The translations under genes were made by a program, and so were the position numbers. DNA of 63,314 bases, the filler included, from Nemertoderma westbladi (taxonomy: Eukaryota; Animalia; Xenacoelomorpha): NCBI GenBank assembly GCA_032718475.1. It is 3 parts of 3 records of this genome, joined end to end, with 100 filler letters (N's around TTAATTAATTAA, not from the genome) between each part and the next. Parts side by side here need not be neighbours in the genome. Positions count along the whole stretch, not along the records: positions 1 to 28,703 come from JAUCBJ010002697.1; 2 more parts are not named here. The stretch is one strand, 5' to 3'. Positions 1 to 63,314 of the stretch are shown piece after piece; position 1 is the stretch's first letter; the number at the start of each line of letters is the position of its first letter. The notes beneath the pieces were generated by a model. It made no database searches, was not told where the DNA came from, and worked only from the letters and a program-made list of their open reading frames with translations.

Positions 1-334
1 GTGTTGTGTTAAGAATCGATTATAGGATAGCGGTATGGAGGCAAATTATTCATATCAAGTTAATATTCTAGAATAATATTTATTTCGCCCATACCTGTAC
101 CGTAGAGCTGTAGCTAAAAACAAATATAGCTAGCTAAATACTGCCAGGCGTTTCATTAATAGATTTTTTAATCGTTTTTACAACGAACAATGCGGGATGT
201 GTAGATTAGCACTAGATGGAAATTATTTAGTTTTTTTGTCCAGTGATTTAGCTAGCTGGTAAAAATTCTAGAATTTTAAGGAGCATTTTTCAATAGTAGC
301 TACAGGGATGCAAGTAAAAGTTATTATACAGTTA

Positions 335-587
335 TTGGTTCCCCGAACACGCCTCTGCAACCTGCTCCTTTACTAACCTGCTCTATTAAATGGCAATGGA
401 ACCTAGCGCTATTTGGGACCTAACGCTATTTGGGACATAACGCTATTTGGGACCTAACGCTATTGTGGACCTAACGCTCTTTGGGACCTATCGCGACTTT
501 ACCTCTTTGTGTTGTACAGGTCCCATTGCCATTTAAAGGAGCAGGTTAGAAAATGAGCAGGTTACAGAGGCGTGTTCGGGGAACCAA
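335..587. mobile_element. Palindromic MITE-like unit: ~70-bp inverted arms around 17-bp tandem subrepeats (GGGACCTAACGCTATTT)
   Basis: TTGGTTCCCCGAACACGCCTCTG...AATGG (335-~400) is the reverse complement of CCATTGCC...CAGAGGCGTGTTCGGGGAACCAA (~520-587); no clear TSD. Confidence 0.6.
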
Positions 588-844
588 AACAATAAACGAA
601 AGTTAACACATGTTACAAGATTATGCAAGTTAATTAATTAGGCCATTTGTCTTTGTTTTGTACTCACCCCATATAACCACTCAATTAATTGTATTAATTT
701 ATAACTACAATTTATATTCAATAGGGGCGATCCTCGCAGAAGTAGATACGTGCACTTATGTTTGGGTTCTCGGCATCATGTCTCCCAGATTTGGTGAACC
801 ACAGCTTTCTTATTTTTATTCCACGCGGAGCACTTACAAATTGA
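520..844 (+). repeat. Dispersed repeat, near-identical to ~26437-26760
   Basis: Direct match from CCCATTGCCATTTAAAGG to CACTTACAAATTGA; the ORF track shows the same MYSPHITTQ... translation at 658 and 26574. Confidence 0.9.
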
Positions 845-1699
845 CATTTGATGGAATTATTGGGGCATTTTAGCACACCGCAATATTTTGTCGCACTTGA
901 CGAACCCCGCTCCATTACGTGAGCGTCTTTTGGCATTTGCGACCTTGTCAATAATTATCCTATATTTGCTATCTCTTTATTTGATGTATTTTAGTGGATA
1001 TATTATTTTTAGTATAAACGCGGCTACTGTCCGTATTTACTTCTAGTAGTAGGCCAATATATTTTGAGTTAGCTATTTAACTACAACTGAACTGCTCAAC
1101 ACATCAAATAATCGTAATATGGTTATATCAAAGTCTTTAAAGGGATAGAGGAGTATTTTGAGTGATTTTGTATCAATTCTGAAAGGTTGGTGACATCTGC
1201 CAGGAATTCCCCTTAACTCGAAAACTACTGGGGCTATTTAATTTTTATTTGTCTCATCTGAAAGAGGAGATAATTTGCGTTAGGACCGAGTACTTTCAAC
1301 GCGCTGGACCTGTTGTTTATGGGATTCTAACCAGGATAAATAACTGGCCCACTAAATTGAGGAGCTTTGCAACGGCTTGGCGGGTCGGGTCGTATAGTAG
1401 GCCTAAGACATGACCGCATTGATGTTTTGTAGCAGAGGAAGTGGTGGACAGATGGTCTCAACCGAGCTGACAAAAATTGTGTCCATTCACATTTCACTCG
1501 CTCCGTAGCGTCGGATAATTACTACCCCCCTCTCACTCCTCTACTAAAAAATATTTATTATTACAAAATGTATTTTTATTTTATCAAAAAAAATTTAACT
1601 GTAACCTGTTATTTAAATTTCCTTTATTATTTTGGTTATACTACTACGATTGGCATGCTGCATTGCAGCTGCATTATTACATATATATTAAGAATGCTG

Positions 1700-2040
1700 T
1701 GCCGGCTTGTCAACAAAATTGCACCGCCACAACTCCCTATCACCCATGACATTTGCTAGATCATCCGCATCTTCAAGGCCAGTGTCCTTTAAGAGGCGTC
1801 TCAAGAAAGTCATGGGCTGTCCAAGTGTCCACCATGCTTATTCACTCCATGAGGCCACCAAAGCACAAGATTATGCACTGACTGGTCCTCACGGCGAAAG
1901 CAATGTCCTGCAAAGCGGAGGCGGCTTTGTTCTAGTGTCAAGCTTGGGCTAACCAATGAGACACCTCCAATGTTATATAGTGTCTGGTTGGAGATGTGTG
2001 ATTTGTACTTGATACAGTGAACCCGCCGTAGCATTCTTTT
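1700..2040 (-). mobile_element. 3' end fragment of an RTE-like non-LTR retrotransposon
   Basis: MLRRVHCIKYKSHISNQTLY...SRLRFAGHCFRREDQ...LVLW is a typical post-RT C-terminus of RTE-type LINEs; homologous to 27797-27935. Confidence 0.75.
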
Positions 2041-3340
2041 GGTTATAATGACGTGCCATTGTACAAACCTGCCCTTTTCCCATATGTATGTAGTGATTTA
2101 TAATATATTTTTTTGTGATAATTAATTTTTTTAGTAATTTTCCTGTTGTTAACATTTGGTGAAAAATGATTATTGTTAGAAGGTCGGTAAATCACTGCCT
2201 TTTTATTTAGTATAATAAATGGCCACCAGCGAACGATTATTCTTGCAAACATTGAAATTTTGGTACAAATTTTAGATAATTTTATATAACTTTTTTTGAG
2301 AATTTGTATACAAGTTTTGCTAACAATAAATGGTGCTTTACTTACGGGGAACACTTCCCACTAATATCTGATAAACTTCTGTAGTAGACACCGGCGAACA
2401 GCGAAAAACGATTATAATAAATATTATCGGTCAAGTGAATGCTTGAGTATCATAACGATGACCATGGTGTGGTGTAACCATGGCGACCTTTACGAACGTT
2501 AATAAGTTAGAAAGGTCGCCTTGGGTGTAACCCAGCTCCGGTATTCTTTCTTAATCTTTTTAATTCTTTAAACCATGTCCCGGAAAATATGAATGTCGTA
2601 CATACAGTTAGTTCACGTAACTCAACTACCTATGAGACTCAGACAATTGTACAGGATGAAGAAAACGTTTTCTGGGAAACAGCAGACCACATGGCTTACC
2701 ATTACTCCCAATAGATAACTGTAGAGCTATACTTCACAATGAAATTAAAAGTTTTTATAATACGTGAAATATTTATCGAATAGGATGATCTACAAAACGA
2801 CATATGTTGTAACAATAATGAACATAATTCTAATAATGGTCTTCTATTGAAATTATGAGTTTTAGTTCTCTTTGGGCTGAACGTTTCATTTATAGATCTA
2901 GTCACATGGCGCATTATCTTATTATACAACATTCAATATGCCTCATAAATACGCTATCTACCCGAAAAAAAAAACAGTGCATTGTACAGAAACTGTACGG
3001 GTATGCAATAATACCTATATTCGAGGATACAGTAGTGTCTTGTCATATTTGAAAGGTACGTAAAGGAAAAAAAATAAGTGGCTTTATTAATTGTAAGTCA
3101 GTAATTTAATTATTGTTTACTTTCCAGTACGTCATTGATTGAATTCTTTACTGTTTTTGTGTCATAAGGACAACGGCCACTGTTATTCTATGCAATCAAG
3201 TTGGTATGCAATTGCTCAAACTCCTAAGTATCATTTCATCATCCCATGTCAGCACTGTTCCAACACGTTGCATTTGTGAGATCAGCATCATTTTATATTG
3301 CATCAATGTTCAATCCCTATATCTTATCATTGGTTACAGG

Positions 3341-3584
3341 ATGAAGTTATTTTTCCTGTTGGCGGTAGTCGTGGTACTGGCGACTTCAGTTGCGGCTAGA
3401 CACCACGCTCACAGAAAGGCGAAGATACCACCCCATCATGGACAGAATAAGGAGATAGGCTTAGTTAGATACCACGACGAAAAACCAAGTGTGAAGGACC
3501 TCGGCACTAACTTAGCTCTGCATAAACCCACAAAACAACAATCGACAGCAAAGAATGGGGGGAAATCAGAACTTGCTGTTGATG
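3341..3584 (+). CDS. Secreted F-type lectin/VWD/ShK mosaic protein, coding exon 1 (signal peptide, start of F-type lectin domain)
   Basis: Acceptor TTACAG|G just before ATG; MKLFFLLAVVVVLATSVAA signal peptide; NLALHKPTKQQST...AVDG fucolectin N-terminal motif; donor G|GTTAGT phase 1. Confidence 0.85.
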
Positions 3585-3640
3585 GTTAGTTGTCTGTTAG
3601 TTCGTGTTCTGTGTTATTTTGGGTCGTTGATTCGATTGGG

Positions 3641-3775
3641 GGACTTTAGTGCCCGCGAGACGTTAGTGCCCGCGGGCACTAACGTCTCAGGACTTTAGTG
3701 CCCGCGAGTCATTAGTGCCCGGGAACCATGTCTGCAAGTGAGACGTTAGTGCCCGCGAGTCATTAGTGCCCGCAC
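3641..3775. repeat. Cluster of TTAGTGCCCGCG subrepeats with a perfect 32-bp palindrome (3657-3688); probable transposon-end remnant
   Basis: GAGACGTTAGTGCCCG|CGGGCACTAACGTCTC plus further TTAGTGCCC copies. Confidence 0.7.
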
Positions 3776-4500
3776 CTCGCACTGAATTTGGAAGTTAGTA
3801 TAAGCCAATCCGTTTTTCTTCTTACTTATACCCAATTCAACCAAAGTCATCGACAACGGCCTCCTCCATTAACATACACCAATTTAATTAAGTCCCTAAT
3901 TTAATTAACCAAAAGCACTACTTTACATTTAATTCTTCGACAAAATGTCACACAGTCGACTGAGTATTTTTCTTGAAACCATTAATTCATTATAATATAT
4001 TAGTTAGTGCGTCCTCGGACGATTGTACTGCACCTTGTTTTTTTATTACACACTGTCTCCAGTAAAGTAAAACACATTAAACATACTCAATCAAAAGTAG
4101 GATATTTTATAAACAATCAAACTCTGTTGCTTAATCCTCATTCCTTGAAGACTTTACCGCAATGCCAAATAATATAAATGCTACCTTGTCTAGCTGAGGT
4201 TAATAAATTTTTTAATCATAAAAGATCCAAGTTGAAATCATGGGAAGAAAGTGATGCTAGCTGGTGACTGCAGCTGCGTCTTAATGAACTGTAGAAACAA
4301 TACCTCATATCGATGATTTATACCCATAACTAACGACATAGGCCTATAATGCTTTTCGTAATACATATTGTATTTCACTTCATATCCACTCTGACCCTTT
4401 TAATACACATATTTTTGTTATCGATTACAGTTTGCCCTACCTGGTTGTCTACAATACATTTTATTAAGTTGTGTAACGGTAATGTATTTCTGTTTTGTAG

Positions 4501-4773
4501 GTGATTGGTCTAGCGATTACGCTAAAGGTGGTTCGTGTACAGCAACCAAACCCAAAAACAAAAACCAGAAGTCCTGGTGGTATGTGAACCTCGAGGCGGA
4601 CGCTCCGAGTGTTGGGACGATTCTTATTGCTAGTCGCAGCGATTGCTGCCCAAAAAGAATACATGGTAACAAGGTTATCGTCAGCAGAAGAGATAAAGAT
4701 TTCCTAAAGCATGGAACCGTATGCGGTGTGTTGGAAAAGGACAGCCCCTGGTACGAAGTTCATTGCCCTGCCG
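4501..4773 (+). CDS. Mosaic protein exon 2 (F-type lectin core)
   Basis: TTTGTAG| acceptor phase 1; SCTAT, WWYVNL, RSDCCPKR, CG motifs; donor G|GTAAGT phase 1. Confidence 0.9.
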
Positions 4774-5635
4774 GTAAGTTTACCGTTGGTGATTCATGTA
4801 ACACGTCCTGCAGTATTTTATCCGTTTAATGATGATGGATCTACATTGTATACACCATATCCTGGAATATACTGTAGTGTCGTTATTCTGGTACCTGCCC
4901 CCCCCCCCCCCCACCCCCCCCCCCCTCAAATTTTTCTACAAATCGTAATGAGATTGCATGAAATTTGAAACAGAATTAGTTTCATTTCCCTCCTCCTTAG
5001 TGGGTTAGCTATAATTTTTATAGTAGGTGGTAGTTTTTTATACAGCAGTAGGGTTATGGTAGCCCCCCCCCCCCCCCCCCCCCCCCCAGCGGTCGACAAA
5101 TGAACTATATGAGTCTGTCTGTGTGTATAATTTATATTCTTTGTGTACCAAGTTTGGTTCAATTTCATCAAAGATTGACCGACTTATTAGCGTTCAAACA
5201 TGTTCGAGATTGACAACGACGACGGACGACGGTCTAATAATTATACACTAACTAATTGACATTTTTATATAATTGCTTGTAAGTTACAAGCAAAAATATG
5301 TGTTTCCTCAAACCAAAACCAATACCCAAAACCAATGGAAAGTCCAATGCCTCCCAAGGTCTTTAAGATCAGAGAATGCCTTGAACTAGTCCACCCTACC
5401 CGAATCTTTGTCGTCGCCTATAATACGGTTACGGGGTGCGTCTCTACTACAGTAGTTTAACTTAAATATTGCTTCATACAGAGAATAATATTCAATATAT
5501 TTAAATACACATTAAATTTAAATGATTTCGAGTGTTGTTTTATTTGGGAGTTTAAATTTAACACTATGCCTACAATTCTTGAAATTCATTAAACCGAACG
5601 TTGTTTCCAGACTTTTTGAGAAAGTAAGGTAGGAT

Positions 5636-5954
5636 TACCTGATAGTACAAATACCTGGTAGTACAAATACCTGGTAGTACAAATACCTGGTAGTACAAAT
5701 ACCTGGTAGTACAAATACCTGGTAGTACATACAAATACCTGGTAGTACAAATACCTGGTAGTACAAATACCTGGTAGTACAAATACCTGGTAGTACATAC
5801 AAATACCTGGTAGTACATACAAATACCTGGTAGTACATACAAATACCTGGTAGTACATACAAATACCTGGTAGTACAAATACCTGGTAGTACAAATACCT
5901 GGTAGTACAAATACCTGGTAGTACAAATACCTGGTAGTACAAATACCTGGTAGT
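5636..5954. repeat. 16-bp minisatellite (CAAATACCTGGTAGTA)n, ~19 units, some with an extra CATA
   Basis: Direct tandem periodicity. Confidence 0.95.
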
Positions 5955-7345
5955 AAGTGTAAAGTACAGTTTATTTGCATTGTAGTACTGAAATTGAATT
6001 GCTACTACTATATGCCTATAGTAAATCAATTAACTGTATCTCTGTGGTAGTTGGCAGTTCTTTTTACGAAAATACGACGAGATTTTCAGCTTTCTCATGG
6101 TATATACCACATCCGAAATCTTAAATATTTAATGTGAATCTGAATGTATTGAATATCATGTTTATATTGAATATCATTGCATGATCATAATCAAATCAGG
6201 GTCATTGTTTTCAGAAAGCAAATACAATTTTAGACAATAAATAATAAATAACAATAACAATAAATAATAATAACAATAAACAAACGTTATATTAATGGAG
6301 TTTTTCAATAATTATGATTATGATATTAAAAACGATTCCAAAAAATACATCGGATTAAAATGGCGGATAAATATTCACGTACAACGACATTATAATGGCG
6401 CTATGTCGGCTATTTCGTATCACTTCGGGGCTATACCATAAATACTATGTTATGGATGATATTATAGTTGGAAATGAAGGGGGACGATGACTAAAGAAAG
6501 AGAGTGCTTTAGTGCGCGAACGATCTTCGCATAAATCTACCGGACGTCCAATAATCTATTACTGTACAGTAGGCCAGGCCTACATATTGTCAAATCTTAA
6601 ACTGTTGTTAATTAGAGAAACTTTCCAAAATGACTTTAAGGCGACTTTTTTAGATTTTTTTAAATTAACTTTTCAATCATTTCATCATGTTTTAACGAAA
6701 AACAAACCCGCCCTCCGATCGATTCAGGACACATTGTTATTCCTTATTTAATTGCTTCTACAGTAGCCAAACAATACAGCCAAACCGCGCACCAACCCTA
6801 TTTCAGTACAGAGAATAATGCAAGTGAAATGTGTGGCATCAATGGATTATATTTACTTGGTACAGTAGTGGCTCGTATTAAGCCTGGCTATACGGATTTA
6901 CGTAACTACAGTATCTCACGGATATAATTTTAGGTACCCCTAATGAGATTAGTAAAGTTTAAAAAATGATAACGAGAAAGTAATTGACTATTGGCTTCAC
7001 AAAATTCAAGAAAATAGAAGCCGAAAGACTAGGCCTACTAGATATTTATATAAACGAGATTCCATTATTGAAATTAACTATAATGGCATGTAGTGTTAAG
7101 TAGTGATTTTTAGGCATAATATTTATTTTATATATTTATTTTATGGCGATTCTAATGAAATACAATATAATATTTAATTTTCAAATCGGCGTCCAATACG
7201 TCGTGAAATAAAGTAAACTCAATGATGGGCTATGTGATGCTATATATCACGGCATGAAATAAAGTAACAGTATTCTTTCAGTATGATATTTCAGTATGAT
7301 GCATAGGTCGTTACCGGTACCGTACCGCGTACCGGACCTGTATCA

Positions 7346-7959
7346 GGTACGTACTAAAAGGTAGAACGATCTATAACGGGCTATAACGATCTATAACGGG
7401 CTATAACTTTCTATAAACAAGCTATAACCACCTATAACGAACGAGCTATAATATGAAAATTTACGTTTACGTTTAAAAAAACGCCACTTATACCGCAGGT
7501 TAAAAATTAGGGTAGGCCTATCTGCCTATGCCTAATTGATACTGGTAAGTTTTTTTTATTGGCCTATATTGCTCACTATTCCTGTATTCTATATCGACCA
7601 GAAGCTGACAGCGGATAGCAGGATGGAGGATAGACAGAGAGATGGGAGACCTCTCCACTGCTGCACTGTCTGATAGTCAGATAATGTAGTAGTGGCATGC
7701 TGACTAATGCAGTAATGACTGATTTCGTGATACCACAAAGATGAAAAGCATTATGGACTAAAAAACCAAATTGTGTAATTAAATTACTGACTAGGAAAAT
7801 AAATCCATTCTAAAATATGTTTTTTTATTGTAAATTTTCAGATTATAGCTCGTTATAGGTGGTTATACAGTACTGTAGCAGTAGCTTGTTATAGGAAGTT
7901 ATAGATCGTTATAGATCATTATAGCCCGTTATAGATCGTTCTACCTTTTAGTACGAACC
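7346..7959. mobile_element. 614-bp non-autonomous TIR element, Mutator-like (9-bp TSD)
   Basis: TIR GGTACGTACTAAAAGGTAGAACGATCTATAAC... / ...GTTATAGATCGTTCTACCTTTTAGTACGAACC (~110 bp, with CTATAAC subrepeats); CCTGTATCA duplicated at 7337-7345 and 7960-7968. Confidence 0.85.
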
Positions 7960-8337
7960 CCTGTATCAATCCTTCTGTCGCTGCCTACAGCTAGTAGACT
8001 TACTTATTCAACCTGTAGACTGCACATTGTTACCGGTTGTTACCGGTATACCGGTACCGGTATAATATACGATTTCTAATTAATAAAACATCGAAACTTG
8101 AAAATAAAACGACATTTTTTTAAAGTACCTGTATTTCACATTCAGACTATCGTTTCATATTTCACTCCTTGGTGGAGATATTCCCACTCGAGCCGGCGTG
8201 AACTACAGTGCTACTTTATTTAGTTCGAATATATAGTTATTTTATTCATATAAAATAAAGTTAGACATGTTATATTCAAATTAATTTTATCTTAAATATT
8301 TTATACAGTAGTAAATAACATCTTATATATTCAACAG

Positions 8338-8613
8338 GAACCGAAGGTCATTATGTTGCTGTTGTCGACCCTAAAAAGAAGGTAATTATGTCACTGTGTG
8401 AGGTGGAAGTTTATCACAACGGGGCTCTAGAAGTTGAAGCAAAACCACCACACCCACCCCCACCGCCACATAAACATCATAAACACCACAAGAAGCCTCA
8501 TCCAGAGGATAAATGCGACAAAGTACCGAATAAATTGAAAGGGTGTAAAAAACCACCGAAGAATTGCAAGATGTGTCGAGTTACTGGAGACCCCCACTAC
8601 TACACCTACGACG
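8338..8613 (+). CDS. Mosaic protein exon 3 (end of F-type lectin, His/Pro/Lys linker, start of VWD with GDPH)
   Basis: TCAACAG| phase 1; GHYVAV...MSLCEVEVY; PPHPPPPPHKHHKHHKKPHP; CRVTGDPHYYTYDG; donor G|GTGAGT phase 1. Confidence 0.9.
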
Positions 8614-10452
8614 GTGAGTAAATTATACCTTACAGTGTTACTGTAGTATGGAGTATCTACTGTACTATCAATATGTGATAATTGAATGTACCGACATACT
8701 GACTCACAGGGGAAAGGTAAACACAACAGTCTTACCCCCCTTAAACTCAAACAATAAAGAATCAGGGCATTGAGCCCAAATTAGTAACTGAGACCCTAGG
8801 GCCATCAAAGGATACAAACAAAACAAGTAAAAAACACAAACAAAAAAAAAACATAATAACATGCTCCACATACAGGTATGTATCGCACCCTAACCCAAAC
8901 CTAACCGCCATACACTAAATGATACCGGTAATAAACTGCACGAAAGCTAAGCCTAAGAAAATATATGACAATTTTGTCGCCATGAAAGGGGTAGGTCTAG
9001 GGCAAAATTAATTAATTTGTGAAAAATATGGTTGCGTTTCGGTGTGTTGGACCAGTACGCGCTAATCCTCGACACCATCGTCAGTTAATATTTGTATGTG
9101 CATTTCCCTCCGGATAATGATAACATGGATGTATTAAGGGTGTGCCTATTGCTCAGACATGTACATATAAAGGTCGAGGTACTGTATAATAGGTAACATA
9201 GTTACTGTATAATGAATGCCTATCTTGCGCAACTTTATGTTAGCACCCCTTTAGTCACAAGACGAGGATCGCTGCCCTAACATTATTGGATAGCATAAGT
9301 ATCCAGGTCTCACTCCCGTATAAAAGTACACTTTACACTGTGGTTTGAAAGAACTTGGCCTTCAGTTACCTGGAAAGGTCTGTTTTCCAGGTGGTATCCA
9401 TTTTTTATCTGATTCTTCCATGCCTATGCTATCATAACTTTTACGTCTTTTCTGCTGCATAAAATGAACCTAACGCACTAAATCCAAGCTACTGTATAAC
9501 TCACATACTCAAACCAAGGCCGCACAAACCCAACCTATAATGCAAGTCCAAACTTTAAAGCACAAACTTATGTGTACGCGCTTTTGAAGACCTTTAGCAG
9601 TTTAACCTGCCAAAATTTATATGTCTTTTGGTTTACAAATAGACTTTAGAAGTTGACAAATATTTAATACCAATAAACACAACATTAGCAGAAGCCAGCC
9701 TAGTGCGCGTCCATTCACCCGCTGGATATACCCGGGAGACTGGATTCTGAGGGCTTAGATTATTATTGCAGTGTAAGCTTACTGTATTATTCGATTGATC
9801 GTTAATAAATAATTTCTGACTAATATTATTCACTTTCGGGAAATATTAACAGTTCCTTTAGGACGTGGCGCTCTATCTAGGTAAACAGAGATATGACTTA
9901 TACTAATCACAACGGCAAGTCGGTAAGGCTTATGATTCACGTATGAGGCGCATTCTTTAGGAAATGCTTAGTTATCAGTCACAATCAGGCACACTACCGG
10001 TAACACACAATACTGCTCACTAATTTGCCGACCGTCAATGAATTTTATCATATATAAAGAGAACAGCAACGGACTCATGTAGGGCTTATCAAATAGCATT
10101 AAATTCACTACAAACCACAATAATATAAGTCGCAATCGCTATATATAACCAGTCTCTCTAACCTGTAGTGTATCAAGAAAATTGGGAAATTTGGGTTCTT
10201 TATAAATATTCTCCAAATAATATTCAACCAAACAACAGTAAATAGCAGTATAATAATGTATGTTGAACCGATAATGTAAGACTGAATTGAGATAAGTTGA
10301 TATGATAACAGTTATACGCTCTATAATTTAAGCCTACTAATGTTTCTTCTAAAGTATGAAAAACGAGTTGACTCTAGAGCCGGTGTTCCTGGCCTAGATA
10401 GAAACAACACAACAGTAACAAGAAAAAACAGTAAGACTGAACACTCCTAGTA

Positions 10453-10743
10453 TGATCGGCCGAATATCTCCACATCGACAGAAAAAATCGCTCTGATTGG
10501 CTTAAGCTAAACAAAGAACCATGTGTCCAATGGCCGTTTCCATGTCAGCAACCAGCTGTTAGATGTCGTAATCTGAATCATCAAGGCTAAGCTGTGTAAG
10601 GGTATTTGGTGCATTGCGGGTTTTTTGCCTTACCATGTCCGCCAAAGCACGTATATAGAAGAATGACTTTTATGTCCGTTAAAACACCTATAACGGTACC
10701 TTGCGGGCGAGGGGGACTGAGTATATCCGCAAAAGCTTTTACA
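10453..10743 (-). repeat. 3' LTR, portion shared with the truncated 5' LTR (full LTR may extend to 9573)
   Basis: No mismatch seen by eye versus 16435-16725; begins TG on the - strand directly after the purine tract. Confidence 0.85.
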
Positions 10744-10751
10744 CCGCTCCC
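10744..10751 (-). other. Polypurine tract
   Basis: GGGAGCGG abutting the TGTAAAAG LTR start on the - strand. Confidence 0.6.
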
Positions 10752-10821
10752 AGAAAATGGGATTCAAGTTTATAAATATACAAAAATCACAGTTTCTAAT
10801 ATATGTAAATACTCTAAACAG

Positions 10822-13800
10822 TTAGTCTTTCTTGCGCGGACGGCGTTTACGCAGTTTTTTAAAGCTAGCCAGAGTCCTTTTCTCTTTGGGGCGAGCCACT
10901 TTACAAGGAGGGCTATAACTTCTGGGTGAAGGGTGCAATATGATTGCATCAGAGGGTGTAGGATTATGGTCGGTGTATCCGCCAGTCGAAGTACCGGGTT
11001 GATTGACATCAACGTCAGGGGAGAGGGGTCTAACGGCTTTGAGAGCTCGTTTCAAGACAGCCGCTCTTACGGGTCCTTTACGAGTGGTCTGAACGAGGGC
11101 CGTGGGTGGACCATAGGCAGTTAGAAACCTCCGGGGTTTAATGGTTCTTTCCAACTCGCGTTCGCGGGCTCGGTATTTGTAAGGCCGTCGATACTTCTCT
11201 GCAGCTGAGTTTCTTAGGCTGAGCTTGGTCAAAGCGCGGTCTTTAAATTGGCTATCCACGTTGCGGAACGGGGTTAAAAATCGCCGGAAACATTCGAAAT
11301 GGATGAATTTATTATGTTCATCTAGCTTAGCGTGTTTGGTCCCAAGTATTAATGGATGGGCGCGTATGGTACGACTGCACACATCGGCTAGCCAACCGGC
11401 AAGTGCGGTGTTTTCAAAGATCGTGTATATAGCTAAGGAGGGACGGAGTGGAACACTCATGAAGCTATACACGGCGCCAGGTGCGGTCAATGGTCCATCA
11501 AAGTATAATCGAGAATAATGGTCTCCGTATACTTGTTGATAGTTAATGGGATTTCCGACTTTGAAATTCCATCCGTATTCCTGAAAGGCAAGATGTCCGA
11601 TGGAAGTTCGTTGCACCTTTGTAATGTTGCTAGACGTATTAGCATACATGGTGCGGAAGAAACCTCGACCTTCTGCCCAGGGAGCAATCAGCTGAGTATC
11701 AACGAAAGGGTATGGAATGTTCTCCATATTCCGAAAGTCGTTTTGGAGATCTCCATAAACAGCTGAGCCGATTTTAAGGATTCTTTCGTTGAATAACATC
11801 TCGAGTACAGGCTGGGGTAACATCGATCCATCGATGCCCATGGCCGGTTTGCGTTCGGTGTCAATGACGTAACGCTGCGCGAGTTCGAATTGTCCATGTC
11901 GGAGATTCTTTTGTGTTTCGGTGAGAGTTTCAAAAGAATAATCAATCACTTCGGAACACGCTCGAGTAAACACGTGGGTAGAACCAGCTAATCCGCGTAT
12001 GTGGATCATGCGCGTAGTTCCTAGTTCTCCGACCGGAACGCTACCTTCATTATCGTAGGTGACAACTCCATACATCTCAATAACATTAAGAGTTTCATTC
12101 CACTCCTTGGTGGCGTTCTCTAGGGTCATCCCTACTGGATGCCACAAGGTGGCGCATTGGTTAGCGTCAGGGAGATCACTATACTTCATGTGCCGAGTGG
12201 TATACGTCTCCACATTTCCATATCTTTGTATTTTCTCTTCTTCAAATAATACATCTAGATTCCAATGGACTAATCGAGTTTTGATAAATCCATCGAGATT
12301 ATAAGGAGGTTCTATATCTTTCTCGATTCGAGAAATGTTATATGGTTTTCTAAATGAGTTTACCTTTACTAACTGATCCAGATGTTTCTGCAATTGTTCG
12401 AGTTCGACAATGTCTAGAGGATTTATTAGTGGTAGAAACTTTAAATTATGCGTCGGGTCTTCTGGTTTTACCATATAATATTGAGTCAGATTAACGTAAT
12501 AAGGGTGGTCTTTAATCCCATAAAACGAGTTCTGTAAAGGTCTAGCGCGTATGTTGACATCGTGTACCATACGACGGACAAGATCCGCTCGATTGTCCGG
12601 AGGTTCAACGAGTATACCGTCAACACGAGCGGCCTCGATCGGCGGACGCTGTAACATAGGGGCGTCAGCGATGAGATTGTGCGATCCTGTACTGATATCA
12701 ACCGGTTGAGGCTGTATCGTCGCGAAGAGCTTGTCTCCGAAATGTGGAATCATCGAGGGATGACGAACGGTTTTAGAGTAGAGGTCCGTCATGAGGATTT
12801 GAGCTTCAGGTTGGGCTAAAGCGGCTTCTTCTCTCTCTTCCAGTTTCGTGTGTTTCTCCTCGATTAGATTTTCTTCCGATTGTCTCTGTAAGCGTTCATC
12901 TAAAAATTCTTGTAGAGAATACGTGCGTCCAAGCTCGATGTCTTCCTCGAGGTTTTGGATTTCTCTATCAAACTGTGGCAAGGCTAACTCCTTCACCGAT
13001 TGGACTTGTTGTTGTAATTTACGTTTCTCTAAACAATCTTGTGTTCCCTTTCCGATTTTCTGTCGAATGGCGTCTAAAGCGTTTCTTATAACGCTCTCCT
13101 CGACTTCCGTGGCGGGTTGCATCGGGTTTAATCCTGGACGATTGTAAGGATCAAAGGGCGATATTAGCTGCCCGCGTCCCAATCCGGCTAAGTAGGATGG
13201 GCGAATGTCTAACGAACCCACTACCGGAGCACCACCGATTAATTGTTCGGGTAACACTAAGTCTTTGAACAGGGAATATAGTTCGGGAGGATCAGTGATA
13301 CTGTTAGGATCAAGAGTTTGAGGTCTGACTAGGGAATGGGGAGGCCTGACCGAGTATTCCGGAACTCTGATCATGGGTTTATTCAGTGATCGTTTAAGAC
13401 GAGCGATCGTAGGTGGTACGTCGAACAGGTTTCGCTCGAAACTCCCGTACGTGTAACGCGTAAAGCTGTGTTTAGCGCAACGTCTCCGCGGATGTTTGTG
13501 TCTTTCAGTTTGTTGGTTGGGTCTAGGGCATTCGTCACAATAATACCAAAGACGTACGTCCTATAGAGGAAACGCGGGTGAACGTTCTCCAGTTTTGCAA
13601 TATTCTTCCATTTGTTCAAAACTATCCGGGATAACAGGTAGTGGACGATCGGCGGTAAGATACATCATAGTGAAATAGAGCCGTTTGAGTTCTACCACAG
13701 GGTCGTGATGTATACCTTGAGGATATCGAGTCTCTAAGTTCTGCTGACTAGCGATGTTGAGATAGGTTTCTCTCAAAAATTCTAGGTATTCGTTGAAGTC

Positions 13801-14205
13801 GATGCGTTTATCCGGTTCTTCAACGTTTTCTCTTTCCAGTCTATTACGAATAGAATTTTCGTGATCTATTCTCGGTTTATCGTTACGACTCCGCTGGGTA
13901 TGATATTTAAATAGAACCATTTCCCTCTCTGTATCTACATCGTCAGTATCATGTAAATCGATAGGATGGCCGGTAGTTAAGAAGTCCATATACGTACCAT
14001 TACGATTCGTATAGCGAGTGGTGAATTTTCGATAGTCTAATTCACGCGCAAGTTGCTCTTGGGACATCGGCGGTTCGATATAACGACCATCGTCCTCCGT
14101 AATGGTTGGATCGGCTTCACCGCGTATTAAGCTATCCACAAATGCTTGTAAAGGTAGAGTATATCGCTCCCTAATACCAAGATCATCTTCTATCAACTCC
14201 GTCAT
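10822..14205 (-). CDS. Retrotransposon accessory ORF (~1127 codons, one in-frame TAG at 13561-13563) with a WRN/EXD-like DEDDy 3'-5' exonuclease domain (~11400-12100)
   Basis: The 214-aa and 850-aa ORFs are in frame with 62 open codons between them; GVVTYDNEG (ExoI), LPQPVLEMLFNERILKIGSAVYGDL (ExoII), FVDTQ, SIGHLAFQEYGWNFK, PLRPSLAIYTIFE (ExoIII-like); basic C-terminal tail. Confidence 0.7.
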
Positions 14206-15025
14206 ATCTGCTATCTGAGTTTATTAATATCAAAATAAGTTTATATTTTAGGCGAGCGGGCGTCGCTGCCTACTTCTCTTTGCCCCCGGACAGTGGGATT
14301 CTCAGCGCCGATGTACCATCGTCGCGTTGTTTACGCCAACATGTAGCAACAGCACGACAACGATAACCGGCACAAGTCACTCCACTGTCCGTCCCAAAGG
14401 CTTGGATCCACTTAGGTTCTTTCTATAGGAGAGTTGGGCTACTTTTACAATTGCGACTAGCTACTGTAAACATACTTTAGCAGTAACATTCACCTATAAA
14501 CGCACAAATTCCACACAACTGTCACCAATTATACACATACAGGCCATTTGTTCGTTAGTCAGTGCCTTCCAGAATGTCACGTTATTACTGTGTATCCTTG
14601 GATACTAACAGTGTGCTATGTATTCTCTATGCTATGCAATGTGACAAGCTTTCTATTGTTCTCTTAACTTGCTTCTAATTCTAGCGTGGGTGTTGCTATG
14701 GTGACATTATGGAATGCTAGCGGTAGAATTAGGGTAATTCTCATGCATACAGATCTGGGATGCTATTTAATAATAATTCTTTAATTGTCAATATCCTCTT
14801 TATGCATGATTTTATTAATTTTATCGGCTATTGACTATATGTTGGAGATTCTCGCACTCTAATACACTCAATAGGATGAATCTCCGCTCCCATGATCTAT
14901 TAATTAATGGAATTTTGGGAATGTTATAAATTGTACAAAATGACAATTTATGAAATTCATTTAAAATATGAATTTGAATTTATTCCCGTGAATTTTATTA
15001 TTTGATGTTAAAATTGACACAATTT

Positions 15026-15286
15026 GATTCCAGAGCAGGTCTGGGGACATAGGATCCTTAATTCTATAAAATTGTCTTTTAAGAGTATCAGTAAGTGCTG
15101 CGATATCTTAATTGACTAGAAATTTCAAAGGACCTGAATTTTACAGATTTTTACTAAATATTAAATTAATATTTAAGATGGGCACCGATTTATTCCAGAA
15201 CTTGTCTTGGGACGTTAACCACTGATTCTAGAATTTGTCTTTCAAGTATATCGGTGGGTGCCGCGATATCTTAATCGACTAGAATT
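15026..15286. repeat. Two diverged ~100-bp direct repeats in the element's intergenic region
   Basis: ATTCCAGA...GGGAC...ATTCTA...TTGTCTTT...GCGATATCTTAAT(T/C)GACTAGAA at ~15026-15124 and ~15191-15286. Confidence 0.7.
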
Positions 15287-15835
15287 ACAGATGGTCAAAA
15301 GGTTTAACAGATTTATTTGCGTTTTACGCTACTGTTAGAGGGACATCACGCTACTATATGTATTATTTAATATAAGGTAGAAGAGCCATATCGCAAGAAG
15401 CAATGTCAGTGTGAAGAGGCAAGTCGTTTCCAAGGTCTACCCAGAGCTTGGTTTAGCCGAGACACGAGGATCTGAACTTTGCATTCCTAATACTCTGCCT
15501 ACCAATAATACTTGAATATAGTAGTGGCTTTTTTTTGTACTTTACTAAGTACGGACATTTCATCTTACTGTAGTCACGTATTTACAATATGATACGGACA
15601 GTAAGGAAAGAGAAAAATAATTATTTCTCGCCGTCGCACTAAATATATATGATAAGTAATTACGTACGTAATAAACACTAATACATTGCACTAATCTACT
15701 AAATAATCACTAAAATAACATTTTACTAAATAAAATTGAATAAAAACGATTATAATAAAGTACATAATAAAGTTCACATATAAAAATATAATAAAATAGA
15801 TAAAACAATGTAGTCATACACCCACTCCAGACGTA

Positions 15836-16434
15836 TCACGTTGGGGAGTCCCTAGATGTTTGAGGAATTAGGGAGGTGGTCGTGGGAAGAGTGTCTTGCC
15901 TTCCATAGTTTCCGGAGAGTTCTCTGTCTCTTTCCAGTAAACATAAACGACCAACTGGGCGATTGAGTTGTTGCGTCTCAAAGATTATGCCTGGCTTCTT
16001 GAAGTTACGCCGCATGACGATGAGTTCTACCGAGCGTACTAAACCATCATCCGAGATGTGGGTCTCGATGATACGACCTGTCTGCCACCGTTTACGTGGG
16101 AGGTCTGGATCTACAATAAGCACCATATCTCCGGCGCTGACGTTTTCTTGCTGCGCAAACCACTTAGTTCGAAGTTGTAGCGTGGGCAGATAATGTTTCT
16201 CGAAATGGTCAGCGAAACGACGGGATAGCAACTGCATAAGTTGCCAAGTTCGACGGCAGTATTCGTCTCCGTCGGCAATCTCCGATCGTGGGAGCATGGC
16301 TACAGGTTTCTTCAGTAGGAAGTGTGCGGGTGTTAGAGCTTCCAGGGAATCGGGACTCGATGAGACTGGCATAAGCGGTCTCTCGTTGAGATAGGCAGCT
16401 ATTTCCTCCATTAACGTCCGCAAAAGTTCGTCGG
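15836..16434 (-). pseudogene. C-terminal fragment of Bel/Pao integrase (DUF5641-like region)
   Basis: TDELLRTLMEEIAAYLNERPL...LTPAHFL...YLPTLQLRTKW...GDMVLIVD..PRKRWQTGRI...DGLVRSV; fused directly to LTR sequence at 16435. Confidence 0.9.
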
Positions 16435-16725
16435 TGATCGGCCGAATATCTCCACATCGACAGAAAAAATCGCTCTGATTGGCTTAAGCTAAACAAAGAA
16501 CCATGTGTCCAATGGCCGTTTCCATGTCAGCAACCAGCTGTTAGATGTCGTAATCTGAATCATCAAGGCTAAGCTGTGTAAGGGTATTTGGTGCATTGCG
16601 GGTTTTTTGCCTTACCATGTCCGCCAAAGCACGTATATAGAAGAATGACTTTTATGTCCGTTAAAACACCTATAACGGTACCTTGCGGGCGAGGGGGACT
16701 GAGTATATCCGCAAAAGCTTTTACA
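16435..16725 (-). repeat. 5' LTR (truncated, fused to integrase)
   Basis: Same sequence as 10453-10743; no PBS, gag, protease or RT follows. Confidence 0.85.
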
Positions 16726-17063
16726 TTATGCGATCCAGAGGTCATGGTTCGATTCCCGCACGGTTGACATGAGAGTGTCAATCAGACAAACCCCAGCTAT
16801 ATCGTGCAAACCGAAGCTATTTTAGTGTACAAACCAAAGCTATAACCAAAAAATCCAAAATATCTCACGAACTCAAGTAATATACCATAGAATACAAGTC
16901 GTAGCATATACAAACTATAGCCATAGCAAAGAAACAAACCCAATCTATGACGTACAAATAAAAATCAATTCTTTGCTATGATGCTATCGATGGGTTTCAA
17001 AATTAAATTACATAATTTAGTTTAAATCTTCCACAGTCAGTATAATGTGATGCCTTTACACAG

Positions 17064-18700
17064 GTTTGAAATGGGATTTCCAAGGCAAATGCTCATATAC
17101 CTGGACAAAGAATTGTGGTGGTAATTTGCCAAAATTTGAAGTATATGGAAAGAATCACGCCAGACCTGATCGTGTTGCGCTAAAACATCTCAAACCACAT
17201 GTGACCTTCATTCACTATGTCCAGATGGATGTCTACGACATAAATATCAAGCTTGGACCGGGATTTAAAGTTCTTGTAGATGGTATTAGCGTAAAGTTGC
17301 CGAACTACCCTATCGCAGGTAAAATATCTATCGAGAAATGTGGAAAGAATATACAAGTTGTAACAGATTACGGGCTTTATGTGATCTACAATGGAGATCG
17401 GGAAGCATATGTAGCTGCTTGTGGAAAGGGAATGAAGGGGAATGTCTGCGGAATGTGTGGAAATTACAATGGGAAAAAGGGAGACGACAACCTAAAACGT
17501 GACGGCACTGCCGCAACAGGCGATAAGAATGCTAGAACATGGGAATACGGTAATTCCTGGTTAAAAGAAAACGATGAACCCGGATGCACAAACACTGTGC
17601 CAGAAGATCCATGTTCAAAAGAAATTAGAGCTGAAGTTAGTAAAAAATGCGCGCAGCTAAAGTGTCCCTCGGGTGCTTTCTTGAATTGCCACACTGCGAT
17701 TCCACCAAAGGATACGTATGACTCATGCGTATACGATGGTTGTCAATACAAGGGGGCACAAGACCAAATTTGCAGATCTTACGAATCTTATGAAAATGCT
17801 TGCCGTAAGTCAGGCATCGTGCCAGGGCCCTGGCGAACAAAGGACTTCTGCCCTAAGGATTGCCCGGAGAACACTCATTATGAGAACTGTGCAGCGTTGG
17901 AGCAGCCGTCGTGTAACAATCCCGACATCCCAAGAATAGGCCAGGACGGAGATTGCGACACCGATGGTTGTGTGTGTGACGACGGATTTTTGGAGGCCGG
18001 ATCCACCTGTGTCCCCGAAAACCATTGCGGATGCACCGATGATGACGGCGGTTACCATGACAAAGACGATGTTTGGGGGAGCTGTGATATAAAGTACACT
18101 TGTGCAGGTCTAGATCAAATAGATGAGGAAGCCAGACGTCCTTGTGGGGAAAACGCATATTGCGGAGTTGTGAAGGAGAAGCCAACTTGTAAATGTAATA
18201 AAGGATATGGTGGCGATGGGTTTGCTTGTCACCCTAGCAAATGTACTTACGAAGGTAAAGAATATAATATCGGAGATACTTGGGGCTCTTGCACCAAAGA
18301 ATGCATTTGCAATGAAAAGGGAAGTCCTGATTGTACGGAAAAGCGTGGTTGTGGGGAAAATGCGCATTGTGAAACACTGTCTAATGGAAAGCATGGCTGC
18401 ACCTGCGAAAACCTGTATGTCGGCGATGGATATACATGCGAGAAACAGCACTGTACAACGGAAAGTGGAGAGAAGGTTGAGTTACTGGCTACTTCGGAAA
18501 CTTGTGGTGTTATTTGTGAGTGTAAGATCGGTGGAGTTATGGAATGCGTGGATAAGGATGCTTGCGGGGAGCATGCACATTGCGGGGAGGACACGGATAA
18601 TGAATGCGTTTGCGACGAAGGTTTCGATGGAGATGGATACACGTGCACATTGGAAGGAGGCGGTGGTGCTGGACTTAGTGGTGGGGCAGCTAAACCAAAG
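17064..18700 (+). CDS. Mosaic protein exon 4 (VWD, C8, TIL, three Cys-rich+EGF-like units)
   Basis: ACACAG| phase 1 continues YDG-LKWDFQGKCSY; VCGMCGNYNG; YGNSW; C8 (FLNCH..YDSCVYDGC..WRTKDFCP); TIL (CPENTHYENC..GCVCDDGF..CVPENHCGC); 3x CGE(N/H)AxC..CxC..GDG(F/Y)xC; donor AAG|GTTTGT phase 0. Confidence 0.92.
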
Positions 18701-18931
18701 GTTTGTGTCCATGCTATTTAGCTAACTGATGCTATCAATAATTATCTAATTTAATTATAAAATTAGAGTTAAAATAATATAAGAAATATTATTGTGAAAT
18801 AGTATTCATGTCTAATCATATGAAGGGCACATCTATTATTCTTATTACACAACTATATTATAATTATAATACTACCATGAATAATTGTGACAATCCATTT
18901 TCTAAATTTAACTACAGATATTTTATTCCAG

Positions 18932-19125
18932 GATGTCAACACATTTTGCCAAGATTGGGCTACAAGCGGGCAATGCGAATCTAACCCGGTTTATATGTGG
19001 GAGAATTGTCCAGTTAGCTGCGAGGTATACGGGGATCCTGAGAGTAAACCTGGATCATCGACGACGACGTCAACAGTACAATGTGTCAATTGGGCCAAAG
19101 CCGGGGAGTGTACAAATAATGCGCT
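18932..19125 (+). CDS. Mosaic protein exon 5 (ShK-like domains)
   Basis: TTCCAG| phase 0; CQDWATSGQCESNPVYMWENCPVSC; CVNWAKAGECTNNA; donor CT|GTAAGT phase 2. Confidence 0.9.
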
Positions 19126-20149
19126 GTAAGTGTAAAATATGTGGGGGGGGGGGGGGGGGGGTTTCAAATTGTTATTTAAACTTCATTATTGTAAATTTTA
19201 TGCATTATTCCCTCCTGTCTATAATAACATTACAACATTCTAGTTAACATTGCCTGTTTAATGAGGTTTCTACTGTATTACAGTACTAGGGTATTTATTA
19301 ATGAGGTTACTATTACTAGGGTATTTTTTCCTTCCCAAAGTTTTGAATTTCATACATAAAATTGTTTTTGACACGTTTGGAGCACCCACATAAAATATGC
19401 CTGAGTATATCTGTTAACAACATAAAGTTACATGGCTAATACAACCAGTACTGTTGTCACGCACATAAGCAACGAGGTGCCCTACAGTTATGGTGGCATC
19501 TCATTGATTGCCTAATCATTGATAGCAATCAATTCATAATAATATCTATCGTGGAGAAGAGGAATGTCAATAAATTAAGAATACAGTTCCATAGTACAGG
19601 AAAAACAAATAGCTTTTCTCTTTCTCCCTTATGGGTTCTTGTCGATAATACTAAGCTTGGTCGGTAAAGTACACCTCTCTTGTTTTTAATAAATAAATAG
19701 TTTTATTAATCTTCAATTTATCCAAAAATTTGGAAAAAAGAATTATTGGAATTTGTTAAATTATATAGTTTGAAGTATAAAGTTTGAAGTAGATGAAAAA
19801 CATTCATCCACACACCTAAAAGCACTGGCATTGGCTGCGTTATGTTCATCCATAAAGTAAAATTACATTGCCATTGAGAATCACAGCTAACTGTCAGTAA
19901 ACAAAATAGAATGAAAAAAAAAAAATAATAAACTTAATAGTTTTTAAAGGGGTACACAATTTATATCACACGTCGTTTAAATGTGAAAATTAGCAAACGT
20001 TGATCGGCATGCATTTAAGGTGCATCCCTGCTACTCGTGCGTGGTAACAATTACTGTACAACCAAATTACCAGCTCGCTAACCGGTGAAGGTGTCCATTC
20101 ATTTGCTGGTAATTTCCCAATTGATTTATTTGTTATTCATTATTGACAG

Positions 20150-21263
20150 ATTTATGGAGAAGGATTGTGCTCAAGCTTGTGAAGACTTAGAAAACGGTCT
20201 TATTGAAGCTGATGTCCCCCCAAGCCCAGAGCATTGCCAAGATCTTGGTGAGAATGGGGCATGCTTGACAACTCGTGCTTGGATGGAGAAATGGTGCGAA
20301 AATATCTGTGTTGGAGATTTACTTGAAGTAACGGACATCGATAAGGTGCCGCCAGAAATACCGGAGCCCCAGATTGCTGAAGTTCACGTGGTAAACGGCG
20401 ATTCGGTAGTAACATGCCCAGAGGGTTCAATGATGGCAGATTGTAAATGTAGTACATCTACATGCACTGGATCCTCCGTAGTCATCAACGAAAACCAAGA
20501 GTTAGAATGCCGAGTTGGTAATCAACTAAATGGTGAGGTGTCTGAGGCCGAGGCTGTTTGCACGGAGATGACCAGCGCTTTCGATCTATATATACCAACG
20601 GGCTACGCCGTTGGAAAGTGTGCCGCCACTGAATGCCCCTCAGACTACGTAATGATCAGTTGCAACTCCGAAGACGGTATCGACGGAAAGGGAAAAATCG
20701 AAGGAGGTAAGTGCCTCCCTAATTCAGAGAAATGCTTAGAACAAAGTACCTCGGAAGTTTCAGCTATATGTTATCGTATTTTTGATTCTACGCCCATAAA
20801 GGGTATGGTTCAAGGCGCAACAACGAATGTTGGGCCAGCAGGTGACATAGCGGCTACGGAGTGGTCTAGTCCTGCCGACTACGACATTGCGACGGCTCAG
20901 TGTCCGGAGGGTACCAATGTTATCGGGTGTTCCTGCGAAGGTGACTGCTCTGGTGTCAACCCAGGATTGGATTTCAAGAAGTGCGAAGTCACGGCAGCCA
21001 ATCACGGCCAAGTTACCGCGAAAATTCAGTGTTCAACAGCAATCTTGGATTACCGGTATGAAGGACAGGGTGGTGATGGAGGCGCAGTAGCGACGTGCCC
21101 TCAAGGCGGTGACCTCATTGGCTGCACTGCCTCCTACAACGAGGCAGCCGATGTACCTGCGGGGTTCACTGGCGCTGGAGTCACTAGCGGGACCACCTGC
21201 ACGGTGACCTGTAGCGGGTACTGCAGTGCACACGCCGTGTGTGGGATACGACCACAAAATTAA
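20150..21263 (+). CDS. Mosaic protein exon 6 (ShK-like ends plus four Cys-rich PCSK9/resistin-like modules; stop)
   Basis: TGACAG| phase 2 gives LFMEKDCAQAC completing ShK2; CQDLGENGAC..WMEKWCENIC; modules CPEG..(A/G)CxC..C..AxAxC; the six exons sum to 3738 nt (1245 aa plus stop). Confidence 0.88.
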
Positions 21264-21314
21264 GATTGTTTGATATCGGATACAAAACTCGATGTCTAAT
21301 TTTGTTTCGGTGGA

Positions 21315-21381
21315 TGCAGCACTTACCTGGGATGTGATGCAGCACTTACCTGGGATATGATGCAGCACTTACCTGGGATAT
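21315..21381. repeat. 22-bp tandem repeat x3 in the 3' UTR
   Basis: TGCAGCACTTACCTGGGAT(G/A)TGA repeated. Confidence 0.85.
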
Positions 21382-21537
21382 GGTGTTCACGATTTAATCA
21401 ATGTACACGGTGGATTTAGTACAGTAATATGTTATATGGTTTATGTTATACTGTTTATGGTTCTAGAACATTCATTATTTATAGAGTAAATTAGTTTATG
21501 TTGAATGATATTATATGTTTATGGTGAATTGCGTTTT

Positions 21538-21543
21538 AATAAA
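21538..21543 (+). terminator. Candidate polyadenylation signal
   Basis: AATAAA ~275 nt after the stop codon, followed by a TGTGGT-containing tract. Confidence 0.45.
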
Positions 21544-22983
21544 GATTATTCGCTATTAATGTGGTATTAGTTGGAAGTATTATTATTCCTGTATAGCTGA
21601 AACTGAAAATACATTACGTGAGCGTGGAGAGTTATAAATTAAAACAAAAATCATGGCAGTTTCGTGCCTATTAGGAACCCTGACACACATTGCTTCTACC
21701 CGTCTAGATACTATAGGGTCAGAACTACAGTAGGTTCAGAAATTGCAAATGCACACTAATTAACTAGTATCCAACTTATTCTGTACGACGCCCTGTAGTG
21801 ACTCACTTCTGCGGTGAATCACTTTAAGTTAAATTATCATTGATTGATTAAATCCCACACCAATAATATTGATTATATTCGCAATCAAATAGGATAAAAT
21901 ACTTAAAACTTCAACAATAGGCATATATTTTCTAATATATGTATATTAATAAACAAAATGCTAATACAAAAAACTGCAAATTACCCCGCCTAAACATAAC
22001 AGGACGTGAATAACAATAATAAAATACAATAATAAAGACTTTATTAACAATAATAAACACTTTATTAACAATAATAAACATAACAATAATAACAAAGCAC
22101 ATAAACTAACCCTACTACAGTACTACTACACTACAGTACATCATGCCCCGGAATAATGTCGCCTTTCAGGTACCTAACACCACCCCCAAAAAAAGTGTTT
22201 GAAAAAGGTGTCTCTGGCGATATTTCACCAGTTACACTGCAGTTCATATTCTTCAACCTTATAGTGATTTGTTGGTACTGATGGAAAGCTGGCCCTGTAG
22301 GGCCTAATAATTCCAAATATGTAACATAATCTGAATTTCGTTGAAAAATAGCTGAGATCTGATCGTTCTAAAGTTTCATGGTTTTGCACCTGCGCAAGGT
22401 TATTTTATTATATGAAATAAAAACATCATATTCAAGAACATATTGCTAATGTAAGAATAGCTACATTATAGTATAATTTAGAAGCATTGGATTGTTGCCC
22501 AGCTACTTATGCGATAAACAAAATGTTCCAGAACATGGTACCGGTATATTTATTAAAGGCAGTGATTTTTTATGTCCTTTTATTATACTTTTTTTGTCCT
22601 CCTTTTTTTACGAATTGTGCATAATGACTTTTGTTGTCCCTTTAATGACTTATGTTGTCCTTTTAATGACTTTTTATGTATGTATTTCTTCAAACTGTCA
22701 GACTGCTGATTTCTGGACTGTCAGACAGTTGATTTCAACATCCCTATGCCAAAACATTCAAAATTTGTTGATTTCTGGTCTGTCGGACAGTTGGTTTCAC
22801 TATGCCTGTGCCAAAACATTCCATGATTTCATGATTTACAATTTATAGACTATGAGATAGATTTCCATATGCGCCTGTGGTAAAAGACTCTAAATTTAAT
22901 AGTTTGTGGTTGTTGTCGATAATCGATTACCACATGACGTAGCAAAACACTCATTTTATAGCCAAAAACAATTACCAATTGAT

Positions 22984-24178
22984 GGAAAGGAGCAGGTTAA
23001 GGCCGGATTTTCTAACCAAAACAATAAACAGTCACTTTACCAAATGAAGCAAAGGAGCAGGTTACAGAGGCGGGCCTTTCTAACCAAAACAATAAACGAT
23101 CATTTAACTAATTGAGGGAAAGGAGCGGGTTACAGAGGCGGGATTTTCTAACCAAAACAATAAGCAGTCACTTTACCAAATCATGGAAAGGAGCAGGTTA
23201 CAGAGACGGGATTTTCAAACCAAAACAATAAACGATAACATTACCAATTGAGATAAAGGAGCAGGTTACAGAGGCGGGTTTTTCTAACCAAAACAATAAA
23301 CAGTCACTTTACCAAATCAGGGAAAGGAGCAGGTTATAGAGACGGGATTTTCTAACCAAAACAATAAACGATCACTTAACTAATTGAGGGAAAGGAGCAG
23401 GTTACAGAGGCGGGATTTTCTAACCAAAACAATAAACGATCACTTAACTAATTGAAGGAAAGGGTCAGGTTACAGAGGCGGAATTTTCTAACCAAAACAA
23501 TAAACGATCACTTAACTAATTGAGGGAAAGGAGCAGGTTACAGAGGCGGGATTTTCTAACCAAAACAATAAACGATCATTTAACTAATTGAGGGAAAGGG
23601 GCAGGTTACAGAGGCGGAATTTTCTAACCAAAACAATAAACGATCATTTAACTAATTGAGGGAAGGGGGCAGGTTACAGAGGCGGGATTTTCTAACCAAA
23701 ACAATAAACAGTCACTTTACTAAATGAAGGAAAGGAGCAGGTTACAGAGGCGGGCCTTTCTAACCAAAACAATAAACGGTCACTTTACCAAATCAGGGAA
23801 AGGAGCAGGTTACAGAGACGGGACTTTCTAACCAAAACAATAAACGATAATTTAACTAATTGAGGGAAAGGGGCAGGTTACAGAGGCGGGATTTTCTAAC
23901 CAAAACAATAAACAGTCATTTTACTAAATGAAGGAAATGAGCAGGTTACAGAGGCGGGCCTTTCTAACCAAAACAATAAACGGTATCTTTGCCGAATCAG
24001 GGAAAGGAGCAGGTTACAGAGGCGGGTTCTAACCAAAATAATAAACAGTCACTTTACTAAATGAAGGAAAGGAACCGGTTACAGAGGCGGGCCTTTCTAA
24101 CCAAAACAATAAACGGTCACTTTACCAATCCAGGGAAAGGAGCAGGTTACAGAGGCGGAATTTTCTAACCAAAACAAC
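22984..24178. repeat. 67-68-bp minisatellite, ~18 units (AAAGGAGCAGGTTACAGAGGCGGGATTTTCTAACCAAAACAATAAAC...)
   Basis: Tandem periodicity; core shared with the MITE arm at 520-600 and with dispersed copies. Confidence 0.95.
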
Positions 24179-24741
24179 CGGTCAGCCGGTAGGCCTACCA
24201 GTACCGCATTTAAATGGTAGGCTACACAGTAGGCCTACACAGCAGTACCGGTACCGGTACTAAAATACCTGCTTTATACCTACATCTGTACATACAATAC
24301 TACAAAATAGTGCTCTATATACTAATACCGGTATTGATAGCCTGAGAGAAAGAGCAGTAGAGAAACCGGTAGCATGGAACCTATCGGAAAATTTCTGGAG
24401 GACATAAAAAGTAAAAAAAAAAAAGGACAAAAAAAGGATTTAAACGGACAATAAAAATTATTGCGTTTATTAAATAGAATAAATGGCCTGCGGGGGGAAA
24501 CATGTGACGGGAGTGAGTTGGTTCGGCTCCAAACCGTGGACTGTTGGGCTGTTAGTTTGCTACTCGCTAGCCTAGCTTATCTGGATGACTGCCGGGTGTG
24601 GTTGTGGAAAATTAGTTTTGTTTTATCGGTTGTGCGGTATATATTTCTGATTGTACAATACTGACTGATGGAGAGATGCTAGACCGGTAGAATCCATCTA
24701 CAGCGCTAGAGGGTTAGGAGAAGGGGGGGGGGGGGGGGAAA

Positions 24742-24860
24742 CTGGACGCAAATCCCGCCTTGGCGAATTAATATCCCGCCTTGGCGAATTAATATCCCGC
24801 CTCAATGTTAAATTCTCAATTTAGGGAAAGGAGCAGGTTACAGTGGCACGTTATTTTAAC
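24742..24860. repeat. Dispersed repeat with an inverted copy at ~60779-60878
   Basis: CTGGACGCAAATCCC..TTGGCGAATTAATATCCCGC..TCAATGTTAAATTCTCAATTTAG..AGGTTACAGTGGCACGTTATTTTAAC matches the reverse complement near 60780-60878; both abut poly-G/C tracts. Confidence 0.8.
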
Positions 24861-26071
24861 AAAAACAATAAACTAAACACAATAGAACAGGTTACTGTTT
24901 TATTTTTGAGAGTAATCAGCTGTTATTTGCGTCGAACTCCCCCCTGGCATAGCCAACGCCAGCTGATTGTCAAGTGTAAATTGATCATGCACCAATGGCA
25001 GAATGGTGGCCTTAGAGTTAATTCGCCCTTATTCATTGGTTGTTTAACAGCACGCCACATTTTCCCTCTTGGGCTTTATTGGGTTGCACGTGCTGTGAGT
25101 GAGGTAATTAGCTCACTTACTAGCCCGATGCTGTTTCCAGCCAATATTAAATTGGCCCCCGACCCACTTTGTAATGGGAGTAAGTGTAATTGGGGGGGGG
25201 GGGGGGGGGGGGGGGGTACACCATTTTCGAACAACTCCTCGATTTATCACTCTCAGCGTTTCAAAATTGTTTGGTTTTGGCTAAAATTTTGAATATAGGT
25301 GCCTGATGCTATTCTATATGACAGGTCAGAAAATTTATTTTCGCTATTTAATATTAGTTAATACTAGTTAACAATAAAAAAAAACTTTGGTTGCGCTCTA
25401 ATCACATGAAAGTTTTTTTATATGTTATATCAAAGATGGGGCAACATAAATATCAGGCGAAATTTTGTGAAAATAATTCTGCACTGCTAGGTGGCGCTGC
25501 TAATTTATGCCAATTTTTAGGTTTGTTATAAATAGTATTAAATTTTATTAACAAAAAATTTCGAAAAGTTGTCTGAAACTTTTATGCAGGGTGGCTATGT
25601 AGACACCCACAGAAAGTTTCAGACTAATTGCTCAAAAATTGTAGAAGTAGTAGGGTTTTGAAGTTGACAAATTCATAAAAAAAAATATTTGGAGGTAATC
25701 GGCCTTTCATTATACATAGTAATAGAAATTTCAATAGGATTCCCTAAATGGAAATTGTTATATTATATTATCGACATATTTTGGACCAAAATGGTGTAAC
25801 CCCCCCCCCCCCCTTAATAAAAAAAAAAGGCTACACCACAAAAAAGGATACACCAAAATTGATTGAAAATTTCTCCAAAAAATTATATTACACCAATTTA
25901 AATAATGTCACCCCAAAAAAAATTATTTAACACCAAATAAAATAAAGTCACCCCAAATAATATTATTCAAACACCAAAATAAATTTTTCAACACCATAAA
26001 CAATTATTCAATACCAAAATAAATAAATGCTCCCCAAAACCAATTTATTCACATCAAAATAAATTACCAAA

Positions 26072-26280
26072 CCCACAAAATAAATACAAATTTTCCCAAA
26101 ATAAATACATAATCCCCAAAATAAATACATAATCCCCAAAATAAATACATAATCCCCAAAAATAAATACATACAGTATTATTCCCACAAAATAAATACAT
26201 ATTTTCTCTAAAATAAATACATTTATTCCACCAAAATATATCCTTATTCCCCCAAATAATAAAATATTCTACCAAAATAA
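26072..26280. repeat. ~20-bp degenerate minisatellite (CCCCAAAATAAATACATAAT)
   Basis: Tandem periodicity. Confidence 0.8.
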
Positions 26281-26760
26281 ACAGCAGAGACTCTTACTTA
26301 CTGACTATCAGTTGCACACTATTGGTACAAGGATCGTCGTGTGAGTACAAAACAAAGACCAAAGACCCATGACTTTACTGCCCGTTCTGTACAAAACAAA
26401 GAGGTAAAGTCGCATTAGGTCCCAAAGAGCGTTAGGTCCCATTGCCATTTAAAGGAGCAGGTTAGTAAATGAGCAGGTTACAGAGGCGTGTTCGGGGAAC
26501 CAAAACAATAAACGAAAGTTAACACATGTTACAAGATTATGCAGGTTAATTAATTAGGCCATTTGTCTTTGTTTTGTACTCACCCCATATAACCACTCAA
26601 TTAATTGTATTAATTTATAACTACAATTTATATACAATAGGGGCGATCCTCGCAGAAGTAGATACGTGCACTTATGTTTGGGTTCTCGGCATCATGTCTC
26701 CCAAATTTGGTGAACCACAGCTTTCTTATTTTTATTCCACGCGGAGCACTTACAAATTGA

Positions 26761-27560
26761 TGTACACCGAAATCCGCCCGCACATCCCATCTTTATCCAC
26801 ATCTTTATCCCACCTGTGTCCTGTTACAGGGTGCAAGGAATTATGTGGCTATGGGTAAAGAAAATACTTAGCTGTAGTGGAGTTCAACAAGGTGGATCCC
26901 CTTGGCCCCCTGGGTTTTGCCATAACCATACAGCCACTGGCCATTAGGATCAGGGAAGATATAACCAACTTACAGTCTGGATTGTATCTGGACGATGGTA
27001 CCATTTCTGGATCCCCCTCGGACTTATTGAAGGCATTAGAAATGATCGAATCAATAGGTCCTTCCATTGGTCTATCCTTAAATCATGGGAAATCACAGGT
27101 ATTCGCCCCTCACGGTGCTGACAGAGAGTCTTAACTCACTTCCACAGTCAATCCCTGTCATTTCAAGCGGTCTAACTCTGTTAGGGTCTTCCATCGGCAC
27201 GCAGCCATACTGCCTGCAATGAGGTTGTTTTGCAACGGGTAAGCAAAGTGCGGGATATATCATTGCCCGAATGCCTGACGTAAAAGACTCCCAGATGGAG
27301 ACTGCGCTGTTACTGTCGTGTCTGCCCTTACCCAAGGTCGTGTTTGCTCCCTCTGAGTTTGATGACACCCACCATCAGGGAGGCCTTGTCAGATATAGTA
27401 GGTGGGTCTATGTCTGACTGGTCCTGGCTAAAGCCAATGCATGGCCTAAGCCTACGTAAGGCTGCAGACCACGCCCCAGCAGCATATGTTGCTTCAGCCT
27501 GCCAGTCGCACAATCTAGGTAGCCGAATCCTCGGCCAACCCCACAACTATTGTGCCTATC
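26761..27560 (+). mobile_element. Decayed reverse transcriptase fragment, CRE-like non-LTR retrotransposon
   Basis: Frameshifted SCSGVQQG/DPLGPLGFA...LYLDDGTISG...IGLSLNHGKS...LTLLGSSIG; multiple stops and frameshifts. Confidence 0.7.
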
Positions 27561-27796
27561 TAGGAAACAGAAGGATAGACACCGACATGAATTTTTGCCC
27601 AATTTACTAATTTTAATTGTGCGCTAAGGCTCGGCCTGACTATGTAGCTCACCCCACATTACAAACTAACAGTTAATGTTTGCTTATTGTCTGGGAGAGG
27701 GTGACTGAGTAAACCGGTAGGGTGCAATCTTCGTCCGCGTCGAACCTTCGCCCGATTGGGGGAAAGGAGCAGGTTACAGACAGGATAGGTTAGAAA

Positions 27797-28438
27797 CAAT
27801 GTCCTTCAAAGCGGAGGCGACTATGTTCTAGTGTCCAGCTTGGGGGAACCAATGAGACACCTCCAATGTTACATAGTGTCTGGTTGGAGATGTGTGCATT
27901 GTACTTGACACAATGAACCCGGCGTAGCATTCTAGTGAATGTGCCACCCAGAGATTTGGTGTCCTCTGCAGTTAGAGCCCAGCATGGACTCCCATAGAGG
28001 AGTACTGGAACTACTGCTGCTCTAAATAATCGGACCTGAAGTTTCCGATTAATTCTCGGTGACTTCCAAATCCTGGAAAGCCTTCAAGGCTGCCCATGCC
28101 TTTCCCTTACGTATTCGAAGGTCCTCATCTGACTTCCGGATCCATGATCCCAGGTAACAGAAGTCATCCACATGCTCAAGCATACCATCCTTTGAGCTTA
28201 TGCTCATCCGGTCAGATACTTGCTGAGGACTTTCAAAGTTAACTGTCAAAATTTTGGTCTTTCTGGAGTTAATCAAAAGACCAACACTGTTCAGCCTGTT
28301 CTAATGAGCTGAGCTGCCGTTGGGCTCCCTCTAGTGATTCTGAGAGTACTCCTAAGTCATCAGCAAAGTCTAGATCTGTTAGGTACTTGGCAGGATTTCC
28401 TTGACTTCTGGAGCCAGTAGGTGGAGTTATCATCACCC
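27797..28438 (-). mobile_element. RTE-like LINE fragment (RT C-terminal half)
   Basis: LDFADDL, LEHVDDFCYLGSWI, DLRIRKGKAW; near-identical to 53417-53752 and homologous to 1900-2035. Confidence 0.85.
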
Positions 28439-28703
28439 TCAGAATAGGTTACAGAGACGAATTTTTCCAACCAAAACAATAAACGAGGTTATTGACACTT
28501 ATTCTGAGGGCGAAGATTGCTCGCGGGCGAATCTTTTTCCTGGGCGAAGTTTGCTGCATCTCAGTAAACCCAGCCTTAATAAAACTTGGCAAGTAATATG
28601 GTCGTTTATATCGGTAGTTTGGGCCTATCCATTCAATAGCATTCGTTACTAAGTCATCACTATCATTTTTTCATGAGCATCAGCTCTGGTGTTTCTATCA
28701 TTG

Positions 28704-28803
28704 NNNNNNNNNNNNNNNNNNNNNNNNNNNNNNNNNNNNNNNNNNNNTTAATTAATTAANNNNNNNNNNNNNNNNNNNNNNNNNNNNNNNNNNNNNNNNN
28801 NNN
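28704..28803. other. Artificial assembly spacer N44-TTAATTAATTAA-N44
   Basis: Exactly 100 nt with a six-frame-stop 12-mer; identical structure at 52042-52141. Confidence 0.95.
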
Positions 28804-31800
28804 TTATAAACCAAAATTTGTCCTATTTTATGGCTGATAAACACTGTATTAAATATATAATATTTTGAAGATGATTACAGTACGAATACGAATTAAACGT
28901 GTCACTTCATCTCTTTGTGTTTTCCTTTATGGGCCGTTTATAACCGCCATGACCACGAAATGGTTCCAGTTTGGTAGATTAGAATATTATAGGATGCAAT
29001 TCATTAAAAAGTAAATAATTATAATATCTTAAACACAGTGAATCACTCACTAATATTGTAACTAAAATCGTATATAATTGATATTATTCTCTCAGTGCCA
29101 TCTTTGGTACTACGGATGATCTGGTTGCCAACATAATATATATAATTGTAATTTCAGGTATTTATTAAATATATACAATTAATATATATTTATTATTCCT
29201 ATCGATACCGGGTGCTTGTTTAGTTGCGGTTAACGTATACTTATAAACAATGGACCAATTAAATCAACATTATTCTAGAATAATATAATCTTGAAAACAT
29301 TATTTTTTTATCACATTGGTAGTAAAAATAAACGTTAGTGAATGATAGTGGAAGTAAGAGTGGAATTAACCGCGTTTTTTTTCAAATTAATTTTATATAT
29401 ATATTATTATAAGTTATTAAGTATACGTACTATGTATGTATTTATATAATTCGGCCAAAATATACATACAACACTGAAGATTGCTTAGATTGATGATTGT
29501 CGGAAGTGTTTAGAATACTCCAGACCTCTCCACATCGCCGTTACTAACTACTCACTGCCTTGTCTTTACCTAACAATTACTTGAGTTGTAACCCTTAAGT
29601 CTTAACGTTGTATCTCTAAGCGTAATGTGCTACATAACATGTCTGGGTCTACGTAAATTCATATTTATTATTGTTTCAAGTTTCCACTATATAAAACCAT
29701 TTTGCATAAGTTTATTTTTCTTTTTCTCATTATCCTCTAAACAACTGAGTTTCATTTTGTGCTGTTTTGTATAATTGAATCCTGGCCATCTGGAGTTCCC
29801 GATATATAAATATGCGACTTCTGTAATTACTAATAATGTATTATATATTTAGTCGGAATTGTAATTCTCATTATTTTATTGTTGTATTATTACGCAGGGC
29901 ACTTTCGGTGGTATATTTCCAGTTGGGGTGCTACTTTGATTTCGCGAATATTTGATTTCGTTGCTCTACATTAACAGTTAAGGTGCGTGTTTCACATATT
30001 AATGGAAAGGATCAGGTTACAGTGTCGGGTTTTTCTAACCAGATCGATATACTAAATTTAGGAACGCAGTTTAGAACAAAAATTTCCTTGAGGTACCGGT
30101 ACTAATAAAAAATGCAAAACACTATAAAAAATCTACCCATGCAGCACCCTACTTGTCAGGTTGTAGCAGCACCCTAATTGGAAATCTACCGCGCGGTGGA
30201 ACGTTACCTAGCAATATGAACGCCAACTTCCTAGCAAGTATAAATGTTTTCATTAATCGTAACTAATGATTTACCTTCATGCGACGATAATTATAGGTTA
30301 GGTTGTTATTTATTTTTCGGAATTAAACTCAATCTTATGATCACCCCCACCGACCCTTTTCTCGTCCAGTCTAGTAGTGTGTGTTAATACGGTTCACTTT
30401 ATTTATTTAACACTAACTAATAACGGTATCAATATGTAAGAGTTAGAGTTCTTGGTAAGTTATTTAATATGTCGAACTTGATTAAATTATTTTTTGGTGC
30501 AATTGATTGTTTAATTAATTGTTGGTTCCCCTTTGCACTACCGTTATCTTTCTCACCCGTTGTGCATTGAATATTTATTGATGGTCTTATGGGTCGAGCC
30601 ATGCACCGAGCGAAGCCATTCTATGATATATCTACAATCACTTATTCGTTTAAGTGAGAGAAATCCAATTTTTCAGTTTAAATGCTTTTCACTATTTTGA
30701 GGAAATGCCGTCTATGCCGATATTACTAAATTATTTGATTATTTATTACATGATTATAAAGTATAATTTTTTTTCACTTTTTCGTACGCTATCGAGGTTA
30801 ATAAAGAATTATGAGTTAGTGTCAAAAAAAACATTTTCCCTTGTGATATTGAATTTTTTATTGGTACTTTTTTTCTTTGTTCTTTAATTGAAAATAGAAA
30901 GAAATAGTGTCATAAATAAAATATAAATCACATTGCTTCCATAGTTACTACGATTCGAATTGTTGTACCTTTTAATAACAACTCCTGATGCTCCTTTACT
31001 AAATGTTAAATATTATTAAATTACTTATTATAATTACTATAATAATAATTATTATTATTATTTAGTATCGTGCAGCTGCAGACGCTAAAGTTGTAATAAC
31101 TGTTTAGTGTTTGGATGGATATGGCTCAACTTACGTGACATCTTTTTTAGCTCAATACGAAACATTTCTAGGTCTTTCATTGGTTTTTTTAACCGCAAGT
31201 TCCTTTAGATTGAATGGGAAATTATTTTATATTAAAGTAAGTAACTTTCTTGCCCGTGGGGCGTAAAAATTATCCCAATTCGACACTTGATTGTTTTTTT
31301 TCCTATTGAATATATCAGTTATTCTACCAGTTAGTTACAACAAAACTTGGACCATGTTCATAAATTGTGTACTACCCAGTACACTTAGAACGTTTTTCTC
31401 AGAATATCTACTCTTTTAATACGTAGGCAGAATTCTTCGAAATTGTTAACTACTAACTATTATCACTAACTATTTTCATAATTGTGCGATAAGTAGCACT
31501 TTTTCAGCTTTATTACCCTAGTATATCGAGCGAGCGCAGCGAGGGAGAGTTACATAAATATTTATGATATACATACAGGGGTCATACACGCTGAATAATG
31601 TCATTTTCATAAATGATGTACGTAATTTTGTTACTTTATGTCAATTTATCGGCGTTCTTAAAGCTTAATTATTAACTTTCATATTGTAATGTATAGGAAT
31701 ATTAATGAAATTCATATCCATTTTATGCAATTAATTGCAGATGTTAGTGTAATCAACTGTACCGTAAAGGTACATACGGTAAACAATCTTACAGTACACT

Positions 31801-31967
31801 TAGCCTGCTATGACTATCATCAATGAATAATACTAGGTGTTCTAGAAGTTCATTGTTATATTCTAAGTTAGTGATTACTTTGCAACAACGTTCAGTCCTT
31901 TAGGCCACAATGCTGCAAAGAGATTCCTTGCTGCGTTACGAGGATATCATGAGAACGCTCACAAATT

Positions 31968-32223
31968 GGCCCATGTGAAGAATACCAGACTTTCAGCCGT
32001 TATATTTCACTTTGCAGTTACCCCCATGTGAAGAATACCAGGTTTTCACCAAAAACCCAGGTTACAGAAGGGCTGAATCTAACCAAAACAATAAACGAAT
32101 TAGTATATGTACAGGTTATAAGACAGAAATAAAGATAAATAAAAAAAATAAAAAATCTTCATATATAAAATTCCAATACAAAGTCGACCGAAAAGTGAAA
32201 TTCTGGTATTCTTCACATGGGCG
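31968..32223. mobile_element. ~256-bp MITE private to copy A
   Basis: TIR GCCCATGTGAAGAATACCAGA / TCTGGTATTCTTCACATGGGC; TSD CACAAATT(G); empty site in copy B at ~42665. Confidence 0.9.
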
Positions 32224-33015
32224 CACAAATTGACATATTTTCGATGCTATTTATAGAGCTATGTTCTAGAAATCCGTGGTTATATAGATATGCTTCCAGG
32301 TTTGTCATCATAAGTCTCCACGAACGTGTTGGTATTGAGTGCAGAGCGGATGCACGCTTAGTGTTATCTGTTCAAAATGGTTACACAATGTAGTGTTTTG
32401 AATGTTTTTTAATTCCCTTTATTGTCTTATTAATGCATTGAAGATTGTAATACTTATTATTGCCTTTGTATATTATAAATTTCTGACACTAAATATACAT
32501 TTTTTGTAATGTCCTGGAAGTCAGCATGCGAATTTATTACTCTAATTTGAATTTATTGAGAAATTCGATCTCATATTACAATAAAAAATAAGTATAGTTG
32601 TAAACAATGATCTCACTCTCACCAAGGAGTGAGTGAGTGTCTGCCATGTTATGAAATCGAAGGAAACACAAAAAACTACAACTACAATTCGCGCCTAATC
32701 GCCATATGGTTAATGAAAGTACCGCGACAAATAAAAGTGAAATTAAATTAGTCTAGACTGTGCCTTATATTACCAGGTAGGTTAGGGAATAATGAAAACT
32801 TGTTAAATGCATTAATTGTCTCATTACGTTTATATTGACATGGTTGTTGCTCTTGAAATACGTGGCATTATTTAGGTTGAAGTTAACTTAAAGCATTCAG
32901 TTTAATATTCTTCCGACATCCCGTCTTTAACCCTCGGCATGACTAGCACTACAACAATGTAACCAAACTGAAAGAGTTTGTTGTTCTATTCGCCCGGGGT
33001 AACACAGAGTCCTCA

Positions 33016-36000
33016 CTACCGGTTCTCTTTAAGTGTTGACCCTTGAGTTCCTACGGACTTGTCCCGCGAACTGCATCCAGTCGAGGAGTGTCTCTTGGTT
33101 GATGTCCTTGACTCACTATTTGTTGATCGAAGTTTCATTGTTCCGTTATAATTTATTGCCTCTGTTTTGGCGTGTTGGGTATTTCGTGTTTCTTTTTCAC
33201 CGTTTTGGGAAATTTGTGCTTTTGTTTTTCTAGACAGAATTAAATCGCCAGTTGCAGCCATACGAACCTTCATCTCTGACATATCGTTAGACATTGGTTT
33301 TTTATTCGGATTATTTTTTATCAACTCACCATCGATGTAATCGTCCCATTGTAAACTGTTGACGTCTCTAGCAGGAAGAAACACCATTGAATTCTCTGGT
33401 GTTGGCGAATCTGATGATTCTAATTCTTCGGGAATGGAAGTGAGTGTGTATTGCGTGGATGACCTCTGATGTTCTGCTGTGTCTGGATCATAATATGACT
33501 CAGACAATAAATAATTTATGCTATTGATGTGTTCTGAGTCAATAAAATTCATATAAATATCATCGCTTTGAGATTGGCTAATAGGGTTTTGGTGTTCGGG
33601 TTTGCGGCTCGGGTTCGGGTTCAAGATACTTGAGATATTCCATCCTTCCCCTTTATTTATTGCACATTCTACTCGATATGGGATATCGTTCTCTAGCCAG
33701 ATATCATCTTCTGGTGAGATATCATTATCTGGCAAGATATTATTCTCTTGCGAGATATTCCCTGACGTGATATCATTCTCTGGCGCGATATCATCCTCCT
33801 GCAAGATATCATTATCTGGTTGCATGTCATTATCTGGTGTGATGTCATTATCTGGTGTGATATCATTCTCTGGCAAGATATCATTATCTGGTTGGATATC
33901 ATTATTGTTATCTTCTGCAGTACTTTTAATTATACTTTGCCGTTTGTTAAGAACCGCCGTAGACTGTGTATTATTTCGATATGTATTCAGAGGGTTATAT
34001 TGAAAAATATCGAGACATGAAAAATATCGAGAGTAAAAATAACGCGAGTAAAAACATCGAGTGTTGAAAAATAACGATAATATCGAGAGTTCAAAAAATA
34101 TCGAGAGTAAAAATATCGAGGGTAAAAATATCGAGAGTAAAAATACCGAGTGTTGAAAAATATCGAGAGTAAAAATATCGAGAGTAAAAATATCGAGTGT
34201 TGAAAAATATCGAGAGTAAAAATATCGAGTGTTGAAAAATATCGAGAGTAAAAATATCGAGTGTTGAAAAATATCGAGAGTAAAAATATCGAGTGTTGAA
34301 AAATATCGAGAGTAAAAATATCGAGTGTTGAAAAATATCGAGTGTTGAAAAATATCGAGTGTTGAAAAATATCGAGTGTTGAAAAATATCGAGTGTTGAA
34401 AAATATCGAGAGTAAAAATATCGAGTGTTGAAAAATATAGAATGTTGAAAAATATCGAGAGTAAAAATATCGATAGTAACAATTTTTTTAAATAAGGGTT
34501 GTATGATAATTTTTTTACTAAAAATGTTCTAGAACAACAATATTTATCAACATTTGGTAGCTTATAAGGTACGTGTTCTAATATAATATTTAACAATATT
34601 TATAATATTTATCAAAATTTATAGCTAGCTCTTCTTTTATAATATTTATTAAAAAAATAGCAAAAACTAGCTAGTATAATAAATCTGGTAAATGGGTACC
34701 CAAGGTGTATTACTGTACATAATGCCATTCACTTGCACTGTTTTAACCCATGCACTGCAATATTGTTCCATAATTCTAAATAAAATGCTCAAGTAAAATG
34801 CAATATTTTTACTCTCGATATTTTTCAACACTCGATATTTTTCAACACTCGATATTTTTACTCTCGATGTTTTTCAACACTCGATATTTTTACTCTCGAT
34901 ATTTTTCAACACTCGATATTTTTACTCTCGATATTTTTAATCTCGATATTTTTCAACACTCGATATTTTTCAACACTCGATATTTTTACTCTCGATATTT
35001 TTCAACACTCGTTATTTTTCAACACTCGATATTTTTACTCTCGATATTTTTCAACACTCGATATTTTTACTCTCGATATTTTTCAACACTCGATATTTTT
35101 ACTCTCGATATTTTTCAACACTCGATATTTTTACTCTCGATATTTTTCAACACTCGATATTTTTCAACACTCGTTATTTTCGATATTTTTCATCTCGTGT
35201 TATTTTTACTCTCGATATTTTTTAATCACGTTAATTTTCAACACTCGTTATTTTTACTCTCGATATTTTTACTCTCGTTATTTTTACTCTCGATATTATT
35301 CAAGTCTCGATATTTTTCACCATTACCATTCAGAGTCATATTGATTTCTTTAACTGAACTTGTTTGAAGAGACTGACTCAACTTTAGTTGTCCATTTCTA
35401 GTTTGTATCGTGTTTGGTGAATCATTTCTTACAGTCCGCCGTCTTTTGGGTGATTCTGATACTGGCGTTGCTGTGACCGGAATGCTTTGATTAGGTAGAT
35501 TATCCTTTATAGACCTGCAAGCATAACAAAAGCCCCGAGGTCGGCTAGCCAGTAATACACGTTCATCTCTTTTATTTCGTAATTCTCTAAACTCTGGTTC
35601 CTGCAACGTTTCTGCGCAATAATTATATTTGGCAAGTTCATATCTAGGATTTACTGTCACGGGTTCTGTGGAATGTTTAGTTAAATGAGTGACTGGTTTT
35701 AATCTTTTTTTTGTTAGTTATTGGGCGCGGCTTATGTGAGTATCCATCACCAATCAATTTCTTCTTTCGGCTGTTAACATTAATCACAGTATTTATATAA
35801 ACTCCGATACCGGTGTTGGACGATAGAGGTGCATTCGAGTAACTCCTTGGAATAAAAGTCTCCTTTGCTTTCAATGCTACGTACTTGTGTTGATGTTTCA
35901 GTTCCTGAGGTGACCCCACTTCCCTCCCATCTACGTGGAATATTCTGTTAAAACGAATTCGATTACTTCCGTAAAAGCTCATATTTATTGACTTTATCGC

Positions 36001-36790
36001 TGCGCCCAATAATCTACGTTCAGTAGAGGCTAGTGGTACCAGTTTTGGTGGCTGTCTGTCCTTGCCATTACGGAATATGTATATGATACAAGGTGGTTTG
36101 TCTGCCATCTTCTGCAATTTTCCCTGGTTTCGTTGGCCGGTTGGTCGGTCCACCACGAACAGTTCTCGGACTTTCCTCAGTTGATGCAAAGTTAACCCAG
36201 CCAAATGATCTTCAACATATTTCTCAACAGCTTTCAATAATTTGTTTTCAGATAAGTTTGCCGTGTCGAGGTCAGCTAACTGGGTAGCCATTGAGATATA
36301 TTTAACTTTCGCAGTGTTGTCAAATGGTTCAGAGATTTGATCTGTTATTAGCCGCAGGAGTTCCATATCACGGTGAACACTGGTCCCTATCGAAGTAGCC
36401 CTTGAGGATCGATCATCAGTGGCTACTACATTGGTGTCTCCGCCATCAGTTCCAATTTCCTTAGTCACGCCATTATTAGTGGCAACACAATTTGTGTCAC
36501 CCTCTTCTGTAACAACAAAATTCGTGTTACCATTTTCAGGGACAACACCATTCTTATCATAGTCATCTATGACAACATCATTCCTATCTCCATAATCAAT
36601 GACGAATTCATTTTTATCGTTGTCATAATTCTTCCTGTTTTCACCTCTGACAACTCTATCTGTGTCATCGTTTTCAGCGGCAACCCTATTTGGGTCGCCA
36701 TTTTCAGTGTCAACATCATTCGCCTCGCTGTTATCAGTGACAATTTCATTCGTATCACTATTATCCATGAGAAGTGCGCTTGTATCACCA
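33016..36790 (-). pseudogene. Disrupted, 5'-truncated copy of the doublecortin-domain gene
   Basis: Paralog of 43489-45895; T8 versus T7 frameshift at 35705-35712, foldback insertion at 33993-35327, cut at the duplication junction. Confidence 0.85.
33993..35327. mobile_element. 1335-bp foldback (FB/TU-like) element with ~500-bp modular inverted arms
   Basis: Arms built of GAGTAAAAATATC / GAGTGTTGAAAAATATC subrepeats; termini GGTTATATTGAAAAATATCGAGAC / GTCTCGATATTTTTCACCATTACC; TSD ATTCAGAG (33985-33992, 35328-35335); empty site at ~44440. Confidence 0.92.
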
Positions 36791-37527
36791 TTACCGCCAT
36801 CGAGTTAGCCAAAGGAGAACCCCCCAATTCCGATTTGCACCCGATGCGGGTTCTGTTTCTCATTCCTAAGAATAACCCCCCTAGTCTGGAGGGCCAGAAC
36901 TACAGCAAACTATTTAGGGAGTTCGTTGATTCCTGTTTGAATAAGGATCCAGGGCACCGCCCCACTGCGAAGGAGTTGTTGCGACACAAGTTTATCGCTC
37001 GGTTCGCGAGGAAGACGAGTTATCTCGTCGAGTTGATCGATCGCTACAATAAATGGCGACAGGAGAGCGGCAACAGTGACTCCGACGATTCAGATAACGA
37101 TTCGGATGGTTTAGCAGGTGGAGCTATGCAAGGTTACCCGTCGTGGCGGTGGCCTACCGTAAAGACTACAGCTGACCTGGTTGACTCGTACAGTAACAAC
37201 GTAGAGACCACCCCCTCTGAGATACCAACTCCGGAACTCAATATAAATAATAACAAGCGGGAGGTTGAGACTGAAGTAACGCCGCCAACTCCGGTGGTTA
37301 ACGTGGGCTGGTTGGCCATGAACACCGCGTTCAACGCAATCGACGGTGCATCAGCGTTGAACGGGAACTCGATTAGCTCGTTACGCGATACGCTCTCCCG
37401 ACTCGACTCCAGATCACCGGGGTTGTCAACCAGCCTTTTAGAATCACTCCTTAAACGCCTCAATATCGAGCCCGTTGTTAGTGACTCGTCGTCGTCCAGT
37501 ATATCTAATAAACAAGGGTCCTCATGA
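36790..37527 (+). pseudogene. 5'-truncated GCKIII/STE20 kinase (STK24/25/26-like) C-terminal fragment
   Basis: ITAIELAKGEPPNSDLHPMRVLFLIPKNNPPSLEG..YSK.F.EFV..CLNKDP..RPTAKELLRHKFI..ARKTSYLVELIDRY plus C-terminal ..SPGLS..L.. helical tail; kinase subdomains I-VIII absent; AATAAA at 37598. Confidence 0.88.
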
Positions 37528-38461
37528 TTTGGTTTGATTTTATTATTATAATTACGACCTAACTGTAGTTTACTGGATCGCCTTTTTTTGTTATGACAAT
37601 AAATGAGAGATTATCACTGAATAGTCGTTGTTTATGAAGTCAAGGCCCGATATGTGTGTGTGTTTCAGAAATCGCCTAATATAAGACTAATAATTGCTTA
37701 GTCGCCATAAAGTATGTTATCAGTGTTAATAATGGTAGATTAACTGGTTTTCGTTTTAATTGTCCCTTGACAACTTAATTTAATTGTTTTGGTGTTAATC
37801 GAGAGTCAATTATAAAATTATTTAATTGGTTGGGGTTTAGAATTGTTTTGCTCTGGTTAAATATTGGCCAATATTATTTACTACATTATTGCTTTCAAAA
37901 CTTACCTTCCAAAAATTTAGTGTTATCGACTCTCTTTGGTATTAATATTTTCTTGTTAATCATCAACCTTTTCAAGGACTTGGATAGTGAATGAATTATC
38001 TAGAGAGGCTAACTACTAAGTATAATTTCAGTGTGAAAAATTGCAAAACCATTTCATTCCAACTTCCCAGAAAGAATTAAGTTTTAAGAATTAATTATTA
38101 AGAATTACGTTTTTGCTTCTACTTTGGAATGTGATCATGAAACCAAATTTGAACCAAATTAAACAATGACTGACTGCGTTAATACCGCATTACAACATTG
38201 GACGTCAACGTTATTTAGCATTTTCCCATGATTTTTTTTATTGACTTTTATACCTAAATATGAAATTAAATTTATAGTAATTCATATTCTTCAAACTAAT
38301 TTCTATTCCCCGGGGATATTCCATTTTTTATTTAGCTACTTCCTTTAATGACGCAGTGTGGGGCGTCTTCTATGTCAACTAAAGATATCTTATAACACCA
38401 TATCTTGTAAACTTCCGATTGACACCTAAACCATTAAATTTTTTGATATTGTCCAACTTTA

Positions 38462-41400
38462 TTATAAACCAAAATTTGTCCTATTTTATGGCTGATAAAC
38501 ACTGTATTAAATATATAATATTTTGAAGATGATTACTGTACGAATTAAACGTGTCACTTCATCTCTTTGTGTTTTCCTTTATGGGCCGTTTATAACCGCC
38601 ATGACCACGAAATGGTTCCAGTTTGGTAGATTAGAATATTATAGGATTACAATTCATTAAAAAGTAAATAATTATAATATCTTAAACACAGTGAATCACT
38701 CACTAATATTGTAACTAAAATCGTATATAATTGATATTATTCTCTCAGTGCCATCTTTGGTACTACGGATGATCTGGTTGCCAACATAATATATATAATT
38801 GTAATTTCAGGTATTTATTAAATATATACAATTAATATATATTTATTATTCCTATGGATACCGGGTGCTTGTTTAGTTGCGGTTAACGTATACTTATAAA
38901 CAATGGACCAATTAAATCAACATTATTCTAGAATAACATAATCTTGAAAACATTATTTTTTTATCACATTGGTAGTAAAAATAAACGTTAGTGAATGATA
39001 GTGGAAGTAAGAGTGAAATTAACCGCGTTTTTTTTCAAATTAATTTTATATATATATTATTATAAGTTATTAAGTATACGTACTATGTATGTATTTATAT
39101 AATTCAGCCAAAATATACATACAACACTGAAGATTGCTTAGATTGATGATTGTCGGAAGTGTTTAGAATACTCCAGACCTCTCCACATCGCCGTTACTAA
39201 CTACTCCACTGCCTTGTCTGTACCTAACAATTACTTGAGTTGTAACCCTAGTCTTAACGTTGCATCTCTAAGCGTAATGTGCTACATAACATGTCTGGGT
39301 CTACGTAAATTCATATTTATTATTGTTTCAAGTTTCCACTATATAAAACCATTTTGCATAAGTTTATTTTTCTTTTTCTCATTATCCTCTAAACAACTGA
39401 GTTTCATTTTGTGCTGTTTTGTATAATTGAATCCTGGCCATCTGGAGTTCCCGATATATAAATATGCGACTTCTGTAATTACTAATAATGTATTATATAT
39501 TTAGTCGGAATTGTAATTCTCATTATTTTATTGTTGTATTATTACGCAGGGCACTTTCGGTGGTATATTTCCAGTTGGGGTGCTACTTTGATTTCGCGAA
39601 TATTTGATTTCGTTGCTCTACATTAACAGTTAAGGTGCGTGTTTCACATATTAATGGAAAGGATCAGGTTACAGTGTCGGGTTTTTCTAACCAGATCGAT
39701 ATACTAAATTTAGGAACGCAGTTTAGAGCTAAAATTTTCCTGAGGTACTAATTTTTCACTATAAAAAATCTGCCCAAGCAGCACCCTACTTGTCAGGTTG
39801 TAGCAGCACCCTAATTGGAAATCTACCGCGCGGTGGAACGTTACCTAGCAATATGAACGCCAACTTCCTAGTAAGTATAAACGTTTGCATTAATCGTAAC
39901 TAATGATTTACCTTCATGCAACGATAATTATAGGTTAGGTTGTTATTTATTTTTCGGAATTAAACTCAATCTTATGATCACCCCCACCGACCCTTTTCTC
40001 GTCCAGTCTAGTAGTGTGTGTTAATACGGTTCACTTTATTTATTTAACACTAACTAATAACGGTATCAATATGTAAGTTTTAGAGTTCTTGGTAAGTTAT
40101 TTAATATGTCGAACTTGATTAAATTATTTTTTGGTGCAAATTGATTGTTTAATTAATTGTTGGTTCCCCTTTGCACTACCGTTATCTTTCTCACCCGTTG
40201 TGCATTGAATATTTATTGATGGTCTTATGGGTCGAGCCATGCACCGAGCGAAGCCATTCTATGATATATCTACAATCACTTATTCGTTTAAGTGAGAGAA
40301 ATCCAATTTTTCAGTTTAAATGCTTTTCACTATTTTGAGGAAATGCCGTCTATGCCGATATTACTAAATTATTTGATTATTTATTACATGATTATAAAGT
40401 ATAATTTTTTTTCACTTTCTCGAACGCTATCGAGGTTAATAAAGAATTATGAGTTAGTGTCAAAAAAAACATTTTCCCTTGTGATATTGAATTTTTTATT
40501 GGTACTTTTTTTCTTTGTTCTTTAGTTGAAAATAGAAAGAAATGTGTCATAAATAAAATATAAATCACATTGCTTCCATAGTTACTACGATTCGAATTGT
40601 TGTACCTTTTAACAACTCCTGATGCTCCCTTACTAAATGTTAAATATTATTAAATTATATACTTATTATAATTACTATAATAACAAGCTGGCAAGCCTGG
40701 AAGGTTCACGGTCCTCCTACTTAATCAGTACAATAATAATACGTTTTCGTTCGGGTAGGCCTATGTTTCCTTTTCACTTGTTCCCATCGTAGGCGACCTC
40801 ATGCTCCTGTGCTCATCCCACCACGACCACGACCACCAGTTACGAGTTGGGTAGGCGTCTACCGGCAACCGGTAAGTAATTACGCGCCACACGACGTCAT
40901 CCCGCCATCCGCCAACATTTATACTGGTACGGTAAGCCTACCACCTACCGGCTGGCTACCATCGCACCGTAGGTCTACCGCCTACGCCTACCGGTCAACC
41001 GGTAACGGTAGGCTACCGCGTACCGGTACAGCGGTACTCAAAGTCGTACCGGTATTGTCGTAATTGACAAATGCAGGATTAAACCGTAACCCGTTCCAGT
41101 ACCGGTACCATATGCATCTGAACGACTGGACGGTTAATCTCATAGCATAGCTGCATAGGCCTACTGGTAGTCAGTGCGAAGTCGCCTGCGAACATGGCGA
41201 AATATTATATTTACTGCTAGGGCTAGGCTAGGACCTACTGCTGTACTGACCTATGACAGTATGAAGATAGGCAGATAGGCCTACAGTGGTCAGGTAGTAC
41301 CGGTCCGGTATGCCTACTACAGGCAGACAATCAGACAGTACTAGCAGTGCTAATTAATTACCTTAATTAAATCTTCAATTAGGTCATAATGTAGGTCCAA

Positions 41401-44400
41401 ATTTAAAAATCGGCCTCCGTTAATCGATTTACAAATAATTCAGGTACCTCCATGCCAAATATCAGAATCATTCATTGCGTTCCCTATGACAAGATAGCTT
41501 TTTCCTAAACCATGCGAAAACACGCAAATATAGCGCTCACATCGCACAAATACCATCTCGACACCCAATTTTTTGTATGAGCCTTCGCCATCCCTATATC
41601 TAACTTTTGTCCAAATTTTGTTTCGATTGATTAATAAATAACTGAGATATCGCTCTGGACACACACACACACACACACACACACTAACACACACACACAC
41701 ACACATTACGGTAATAATGGTCACCTATGTCAAGGACCGTGAACCAATAATTATTATTATTATTTAATATCGTGCAGCTGCAGACACTAAAGTTGTAATG
41801 ACTGTTTAGTGTTTGGATGGATGTTATGTTGCTCAACTTACGTGACATCTTTTTTAGCTCAATACGAAACATTTCTAGGTCTTTCATTGGTTTTTTTAAC
41901 CGCAAGTTCCTTTAGATTGAATAGGAAATTATTTTATATTAAAGTAAGTAACTTTCTTGCCCGTGGGGCGTAAAAATTATCCCAATTCGACACTTGATTG
42001 TTTTTTTTCCTATTGAATATATCAGTTATTCTACCAGTTAGTTACAACAAAACTTGGACCATGTTCATAAATTGTGTACTACCCAGTACACTTAGAACGT
42101 TTTTCTCAGAATATCTACTCTTTTAATACGTAGGCAGAATTCTTCGAAATTGTTAACTACTAACTATTTTCACTAACTATTTTCATAATTGTGCGATAAG
42201 TAGCACTTTTTCAGCTTTATTACCCTAGTATATCGAGCGAGCGCAGCGAGGGAGAGTTACATAAATATTTATGATATACATACAGGGGTCATAAACGCTG
42301 AATAATGTCATTTTCATAAATGATGTACGTAATTTTGTTACTTTATGTCAATTTATCGGCCTTCTTAATTAATCGGCGTCCTTCATATTGTAATGTATAG
42401 GAATATTAATGAAATTCATATCCATTTTATGCAATTAATTGCAGATGTTAGTGTGATCAAATGTACCGTAAAGGTACATACGGTAAACAATCTTACAGTA
42501 CACTTTAGCCTGCTATGACTATCATCAATGAATAATACTACGTGTTCTAGAAGTTCATTGTTATATTCTAAGTTAGTGATTACTTTGCAACAACGTTCCG
42601 TCCTTTAGGCCACAATGCTGCAAAGAGATTCCTTGCTGCGTTACGAGGATATCATTAGAACGCTCACAAATTGACATATTTTCGATGCTATTTATAGAGC
42701 TATGTTCTAGAAATCCGTTGTTATATAGATATGCTTCCAGGTTTGTCATCATAAGTCTCCACGAACGTGTTGGTATTGAGTGCAGAGCGGATGCACGCTT
42801 AGTGTTATCTGTTCAAAATGGTTACACAATGTAGTGTTTTGAATGTTTTTTAATTCCCTTTATTGTCTTATTAATGCATTGAAGATTGTAATACTTATTA
42901 TTGCCTTTGTATATTATAAATTTCTGACACTAAATATACATTTTTTTGTAATGTCCTGGAAGTCAGCATGCGAATTTATTACTCTAATTTGAATTTATTG
43001 AGAAATTCGATCTCATATTACAATAAAAAATAAGTATAGTTGTAAGCAATGATCTCACTCTCACCAAGGAGTGAGTGTCTGCCATGTTATGAAATCGAAG
43101 GAAACACAAAAAACTACAACTACAATTCGCGCCTAATCGCCATATGGTTAATGAAAGTACCGCGACAAATAAAAGTGAAATTAAATTAGTCTAGACTGTG
43201 CCTTATATTACCTTATATAGCACATTGTGCTGTATAGGTAGGTTAGGGAATAAGGAAAACTTGTTAAATGCATTAATTGTCTCATTACGTTTATATTGAC
43301 ATGGTTGTTGCTCTAAAACCACTTCTTGAAATACGTGGCATTATTTAGGTTGAAGTTAACTTAAAGCATTCAGTTTAATATTCTTCCGACATCCCGTCTT
43401 TAACCCTCGGCATGACTAGCACTACAACAATGTAACCAAACTGAAAGAGTTTGTTGTTCTATTCGCCCGGGGTAACACAGAGTCCTCACTACCGGTTCTC
43501 TTTAAGTGTTGACCCTTGAGTTCCTACGGACTTGTCCCGCGAACTGCATCCAGTCGAGGAGTGTCTCTTGGTTGATGTCCTTGACTCACTATTTGTTGAT
43601 CGAAGTTTCATTGTTCCGTTATAATTTATTGCCTCTGTTTTGGCGTGTTGGGTAGTTCGTGTTTCTTTTTCACCGCTTTGGGAAATTTGTGCTTTTGTTT
43701 TTCTAGACAGAATTGAATCGCCAGTTGCAGCCATTCGAACCTTCATCTCTGACATATCGTTAGACATTGGTTTTTTATTCGGATTATTTTTTATCAACTC
43801 ACCATCGATGTAATCGTCCCATTGTAAACTGTTGACGTCTCTAGCAGGAAGAAACACCATTGAATTCTCTGGTGTTGGCGAATCTGATGATTCGAATTCT
43901 TCGGGAATGGAACTGAGTGTGTATTGCGTGGATGACCTCTGATGTTCTGCTGTTTCTGGATCATAATATGACTCAGACAATAAATAATTTATGCTATTGA
44001 TGTGTTCTGAGTCAATAAAATTCATATAAATATCATCGCTTTGAGATTGGCTAATAGGGTTTTGGTGTTCGGGTTTGCGGCTCGGGTTCGGGTTCAAGAT
44101 ACTTGAGATATTCCAACCTTCCCCTTTATTTATTGCACATTCTACTCGATATGGGATATCGTTCTCTAGCCAGATATCATCTTCTGGTGAGATATCATTA
44201 TCTGGCAAGATATTATTTTCTTGCGAGATATTCCCTGACGTGATATCATTCTCTGGCGCGATATCATCCTCCTGCAAGATATCATTATCTGGTTGCATGT
44301 CATTATCTGGTGTGATATCATTCTCTGGCAAGATATCATTATCTGGTTGGATATCATTATTGTTATCTTCTACAGTACTTTTAATTATACTTTGCCATTT

Positions 44401-45895
44401 GTTAAGAACCGCCGTAGACTGTGTATTATTTCGATATGCATTCAGAGTCATATTGATTTCTTTAACTGAACTTGTTTGAAGAGACTGACTCAACTTTAGT
44501 TGTCCATTTCTAGTTTGTATCGTGTTTGGTGAATCATTTCTTACAGTCCGCCGTCTTTTGGGTGATTCTGATACTGGCGTTGCTGTGACCGGAATGCTTT
44601 GATTAGGTAGATTATCCTTTATAGACCTGCAAGCATAACAAAAGCCCCGAGGTCGGCTAGCCAGTAATACACGTTCATCTCTTTTATTTCGTAATTCTCT
44701 AAACTCTGGTTCCTGCAACGTTTCTGCGCAATAATTATATTTGGCAAGTTCATATCTAGGATTTACTGTCACGGGTTCTGTGGAATGTTTAGTTAAATAA
44801 GTGACTGGTTTTAATCTTTTTTTGTTAGTTATTGGGCGCGGCTTATGTGAGTATACATCACCAATCAATTTCTTCTTTCGGGTGTTAACATTATTCACTG
44901 TATTTATATAAACTCCGATACCGGTGTTGGACGATAGAGGTGCATTCGAGTAACTTCTTGGAATAAAAGTCTCCTTTACTTTCAATGCTACGTACTTGTG
45001 TTGATGTTTCAGTTCCTGAGGTGACCCCACTTCCCTCCCATCTACGTGGAATATTCTGTTAAAACGAATTCGATTATTTCCGTAAAAGCTCATATTTATT
45101 GACTTTATCGCTGCGCCCAATAATCTACGTTCAGTAGAGGCCAGTGGTACCAGTTTTGGTGGCTGTCTGTCCTTGCCATTACGGAATATGTATATGATAC
45201 AAGGTGGTTTGTCTGCCATCTTCTGCAATTTTCCATGGTTTCGTTGGCCGGTTGGTCGGTCCACCACGAACAGTTCTCGGACTTTACTCAGTTGATGCAA
45301 AGTTAACCCAGCCAAATGATCTTCAACATATTTCTCAACAGCTTTCAATAATTTGTTTTCAGATAAGGTGTCGAGGTCAGCTAACTGGGTAGCCATTGAG
45401 ATATATTTAACTTTCGCAGTGTTGTCAAATGGTTCAGAGATTTGATCTGTTATTAGCCGCAGGAGTTCCATATCACGGTGAACACTGGTCCCTATCGAAG
45501 TAGCCCTTGAGGATCGATCATCAGTGGCTACTACATTGGTGTCTCCGCCATCAGTTCCAATTTCCTTAGTCACGCCATTATTAGTGGCAACACAATTTGT
45601 GTCACCCTCTTCTGTAACAACAAAATTCGTGTTACCATTTTCAGGGACAACACCATTCTTATCATAGTCATCTATGACAACATCATTCCTATCTCCATAA
45701 TCAATGACGAATTCATTTTTATCGTTGTCATAATTCTTCCTGTCTTCACCTCTGACAACTCTATCTGTGTCATCGTTTTCAGCGGCAACCCTATTTGGGT
45801 CGCCATTTTTAGTGTCAACATAATTCGCCTCGCTGTTATCAGTGACAATTTCATTCGTATCACTATTATCCATGACAAGTGCGCTTGTATCACCA
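38462..45895. repeat. Tandem segmental duplication, copy B
   Basis: Colinear with 28804-36790. Confidence 0.95.
40683..41747. mobile_element. ~1.07-kb Helentron-associated (HINE/DINE-1-like) non-autonomous element private to copy B
   Basis: Absent from copy A (~31040); starts ACAAG in an AAT tract; 13-bp asymmetric subterminal IR GGTTCACGGTCCT (40703-40715) / AGGACCGTGAACC (41733-41745); (CA)n near the end; terminal GGTCAC..GTGAACC hairpin; no clear TSD. Confidence 0.7.
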
Positions 45896-46074
45896 GCATC
45901 TGTGACATTGCCAGTTGAATCGCTGTCACCACTTACAACATCATGTCTACCACCCTCATCTGCGTTCTTAATTAACGGCAGGGATATCTTTGGGTTAAGG
46001 CTCGGAGTACATCTAGTTGAAAATTTATTTACCGGTTTTTTATTCTCGGGAATGATTTCAATGTCACTAAAAGT
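43489..46074 (-). CDS. Large terminal exon/ORF of a doublecortin (DCX)-domain protein with acidic low-complexity repeats
   Basis: IYIFRNGKD...IFHVDGREV..PQEL...KYVAL..KETF...Y matches the DCX fold pattern (~44945-45210); frame stays open 67 codons upstream of the Met at 45873 to a TAG-type acceptor (CCCTAACTAG) at 46075; 6-aa DIxP(D/E)N repeats. Confidence 0.7.
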   Translation of the reverse strand, partial: TFSDIEIIPENKKPVNKFSTRCTPSLNPKISLPLIKNADEGGRHDVVSGDSDSTGNVTDAGDTSALVMDNSDTNEIVTDNSEANYVDTKNGDPNRVAAENDDTDRVVRGEDRKNYDNDKNEFVIDYGDRNDVVIDDYDKNGVVPENGNTNFVVTEEGDTNCVATNNGVTKEIGTDGGDTNVVATDDRSSRATSIGTSVHRDMELLRLITDQISEPFDNTAKVKYISMATQLADLDTLSENKLLKAVEKYVEDHLAGLTLHQLSKVRELFVVDRPTGQRNHGKLQKMADKPPCIIYIFRNGKDRQPPKLVPLASTERRLLGAAIKSINMSFYGNNRIRFNRIFHVDGREVGSPQELKHQHKYVALKVKETFIPRSYSNAPLSSNTGIGVYINTVNNVNTRKKKLIGDVYSHKPRPITNKKRLKPVTYLTKHSTEPVTVNPRYELAKYNYCAETLQEPEFRELRNKRDERVLLASRPRGFCYACRSIKDNLPNQSIPVTATPVSESPKRRRTVRNDSPNTIQTRNGQLKLSQSLQTSSVKEINMTLNAYRNNTQSTAVLNKWQSIIKSTVEDNNNDIQPDNDILPENDITPDNDMQPDNDILQEDDIAPENDITSGNISQENNILPDNDISPEDDIWLENDIPYRVECAINKGEGWNISSILNPNPSRKPEHQNPISQSQSDDIYMNFIDSEHINSINYLLSESYYDPETAEHQRSSTQYTLSSIPEEFESSDSPTPENSMVFLPARDVNSLQWDDYIDGELIKNNPNKKPMSNDMSEMKVRMAATGDSILSRKTKAQISQSGEKETRTTQHAKTEAINYNGTMKLRSTNSESRTSTKRHSSTGCSSRDKSVGTQGSTLKENR

Positions 46075-46171
46075 CTAGTTAGGGATGAACCAGATTGGTA
46101 ATTTTCCGAGCCAACCGAACCCTGGCTAATCCGGATATACGCCATAAAACATAGCGCAACACATCACCTTC

Positions 46172-49100
46172 AACCCTTTCCACGCACCCAATGGCAGACC
46201 CTTTCCACTCACCCAATGGTTGACCCTTTTCTCTCATCCAATGGCTGACCCTTTTCTCACACCCAACGGCTGACCCTTTCCACTCACCCAATGACTGACC
46301 CTTTCCACTCACCCAATGGCTGACCCTTTCCACTCACCCAATGACTGACCCTTTTCTCTCACCCAATGGCTGACCCTTTTCTCTCACCCAATGGCTGACC
46401 TTTTCCACTCACCCAATGGCTGACCCTTTCCACTCACCCAATGGCTGACCCTTTCCACTCACCCAATGGCTGACCCTTTTCTCTCACCCAATGGCTGATC
46501 CTTTTCTCTCATCCAATGGCTGTCCCTTTCCACTCACCCAATGGCTGACCCTTTTCTCACACCCAACGGCTGACCCTTTCCACTCACCCAATGACTGACC
46601 TTTCCACTCACCCAATGGCTGACCATTTCCACTCACCCAATGGCTGACCCTTTTCTCTCACCCAATGGCTGACCCTTTCCACTCACCCAATGGCTGACCC
46701 TTTCCACTCACCCAATGACTGACCCTTTCCACTCACCCAATGGCTGACCCTTTCCACTCACCCAATGACTGACCCTTTTCTCTCACCCATGGCTGACCCT
46801 TTCCACTCACCCAATGGCTGACCCTTTTCTCTCATCCAATGGCTGACATTTTCCACTCACCCAATGGCTGACCCTTTTCTCTCACCCAATGACTGACCTT
46901 TTCCACTCACCCAATGGCTGGCCCTTTCCACCCACCCAATGGCTGACCCTTTTCTCTCACCCAATGGCTGACCCTTTTCTCTCACCCAATGGCTGACCCT
47001 TTTCTCTCATCCAATGGCTGTCCCTTTCCACTCACACAATGGCTGACCCTTTTCTCACACCCAACGGCTGACCCTTTCCACTCACCCAATGGCTGACCCT
47101 TTTCTCTCACCCAATGGCTGGCCCTTTCCACTCACCCAATGGCTGACCCTTTTCTCTCACCCAATGGCTGACCCTTTTCTCTCACCCAATGGCTGACCCT
47201 TTTCTCTCATCCAATGGCTGTCCCTTTCCACTCACACAATGGCTGACCCTTTTCTCTCACCCAATGGCTGACCTTTTCCACTCACCCAATGGCTGACCCT
47301 TTCCACTCACCCTATGGCTGACCCTTTCCACTCACCCAATGGCTGACCCTTTTCTCTCACCCAATGGCTGACCCTTTCCACTCACCCAATGGCTGACCCT
47401 TTTCTCTCATCCAATGGCTGTCCCTTTCCACTCACACAATGGCTGACCCTTTTCTCTCACCCAATGGCTGACCTTTTCCACTCACCCAATGGCTGACCCT
47501 TTCCACTCACCCTATGGCTGACCCTTTCCACTCACCCAATGGCTGACCCTTTCCACTCACCCTATGGCTGACCCTTTCCACTCACCCAATGGCTGACCCT
47601 TTTCTCTCACCCAATGGCTGACCCTTTCCACTCACCCAATGGCTGACCCTTTCCACTCACCCTATGGCTGACCCTTTCCACTTACCCAATGGCTGACCCT
47701 TTCCACTCACCCTATGGCTGACCCTTTCCACTCACCCAATGGCTGACCCTTTTCTCTCACCCAATGGCTGACCCTTTCCACTCACCCAATGGCTGACCCT
47801 TTCCACTCACCCAATGGCTGACCCTTTTCTGTCACCCAATGGCTGACCCTTTTCTCTCACCCAATGGCTGACCCTTTTCTCTCATCCAATGGCTGTCCCT
47901 TTCCACTCACACAATGGCTGACCCTTTTCTCACACCCAACGGCTGACCCTTTCCACTCACCCAATGGCTGACCCTTTCCACTCACCCAATGGCTGACCCT
48001 TTTCTCTCACCCAATGGCTGGCCCTTTCCACTCACCAAATGGCTGACCCTTTTCTCTCACCCAATGGCTGGCCCTTTCCACTCACCCAATGGCTGGCCCT
48101 TTCCACTCACCCAATGGCTGACCCTTTTCTCTCACCCAATGGCTGACCTTTTCCACTCACCCAATGGCTGACCCTTTCCACTCACCCTATGGCTGACCCT
48201 TTCCACTCACCCAATGGCTGACCCTTTTCTCTCACCCAATGGCTGACCCTTTCCACTCACCCAATGGCTGACCCTTTTCTCTCACCCAATGGCTGACCCT
48301 TTTCTCTCACCCAATGGCTGACCCTTTTCTCTCATCCAATGGCTGTCCCTTTCCACTCACACAATGGCTGACCCTTTTCTCACACCCAACGGCTGACCCT
48401 CTCCACTCACCCAATGGTTGACCCTTTTCTCTCATCCAATAGCTGACCCTTTCCACTCACCCAATGGCTGACCCTTTCCACTCACCCAATGGCTGACCCT
48501 TTCCACTCACCCAATGGCTGACCCTTTTCTCTCACCCAATGGGTGACCCTTTTCTCTCACCCAATGGCTGACCCTTTCCACTCACCCAATGGCTGACCCT
48601 TTTCTCTCACCCAATGGCTGACCTTTTCCACTCACCCTATGGCTGACCCTTTCCACTCACCCAATGGCTGACCCTTTCCACTCACCCAATGGCTGACCCT
48701 TTTCTCTCACCCAATGGCTGACCCTTTTCTCTCACCCAATGGCTGACCCTCTCCACTCACCAAATGGTTGACCCTTTTCTCTCACCCAATGGCTGACCTT
48801 TTCCACTCACCCAATGGCTGACCCTCCTTTTCACTCACCCAATGGCTGACCCTTTTCTCTCACCCAATTACTGACCCTTTTCTCACACCCAACGGCTGAC
48901 CCTTTTCTCTCACCCAACGGCTGACCCTCTCCACTCACCCAATGACTGACCCTTTCCACTCACCCAATGGCTGACCCTTTCCACTCACCCAATGACTGAC
49001 CCTTTTCTCTCACCCAATGGCTGACCCTTTCCACTCACCCAATGACTGACCCTTTTCTCTCACCCAATGGCTGACCCTTTCCACTCACCCAATGGCTGAC

Positions 49101-51930
49101 CCTTTCCACTCACCCAATGACTGACCCTTTCCACTCACCCAATGGCTGACCCTTTTCTCTCACCCAATGACTGACCCTTTTCTCTCACCCAATAGCTGAC
49201 CCTTTCCACTCACCCAATGGCTGACCCTTTTCTCTCACACAATGGCTGACCTTTTCCACTCACCCAATGGATGACCCTTTCCACTCACCCAATGGCTGAC
49301 CCTTTCCACTCACCCAATGGCTGACCCTTTTCTCTCACCCAATGGCTGACCCTTTCCACTCACCCAATGGCTGACCCTTTTCTCTCACCCAATGGCTGAC
49401 CTTTTCCACTCACCCTATGGCTGACCCTTTCCACTCACCCAATGGCTGACCCTTTCCACTCACCCAATGGCTGAACCTTTTCTCTCACCCAATGGCTGAC
49501 CCTTTTCTCTCACCCAATGGCTGACCCTTTTCTCTCATCCAATGGCTGTCCCTCTCCACTCACACAATGGCTGACCCTTTTCTCACACCCAACGGCTGAC
49601 CCTCTCCACTCACCCAATGACTGACCCTTTCCACTCACCCAATGACTGACCCTTTCCACTCACCCAATGGCTGACCCTTTTCTCTCACCCAATGGCTGAC
49701 CTTTTCCACTCACCCAATGGCTGACCCTTTTCTCTCACCCAATGGCTGACCCTTTTCTCTCATCCAATGGCTGTCCATTTCCACTCACACAATGGCTGAC
49801 CCTTTCCACTCACCCAATGACTGACCCTTTTCTCTCACCCAATGGCTGACCCTTTCCACTCACCGAATGGCTGACCCTTTTCTCTCACCCAATGGCTGAC
49901 CCTCTCCACTCACCCAATGGCTGACCCTTTCCACTCATCCAATGGCTGACTCTTTCCACTCACCCAATGGCTGACCCTTTTCTCTCACCCAATGGCTGAC
50001 CCTTTCCACTCACCCAATGGCTGACCCTTTTCTCTCACCCAATGGCTGACCTTTTCCACTCACCCTATGGCTGATCCTTTCCACTCACCCAATGGCTGAC
50101 CCTTTCCACTCACCCAATGGCTGACCCTTTTCTCTCACCCAATGGCTGACCCTTTTCTCTCACCCAATGGCTGACCCTTTTCTCTCATCCAATGGCTGAC
50201 CCTTTCCACTCACCCAATGGCTGTCCCTTTCCACTCACCCAATGACTGACCCTTTCCACTCACCCAATGGCTGACCCTTTCCACTCACCCAATGGCTGAC
50301 CCTTTTCTCTCACCCAATGGCTGACCTTTTCCACTCACCCAATGGCTGACCCTTTTCTCTCACCCAATGGCTGACCCTTTTCTCTCATCCAATGGCTGTC
50401 CAGTTCCACTCACACAATGACTGACCCTTTCCACTCACCCAATGACTGACCCTTTTCTCTCACCCAATGGCTGACCCTTTCCACTCACCGAATGGCTGAC
50501 CCTTTTCTCTCACCCAATAGCTGACCTTTTCCACTCACCCAATGGCTGACCCTTTCCACTCACCCAATGGCTGACCCTTTCCACTCGCCCAATGGCTGAT
50601 CCTTTCCACTCACGCAATGGCTGACCTTTTCCACTCACCCAATGGCTGACCCTTTCCACTCACCCAATGGCTGACCCTTTTCTCTCACCCAATGGCTGAC
50701 CTTTTCCACTCACCCAATGGCTGACCCTTTTCTCTCACCCAATGGCTGACCCTTTTCTCTCATCCAATGGCTGTCCATTTCCACTCACACAATGTCTGAC
50801 CCTTTCCACTCACCCAATGACTGACCCTTTTCTCTCACCCAATGGCTGACCCTTTTCACTCACCGAATGGCTGACCCTTTTCTCTCACCCAATGGCTGAC
50901 CCTCTCCACTCACCCAATGGCTGACCCTTTCCACTCACCCAATGGCTGACCCTTTCCACTCACCCAATGGCTGACCCTTTTCTCTCACCCAATGGCTGAC
51001 CCTTTCCACTCACCCAATGGCTGACCCTTTTCTCTCACCCAATGGCTGACCTTTTCCACTCACCCTGTGGCTGACCCTTTCCACTCACCCAATGGCTGAC
51101 CCTTTCCACTCACCCAATGGCTGACCCTTTTCTCTCACATATTATATTTAGTATATATGATATTTGGTTTTTGTATCTTAGTTTCATGACAATTTATTTA
51201 TTTGAAAATTTAAGTAAGTGAAGTTTCTTTTACGGAGCCCCTGAAGTTTTCATTAGTTTTCGACAATGAATCGATTATTATATATATTATATATATATTT
51301 TACTATTATTGTGCTATATTGTATTTATAATATATTTATTTACTGTAAGAGAATTATTTATTGTTCTTACCGGTACATTTACTGGTCTCACCATTCTTCA
51401 CACGGCCAAGAAGTAATTAATTTGTGAGTATAATATTGTGTATTTATATGTGATGACAATAAACTTCAATCAATCAATCACCCAATGGCTGACCCTTTTC
51501 TCTCACCCAATGGCTGACCCTTTTCTCTCATCCAATGGCTGACCTTTTCCACTCACCCAATGGCTGACCCTTTTCTCTCACCCAATGGCTGACCCTTTTC
51601 TCTCATCCAATGGCTGTCCATTTCCACTCACCCAATGGCTGACCCTTTTCTCTCACCCAATGGCTGCCCCTTTTCTCTCATCCAATGGCTGTCCATTTCC
51701 ACTCACACAATGGCTGACCCTTTCCACTCACCCAATGACTGACCCTTTTCTCTCACCCAATGGCTGACCCTTTCCACTCACCGAATGGCTGACCCTTTTC
51801 TCTCACCCAATAGCTGACCTTTTCCACTCACCCAATGGCTGACCCTTTTCTCTCACCCAATGGCTGACCCTTTTCTCTCATCCAATGGCTGACCCTTTTC
51901 TCTCACCCAATGGCTGACCCTTTCATCTCA
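46172..51930. repeat. 25-bp satellite (CTCACCCAATGGCTGACCCTTT[CCA/TCT])n, more than 200 units
   Basis: Direct tandem periodicity; interrupted at 51139-51477. Confidence 0.98.
51139..51477 (+). mobile_element. 5'-truncated LINE/SINE 3' end inserted in the satellite
   Basis: AT-rich non-satellite block ending AATAAAC-T-(TCAA)3; TCAC present on both sides. Confidence 0.6.
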
Positions 51931-52041
51931 CCAGCCAGCTGATTTGCCAGCCGCAAGTTCTGGCTGATATGATCTTCAGCGATTGGTAAGAGCTCTCAAT
52001 CAGGAATACATATTACATGGTTTTCCAACAGCTAATAACTT

Positions 52042-52141
52042 NNNNNNNNNNNNNNNNNNNNNNNNNNNNNNNNNNNNNNNNNNNNTTAATTAATTAANNN
52101 NNNNNNNNNNNNNNNNNNNNNNNNNNNNNNNNNNNNNNNNN
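52042..52141. other. Artificial assembly spacer N44-TTAATTAATTAA-N44
   Basis: Same structure as 28704-28803. Confidence 0.95.
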
Positions 52142-53349
52142 GCTTCCACGGCTTCAGCATCTAGTCTCGCCTTTGTAGCTATTAACTTTCGCTTTTCCTC
52201 TTAGCGTTTTCTAAAGCTTTGAGAGCTGCCTTGTCCTCTTTAGCCTGCTCGGCGGCTTGCATTTCCGCATCTAATGCGTCTAGGATGTAACTGGCTGGTT
52301 CACTGCATGGGTGTAGTCCAGCTAGATGTCTCCTTAACTCCTGATCTCTGGTAATATAATAGCTGGTAATCCGACAAATAAATGTCGACAGTGTCTCTCT
52401 TAGGTTGCCCTTCAGGTGCTGCCTCGCCTTCTCCATAAGAAAGAACGGTGTCAGTGGATTCCCCGTAAACTAGTTGATCTGCTAACTGAGCTTTCCACTT
52501 GGTTGTTCCCTGAACTTTGTCGTTCACTCGTTGAAACCAGATTTGTACTGCCACCTGCAGTGAAGGATCCTGTCTCCTTTTTGAGGCTTCTTTGAATGCC
52601 GACAGAATTAATCTGATACTTAATATCCGCTCCCTCACTTGATACAGAAGTGGTCCCTATGCGTGAAGTTCTAAACTGTCCTCGGAATAGCTGAGTTTCC
52701 AGTCATCCTAAGGAGTTAAAGAATCCCTGGACATACCCAGATGCCAACCTCTTCCACACCGCGGGGTCTCTGGTATCTCTAGCCACTCCTAGCTGATGTA
52801 GGTCTTCCCAGGACACTTCTGAGAAGTTGAAAGGTATTCCGGGTCGGGAAAGTTCCATAGAGTTTCCACAATGGACTCTAATTCTACGCGTGGGTACCCG
52901 GCGTAACTCTCCTTCGTCGATCGCTTATTCTGTGTCTAATCTGCCAGACATTCTTCAATTGCTGGAAGAACTTGAGTGAGCATTCCTCCAGGAAGAGAGA
53001 AGAGTGGGTTGGGGTAGGCCTCTTCTTCCATTCTCGGTCCGGCCTCGGAGGGTGTTAGTTCGTCTGTGCTGGAGCTATGATGGCTGGATTGCGTTGGGGT
53101 AACTTCCCGGTCAGTTTGACATCGTTGTTCCGCCATCGCAGCTTGATCTCGTTTTACTTGGGCACTCGTGCCTATAATAGACCTATGGTGTTCCACTAAT
53201 TTAGGTTCCATTATAGCTTCTCCTGGAATAGCTTTTCTTACAGTATGTGGGGTCTTAGACCTCGATCGGGTCCTTTCTAGACTCCTACCTGGATCACAAA
53301 CTGTCTGCTCTAAGATGCTATCGGACAGTGTATGTTTAGGATCAGACAT
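52142..53349 (-). pseudogene. Fragmented intronless coding-like region (possible gag/ORF1 remnant), unidentified
   Basis: GC-richer stretch with successive - strand ORFs (53349-52936, 52638-52300, 52436-52182) ending in an Ala/Glu/Lys coiled-coil-like segment; no diagnostic motif. Confidence 0.35.
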
Positions 53350-53416
53350 AATTTAAGATCGTAGCTGAATGCCTATTACTATCTCCACAGTTAAATTTAG
53401 TCCAATATTGACCAGT

Positions 53417-55190
53417 TTCCCTTACGTATTCGAAGGTCCTCACCTGACTTCCGGATCCATGATCCCAGGTAACAGAAGTCGTCCACATGCTCAAGCATGC
53501 CATCCTTTGAGCTTATGCTCATCCGATCAGAGACTTTGCTGAGGACTTTCAAAGTTAACTGTCGAACTTTTGGTCTTTCTGGAGTTAATAAAAAGACCAA
53601 CACTAGAACCTGTTCTAATGAGCTGAGGAGCCGTTGGGCTCCCTCTAGTGATTCTGAGAGTACTCCTAAGTCATCAGAAAAGTCTAGGTCAGTTAGGTAC
53701 TTGGCAGGATTTCCTCGACTTCTGGAGCCAATAGGTAGAGTTATCATCACCCCATCATCATTATGATGATCTAAGGACATGCGTAGAATATAGTGAACCA
53801 CAATTATGAACAAGAATGGTGCAAGTGTGTCTCCCTGGAGGACGCCCCATAACACTTCAAATGTTCTGTGTCACCGTCAACAGTAGACACAAATATTGTA
53901 GAAACACCGTATACTGATCTGATTGCTGCAATAATTTCACCAGGAATCCCATATAATGAAAGTATGCTGAACATACGTGAGCGAGAGACTGAATCAAAGG
54001 CATCGAAGAAGTTAACAAAGATAACAGCCGCCTGTCTTTCTTTTTCATAACTCTTCAATTATCCTTCTAAGTGCCAAAATGGGCTCCATGGTCCCACGAC
54101 CTTTATGGAACCCATTCTGATTTCCACGGAGCAGTCTCTCAATGGGATCCCTGATGCGATTTAATAGAATTCTATTGTATAGCTTTGCAGCTATCGAGAT
54201 CAATGAGATTCCCCGAGAAGAACCATAGAGTGTTAGGTTGCCCTTCTTGGGAACTGGCACCAACTTATTTGTTTTCATTTCTTGTTTGACTCTTGTTGTT
54301 CGGTACATGTCTTCTATGATGGGATAGATGAGCTTTAAACACTCAGGTATTTTAAAGACCTCAGGGGGAACACCATCTACTCCACTGGCACGATTGGTCT
54401 TAATGCTCTTTGCAGCAGCCTTCACTTCTGCAAAGGAGATATCGCCAAGGGGAATATCTGGGAGTACAGACTCTGTGACACTTTTACAGTACATCAATAC
54501 AGTTAAAAGGCAATACCCTGTCAATATTGAGGAGCTTTTCAAAGTGGGCCTTCCAACCATTGAGGCGATCGGCGGGTGATTCAGCCTTAACCTTGCTGGT
54601 TGGTTGGCTTTTCCGCCCAGTAAGCACGTTGATCGATTTCCATGCCTGGGATGATTGCCTGCTGTCGTCAGCATCATTGATGGCATCAACCTGTTGGTTT
54701 ATTAGCTCCTGTAGATTAACAGAGTACTGCCTGTTCAGGGACCTAGATGCAGCCTTAACTGCATTATTGGCCTCTGTAGTCTCTTTGAGTCGGGACTCTG
54801 TCTGCGCCTTATAGGAGGTCATTTCGGCACTTCTGAATTTTGTTGTCAGTCCAGGGGGCCCTTTTCCTGTTTCGAGGGTATACATGAACTGTTTCTGCAG
54901 CTGCTAACTTAACTGCTTCTGTCAAGGCAGTATAGCCTTCGCAGTGATCTGCCGCCTCAGAGGCAAGAACCCCATACCTGTTGCTCAGCTGTAGTGTGAA
55001 GCTGGATCTCACACTTGGCTGTTGCAACAGAGAGGACCAGTCATGCCGCGGCAAGGCAGATTTCGTTGTTCTGCTAGCACGCAGACTAAGTCTTACCTTG
55101 GCCACAATAAGGCGATGATCACTGGAGAAGGGTCGAAGTGTAAATGCATTACAGTCTTGTATAGTGCTAGTGTTCAGACAGGACCCTAAA
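53417..55190 (-). mobile_element. Decayed RTE-like LINE (end of AP endonuclease to RT)
   Basis: SDHRLIVAKVRL; ASGVDGVPPE; LVPVPKKGNL..RGISLISIAAKLYNRILLNRI..QNGF; AFDSV; GVLQGDTLAPFLF; LDFSDDL; several frameshifts. Confidence 0.92.
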
Positions 55191-56179
55191 AATCTTTGAG
55201 ACGGATGTACCGGTACCAAATTCCAACTTATTAAATTTTCTTGGGTTTACTTTCTTTACACCAGTTTATCAATGAGTTCCTCCAGTACAGTGCTGTGTTT
55301 CATAGTAGGCCCTAGGTCATGGACTGTGAGACAGTTTCAATTGGACTGTGTTACGAAATTTTGGAATGCAATTGCATTACCGGCCTACTATATGGTTAGG
55401 AATTTGGTTTTTCTCATCTTGGCAGTACAGCAATGGGGTCCTTAGACAGCCACAACCGGAAAATTAGGCGTGGTTTATTTTACTGTAATGACTGTGTCTC
55501 GAGTTCAGTGATGCACCTTCTGTTAGAGTCCTCTTCACTGAGTAATCTGGTATTTACTCGTATATCTGTGTTGCTCTGGCAAATAACGCACTACCGGAAG
55601 ATGTACTTAACAAACTTAAGGTGCCTCTTAGTCGTTCTAATGAATTGGCAATATGTACGAACAGTGGGACTCACATCAATGTCCAATACGATGATTTACA
55701 GTTACTCAGAAAAGGAGTTATCTGCTAGACGAGGCTAGACGAGGGTGCTGATTTGGTTGGTTGGAAGGTTGTGCTTTTTATGCTTCTATAAAGATAGACT
55801 AACTTTCTCGACAAAACTAAGAGTTGTCAGGAATTACCTTCGTCTCGGTGAATAATTTGGCTACCGTATCTCCAACCAGCCTGACCTTTATAGAAATGGA
55901 TTGCCATCGATTCTAATTGATGTATTTGCATTTCAAAGATAACAAAAGATGTCAATATATCTGAATTTACAATTTGCTTCATGTGTATATTGTATACTAC
56001 AGTTCTGGTATATTGTATACTACAGTTCTGGTACTGTAGTACTTCCAATGCATATTTGTGGTTGTTATGTTTTATTTTAACTTTGAATATATTACTTGTT
56101 TTTATTCAAATAAGTGCTTGTTAGACGGCTTCAGCGCTGTGGGCACAGTTCTGTTTGTGACAAATAAATTGTCACCAAA

Positions 56180-56683
56180 TATATATTGCGAATGTTAATG
56201 CACAAATATTAAAACTTTATTTATTTGACTCATATATAGTCATCAAATATATATTGCGAATGTTAATGCACAAATATTAAAACTTTATTTATTTGACTAA
56301 TATATAGTCATCAAACATACAGTATATTGCGAATGTTAATGCACAAATATTAAAACTTTATTTATTTGACTCATATATAGTCATCAAACATATTGCGAAT
56401 GTTAATGCACAAATATTAAAACTTTATTTATTTGACTCATATATAGTCATCAAACATATTGCGAATGTTAATGCACAAATATTAAAACTTTATTTATTTG
56501 ACTCATATATAGTCATCAAACATATTGCGAATGTTAATGCACAAATATTAAAACTTTATTTATTTGACTAATATATAGTCATCAAATATATATTGCGAAT
56601 GTTAATGCACAAATATTAAAACTTTATTTATTTGACTAATATATAGTCATCAAATATATATTGCGAATGTTAATGCACAAATA
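56180..56683. repeat. ~66-bp AT-rich minisatellite, ~7.5 units, immediately 3' of the GPCR stop
   Basis: TATTGCGAATGTTAATGCACAAATATTAAAACTTTATTTATTTGACT...GTCATCAAA repeated. Confidence 0.95.
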
Positions 56684-56704
56684 TGGAGATCATAGTAAAT
56701 GTAA

Positions 56705-56859
56705 TTATTTTTCTTCCACCTCCGCTTTAGAGCAAAGGAATATCTTCTTAAATCCAGCCCGAAAGGTTTTGTTGCTCAGAATGTAAATCCAGAAGGTGAT
56801 AGCTTGGTTACCAATACTCATGAAGGCGAGCATTTGTAATAAAAGATGGTAATAATTTC
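56705..56859 (-). CDS. Rhodopsin-class GPCR exon 5 (TM7, helix 8, stop)
   Basis: TTTTCTCACAG| phase 1; LLQMLAFMSIGNQAITFWIYILSNKTFRAGFKKIFLC...*. Confidence 0.85.
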
Positions 56860-57318
56860 CTGTGAGAAAATAGGAATAGCAATGTAATCAATGTTATTTA
56901 ATTAACAATGAGCATGACATACTATACTACAGTATATTAGCAAGCTAGTATAATATTATGTAATTTATATATCTACAGTGTGAATACTAAACAAAAAATG
57001 TAATCCAAAAACTCACAAAAGTACCTCCAAAAAATAAACGTGTAATCTTGATGGTTCACAGGTGATCCGGGTGGAATCAAAATTAATCTTCTTTGACAGT
57101 GGAAAATCGAAGCAAATAACTGCTGATTACTATAAAAAACGCAATTGTAACCTGTTCTTTTCACTTTAGTTTATTGTTTTGGTTAGAATAACATGCTGCT
57201 GTAAACTGTACCTTAACCCCCCCCCCCTTCCCCATGTCACTATCTGCATACAGTAGGCTTGTATCAACACTCACATCACGAAACCCACTTGAATGTCTAG
57301 TATTAATGATAAACTTGC

Positions 57319-57494
57319 CTGGGTTAGGATAGCCTACAACCCAATTCTTGCATTTAATGTAATCTCCCTTCCACATCGACAGATATAACAAAAAGGGTGT
57401 TATTGGGAAAGCGAGACAAAAGAAGGCTCCACAGTTGAACAAAAACGTTACCGTAAGCGACTTCAAATGACCAGCGGCAGCTTTTCCAGCAGAC
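57319..57494 (-). CDS. GPCR exon 4 (TM6)
   Basis: TTTTCGAATAG| phase 2; KSLTVTFLFNCGAFFCLAFPITPFLLYL; donor CAG|GCAAGT (GC) phase 1. Confidence 0.75.
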
Positions 57495-59040
57495 CTATTC
57501 GAAAATAAATGAAATTTGAACATATGTGTACGTGCAAATCTCTCGGTAATGAAAAAATAAATAATCTCTGAAAAGGCACTACAGACCAACAAAAATGTCG
57601 TTGTGACAGAAGAACACTAAGTTTCACACACTACTGATAAAATTATGTAAGAAAAATTCTGGGTACACTTTGGCCTACTCGAATGTGTACAAACATTTTT
57701 TTTTTTTTTTTTAATGTGTGGGTCAACATTTTCTCCGGATCACCATTGATTTGCATGCCGCCCACTTTCATCCACGTCGTTGACAATTCTGTGATTCAGC
57801 GGCTCCAAGTGATCCAAGTATAAAATTGCTTAAAACCGTACAACAACATTATCTATCTGCCTAATTGTTTTTGAGAATTAGCCAAATTTAATGGCGCATC
57901 TTTTGCAAAAAACAGCGTCGCAGTTGATTTCTACTTTTCGATGTGGGTCCCACCTCAAAATTTGGCCCCCAGCACACATTTTTTCGAAATTTTAAAAATT
58001 TTTAAAGGTCACTTACATGATGAGATTATCCTTAGTGATGTTTTGGGGACTTTTATTGATTCAGATTGATATGGAATAGGTACTCTACTGCTCAATAGTA
58101 TGGAAGCGTAGTGGTACGTCATTTTTGGAGCACCAAAAATAGGGCGTGTATTAAAGTTTTGAAAAATTCAAGATACTGAAAATACGCCCAGTTTTAATTT
58201 CAACGCGTTTTGTAGGTTTTCTGGGTCAATGATTCGAATGAGAATACTCTAAAAACCAAAACACCTAGTGGTACCGCGTTTTTTTTCAGAATATTGGCTA
58301 TTTCAAAATAGGTAGACATGTTTTAGAGTAATGTCATTCGAATCAGCGACCCAGAAAATAGGCTGAAATCAAAATATGGTGGTTTTTTCTGTATCTCCTA
58401 TTTTTCAATATTTGAAGTGCCACACACACATTTCTTATGCAAGAAAAATAGCATACCGCTTATTTTTTGGGAATGGAATATAATCGTGCATTCGATTCAG
58501 CGTCTTGAAAAAACCTTCTAGAGCTAGGCAATAAAGCCACACTATTAGTTTCGATAAATAAATATAAAAGATTTTAAATTTGGTCCTGGGATGCAAATTA
58601 TGATACCCAGCTTATGAAATTTTCATTTTTCTAGGTTCGAAAGTGTTCATTGATAGTTTTTTTTACCTACAGGCCAAATTTAGTAGGAATTCGTTGGAAG
58701 ATTACTAAAATACAGTAGGGGGGTCGGCGGATCGGCCCCCCGCCTGATGGGTTACCACGTAAACAATAGGTGGAAATTTGCCTGACAGACAGATAGGCCT
58801 ACTGCATTACCTACCGGTAGGCGGGGTATAGCTATTAATACAGTAGGGCCTAGCTATATTAGTATAACGTGGCTCCAACCAAACGCCACCATAAAAATAA
58901 GCTAACTTATTTATAACATAATTTATGTCATTTTTACATTTATTTATACAGCAACTAATATAATTTGTGCAGTTTCTATCACTTATAATGTACTGTATAT
59001 ACAATCATTTCGTAATGTTACCATTTTTTGAATAAAACTA

Positions 59041-59190
59041 CATACATACTTGTTGCAAAGTACTTTACAGTGTTCTGATCCTCGTGGCTTTATTTCTCAC
59101 TCACTCACTAACGTTCGTTCGTGTAACAAAGCCACTCGGATCATCACACTGTAAAGTGCTACTTTACACACAAGTATATAAATAGTTATA
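59041..59190. repeat. Short hairpin/MITE-like inverted repeat in the GPCR intron
   Basis: ACTTTACAGTGT..TGATCC..GTGGCTTT versus AAAGCCAC..GGATCA..ACACTGTAAAGT. Confidence 0.7.
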
Positions 59191-59803
59191 TAAATAGTAA
59201 AATATAAATAGTTACTGTACTATAGGGGCCTAATATGTAACTATGCTGTTATGAATGTAAATTCAATTACAGATGAATAGGTTTAAATTGTAAATACGAA
59301 TTATATTCCATGAATTCAATAACTAAATTGGCATTGGAAAAAGCTCGCTGATGGTTTAAACACCACAGTAGTAATAATAAATACGTGATGTTGATGAGCC
59401 TATTATTGATTATTATTGATGAGCCTTTATATTGTAAATGTTAATGAGCCTATAATATATTTATTATAGGAAGGGATCTAGGGGTCTTAAGATCAGCTTA
59501 TAAGATCTATTGCCTTTTTCTTGGATTGGCGATACCTGTAGCGGTACGATTTTACTATTCTTATAGCATAAAAAATAAATTAATTAAATGTGATGTGATT
59601 TTATGGTAATTATTTCATTATTTACGTACAATACTGTATTTCAATCCTCGAGTACATGAATAGTAATAGTAAATGTTGGGTCAATCTACAAGAAAGGCGA
59701 CAGGCAATTGCGTTTCATAGAAGTATTAAGTATACAGTATAATATACTGTAAAAATGACGTTTAATACCTAAATCAGCTCAACGTTAGTTTTAGCCAACT
59801 CAC

Positions 59804-60036
59804 CCAATACTCTTCAGTCGATAGATAATGAGTACATTGAGCGGAATCAAGCAGGCCAACGGCATTGATACGGAGTATATCAATGTAGTAAGGGTGTTTA
59901 ATAGACGAACATTGGCAGCCTCTTGGCTATATCCGTAAACACATGTGTTGTTGGTTCTATGTTTTTGGTAAGTGTAGAAATTCGAATATTGAAAAGCGAT
60001 GTTAAATAAGACGATCACTGCACATATAATCTTCGC
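59804..60036 (-). CDS. GPCR exon 3 (TM4-TM5)
   Basis: GTTCTAG| phase 0; AKIICAVIVLFNIAF...TCV...IYSVSMPLACLIPLNVLIIYRL; donor GG|GTGAGT phase 2. Confidence 0.88.
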
Positions 60037-60258
60037 CTAGAACACAATTTATATAACATAAATATAACATTATCTAACAACGGAATTTAGTTAATGGGTG
60101 TGGTAAAGTAGTACTTTATATGACGGACTGTAATAGACATAGGCAGTCACGTAGAATGTCTTTACTGCACTAAACTACAGTTGTCTAAACTACAGTTTAC
60201 GGTACAGTAGAAAATACTGTAGTAGCACCCTAACGCCCTTACGCCGACGTTGACAAAC

Positions 60259-60600
60259 CTTTGTCTTCGAAAACAAATTCCTGGCGCGAACTGGATTATA
60301 AATACTCTGTTGTCGTTCAAAGGCCATGGCAACCAGCAACCAATGTGAAACCTTAAACCCAGCATAACTGAACCATTGCCAATATCCACAATAGTAACCG
60401 AAATAAATGGTCGCTTCGTTTGACCAGTGCCAATTCCGCCATAGAATTGTGCTGAAAAATACGCAACAGAAGTCGCTTGCAGACATGGTAATAAAGTATA
60501 TCATTGATCTGTTGTGTCGAAGTACCGGTGTTAACATGAAAACTGTGAACACGGCCAGATTGAGAATACATCCAGAGAAAAATATCACACACGAAACAAG
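60259..60600 (-). CDS. GPCR exon 2 (TM1-TM3)
   Basis: TCTTTTCAG| phase 0; GCILNLAVF; YFITMSASDF; YYC; SHWLLVAMAFERQQSIYNP; donor AAG|GTTTGT. Confidence 0.9.
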
Positions 60601-61234
60601 CTGAAAAGAACAAAATACAATATATTACACAAAATTATACCCTTCAAAACAAACTAGTTAGTATCCTTACACATTACAATAGTAGGCCCATGGAGACTAA
60701 AACATTCCCTTTATTACGACATTGCTGACTTAGAATAGCTTCTTTAACTATTTACACATTATTGTCGTTAAAGTAAAGGTTAAAATAACGTGCCACTGTA
60801 ACCTCTGCTTCTTTCTCTAAATTGAGAATTTAACATTGAAGCGGGATATTAATTCGCCAAGATGGGATTTGCGTCCAGACCCCCCCCCCCCCCCCCCCCC
60901 CCCCCAACTGGGTCAACCAACTGAGCTAGCCACACGTTATTTACAAATTGCCTTTTTTAACTATCTTTTTCAATAACAAAAAATGAATACATAAAATTAC
61001 TCATAATTTCCCATAATGTTCCGTAAAGATATACGTTAAACAGTATTCTGCATGATGGTTTCAATAGTTCGGCATCTTTTTTTGACACCATATGATCGGA
61101 ATAGTGAACTCCTATTTTATAGTTGATAAATAATTATATTTTCCTACCTTACAGTATGTCATCGGAAACACCCATCGGTGTATACATAATACGCAACATG
61201 ATATAATACATAATAATAATTTGACTATACTCAC

Positions 61235-61450
61235 TACAGTATACGTCAAGTTCTGCTCAAATACTAATGTATTGATCGCCTTTGGTAGTAACTGTACCTG
61301 ATTTAGTATTTTCCATAGACCCGGGTCCATTAGTGATACTGGCGCCTCCGCCAGACAAAGATTAAACGCAGTCGAAGTCGTTCCCATTGTTGAATTGTCG
61401 TCTATTATCGTCATAGTGCTGGTCTCGGCCATGGTGGTCGTTTCCGCCAT
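61235..61450 (-). CDS. GPCR exon 1 (extracellular Thr-rich N-terminus); whole model ~373 aa
   Basis: MAETTTMAETSTM..DNST; donor GTA|GTGAGT phase 0 matching exon 2; five exons sum to 1122 nt. Confidence 0.7.
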
Positions 61451-63314
61451 TGTGCTTCTTTATTAAACTGCAATCAAATAAAATACCATGTAAGTCCTAC
61501 CAGTAGCCTACGTCGTATCATTGCATATATGAGTCATCAAAACTTGTGTCTGTCTGTCTCAGGTCTACTATTACTGGTAGCCGTGGTACACATTATTGTG
61601 ATGGTATGAATGTCATTTGAGTTTCTTTCACTTTTCGCTACTGTAAATAATTTACCACCGCACACCGGCAAACGCACTGGTTTTTAGGTCCCAGATACTG
61701 CAACTGCAGACAATAGATTCGCACCGGACAATTTATTCAAGTTATCCTAAAGTATATGGACTAACCAATACCTTATTGGCAAATAGTATGTAAAGTAATA
61801 ATCATAAAGAAAAATTGTTGGACTCCAAAACTAGTTTATTTTGGAACATATGTTTTTTGTGCTCAGTAAAATTTTCGCATGTCAACTTTTCTGATACTTA
61901 AATAACTAATATTTGAAGAATTAATGTCAACTCACTTTTTTCCACTCGAAATTTCTTTCCGCGTAGTTTTTGCAAGAATATTCAATATGAAACTGTGTTC
62001 GCCTGAACAGTGTGGATGGGGCTTATATTCCATTTTTCTGGACCAGGGCGTTACGTAAGTAGCCAATGGGGTGTTTTTCCATTCTATATGGGCAGCCAAT
62101 GGGAAATACTGCTAGCTTTCACCTTAGCTACATATCTAGCCAATTGCAAGCAAGGTAAATAATTCAGAACCAACCAGTTGTTTTAGTGAGTAAGCTGGCA
62201 GCTACCCTGTGTGGGGCGAGTCAAAACTGCGAGCCATCAGCGAACTGTTATAATTATACTATGACCGTTTTCCAAAAGTCTGTGTGTGTGTGTGTGTATG
62301 TGTAGGGGGGAGGGGGGGGGGGGGGGGGGGGGGGTGTTGGGGTGTGTGTGTGTCAGTGTGTCGGAAGCCATAATTGTCGGAAGCCAATAATTAACTGCCT
62401 TTTCCTTGAACACAGAGTCCCAGTAGCCAATAAACGCTGAGTATTTCTAGCTTTACTTGTCGTCAGAGGCAACCTGCAACTTCCCTTTCCAGCTTTCTTT
62501 CACCTGCAAAATTGATGTTGCACAGCGACTGTTGGCGGTTGTTCGATGAATTGAACTAGCCATAGTATAATTATAATTGTTCGCTAAGATGGCTTGCAGC
62601 TTTTGCTGAACGAAGGCCCGACTCGAGTTACCAATTACGTGGCTGTCAGCCAGTGTGGCACTTGCTCTAGGGCTCCTTTCCTCCTTTCTAACATTATTTT
62701 TTTCATTTTCCTTCAAATCCAGTCACGCCGGATGTATATTTGAAGTAAAATAATTAAAATGACCCAACGCCTTACACAAACGATAACATAATAAAAGTTA
62801 CATGTCTGTCAAGTTATATAGATTTCTATATATAATTAGTACGGTGTCTATTTCAGTCCTTAATTTGTCACAGTTGGTATTATTTAATAATAATTATTTA
62901 TTATTATTATTAGATAATAATTAGTATAATGAGTCTATATCACAGTGAGCTATTAATGTGGAAATACTCTAGAATACGCTTGTGTTTTGCCATAAATTCA
63001 CCAGAACCAATTGAGTAACATTTTAATATAAAGTCTGCATTTATCACGTCTGCCGTTTGGAGGTTCTGTGTAATACATAGACGTGTCAGCATTGGAGTTT
63101 AGTTTATCGTGGGGGCATGACGTCACTCTTAATACGCAATTACAGTAGTTACATCACGATATGCCATCATAGTTAAGTCCATGCACCCAGATAGTAACCT
63201 CAGCGTTGCATTCGATACATAGGGTCCCACGTACATAACTCCCCTTAGTATTTTTCTATAATATACGTCGATGTCATCTAATTCGCACTGACCAAGGTTT
63301 CCAAATAAGAATAT

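Follow-up and report, generated by a model that had tools for sequence, protein, structure and literature searches.

What does the long open reading frame between a Bel/Pao-type integrase tail and a 3' LTR in the genome of Nemertoderma westbladi encode, and is it part of the retroelement in which it lies? The window, the whole stretch of 63,314 nucleotides (filler included) that was analysed, is animal DNA in its context, with VWD-C8-TIL-EGF exons, satellites and one non-LTR reverse transcriptase. A sequence-only reading had proposed that the frame, referred to here as ORF3, is an accessory gene with a DEDDy 3'-5' exonuclease domain of the DNA_pol_A_exo1 family. The element is composed of the following features, all on the minus strand.

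16726..16730, minus strand: upstream copy of the 5-bp TSD CATAA, by sequence match
16435..16725, minus strand: 5' LTR remnant, the first 291 nt with the TG start, 291/291 identical to the 3' LTR
15836..16434, minus strand: 3' tail of a Bel/Pao-type integrase (LNERPL...LTPAHFLL...W...RPVGRLCLLE), by its DUF5641 match (E 3.9e-21) and translation
14423..15835, minus strand: AT-rich spacer with a 114-nt imperfect direct repeat, ending at a pyrimidine-rich AG acceptor at 14423
14206..14422, minus strand: leader of 217 nt, containing two upstream ATGs, that the inferred spliced RNA for ORF3 would carry, from a contig of run X4
10822..14205, minus strand: accessory ORF3, 1127 codons plus stop, with an in-frame stop at codon 216
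11356..12120, minus strand: remote DEDDy 3'-5' exonuclease-like domain, aa 696-950, with D718/E720 (register uncertain), D819 and Y927...E931
10744..10751, minus strand: polypurine tract (PPT) GGGAGCGG, abutting the 3' LTR
9573..10743, minus strand: 3' LTR, likely 1171 nt, TG...CA, with a CAG/GT donor at 10163 (LTR nt 581)
9568..9572, minus strand: downstream copy of the 5-bp TSD CATAA, by sequence match

The first 291 nt of the element (16725-16435) were 100% identical to 10743-10453 and ran straight into the last 199 codons of the integrase. This integrase tail scored 75.5 bits against DUF5641 in Pfam (cut-off 23.1, E 3.9e-21) and had no match in the PDB sequence search. DUF5641 and the integrase motif set are what we take to be the mark of Bel/Pao elements. 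The placement of ORF3 between a Bel/Pao-type integrase tail and a PPT with its 3' LTR was thus upheld, while a large deletion, by which the 291 nt of 5' LTR join the integrase tail directly, had escaped the sequence-only reading. The deletion took the last 880 nt of the 5' LTR, the PBS, gag, protease, RT, RNase H and most of the integrase, and the 5' LTR remnant of the window copy contains neither a splice donor nor a PBS. At 16437, thirteen contigs of run X3 parted from the sequence of the window, which is what a deletion junction should produce.

The far end of the 3' LTR was placed at 9573 by the match of CA and TSD, not by reads. CA followed by CATAA occurred once in the 3453 nt scanned, at 9573, where 0.27 occurrences were expected (far below 0.27 for the 230 nt past 9800), and the contig depth of the family stayed high past the 291-nt match to at least 9800, the end of the stretch compared. 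Since CATAA is also the five bases preceding the 5' LTR, the 3' LTR is likely 1171 nt long, and the element likely extends from 16725 to 9573 with a 5-bp TSD. Likeness of the flanks was ruled out as TSD support because 109/896 control tiles scored as high. The spacer was considered as a decayed copy of the 3' LTR and this was ruled out too (score 43, shuffled maximum 54); the GC content was 35% across 14206-15835. No tRNA genes were found in the window, and no Rfam families at 8500-17500.

According to the ICTV profile (PMC8742986), Belpaoviridae have LTRs of 0.2-1.2 kb. Further marks of the group are a polypurine tract, roughly 10 nt long, ahead of the 3' LTR, a PBS for tRNA-Arg or tRNA-Gly, gag plus pol with PR-RT-RH-IN, and a Bel/Pao RT phylogeny. 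The likely LTR length of 1171 nt lies at the top of the 0.2-1.2 kb range, and GGGAGCGG occupies the place of the polypurine tract at 10751-10744. Judged from the integrase tail, LTR, PPT and TSD, in a copy without its RT, the element is likely of the Bel/Pao class.

The ORF3 frame (14205-10822, minus strand) contained 1128 codons and two stops, one internal and one terminal, against 41-85 stops in each of the other five frames, so it is not a chance frame. The internal stop is codon 216, at 13563-13561. The earlier claim of a ~3.4-kb ORF therefore stood as regards a real gene and failed as regards its intactness in this copy, which, with the in-frame stop and the deletion of most of gag-pol and of the 5' LTR, is dead. 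The ORF3 stop is separated from the PPT by ~70 nt, too little for a nested element to end there, and no second copy of ORF3 was found in the window. The motifs named beforehand were all in place, namely VVTYDNEG (12066-12043, with D718 at 12054-12052), KIGSAVYGDL (11775-11746, with D819 at 11751-11749), FVDTQ, SIGHLA, YGWNFK and PLRPSLAIYTIFE (11451-11413), and so was the claimed basic C-terminal tail, encoded at 10860-10828. A charged helical region spans aa ~385-465. The highest 19-residue Kyte-Doolittle mean in ORF3 was 1.21 and no transmembrane segment or hydrophobic signal core was found in this hydropathy scan, in agreement with the claim that the protein is not env-like.

Seven public runs were listed for the stretch compared; six of them contain part of it (the share was 0.07 in run X6 and 0.00 in run X7), and the contigs of four runs were compared, one for each of four studies. 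None of the listed runs was labelled RNA, and the list has no bearing on expression. In run X1, which may be the source sample, 49,738 contigs were placed, with a summed depth of 71,000-1,320,000 in the full element bins and 22 on the unique flank; the corresponding values in run X3 were 52,000-668,000 and 16. Read as a sign of abundance and not as copy number, these depths show that the family is abundant across the integrase tail, the spacer, ORF3 and the LTR alike. At codon 216, more than 99% of the contig depth differed from the window in 4/4 runs, which makes the stop nearly unique to the window copy. The variants were the 40 best-supported of 1484 differences, not a random sample; 26 of them lay in ORF3, and after the stop-codon row was dropped 19/25 were synonymous, with 0.29 expected under a transition-weighted model (p 1.7e-6). 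Among the same 40 best-supported differences, third positions accounted for 15/18 differences downstream of the stop, 4/7 upstream of it, 4/4 in the nuclease-like domain and 3/3 in the integrase tail. This pattern points to purifying selection on ORF3 during transposition. Among the contig pieces listed, none linked integrase and ORF3 in another copy.

Among the joins listed, one contig of run X4 (depth 493) connected 14404 to 10163, and the 19 letters at the join matched 14405-14422 at 13/19 by eye. On the element strand, the join brings together a CAG/GT donor at LTR nt 581 and the AG acceptor, pyrimidine-rich, that lies 217 nt ahead of the ATG; GT and AG would fall on the two ends by chance with a probability of ~0.004. 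This splice-like join comes from one contig of one study, and the label of X4, 'DNA?', is a guess. The depth of X4 was ~9- to 20-fold higher on the bins of the host VWD exon, where X1 and X3 were flat, which would fit RNA. Should X4 be DNA, a spliced RNA that was retrocopied would account for the join; RNA or DNA alike, the join ties ORF3 to the same LTR in another copy. Intact copies probably express ORF3 from a spliced subgenomic RNA, as a protein in its own right; env usually takes this route. With the synonymous bias, the near-absence of the stop elsewhere and the join of LTR to leader, the proposal that the ORF is conserved and belongs integrally to the element family gained support.

Homology of the exonuclease-like domain was remote. 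Pfam placed no family on ORF3, which thus stayed below the gathering cut-off of PF01612, and found no family in the 912-aa part of ORF3 at E up to 1, neither a helicase nor the HRDC domain that follows the exonuclease in Rrp6-like ORF3s. An HMMER search of 1.84 billion representatives gave one homolog, P0001 (E 1.1e-5, 29% identity over 171 columns), a protein with gag-like CCHC knuckles. The two proteins have in common D-x-E, KxGS...DL, DTQ and Y-x3-E, and on this common stretch P0001 reached 11.9 bits against PF01612 (cut-off 23.6, E 0.2). In the ESM Atlas feature comparison, PF01612 clusters made up 25/30 matches for ORF3 (0.92) and 25/30 for P0001 (0.94), the rest being unnamed fungal clusters; the shared-feature count of ORF3 was 167, just below the mark of 170, and shuffled proteins reach 0.9 in 4-10% of cases. 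When the domain was compared with 18,950 NCBIfam models, RNase D took the first two places (E 0.002 and 0.017). A profile built from 33 bacterial PF01612 domains gave 11.6 bits for ORF3 and 13.8 bits for P0001, with maxima of 3.6 and 1.1, respectively, in 500 shuffles. The hhalign comparison of ORF3 with the PF01612 profile yielded a probability of 94% (E 8.7e-8) over 77 columns around ExoII only.

Because the family had been named in advance by the sequence-only reading, this agreement is stronger than any single score. The assignment to a DNA_pol_A_exo1/RNase D-like domain, in the sense of DEDDy exonucleases at large, is concordant among the ESM Atlas, NCBIfam, the PF01612 profile and P0001. 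Fold prediction from the single ORF3 sequence gave a pLDDT of 29. A model from a PF01612-rich alignment, which is circular and speaks for compatibility only, reached 61, with the core above 79, and matched RNase D, Egalitarian, Rrp6, EXD2, WRN and Nibbler. The domain of ORF3 very probably adopts the DEDDy fold.

Further searches returned no additional relatives. No homolog was found for aa 420-830 of the 912-aa part of ORF3 (0/2559 candidates), the search with the P0001 domain recovered only P0001 itself among 1303 candidates, and a two-sequence profile of ORF3 and P0001 recovered 0/2182. Related loci were present in 0/15 and 0/182 metagenome stretches and in 0/289 viral contigs, no exonuclease appeared in PDB sequence searches with ORF3 or P0001, and the PHROGs search gave only noise. 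A phage match (E 3) and a plasmid match on an rnd gene (E 7) by tblastn were rejected, as neither was significant.

The ExoII core of ORF3 is firm, since D819 and VDTQ aligned with the EDL and IDTQ of RNase D in all three alignments. The register of ExoI is ambiguous between D718/E720 and D755-Y-S. In the alignment with cheap gaps, D718/E720, D819 and Y927/E931 pair with RNase D and P0001 at the cost of a 29-aa insertion relative to P0001, and the BLAST alignment to P0001 supports Y927/E931. A competing alignment places D755-Y-S and Y913 at the catalytic positions, which would be a dead site. The alignment-driven model put ExoI on D755 as its alignment dictated and so cannot settle the register. 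At ExoIII, the pattern Y-x3-D was absent: ORF3 has Y927-x3-E931, and P0001 has Glu too, so the acidic residue that had been read as Asp is Glu. With the ExoIII Asp absent and two ExoI registers, we do not count ORF3 among the canonical DEDDy enzymes. That it has catalytic activity, Glu serving as fourth metal ligand, is about as likely as not.

We favor the reading, at a probability of roughly 0.4, that ORF3, in the env position, is a nuclear DEDDy-type 3'-5' exonuclease that trims RNA ends and helps the family to blunt small-RNA silencing. Intact copies would make a subgenomic RNA spliced from the LTR donor, and the separate ORF3 protein translated from it would serve every copy in trans, even those with a deletion such as the window copy. 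The protein would be nuclear, as suggested by its basic tail, and would trim RNA 3' ends; its substrate might, in the most tentative step, be RNA linked to silencing, and the hypothetical benefit for the family would be relief from small-RNA silencing. According to the available text of PMC5408684, DEDDy enzymes trim the 3' ends of structured RNA and ssDNA, a mut-7-like link to silencing has been raised for the ORF3s of rotifers, and the presence of ORF3 there had no clear effect on copy number.

Possible, if doubtful, is a DEDDy pseudo-nuclease, an adaptor or decoy like Egalitarian, EXD1 or Maelstrom, which binds RNA and leaves it uncut; RNA of the element would then be routed to the germline, or piRNA factors titrated. 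The replacement of the ExoIII Asp by Glu in both ORF3 and P0001, the alternative register without D-x-E and the long insertions within the domain are in its favor, and the charged helical region would suit partner binding. There are also precedents, since the exonuclease-homology domain of Egalitarian binds RNA without catalytic residues (PMC13186709, available text) and EXD1 and Maelstrom are described as inactive DEDD derivatives (PMC5408684, available text). However, four acidic residues and the Tyr are kept at equivalent places in ORF3 and P0001 at 29% identity, which fits metal binding, and the rotifer ORF3s with an Asp-to-Glu change (DEED) were judged possibly active (PMC5408684, same text).

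ORF3 could instead be an active exonuclease on DNA that trims or proofreads cDNA 3' ends before integration, which we consider improbable. PF01612 takes in WRN and the proofreading domains of Pol I, and the basic tail would fit nuclear entry; however, LTR integrases process the ends themselves, and RNase D gave the best profile matches. Moreover, ORF3 is separate from gag-pol and probably spliced, so how it would enter the particle in which cDNA synthesis takes place is not evident. The exonucleases of Dada and KolobokD have been proposed to process DNA 3' ends (available text of PMC3706591 and PMC9587614), as this alternative would have it. Still less probable is that ORF3 is a passenger with no role, be it a host gene that was captured or what is left of another element, or that its likeness to exonucleases is due to chance. 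A second look-alike of PPT and LTR start after the integrase stop, at ~15830, hints at a composite origin, every domain score is weak, and the homolog is the single one among 1.84 billion representatives. Against this stand the synonymous bias across ORF3, the LTR-to-leader join, the high family depth on integrase tail and ORF3 both, the matching TSDs around the whole unit, and the fact that three independent profile methods, applied to two proteins, named one family.

A predicted RNA-trimming exonuclease in this position has its closest counterparts in bdelloid rotifers. DEDDy ORF3s have been described in the LTR elements Juno and Vesta and in the Athena/Terminon retroelements (Rodriguez et al. 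2017, PMC5408684; PMC6431247; available text of both); their DEED change, RNA 3'-end processing and a mut-7-like role were discussed in the former, and the account is repeated in the available portions of the reviews PMC5718144, PMC6431247 and PMC6338049. As in Juno and Vesta, ORF3 of N. westbladi is a candidate DEDDy-type exonuclease resembling RNase D and encoded as a separate ORF between pol and the 3' LTR, and it is not env; as in rotifers, one catalytic Asp is changed to Glu, and function is predicted in both cases. The changed residue is the fourth (ExoIII) here, whereas it gives DEED in rotifers. In contrast to the rotifer carriers, the element has a Bel/Pao-type integrase tail, a splice-like join was found and the family is abundant. 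The rotifer DEDDy ORFs are without coiled coils, whereas ORF3 runs to 1127 codons, a long N-terminal part of them unassigned, and has both a charged helical region and a basic tail. By analogy, ORF3 likely works like the rotifer ORF3 exonucleases.

Env-bearing Belpaoviridae also have a third gene downstream of pol, such as the F-type env of Roo or the Chuviridae-like glycoprotein of mosquito elements (available text of PMC8742986 and PMC13524379), but ORF3 has a nuclease-like domain and a basic tail in place of a signal or transmembrane segment. Dada (DEDDy) and KolobokD (DEDDh) likewise carry a DnaQ-like 3'-5' exonuclease as an accessory; unlike the carrier of ORF3, both are DNA transposons, and the Dada domain is inserted in the transposase (PMC3706591, PMC9587614, as far as their available text goes). 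The cellular proteins RNase D, WRN-exo, EXD2, Nibbler/MUT-7, Rrp6 and Egalitarian have the same order ExoI-ExoII-DTQ-ExoIII, with weak profile matches, whereas ORF3 differs from cellular DNA_pol_A_exo1 proteins in lying below the Pfam cut-off, in having no HRDC or helicase domain, in its ExoIII Glu and in its long insertions.

Bel/Pao gene content is given as only gag, pol and occasional env in the available text of the ICTV profile (PMC8742986) and of de la Chaux and Wagner (PMC3118150). The word 'exonuclease' does not occur in the main text, as available, of PMC3118150, PMC13524379 or PMC8220671, and no Bel/Pao exonuclease was reported in the titles and abstract openings searched, a scope that lies outside subscription journals, Repbase and supplements. 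The suggestion that this is an undescribed Bel/Pao cargo therefore agrees with the literature searched, but a DEDDy ORF3 as LTR-element cargo is already in print for Juno and Vesta (PMC5408684, available text), which leaves as new only that the host is of Bel/Pao type, that the protein belongs to a divergent lineage and that its form is probably spliced.

These results extend exonuclease cargo from the rotifer Juno and Vesta to a Bel/Pao-type family with a divergent, near-orphan protein lineage, and they add to the rotifer work a signal of purifying selection and a splice-like expression route. That unrelated transposons have taken up DEDDy nucleases more than once suggests that such cargo brings them some common selective benefit. 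In a bolder form, which is unlikely as a whole, a Bel/Pao lineage would have given up env and gained in its place a DEDDy exonuclease, nuclear, spliced and of the Glu variant, that suppresses piRNA/siRNA silencing in trans. If true, this would explain the expansion of the family and provide an animal counterpart of viral silencing suppressors, and ORF3 would be part of an exonuclease pool common to retroelement classes, the knuckle-bearing P0001 included. With an abundant family and a separable domain of 255 aa, the choices between a nuclease and an RNA-binding decoy, and between action for and against small-RNA silencing, are testable.

The sole homolog of the ORF3 protein recovered in the HMMER search, P0001, is an orphan ENA protein of 648 aa encoded on a 9449-nt contig. 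Its N-terminus carries the same Glu-variant predicted exonuclease domain as that of ORF3, the accessory gene of the element. P0001 also contains three CCHC-type knuckles, with a match to retroviral nucleocapsid (E 1e-4), and, judged from its sequence, it is probably an accessory protein of another retroelement.

Contigs of the public sequencing runs also connected separate window positions (joints) among copies of the element family. Among 15 of the 38 joints, several were skips internal to the ORF, such as 12309/14676 and 12531/13520 in runs X1 and X3. The joint 9914/10127 was found only in X4 and X5. These varied joints among the family copies indicated that many deleted derivatives exist. 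In run X5, which carries a second organism label, the family was present over 27 of the 30 bins, so it may extend past one species.

Further features lie in or beside the element.

Features in and beside the element
15838-15812, -, PPT/LTR-junction look-alike TCTGGAGTGGGTGTA, directly after the integrase stop
16726-16760, +, tRNA-like B-box GGTTCGATTCC, in the flank adjoining the 5' LTR
17051-18721 and 20082-21263, +, large host exons of a VWD-C8-TIL-EGF (mucin/zonadhesin-like) gene, plus a Cys-rich exon

The resemblance of TCTGGAGTGGGTGTA to the real PPT/LTR junction of the element was a post hoc observation; on both strands of the whole window, only three other junction-like sites with at most 3 edits were present, at ~14890, ~15830, and ~27690. 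It may represent either an ancestral element end predating the gain of ORF3 or a second PPT. The flank bearing GGTTCGATTCC is perhaps a tRNA-derived SINE. ARAGORN detected no tRNA gene in the window, no Rfam family was found at 8500-17500, and by-eye inspection of the opposite flank revealed no evident 5' half to pair with it. The element sits on the opposite strand, ~330 nt upstream of the first host exon (17051-18721); the Cys-rich exon of this host region had no Pfam match.

The rest of the window contained a duplication and other repeats.

Duplication and other repeats
28804-36790 and 38462-45895, -, duplicated 8-kb segment, copies 96-98% identical
43489-46074, -, long intron-poor ORF of the duplication, 861 aa, acidic repeats
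46173-51932, 25-bp satellite, >200 copies, strong GC skew
22972-24177, 68-bp repeat array
56164-56684, 66-bp repeat array
53397-54698, -, fragments of a non-LTR reverse transcriptase with frameshifts (RVT_1 matches at E 2e-5 and 7e-4)

For the 861-aa ORF, the doublecortin-like match was weak (E 0.001-0.006). The first 8-kb copy was broken by an inverted array of 16/17-bp repeats (34000-35319), possibly a foldback element.
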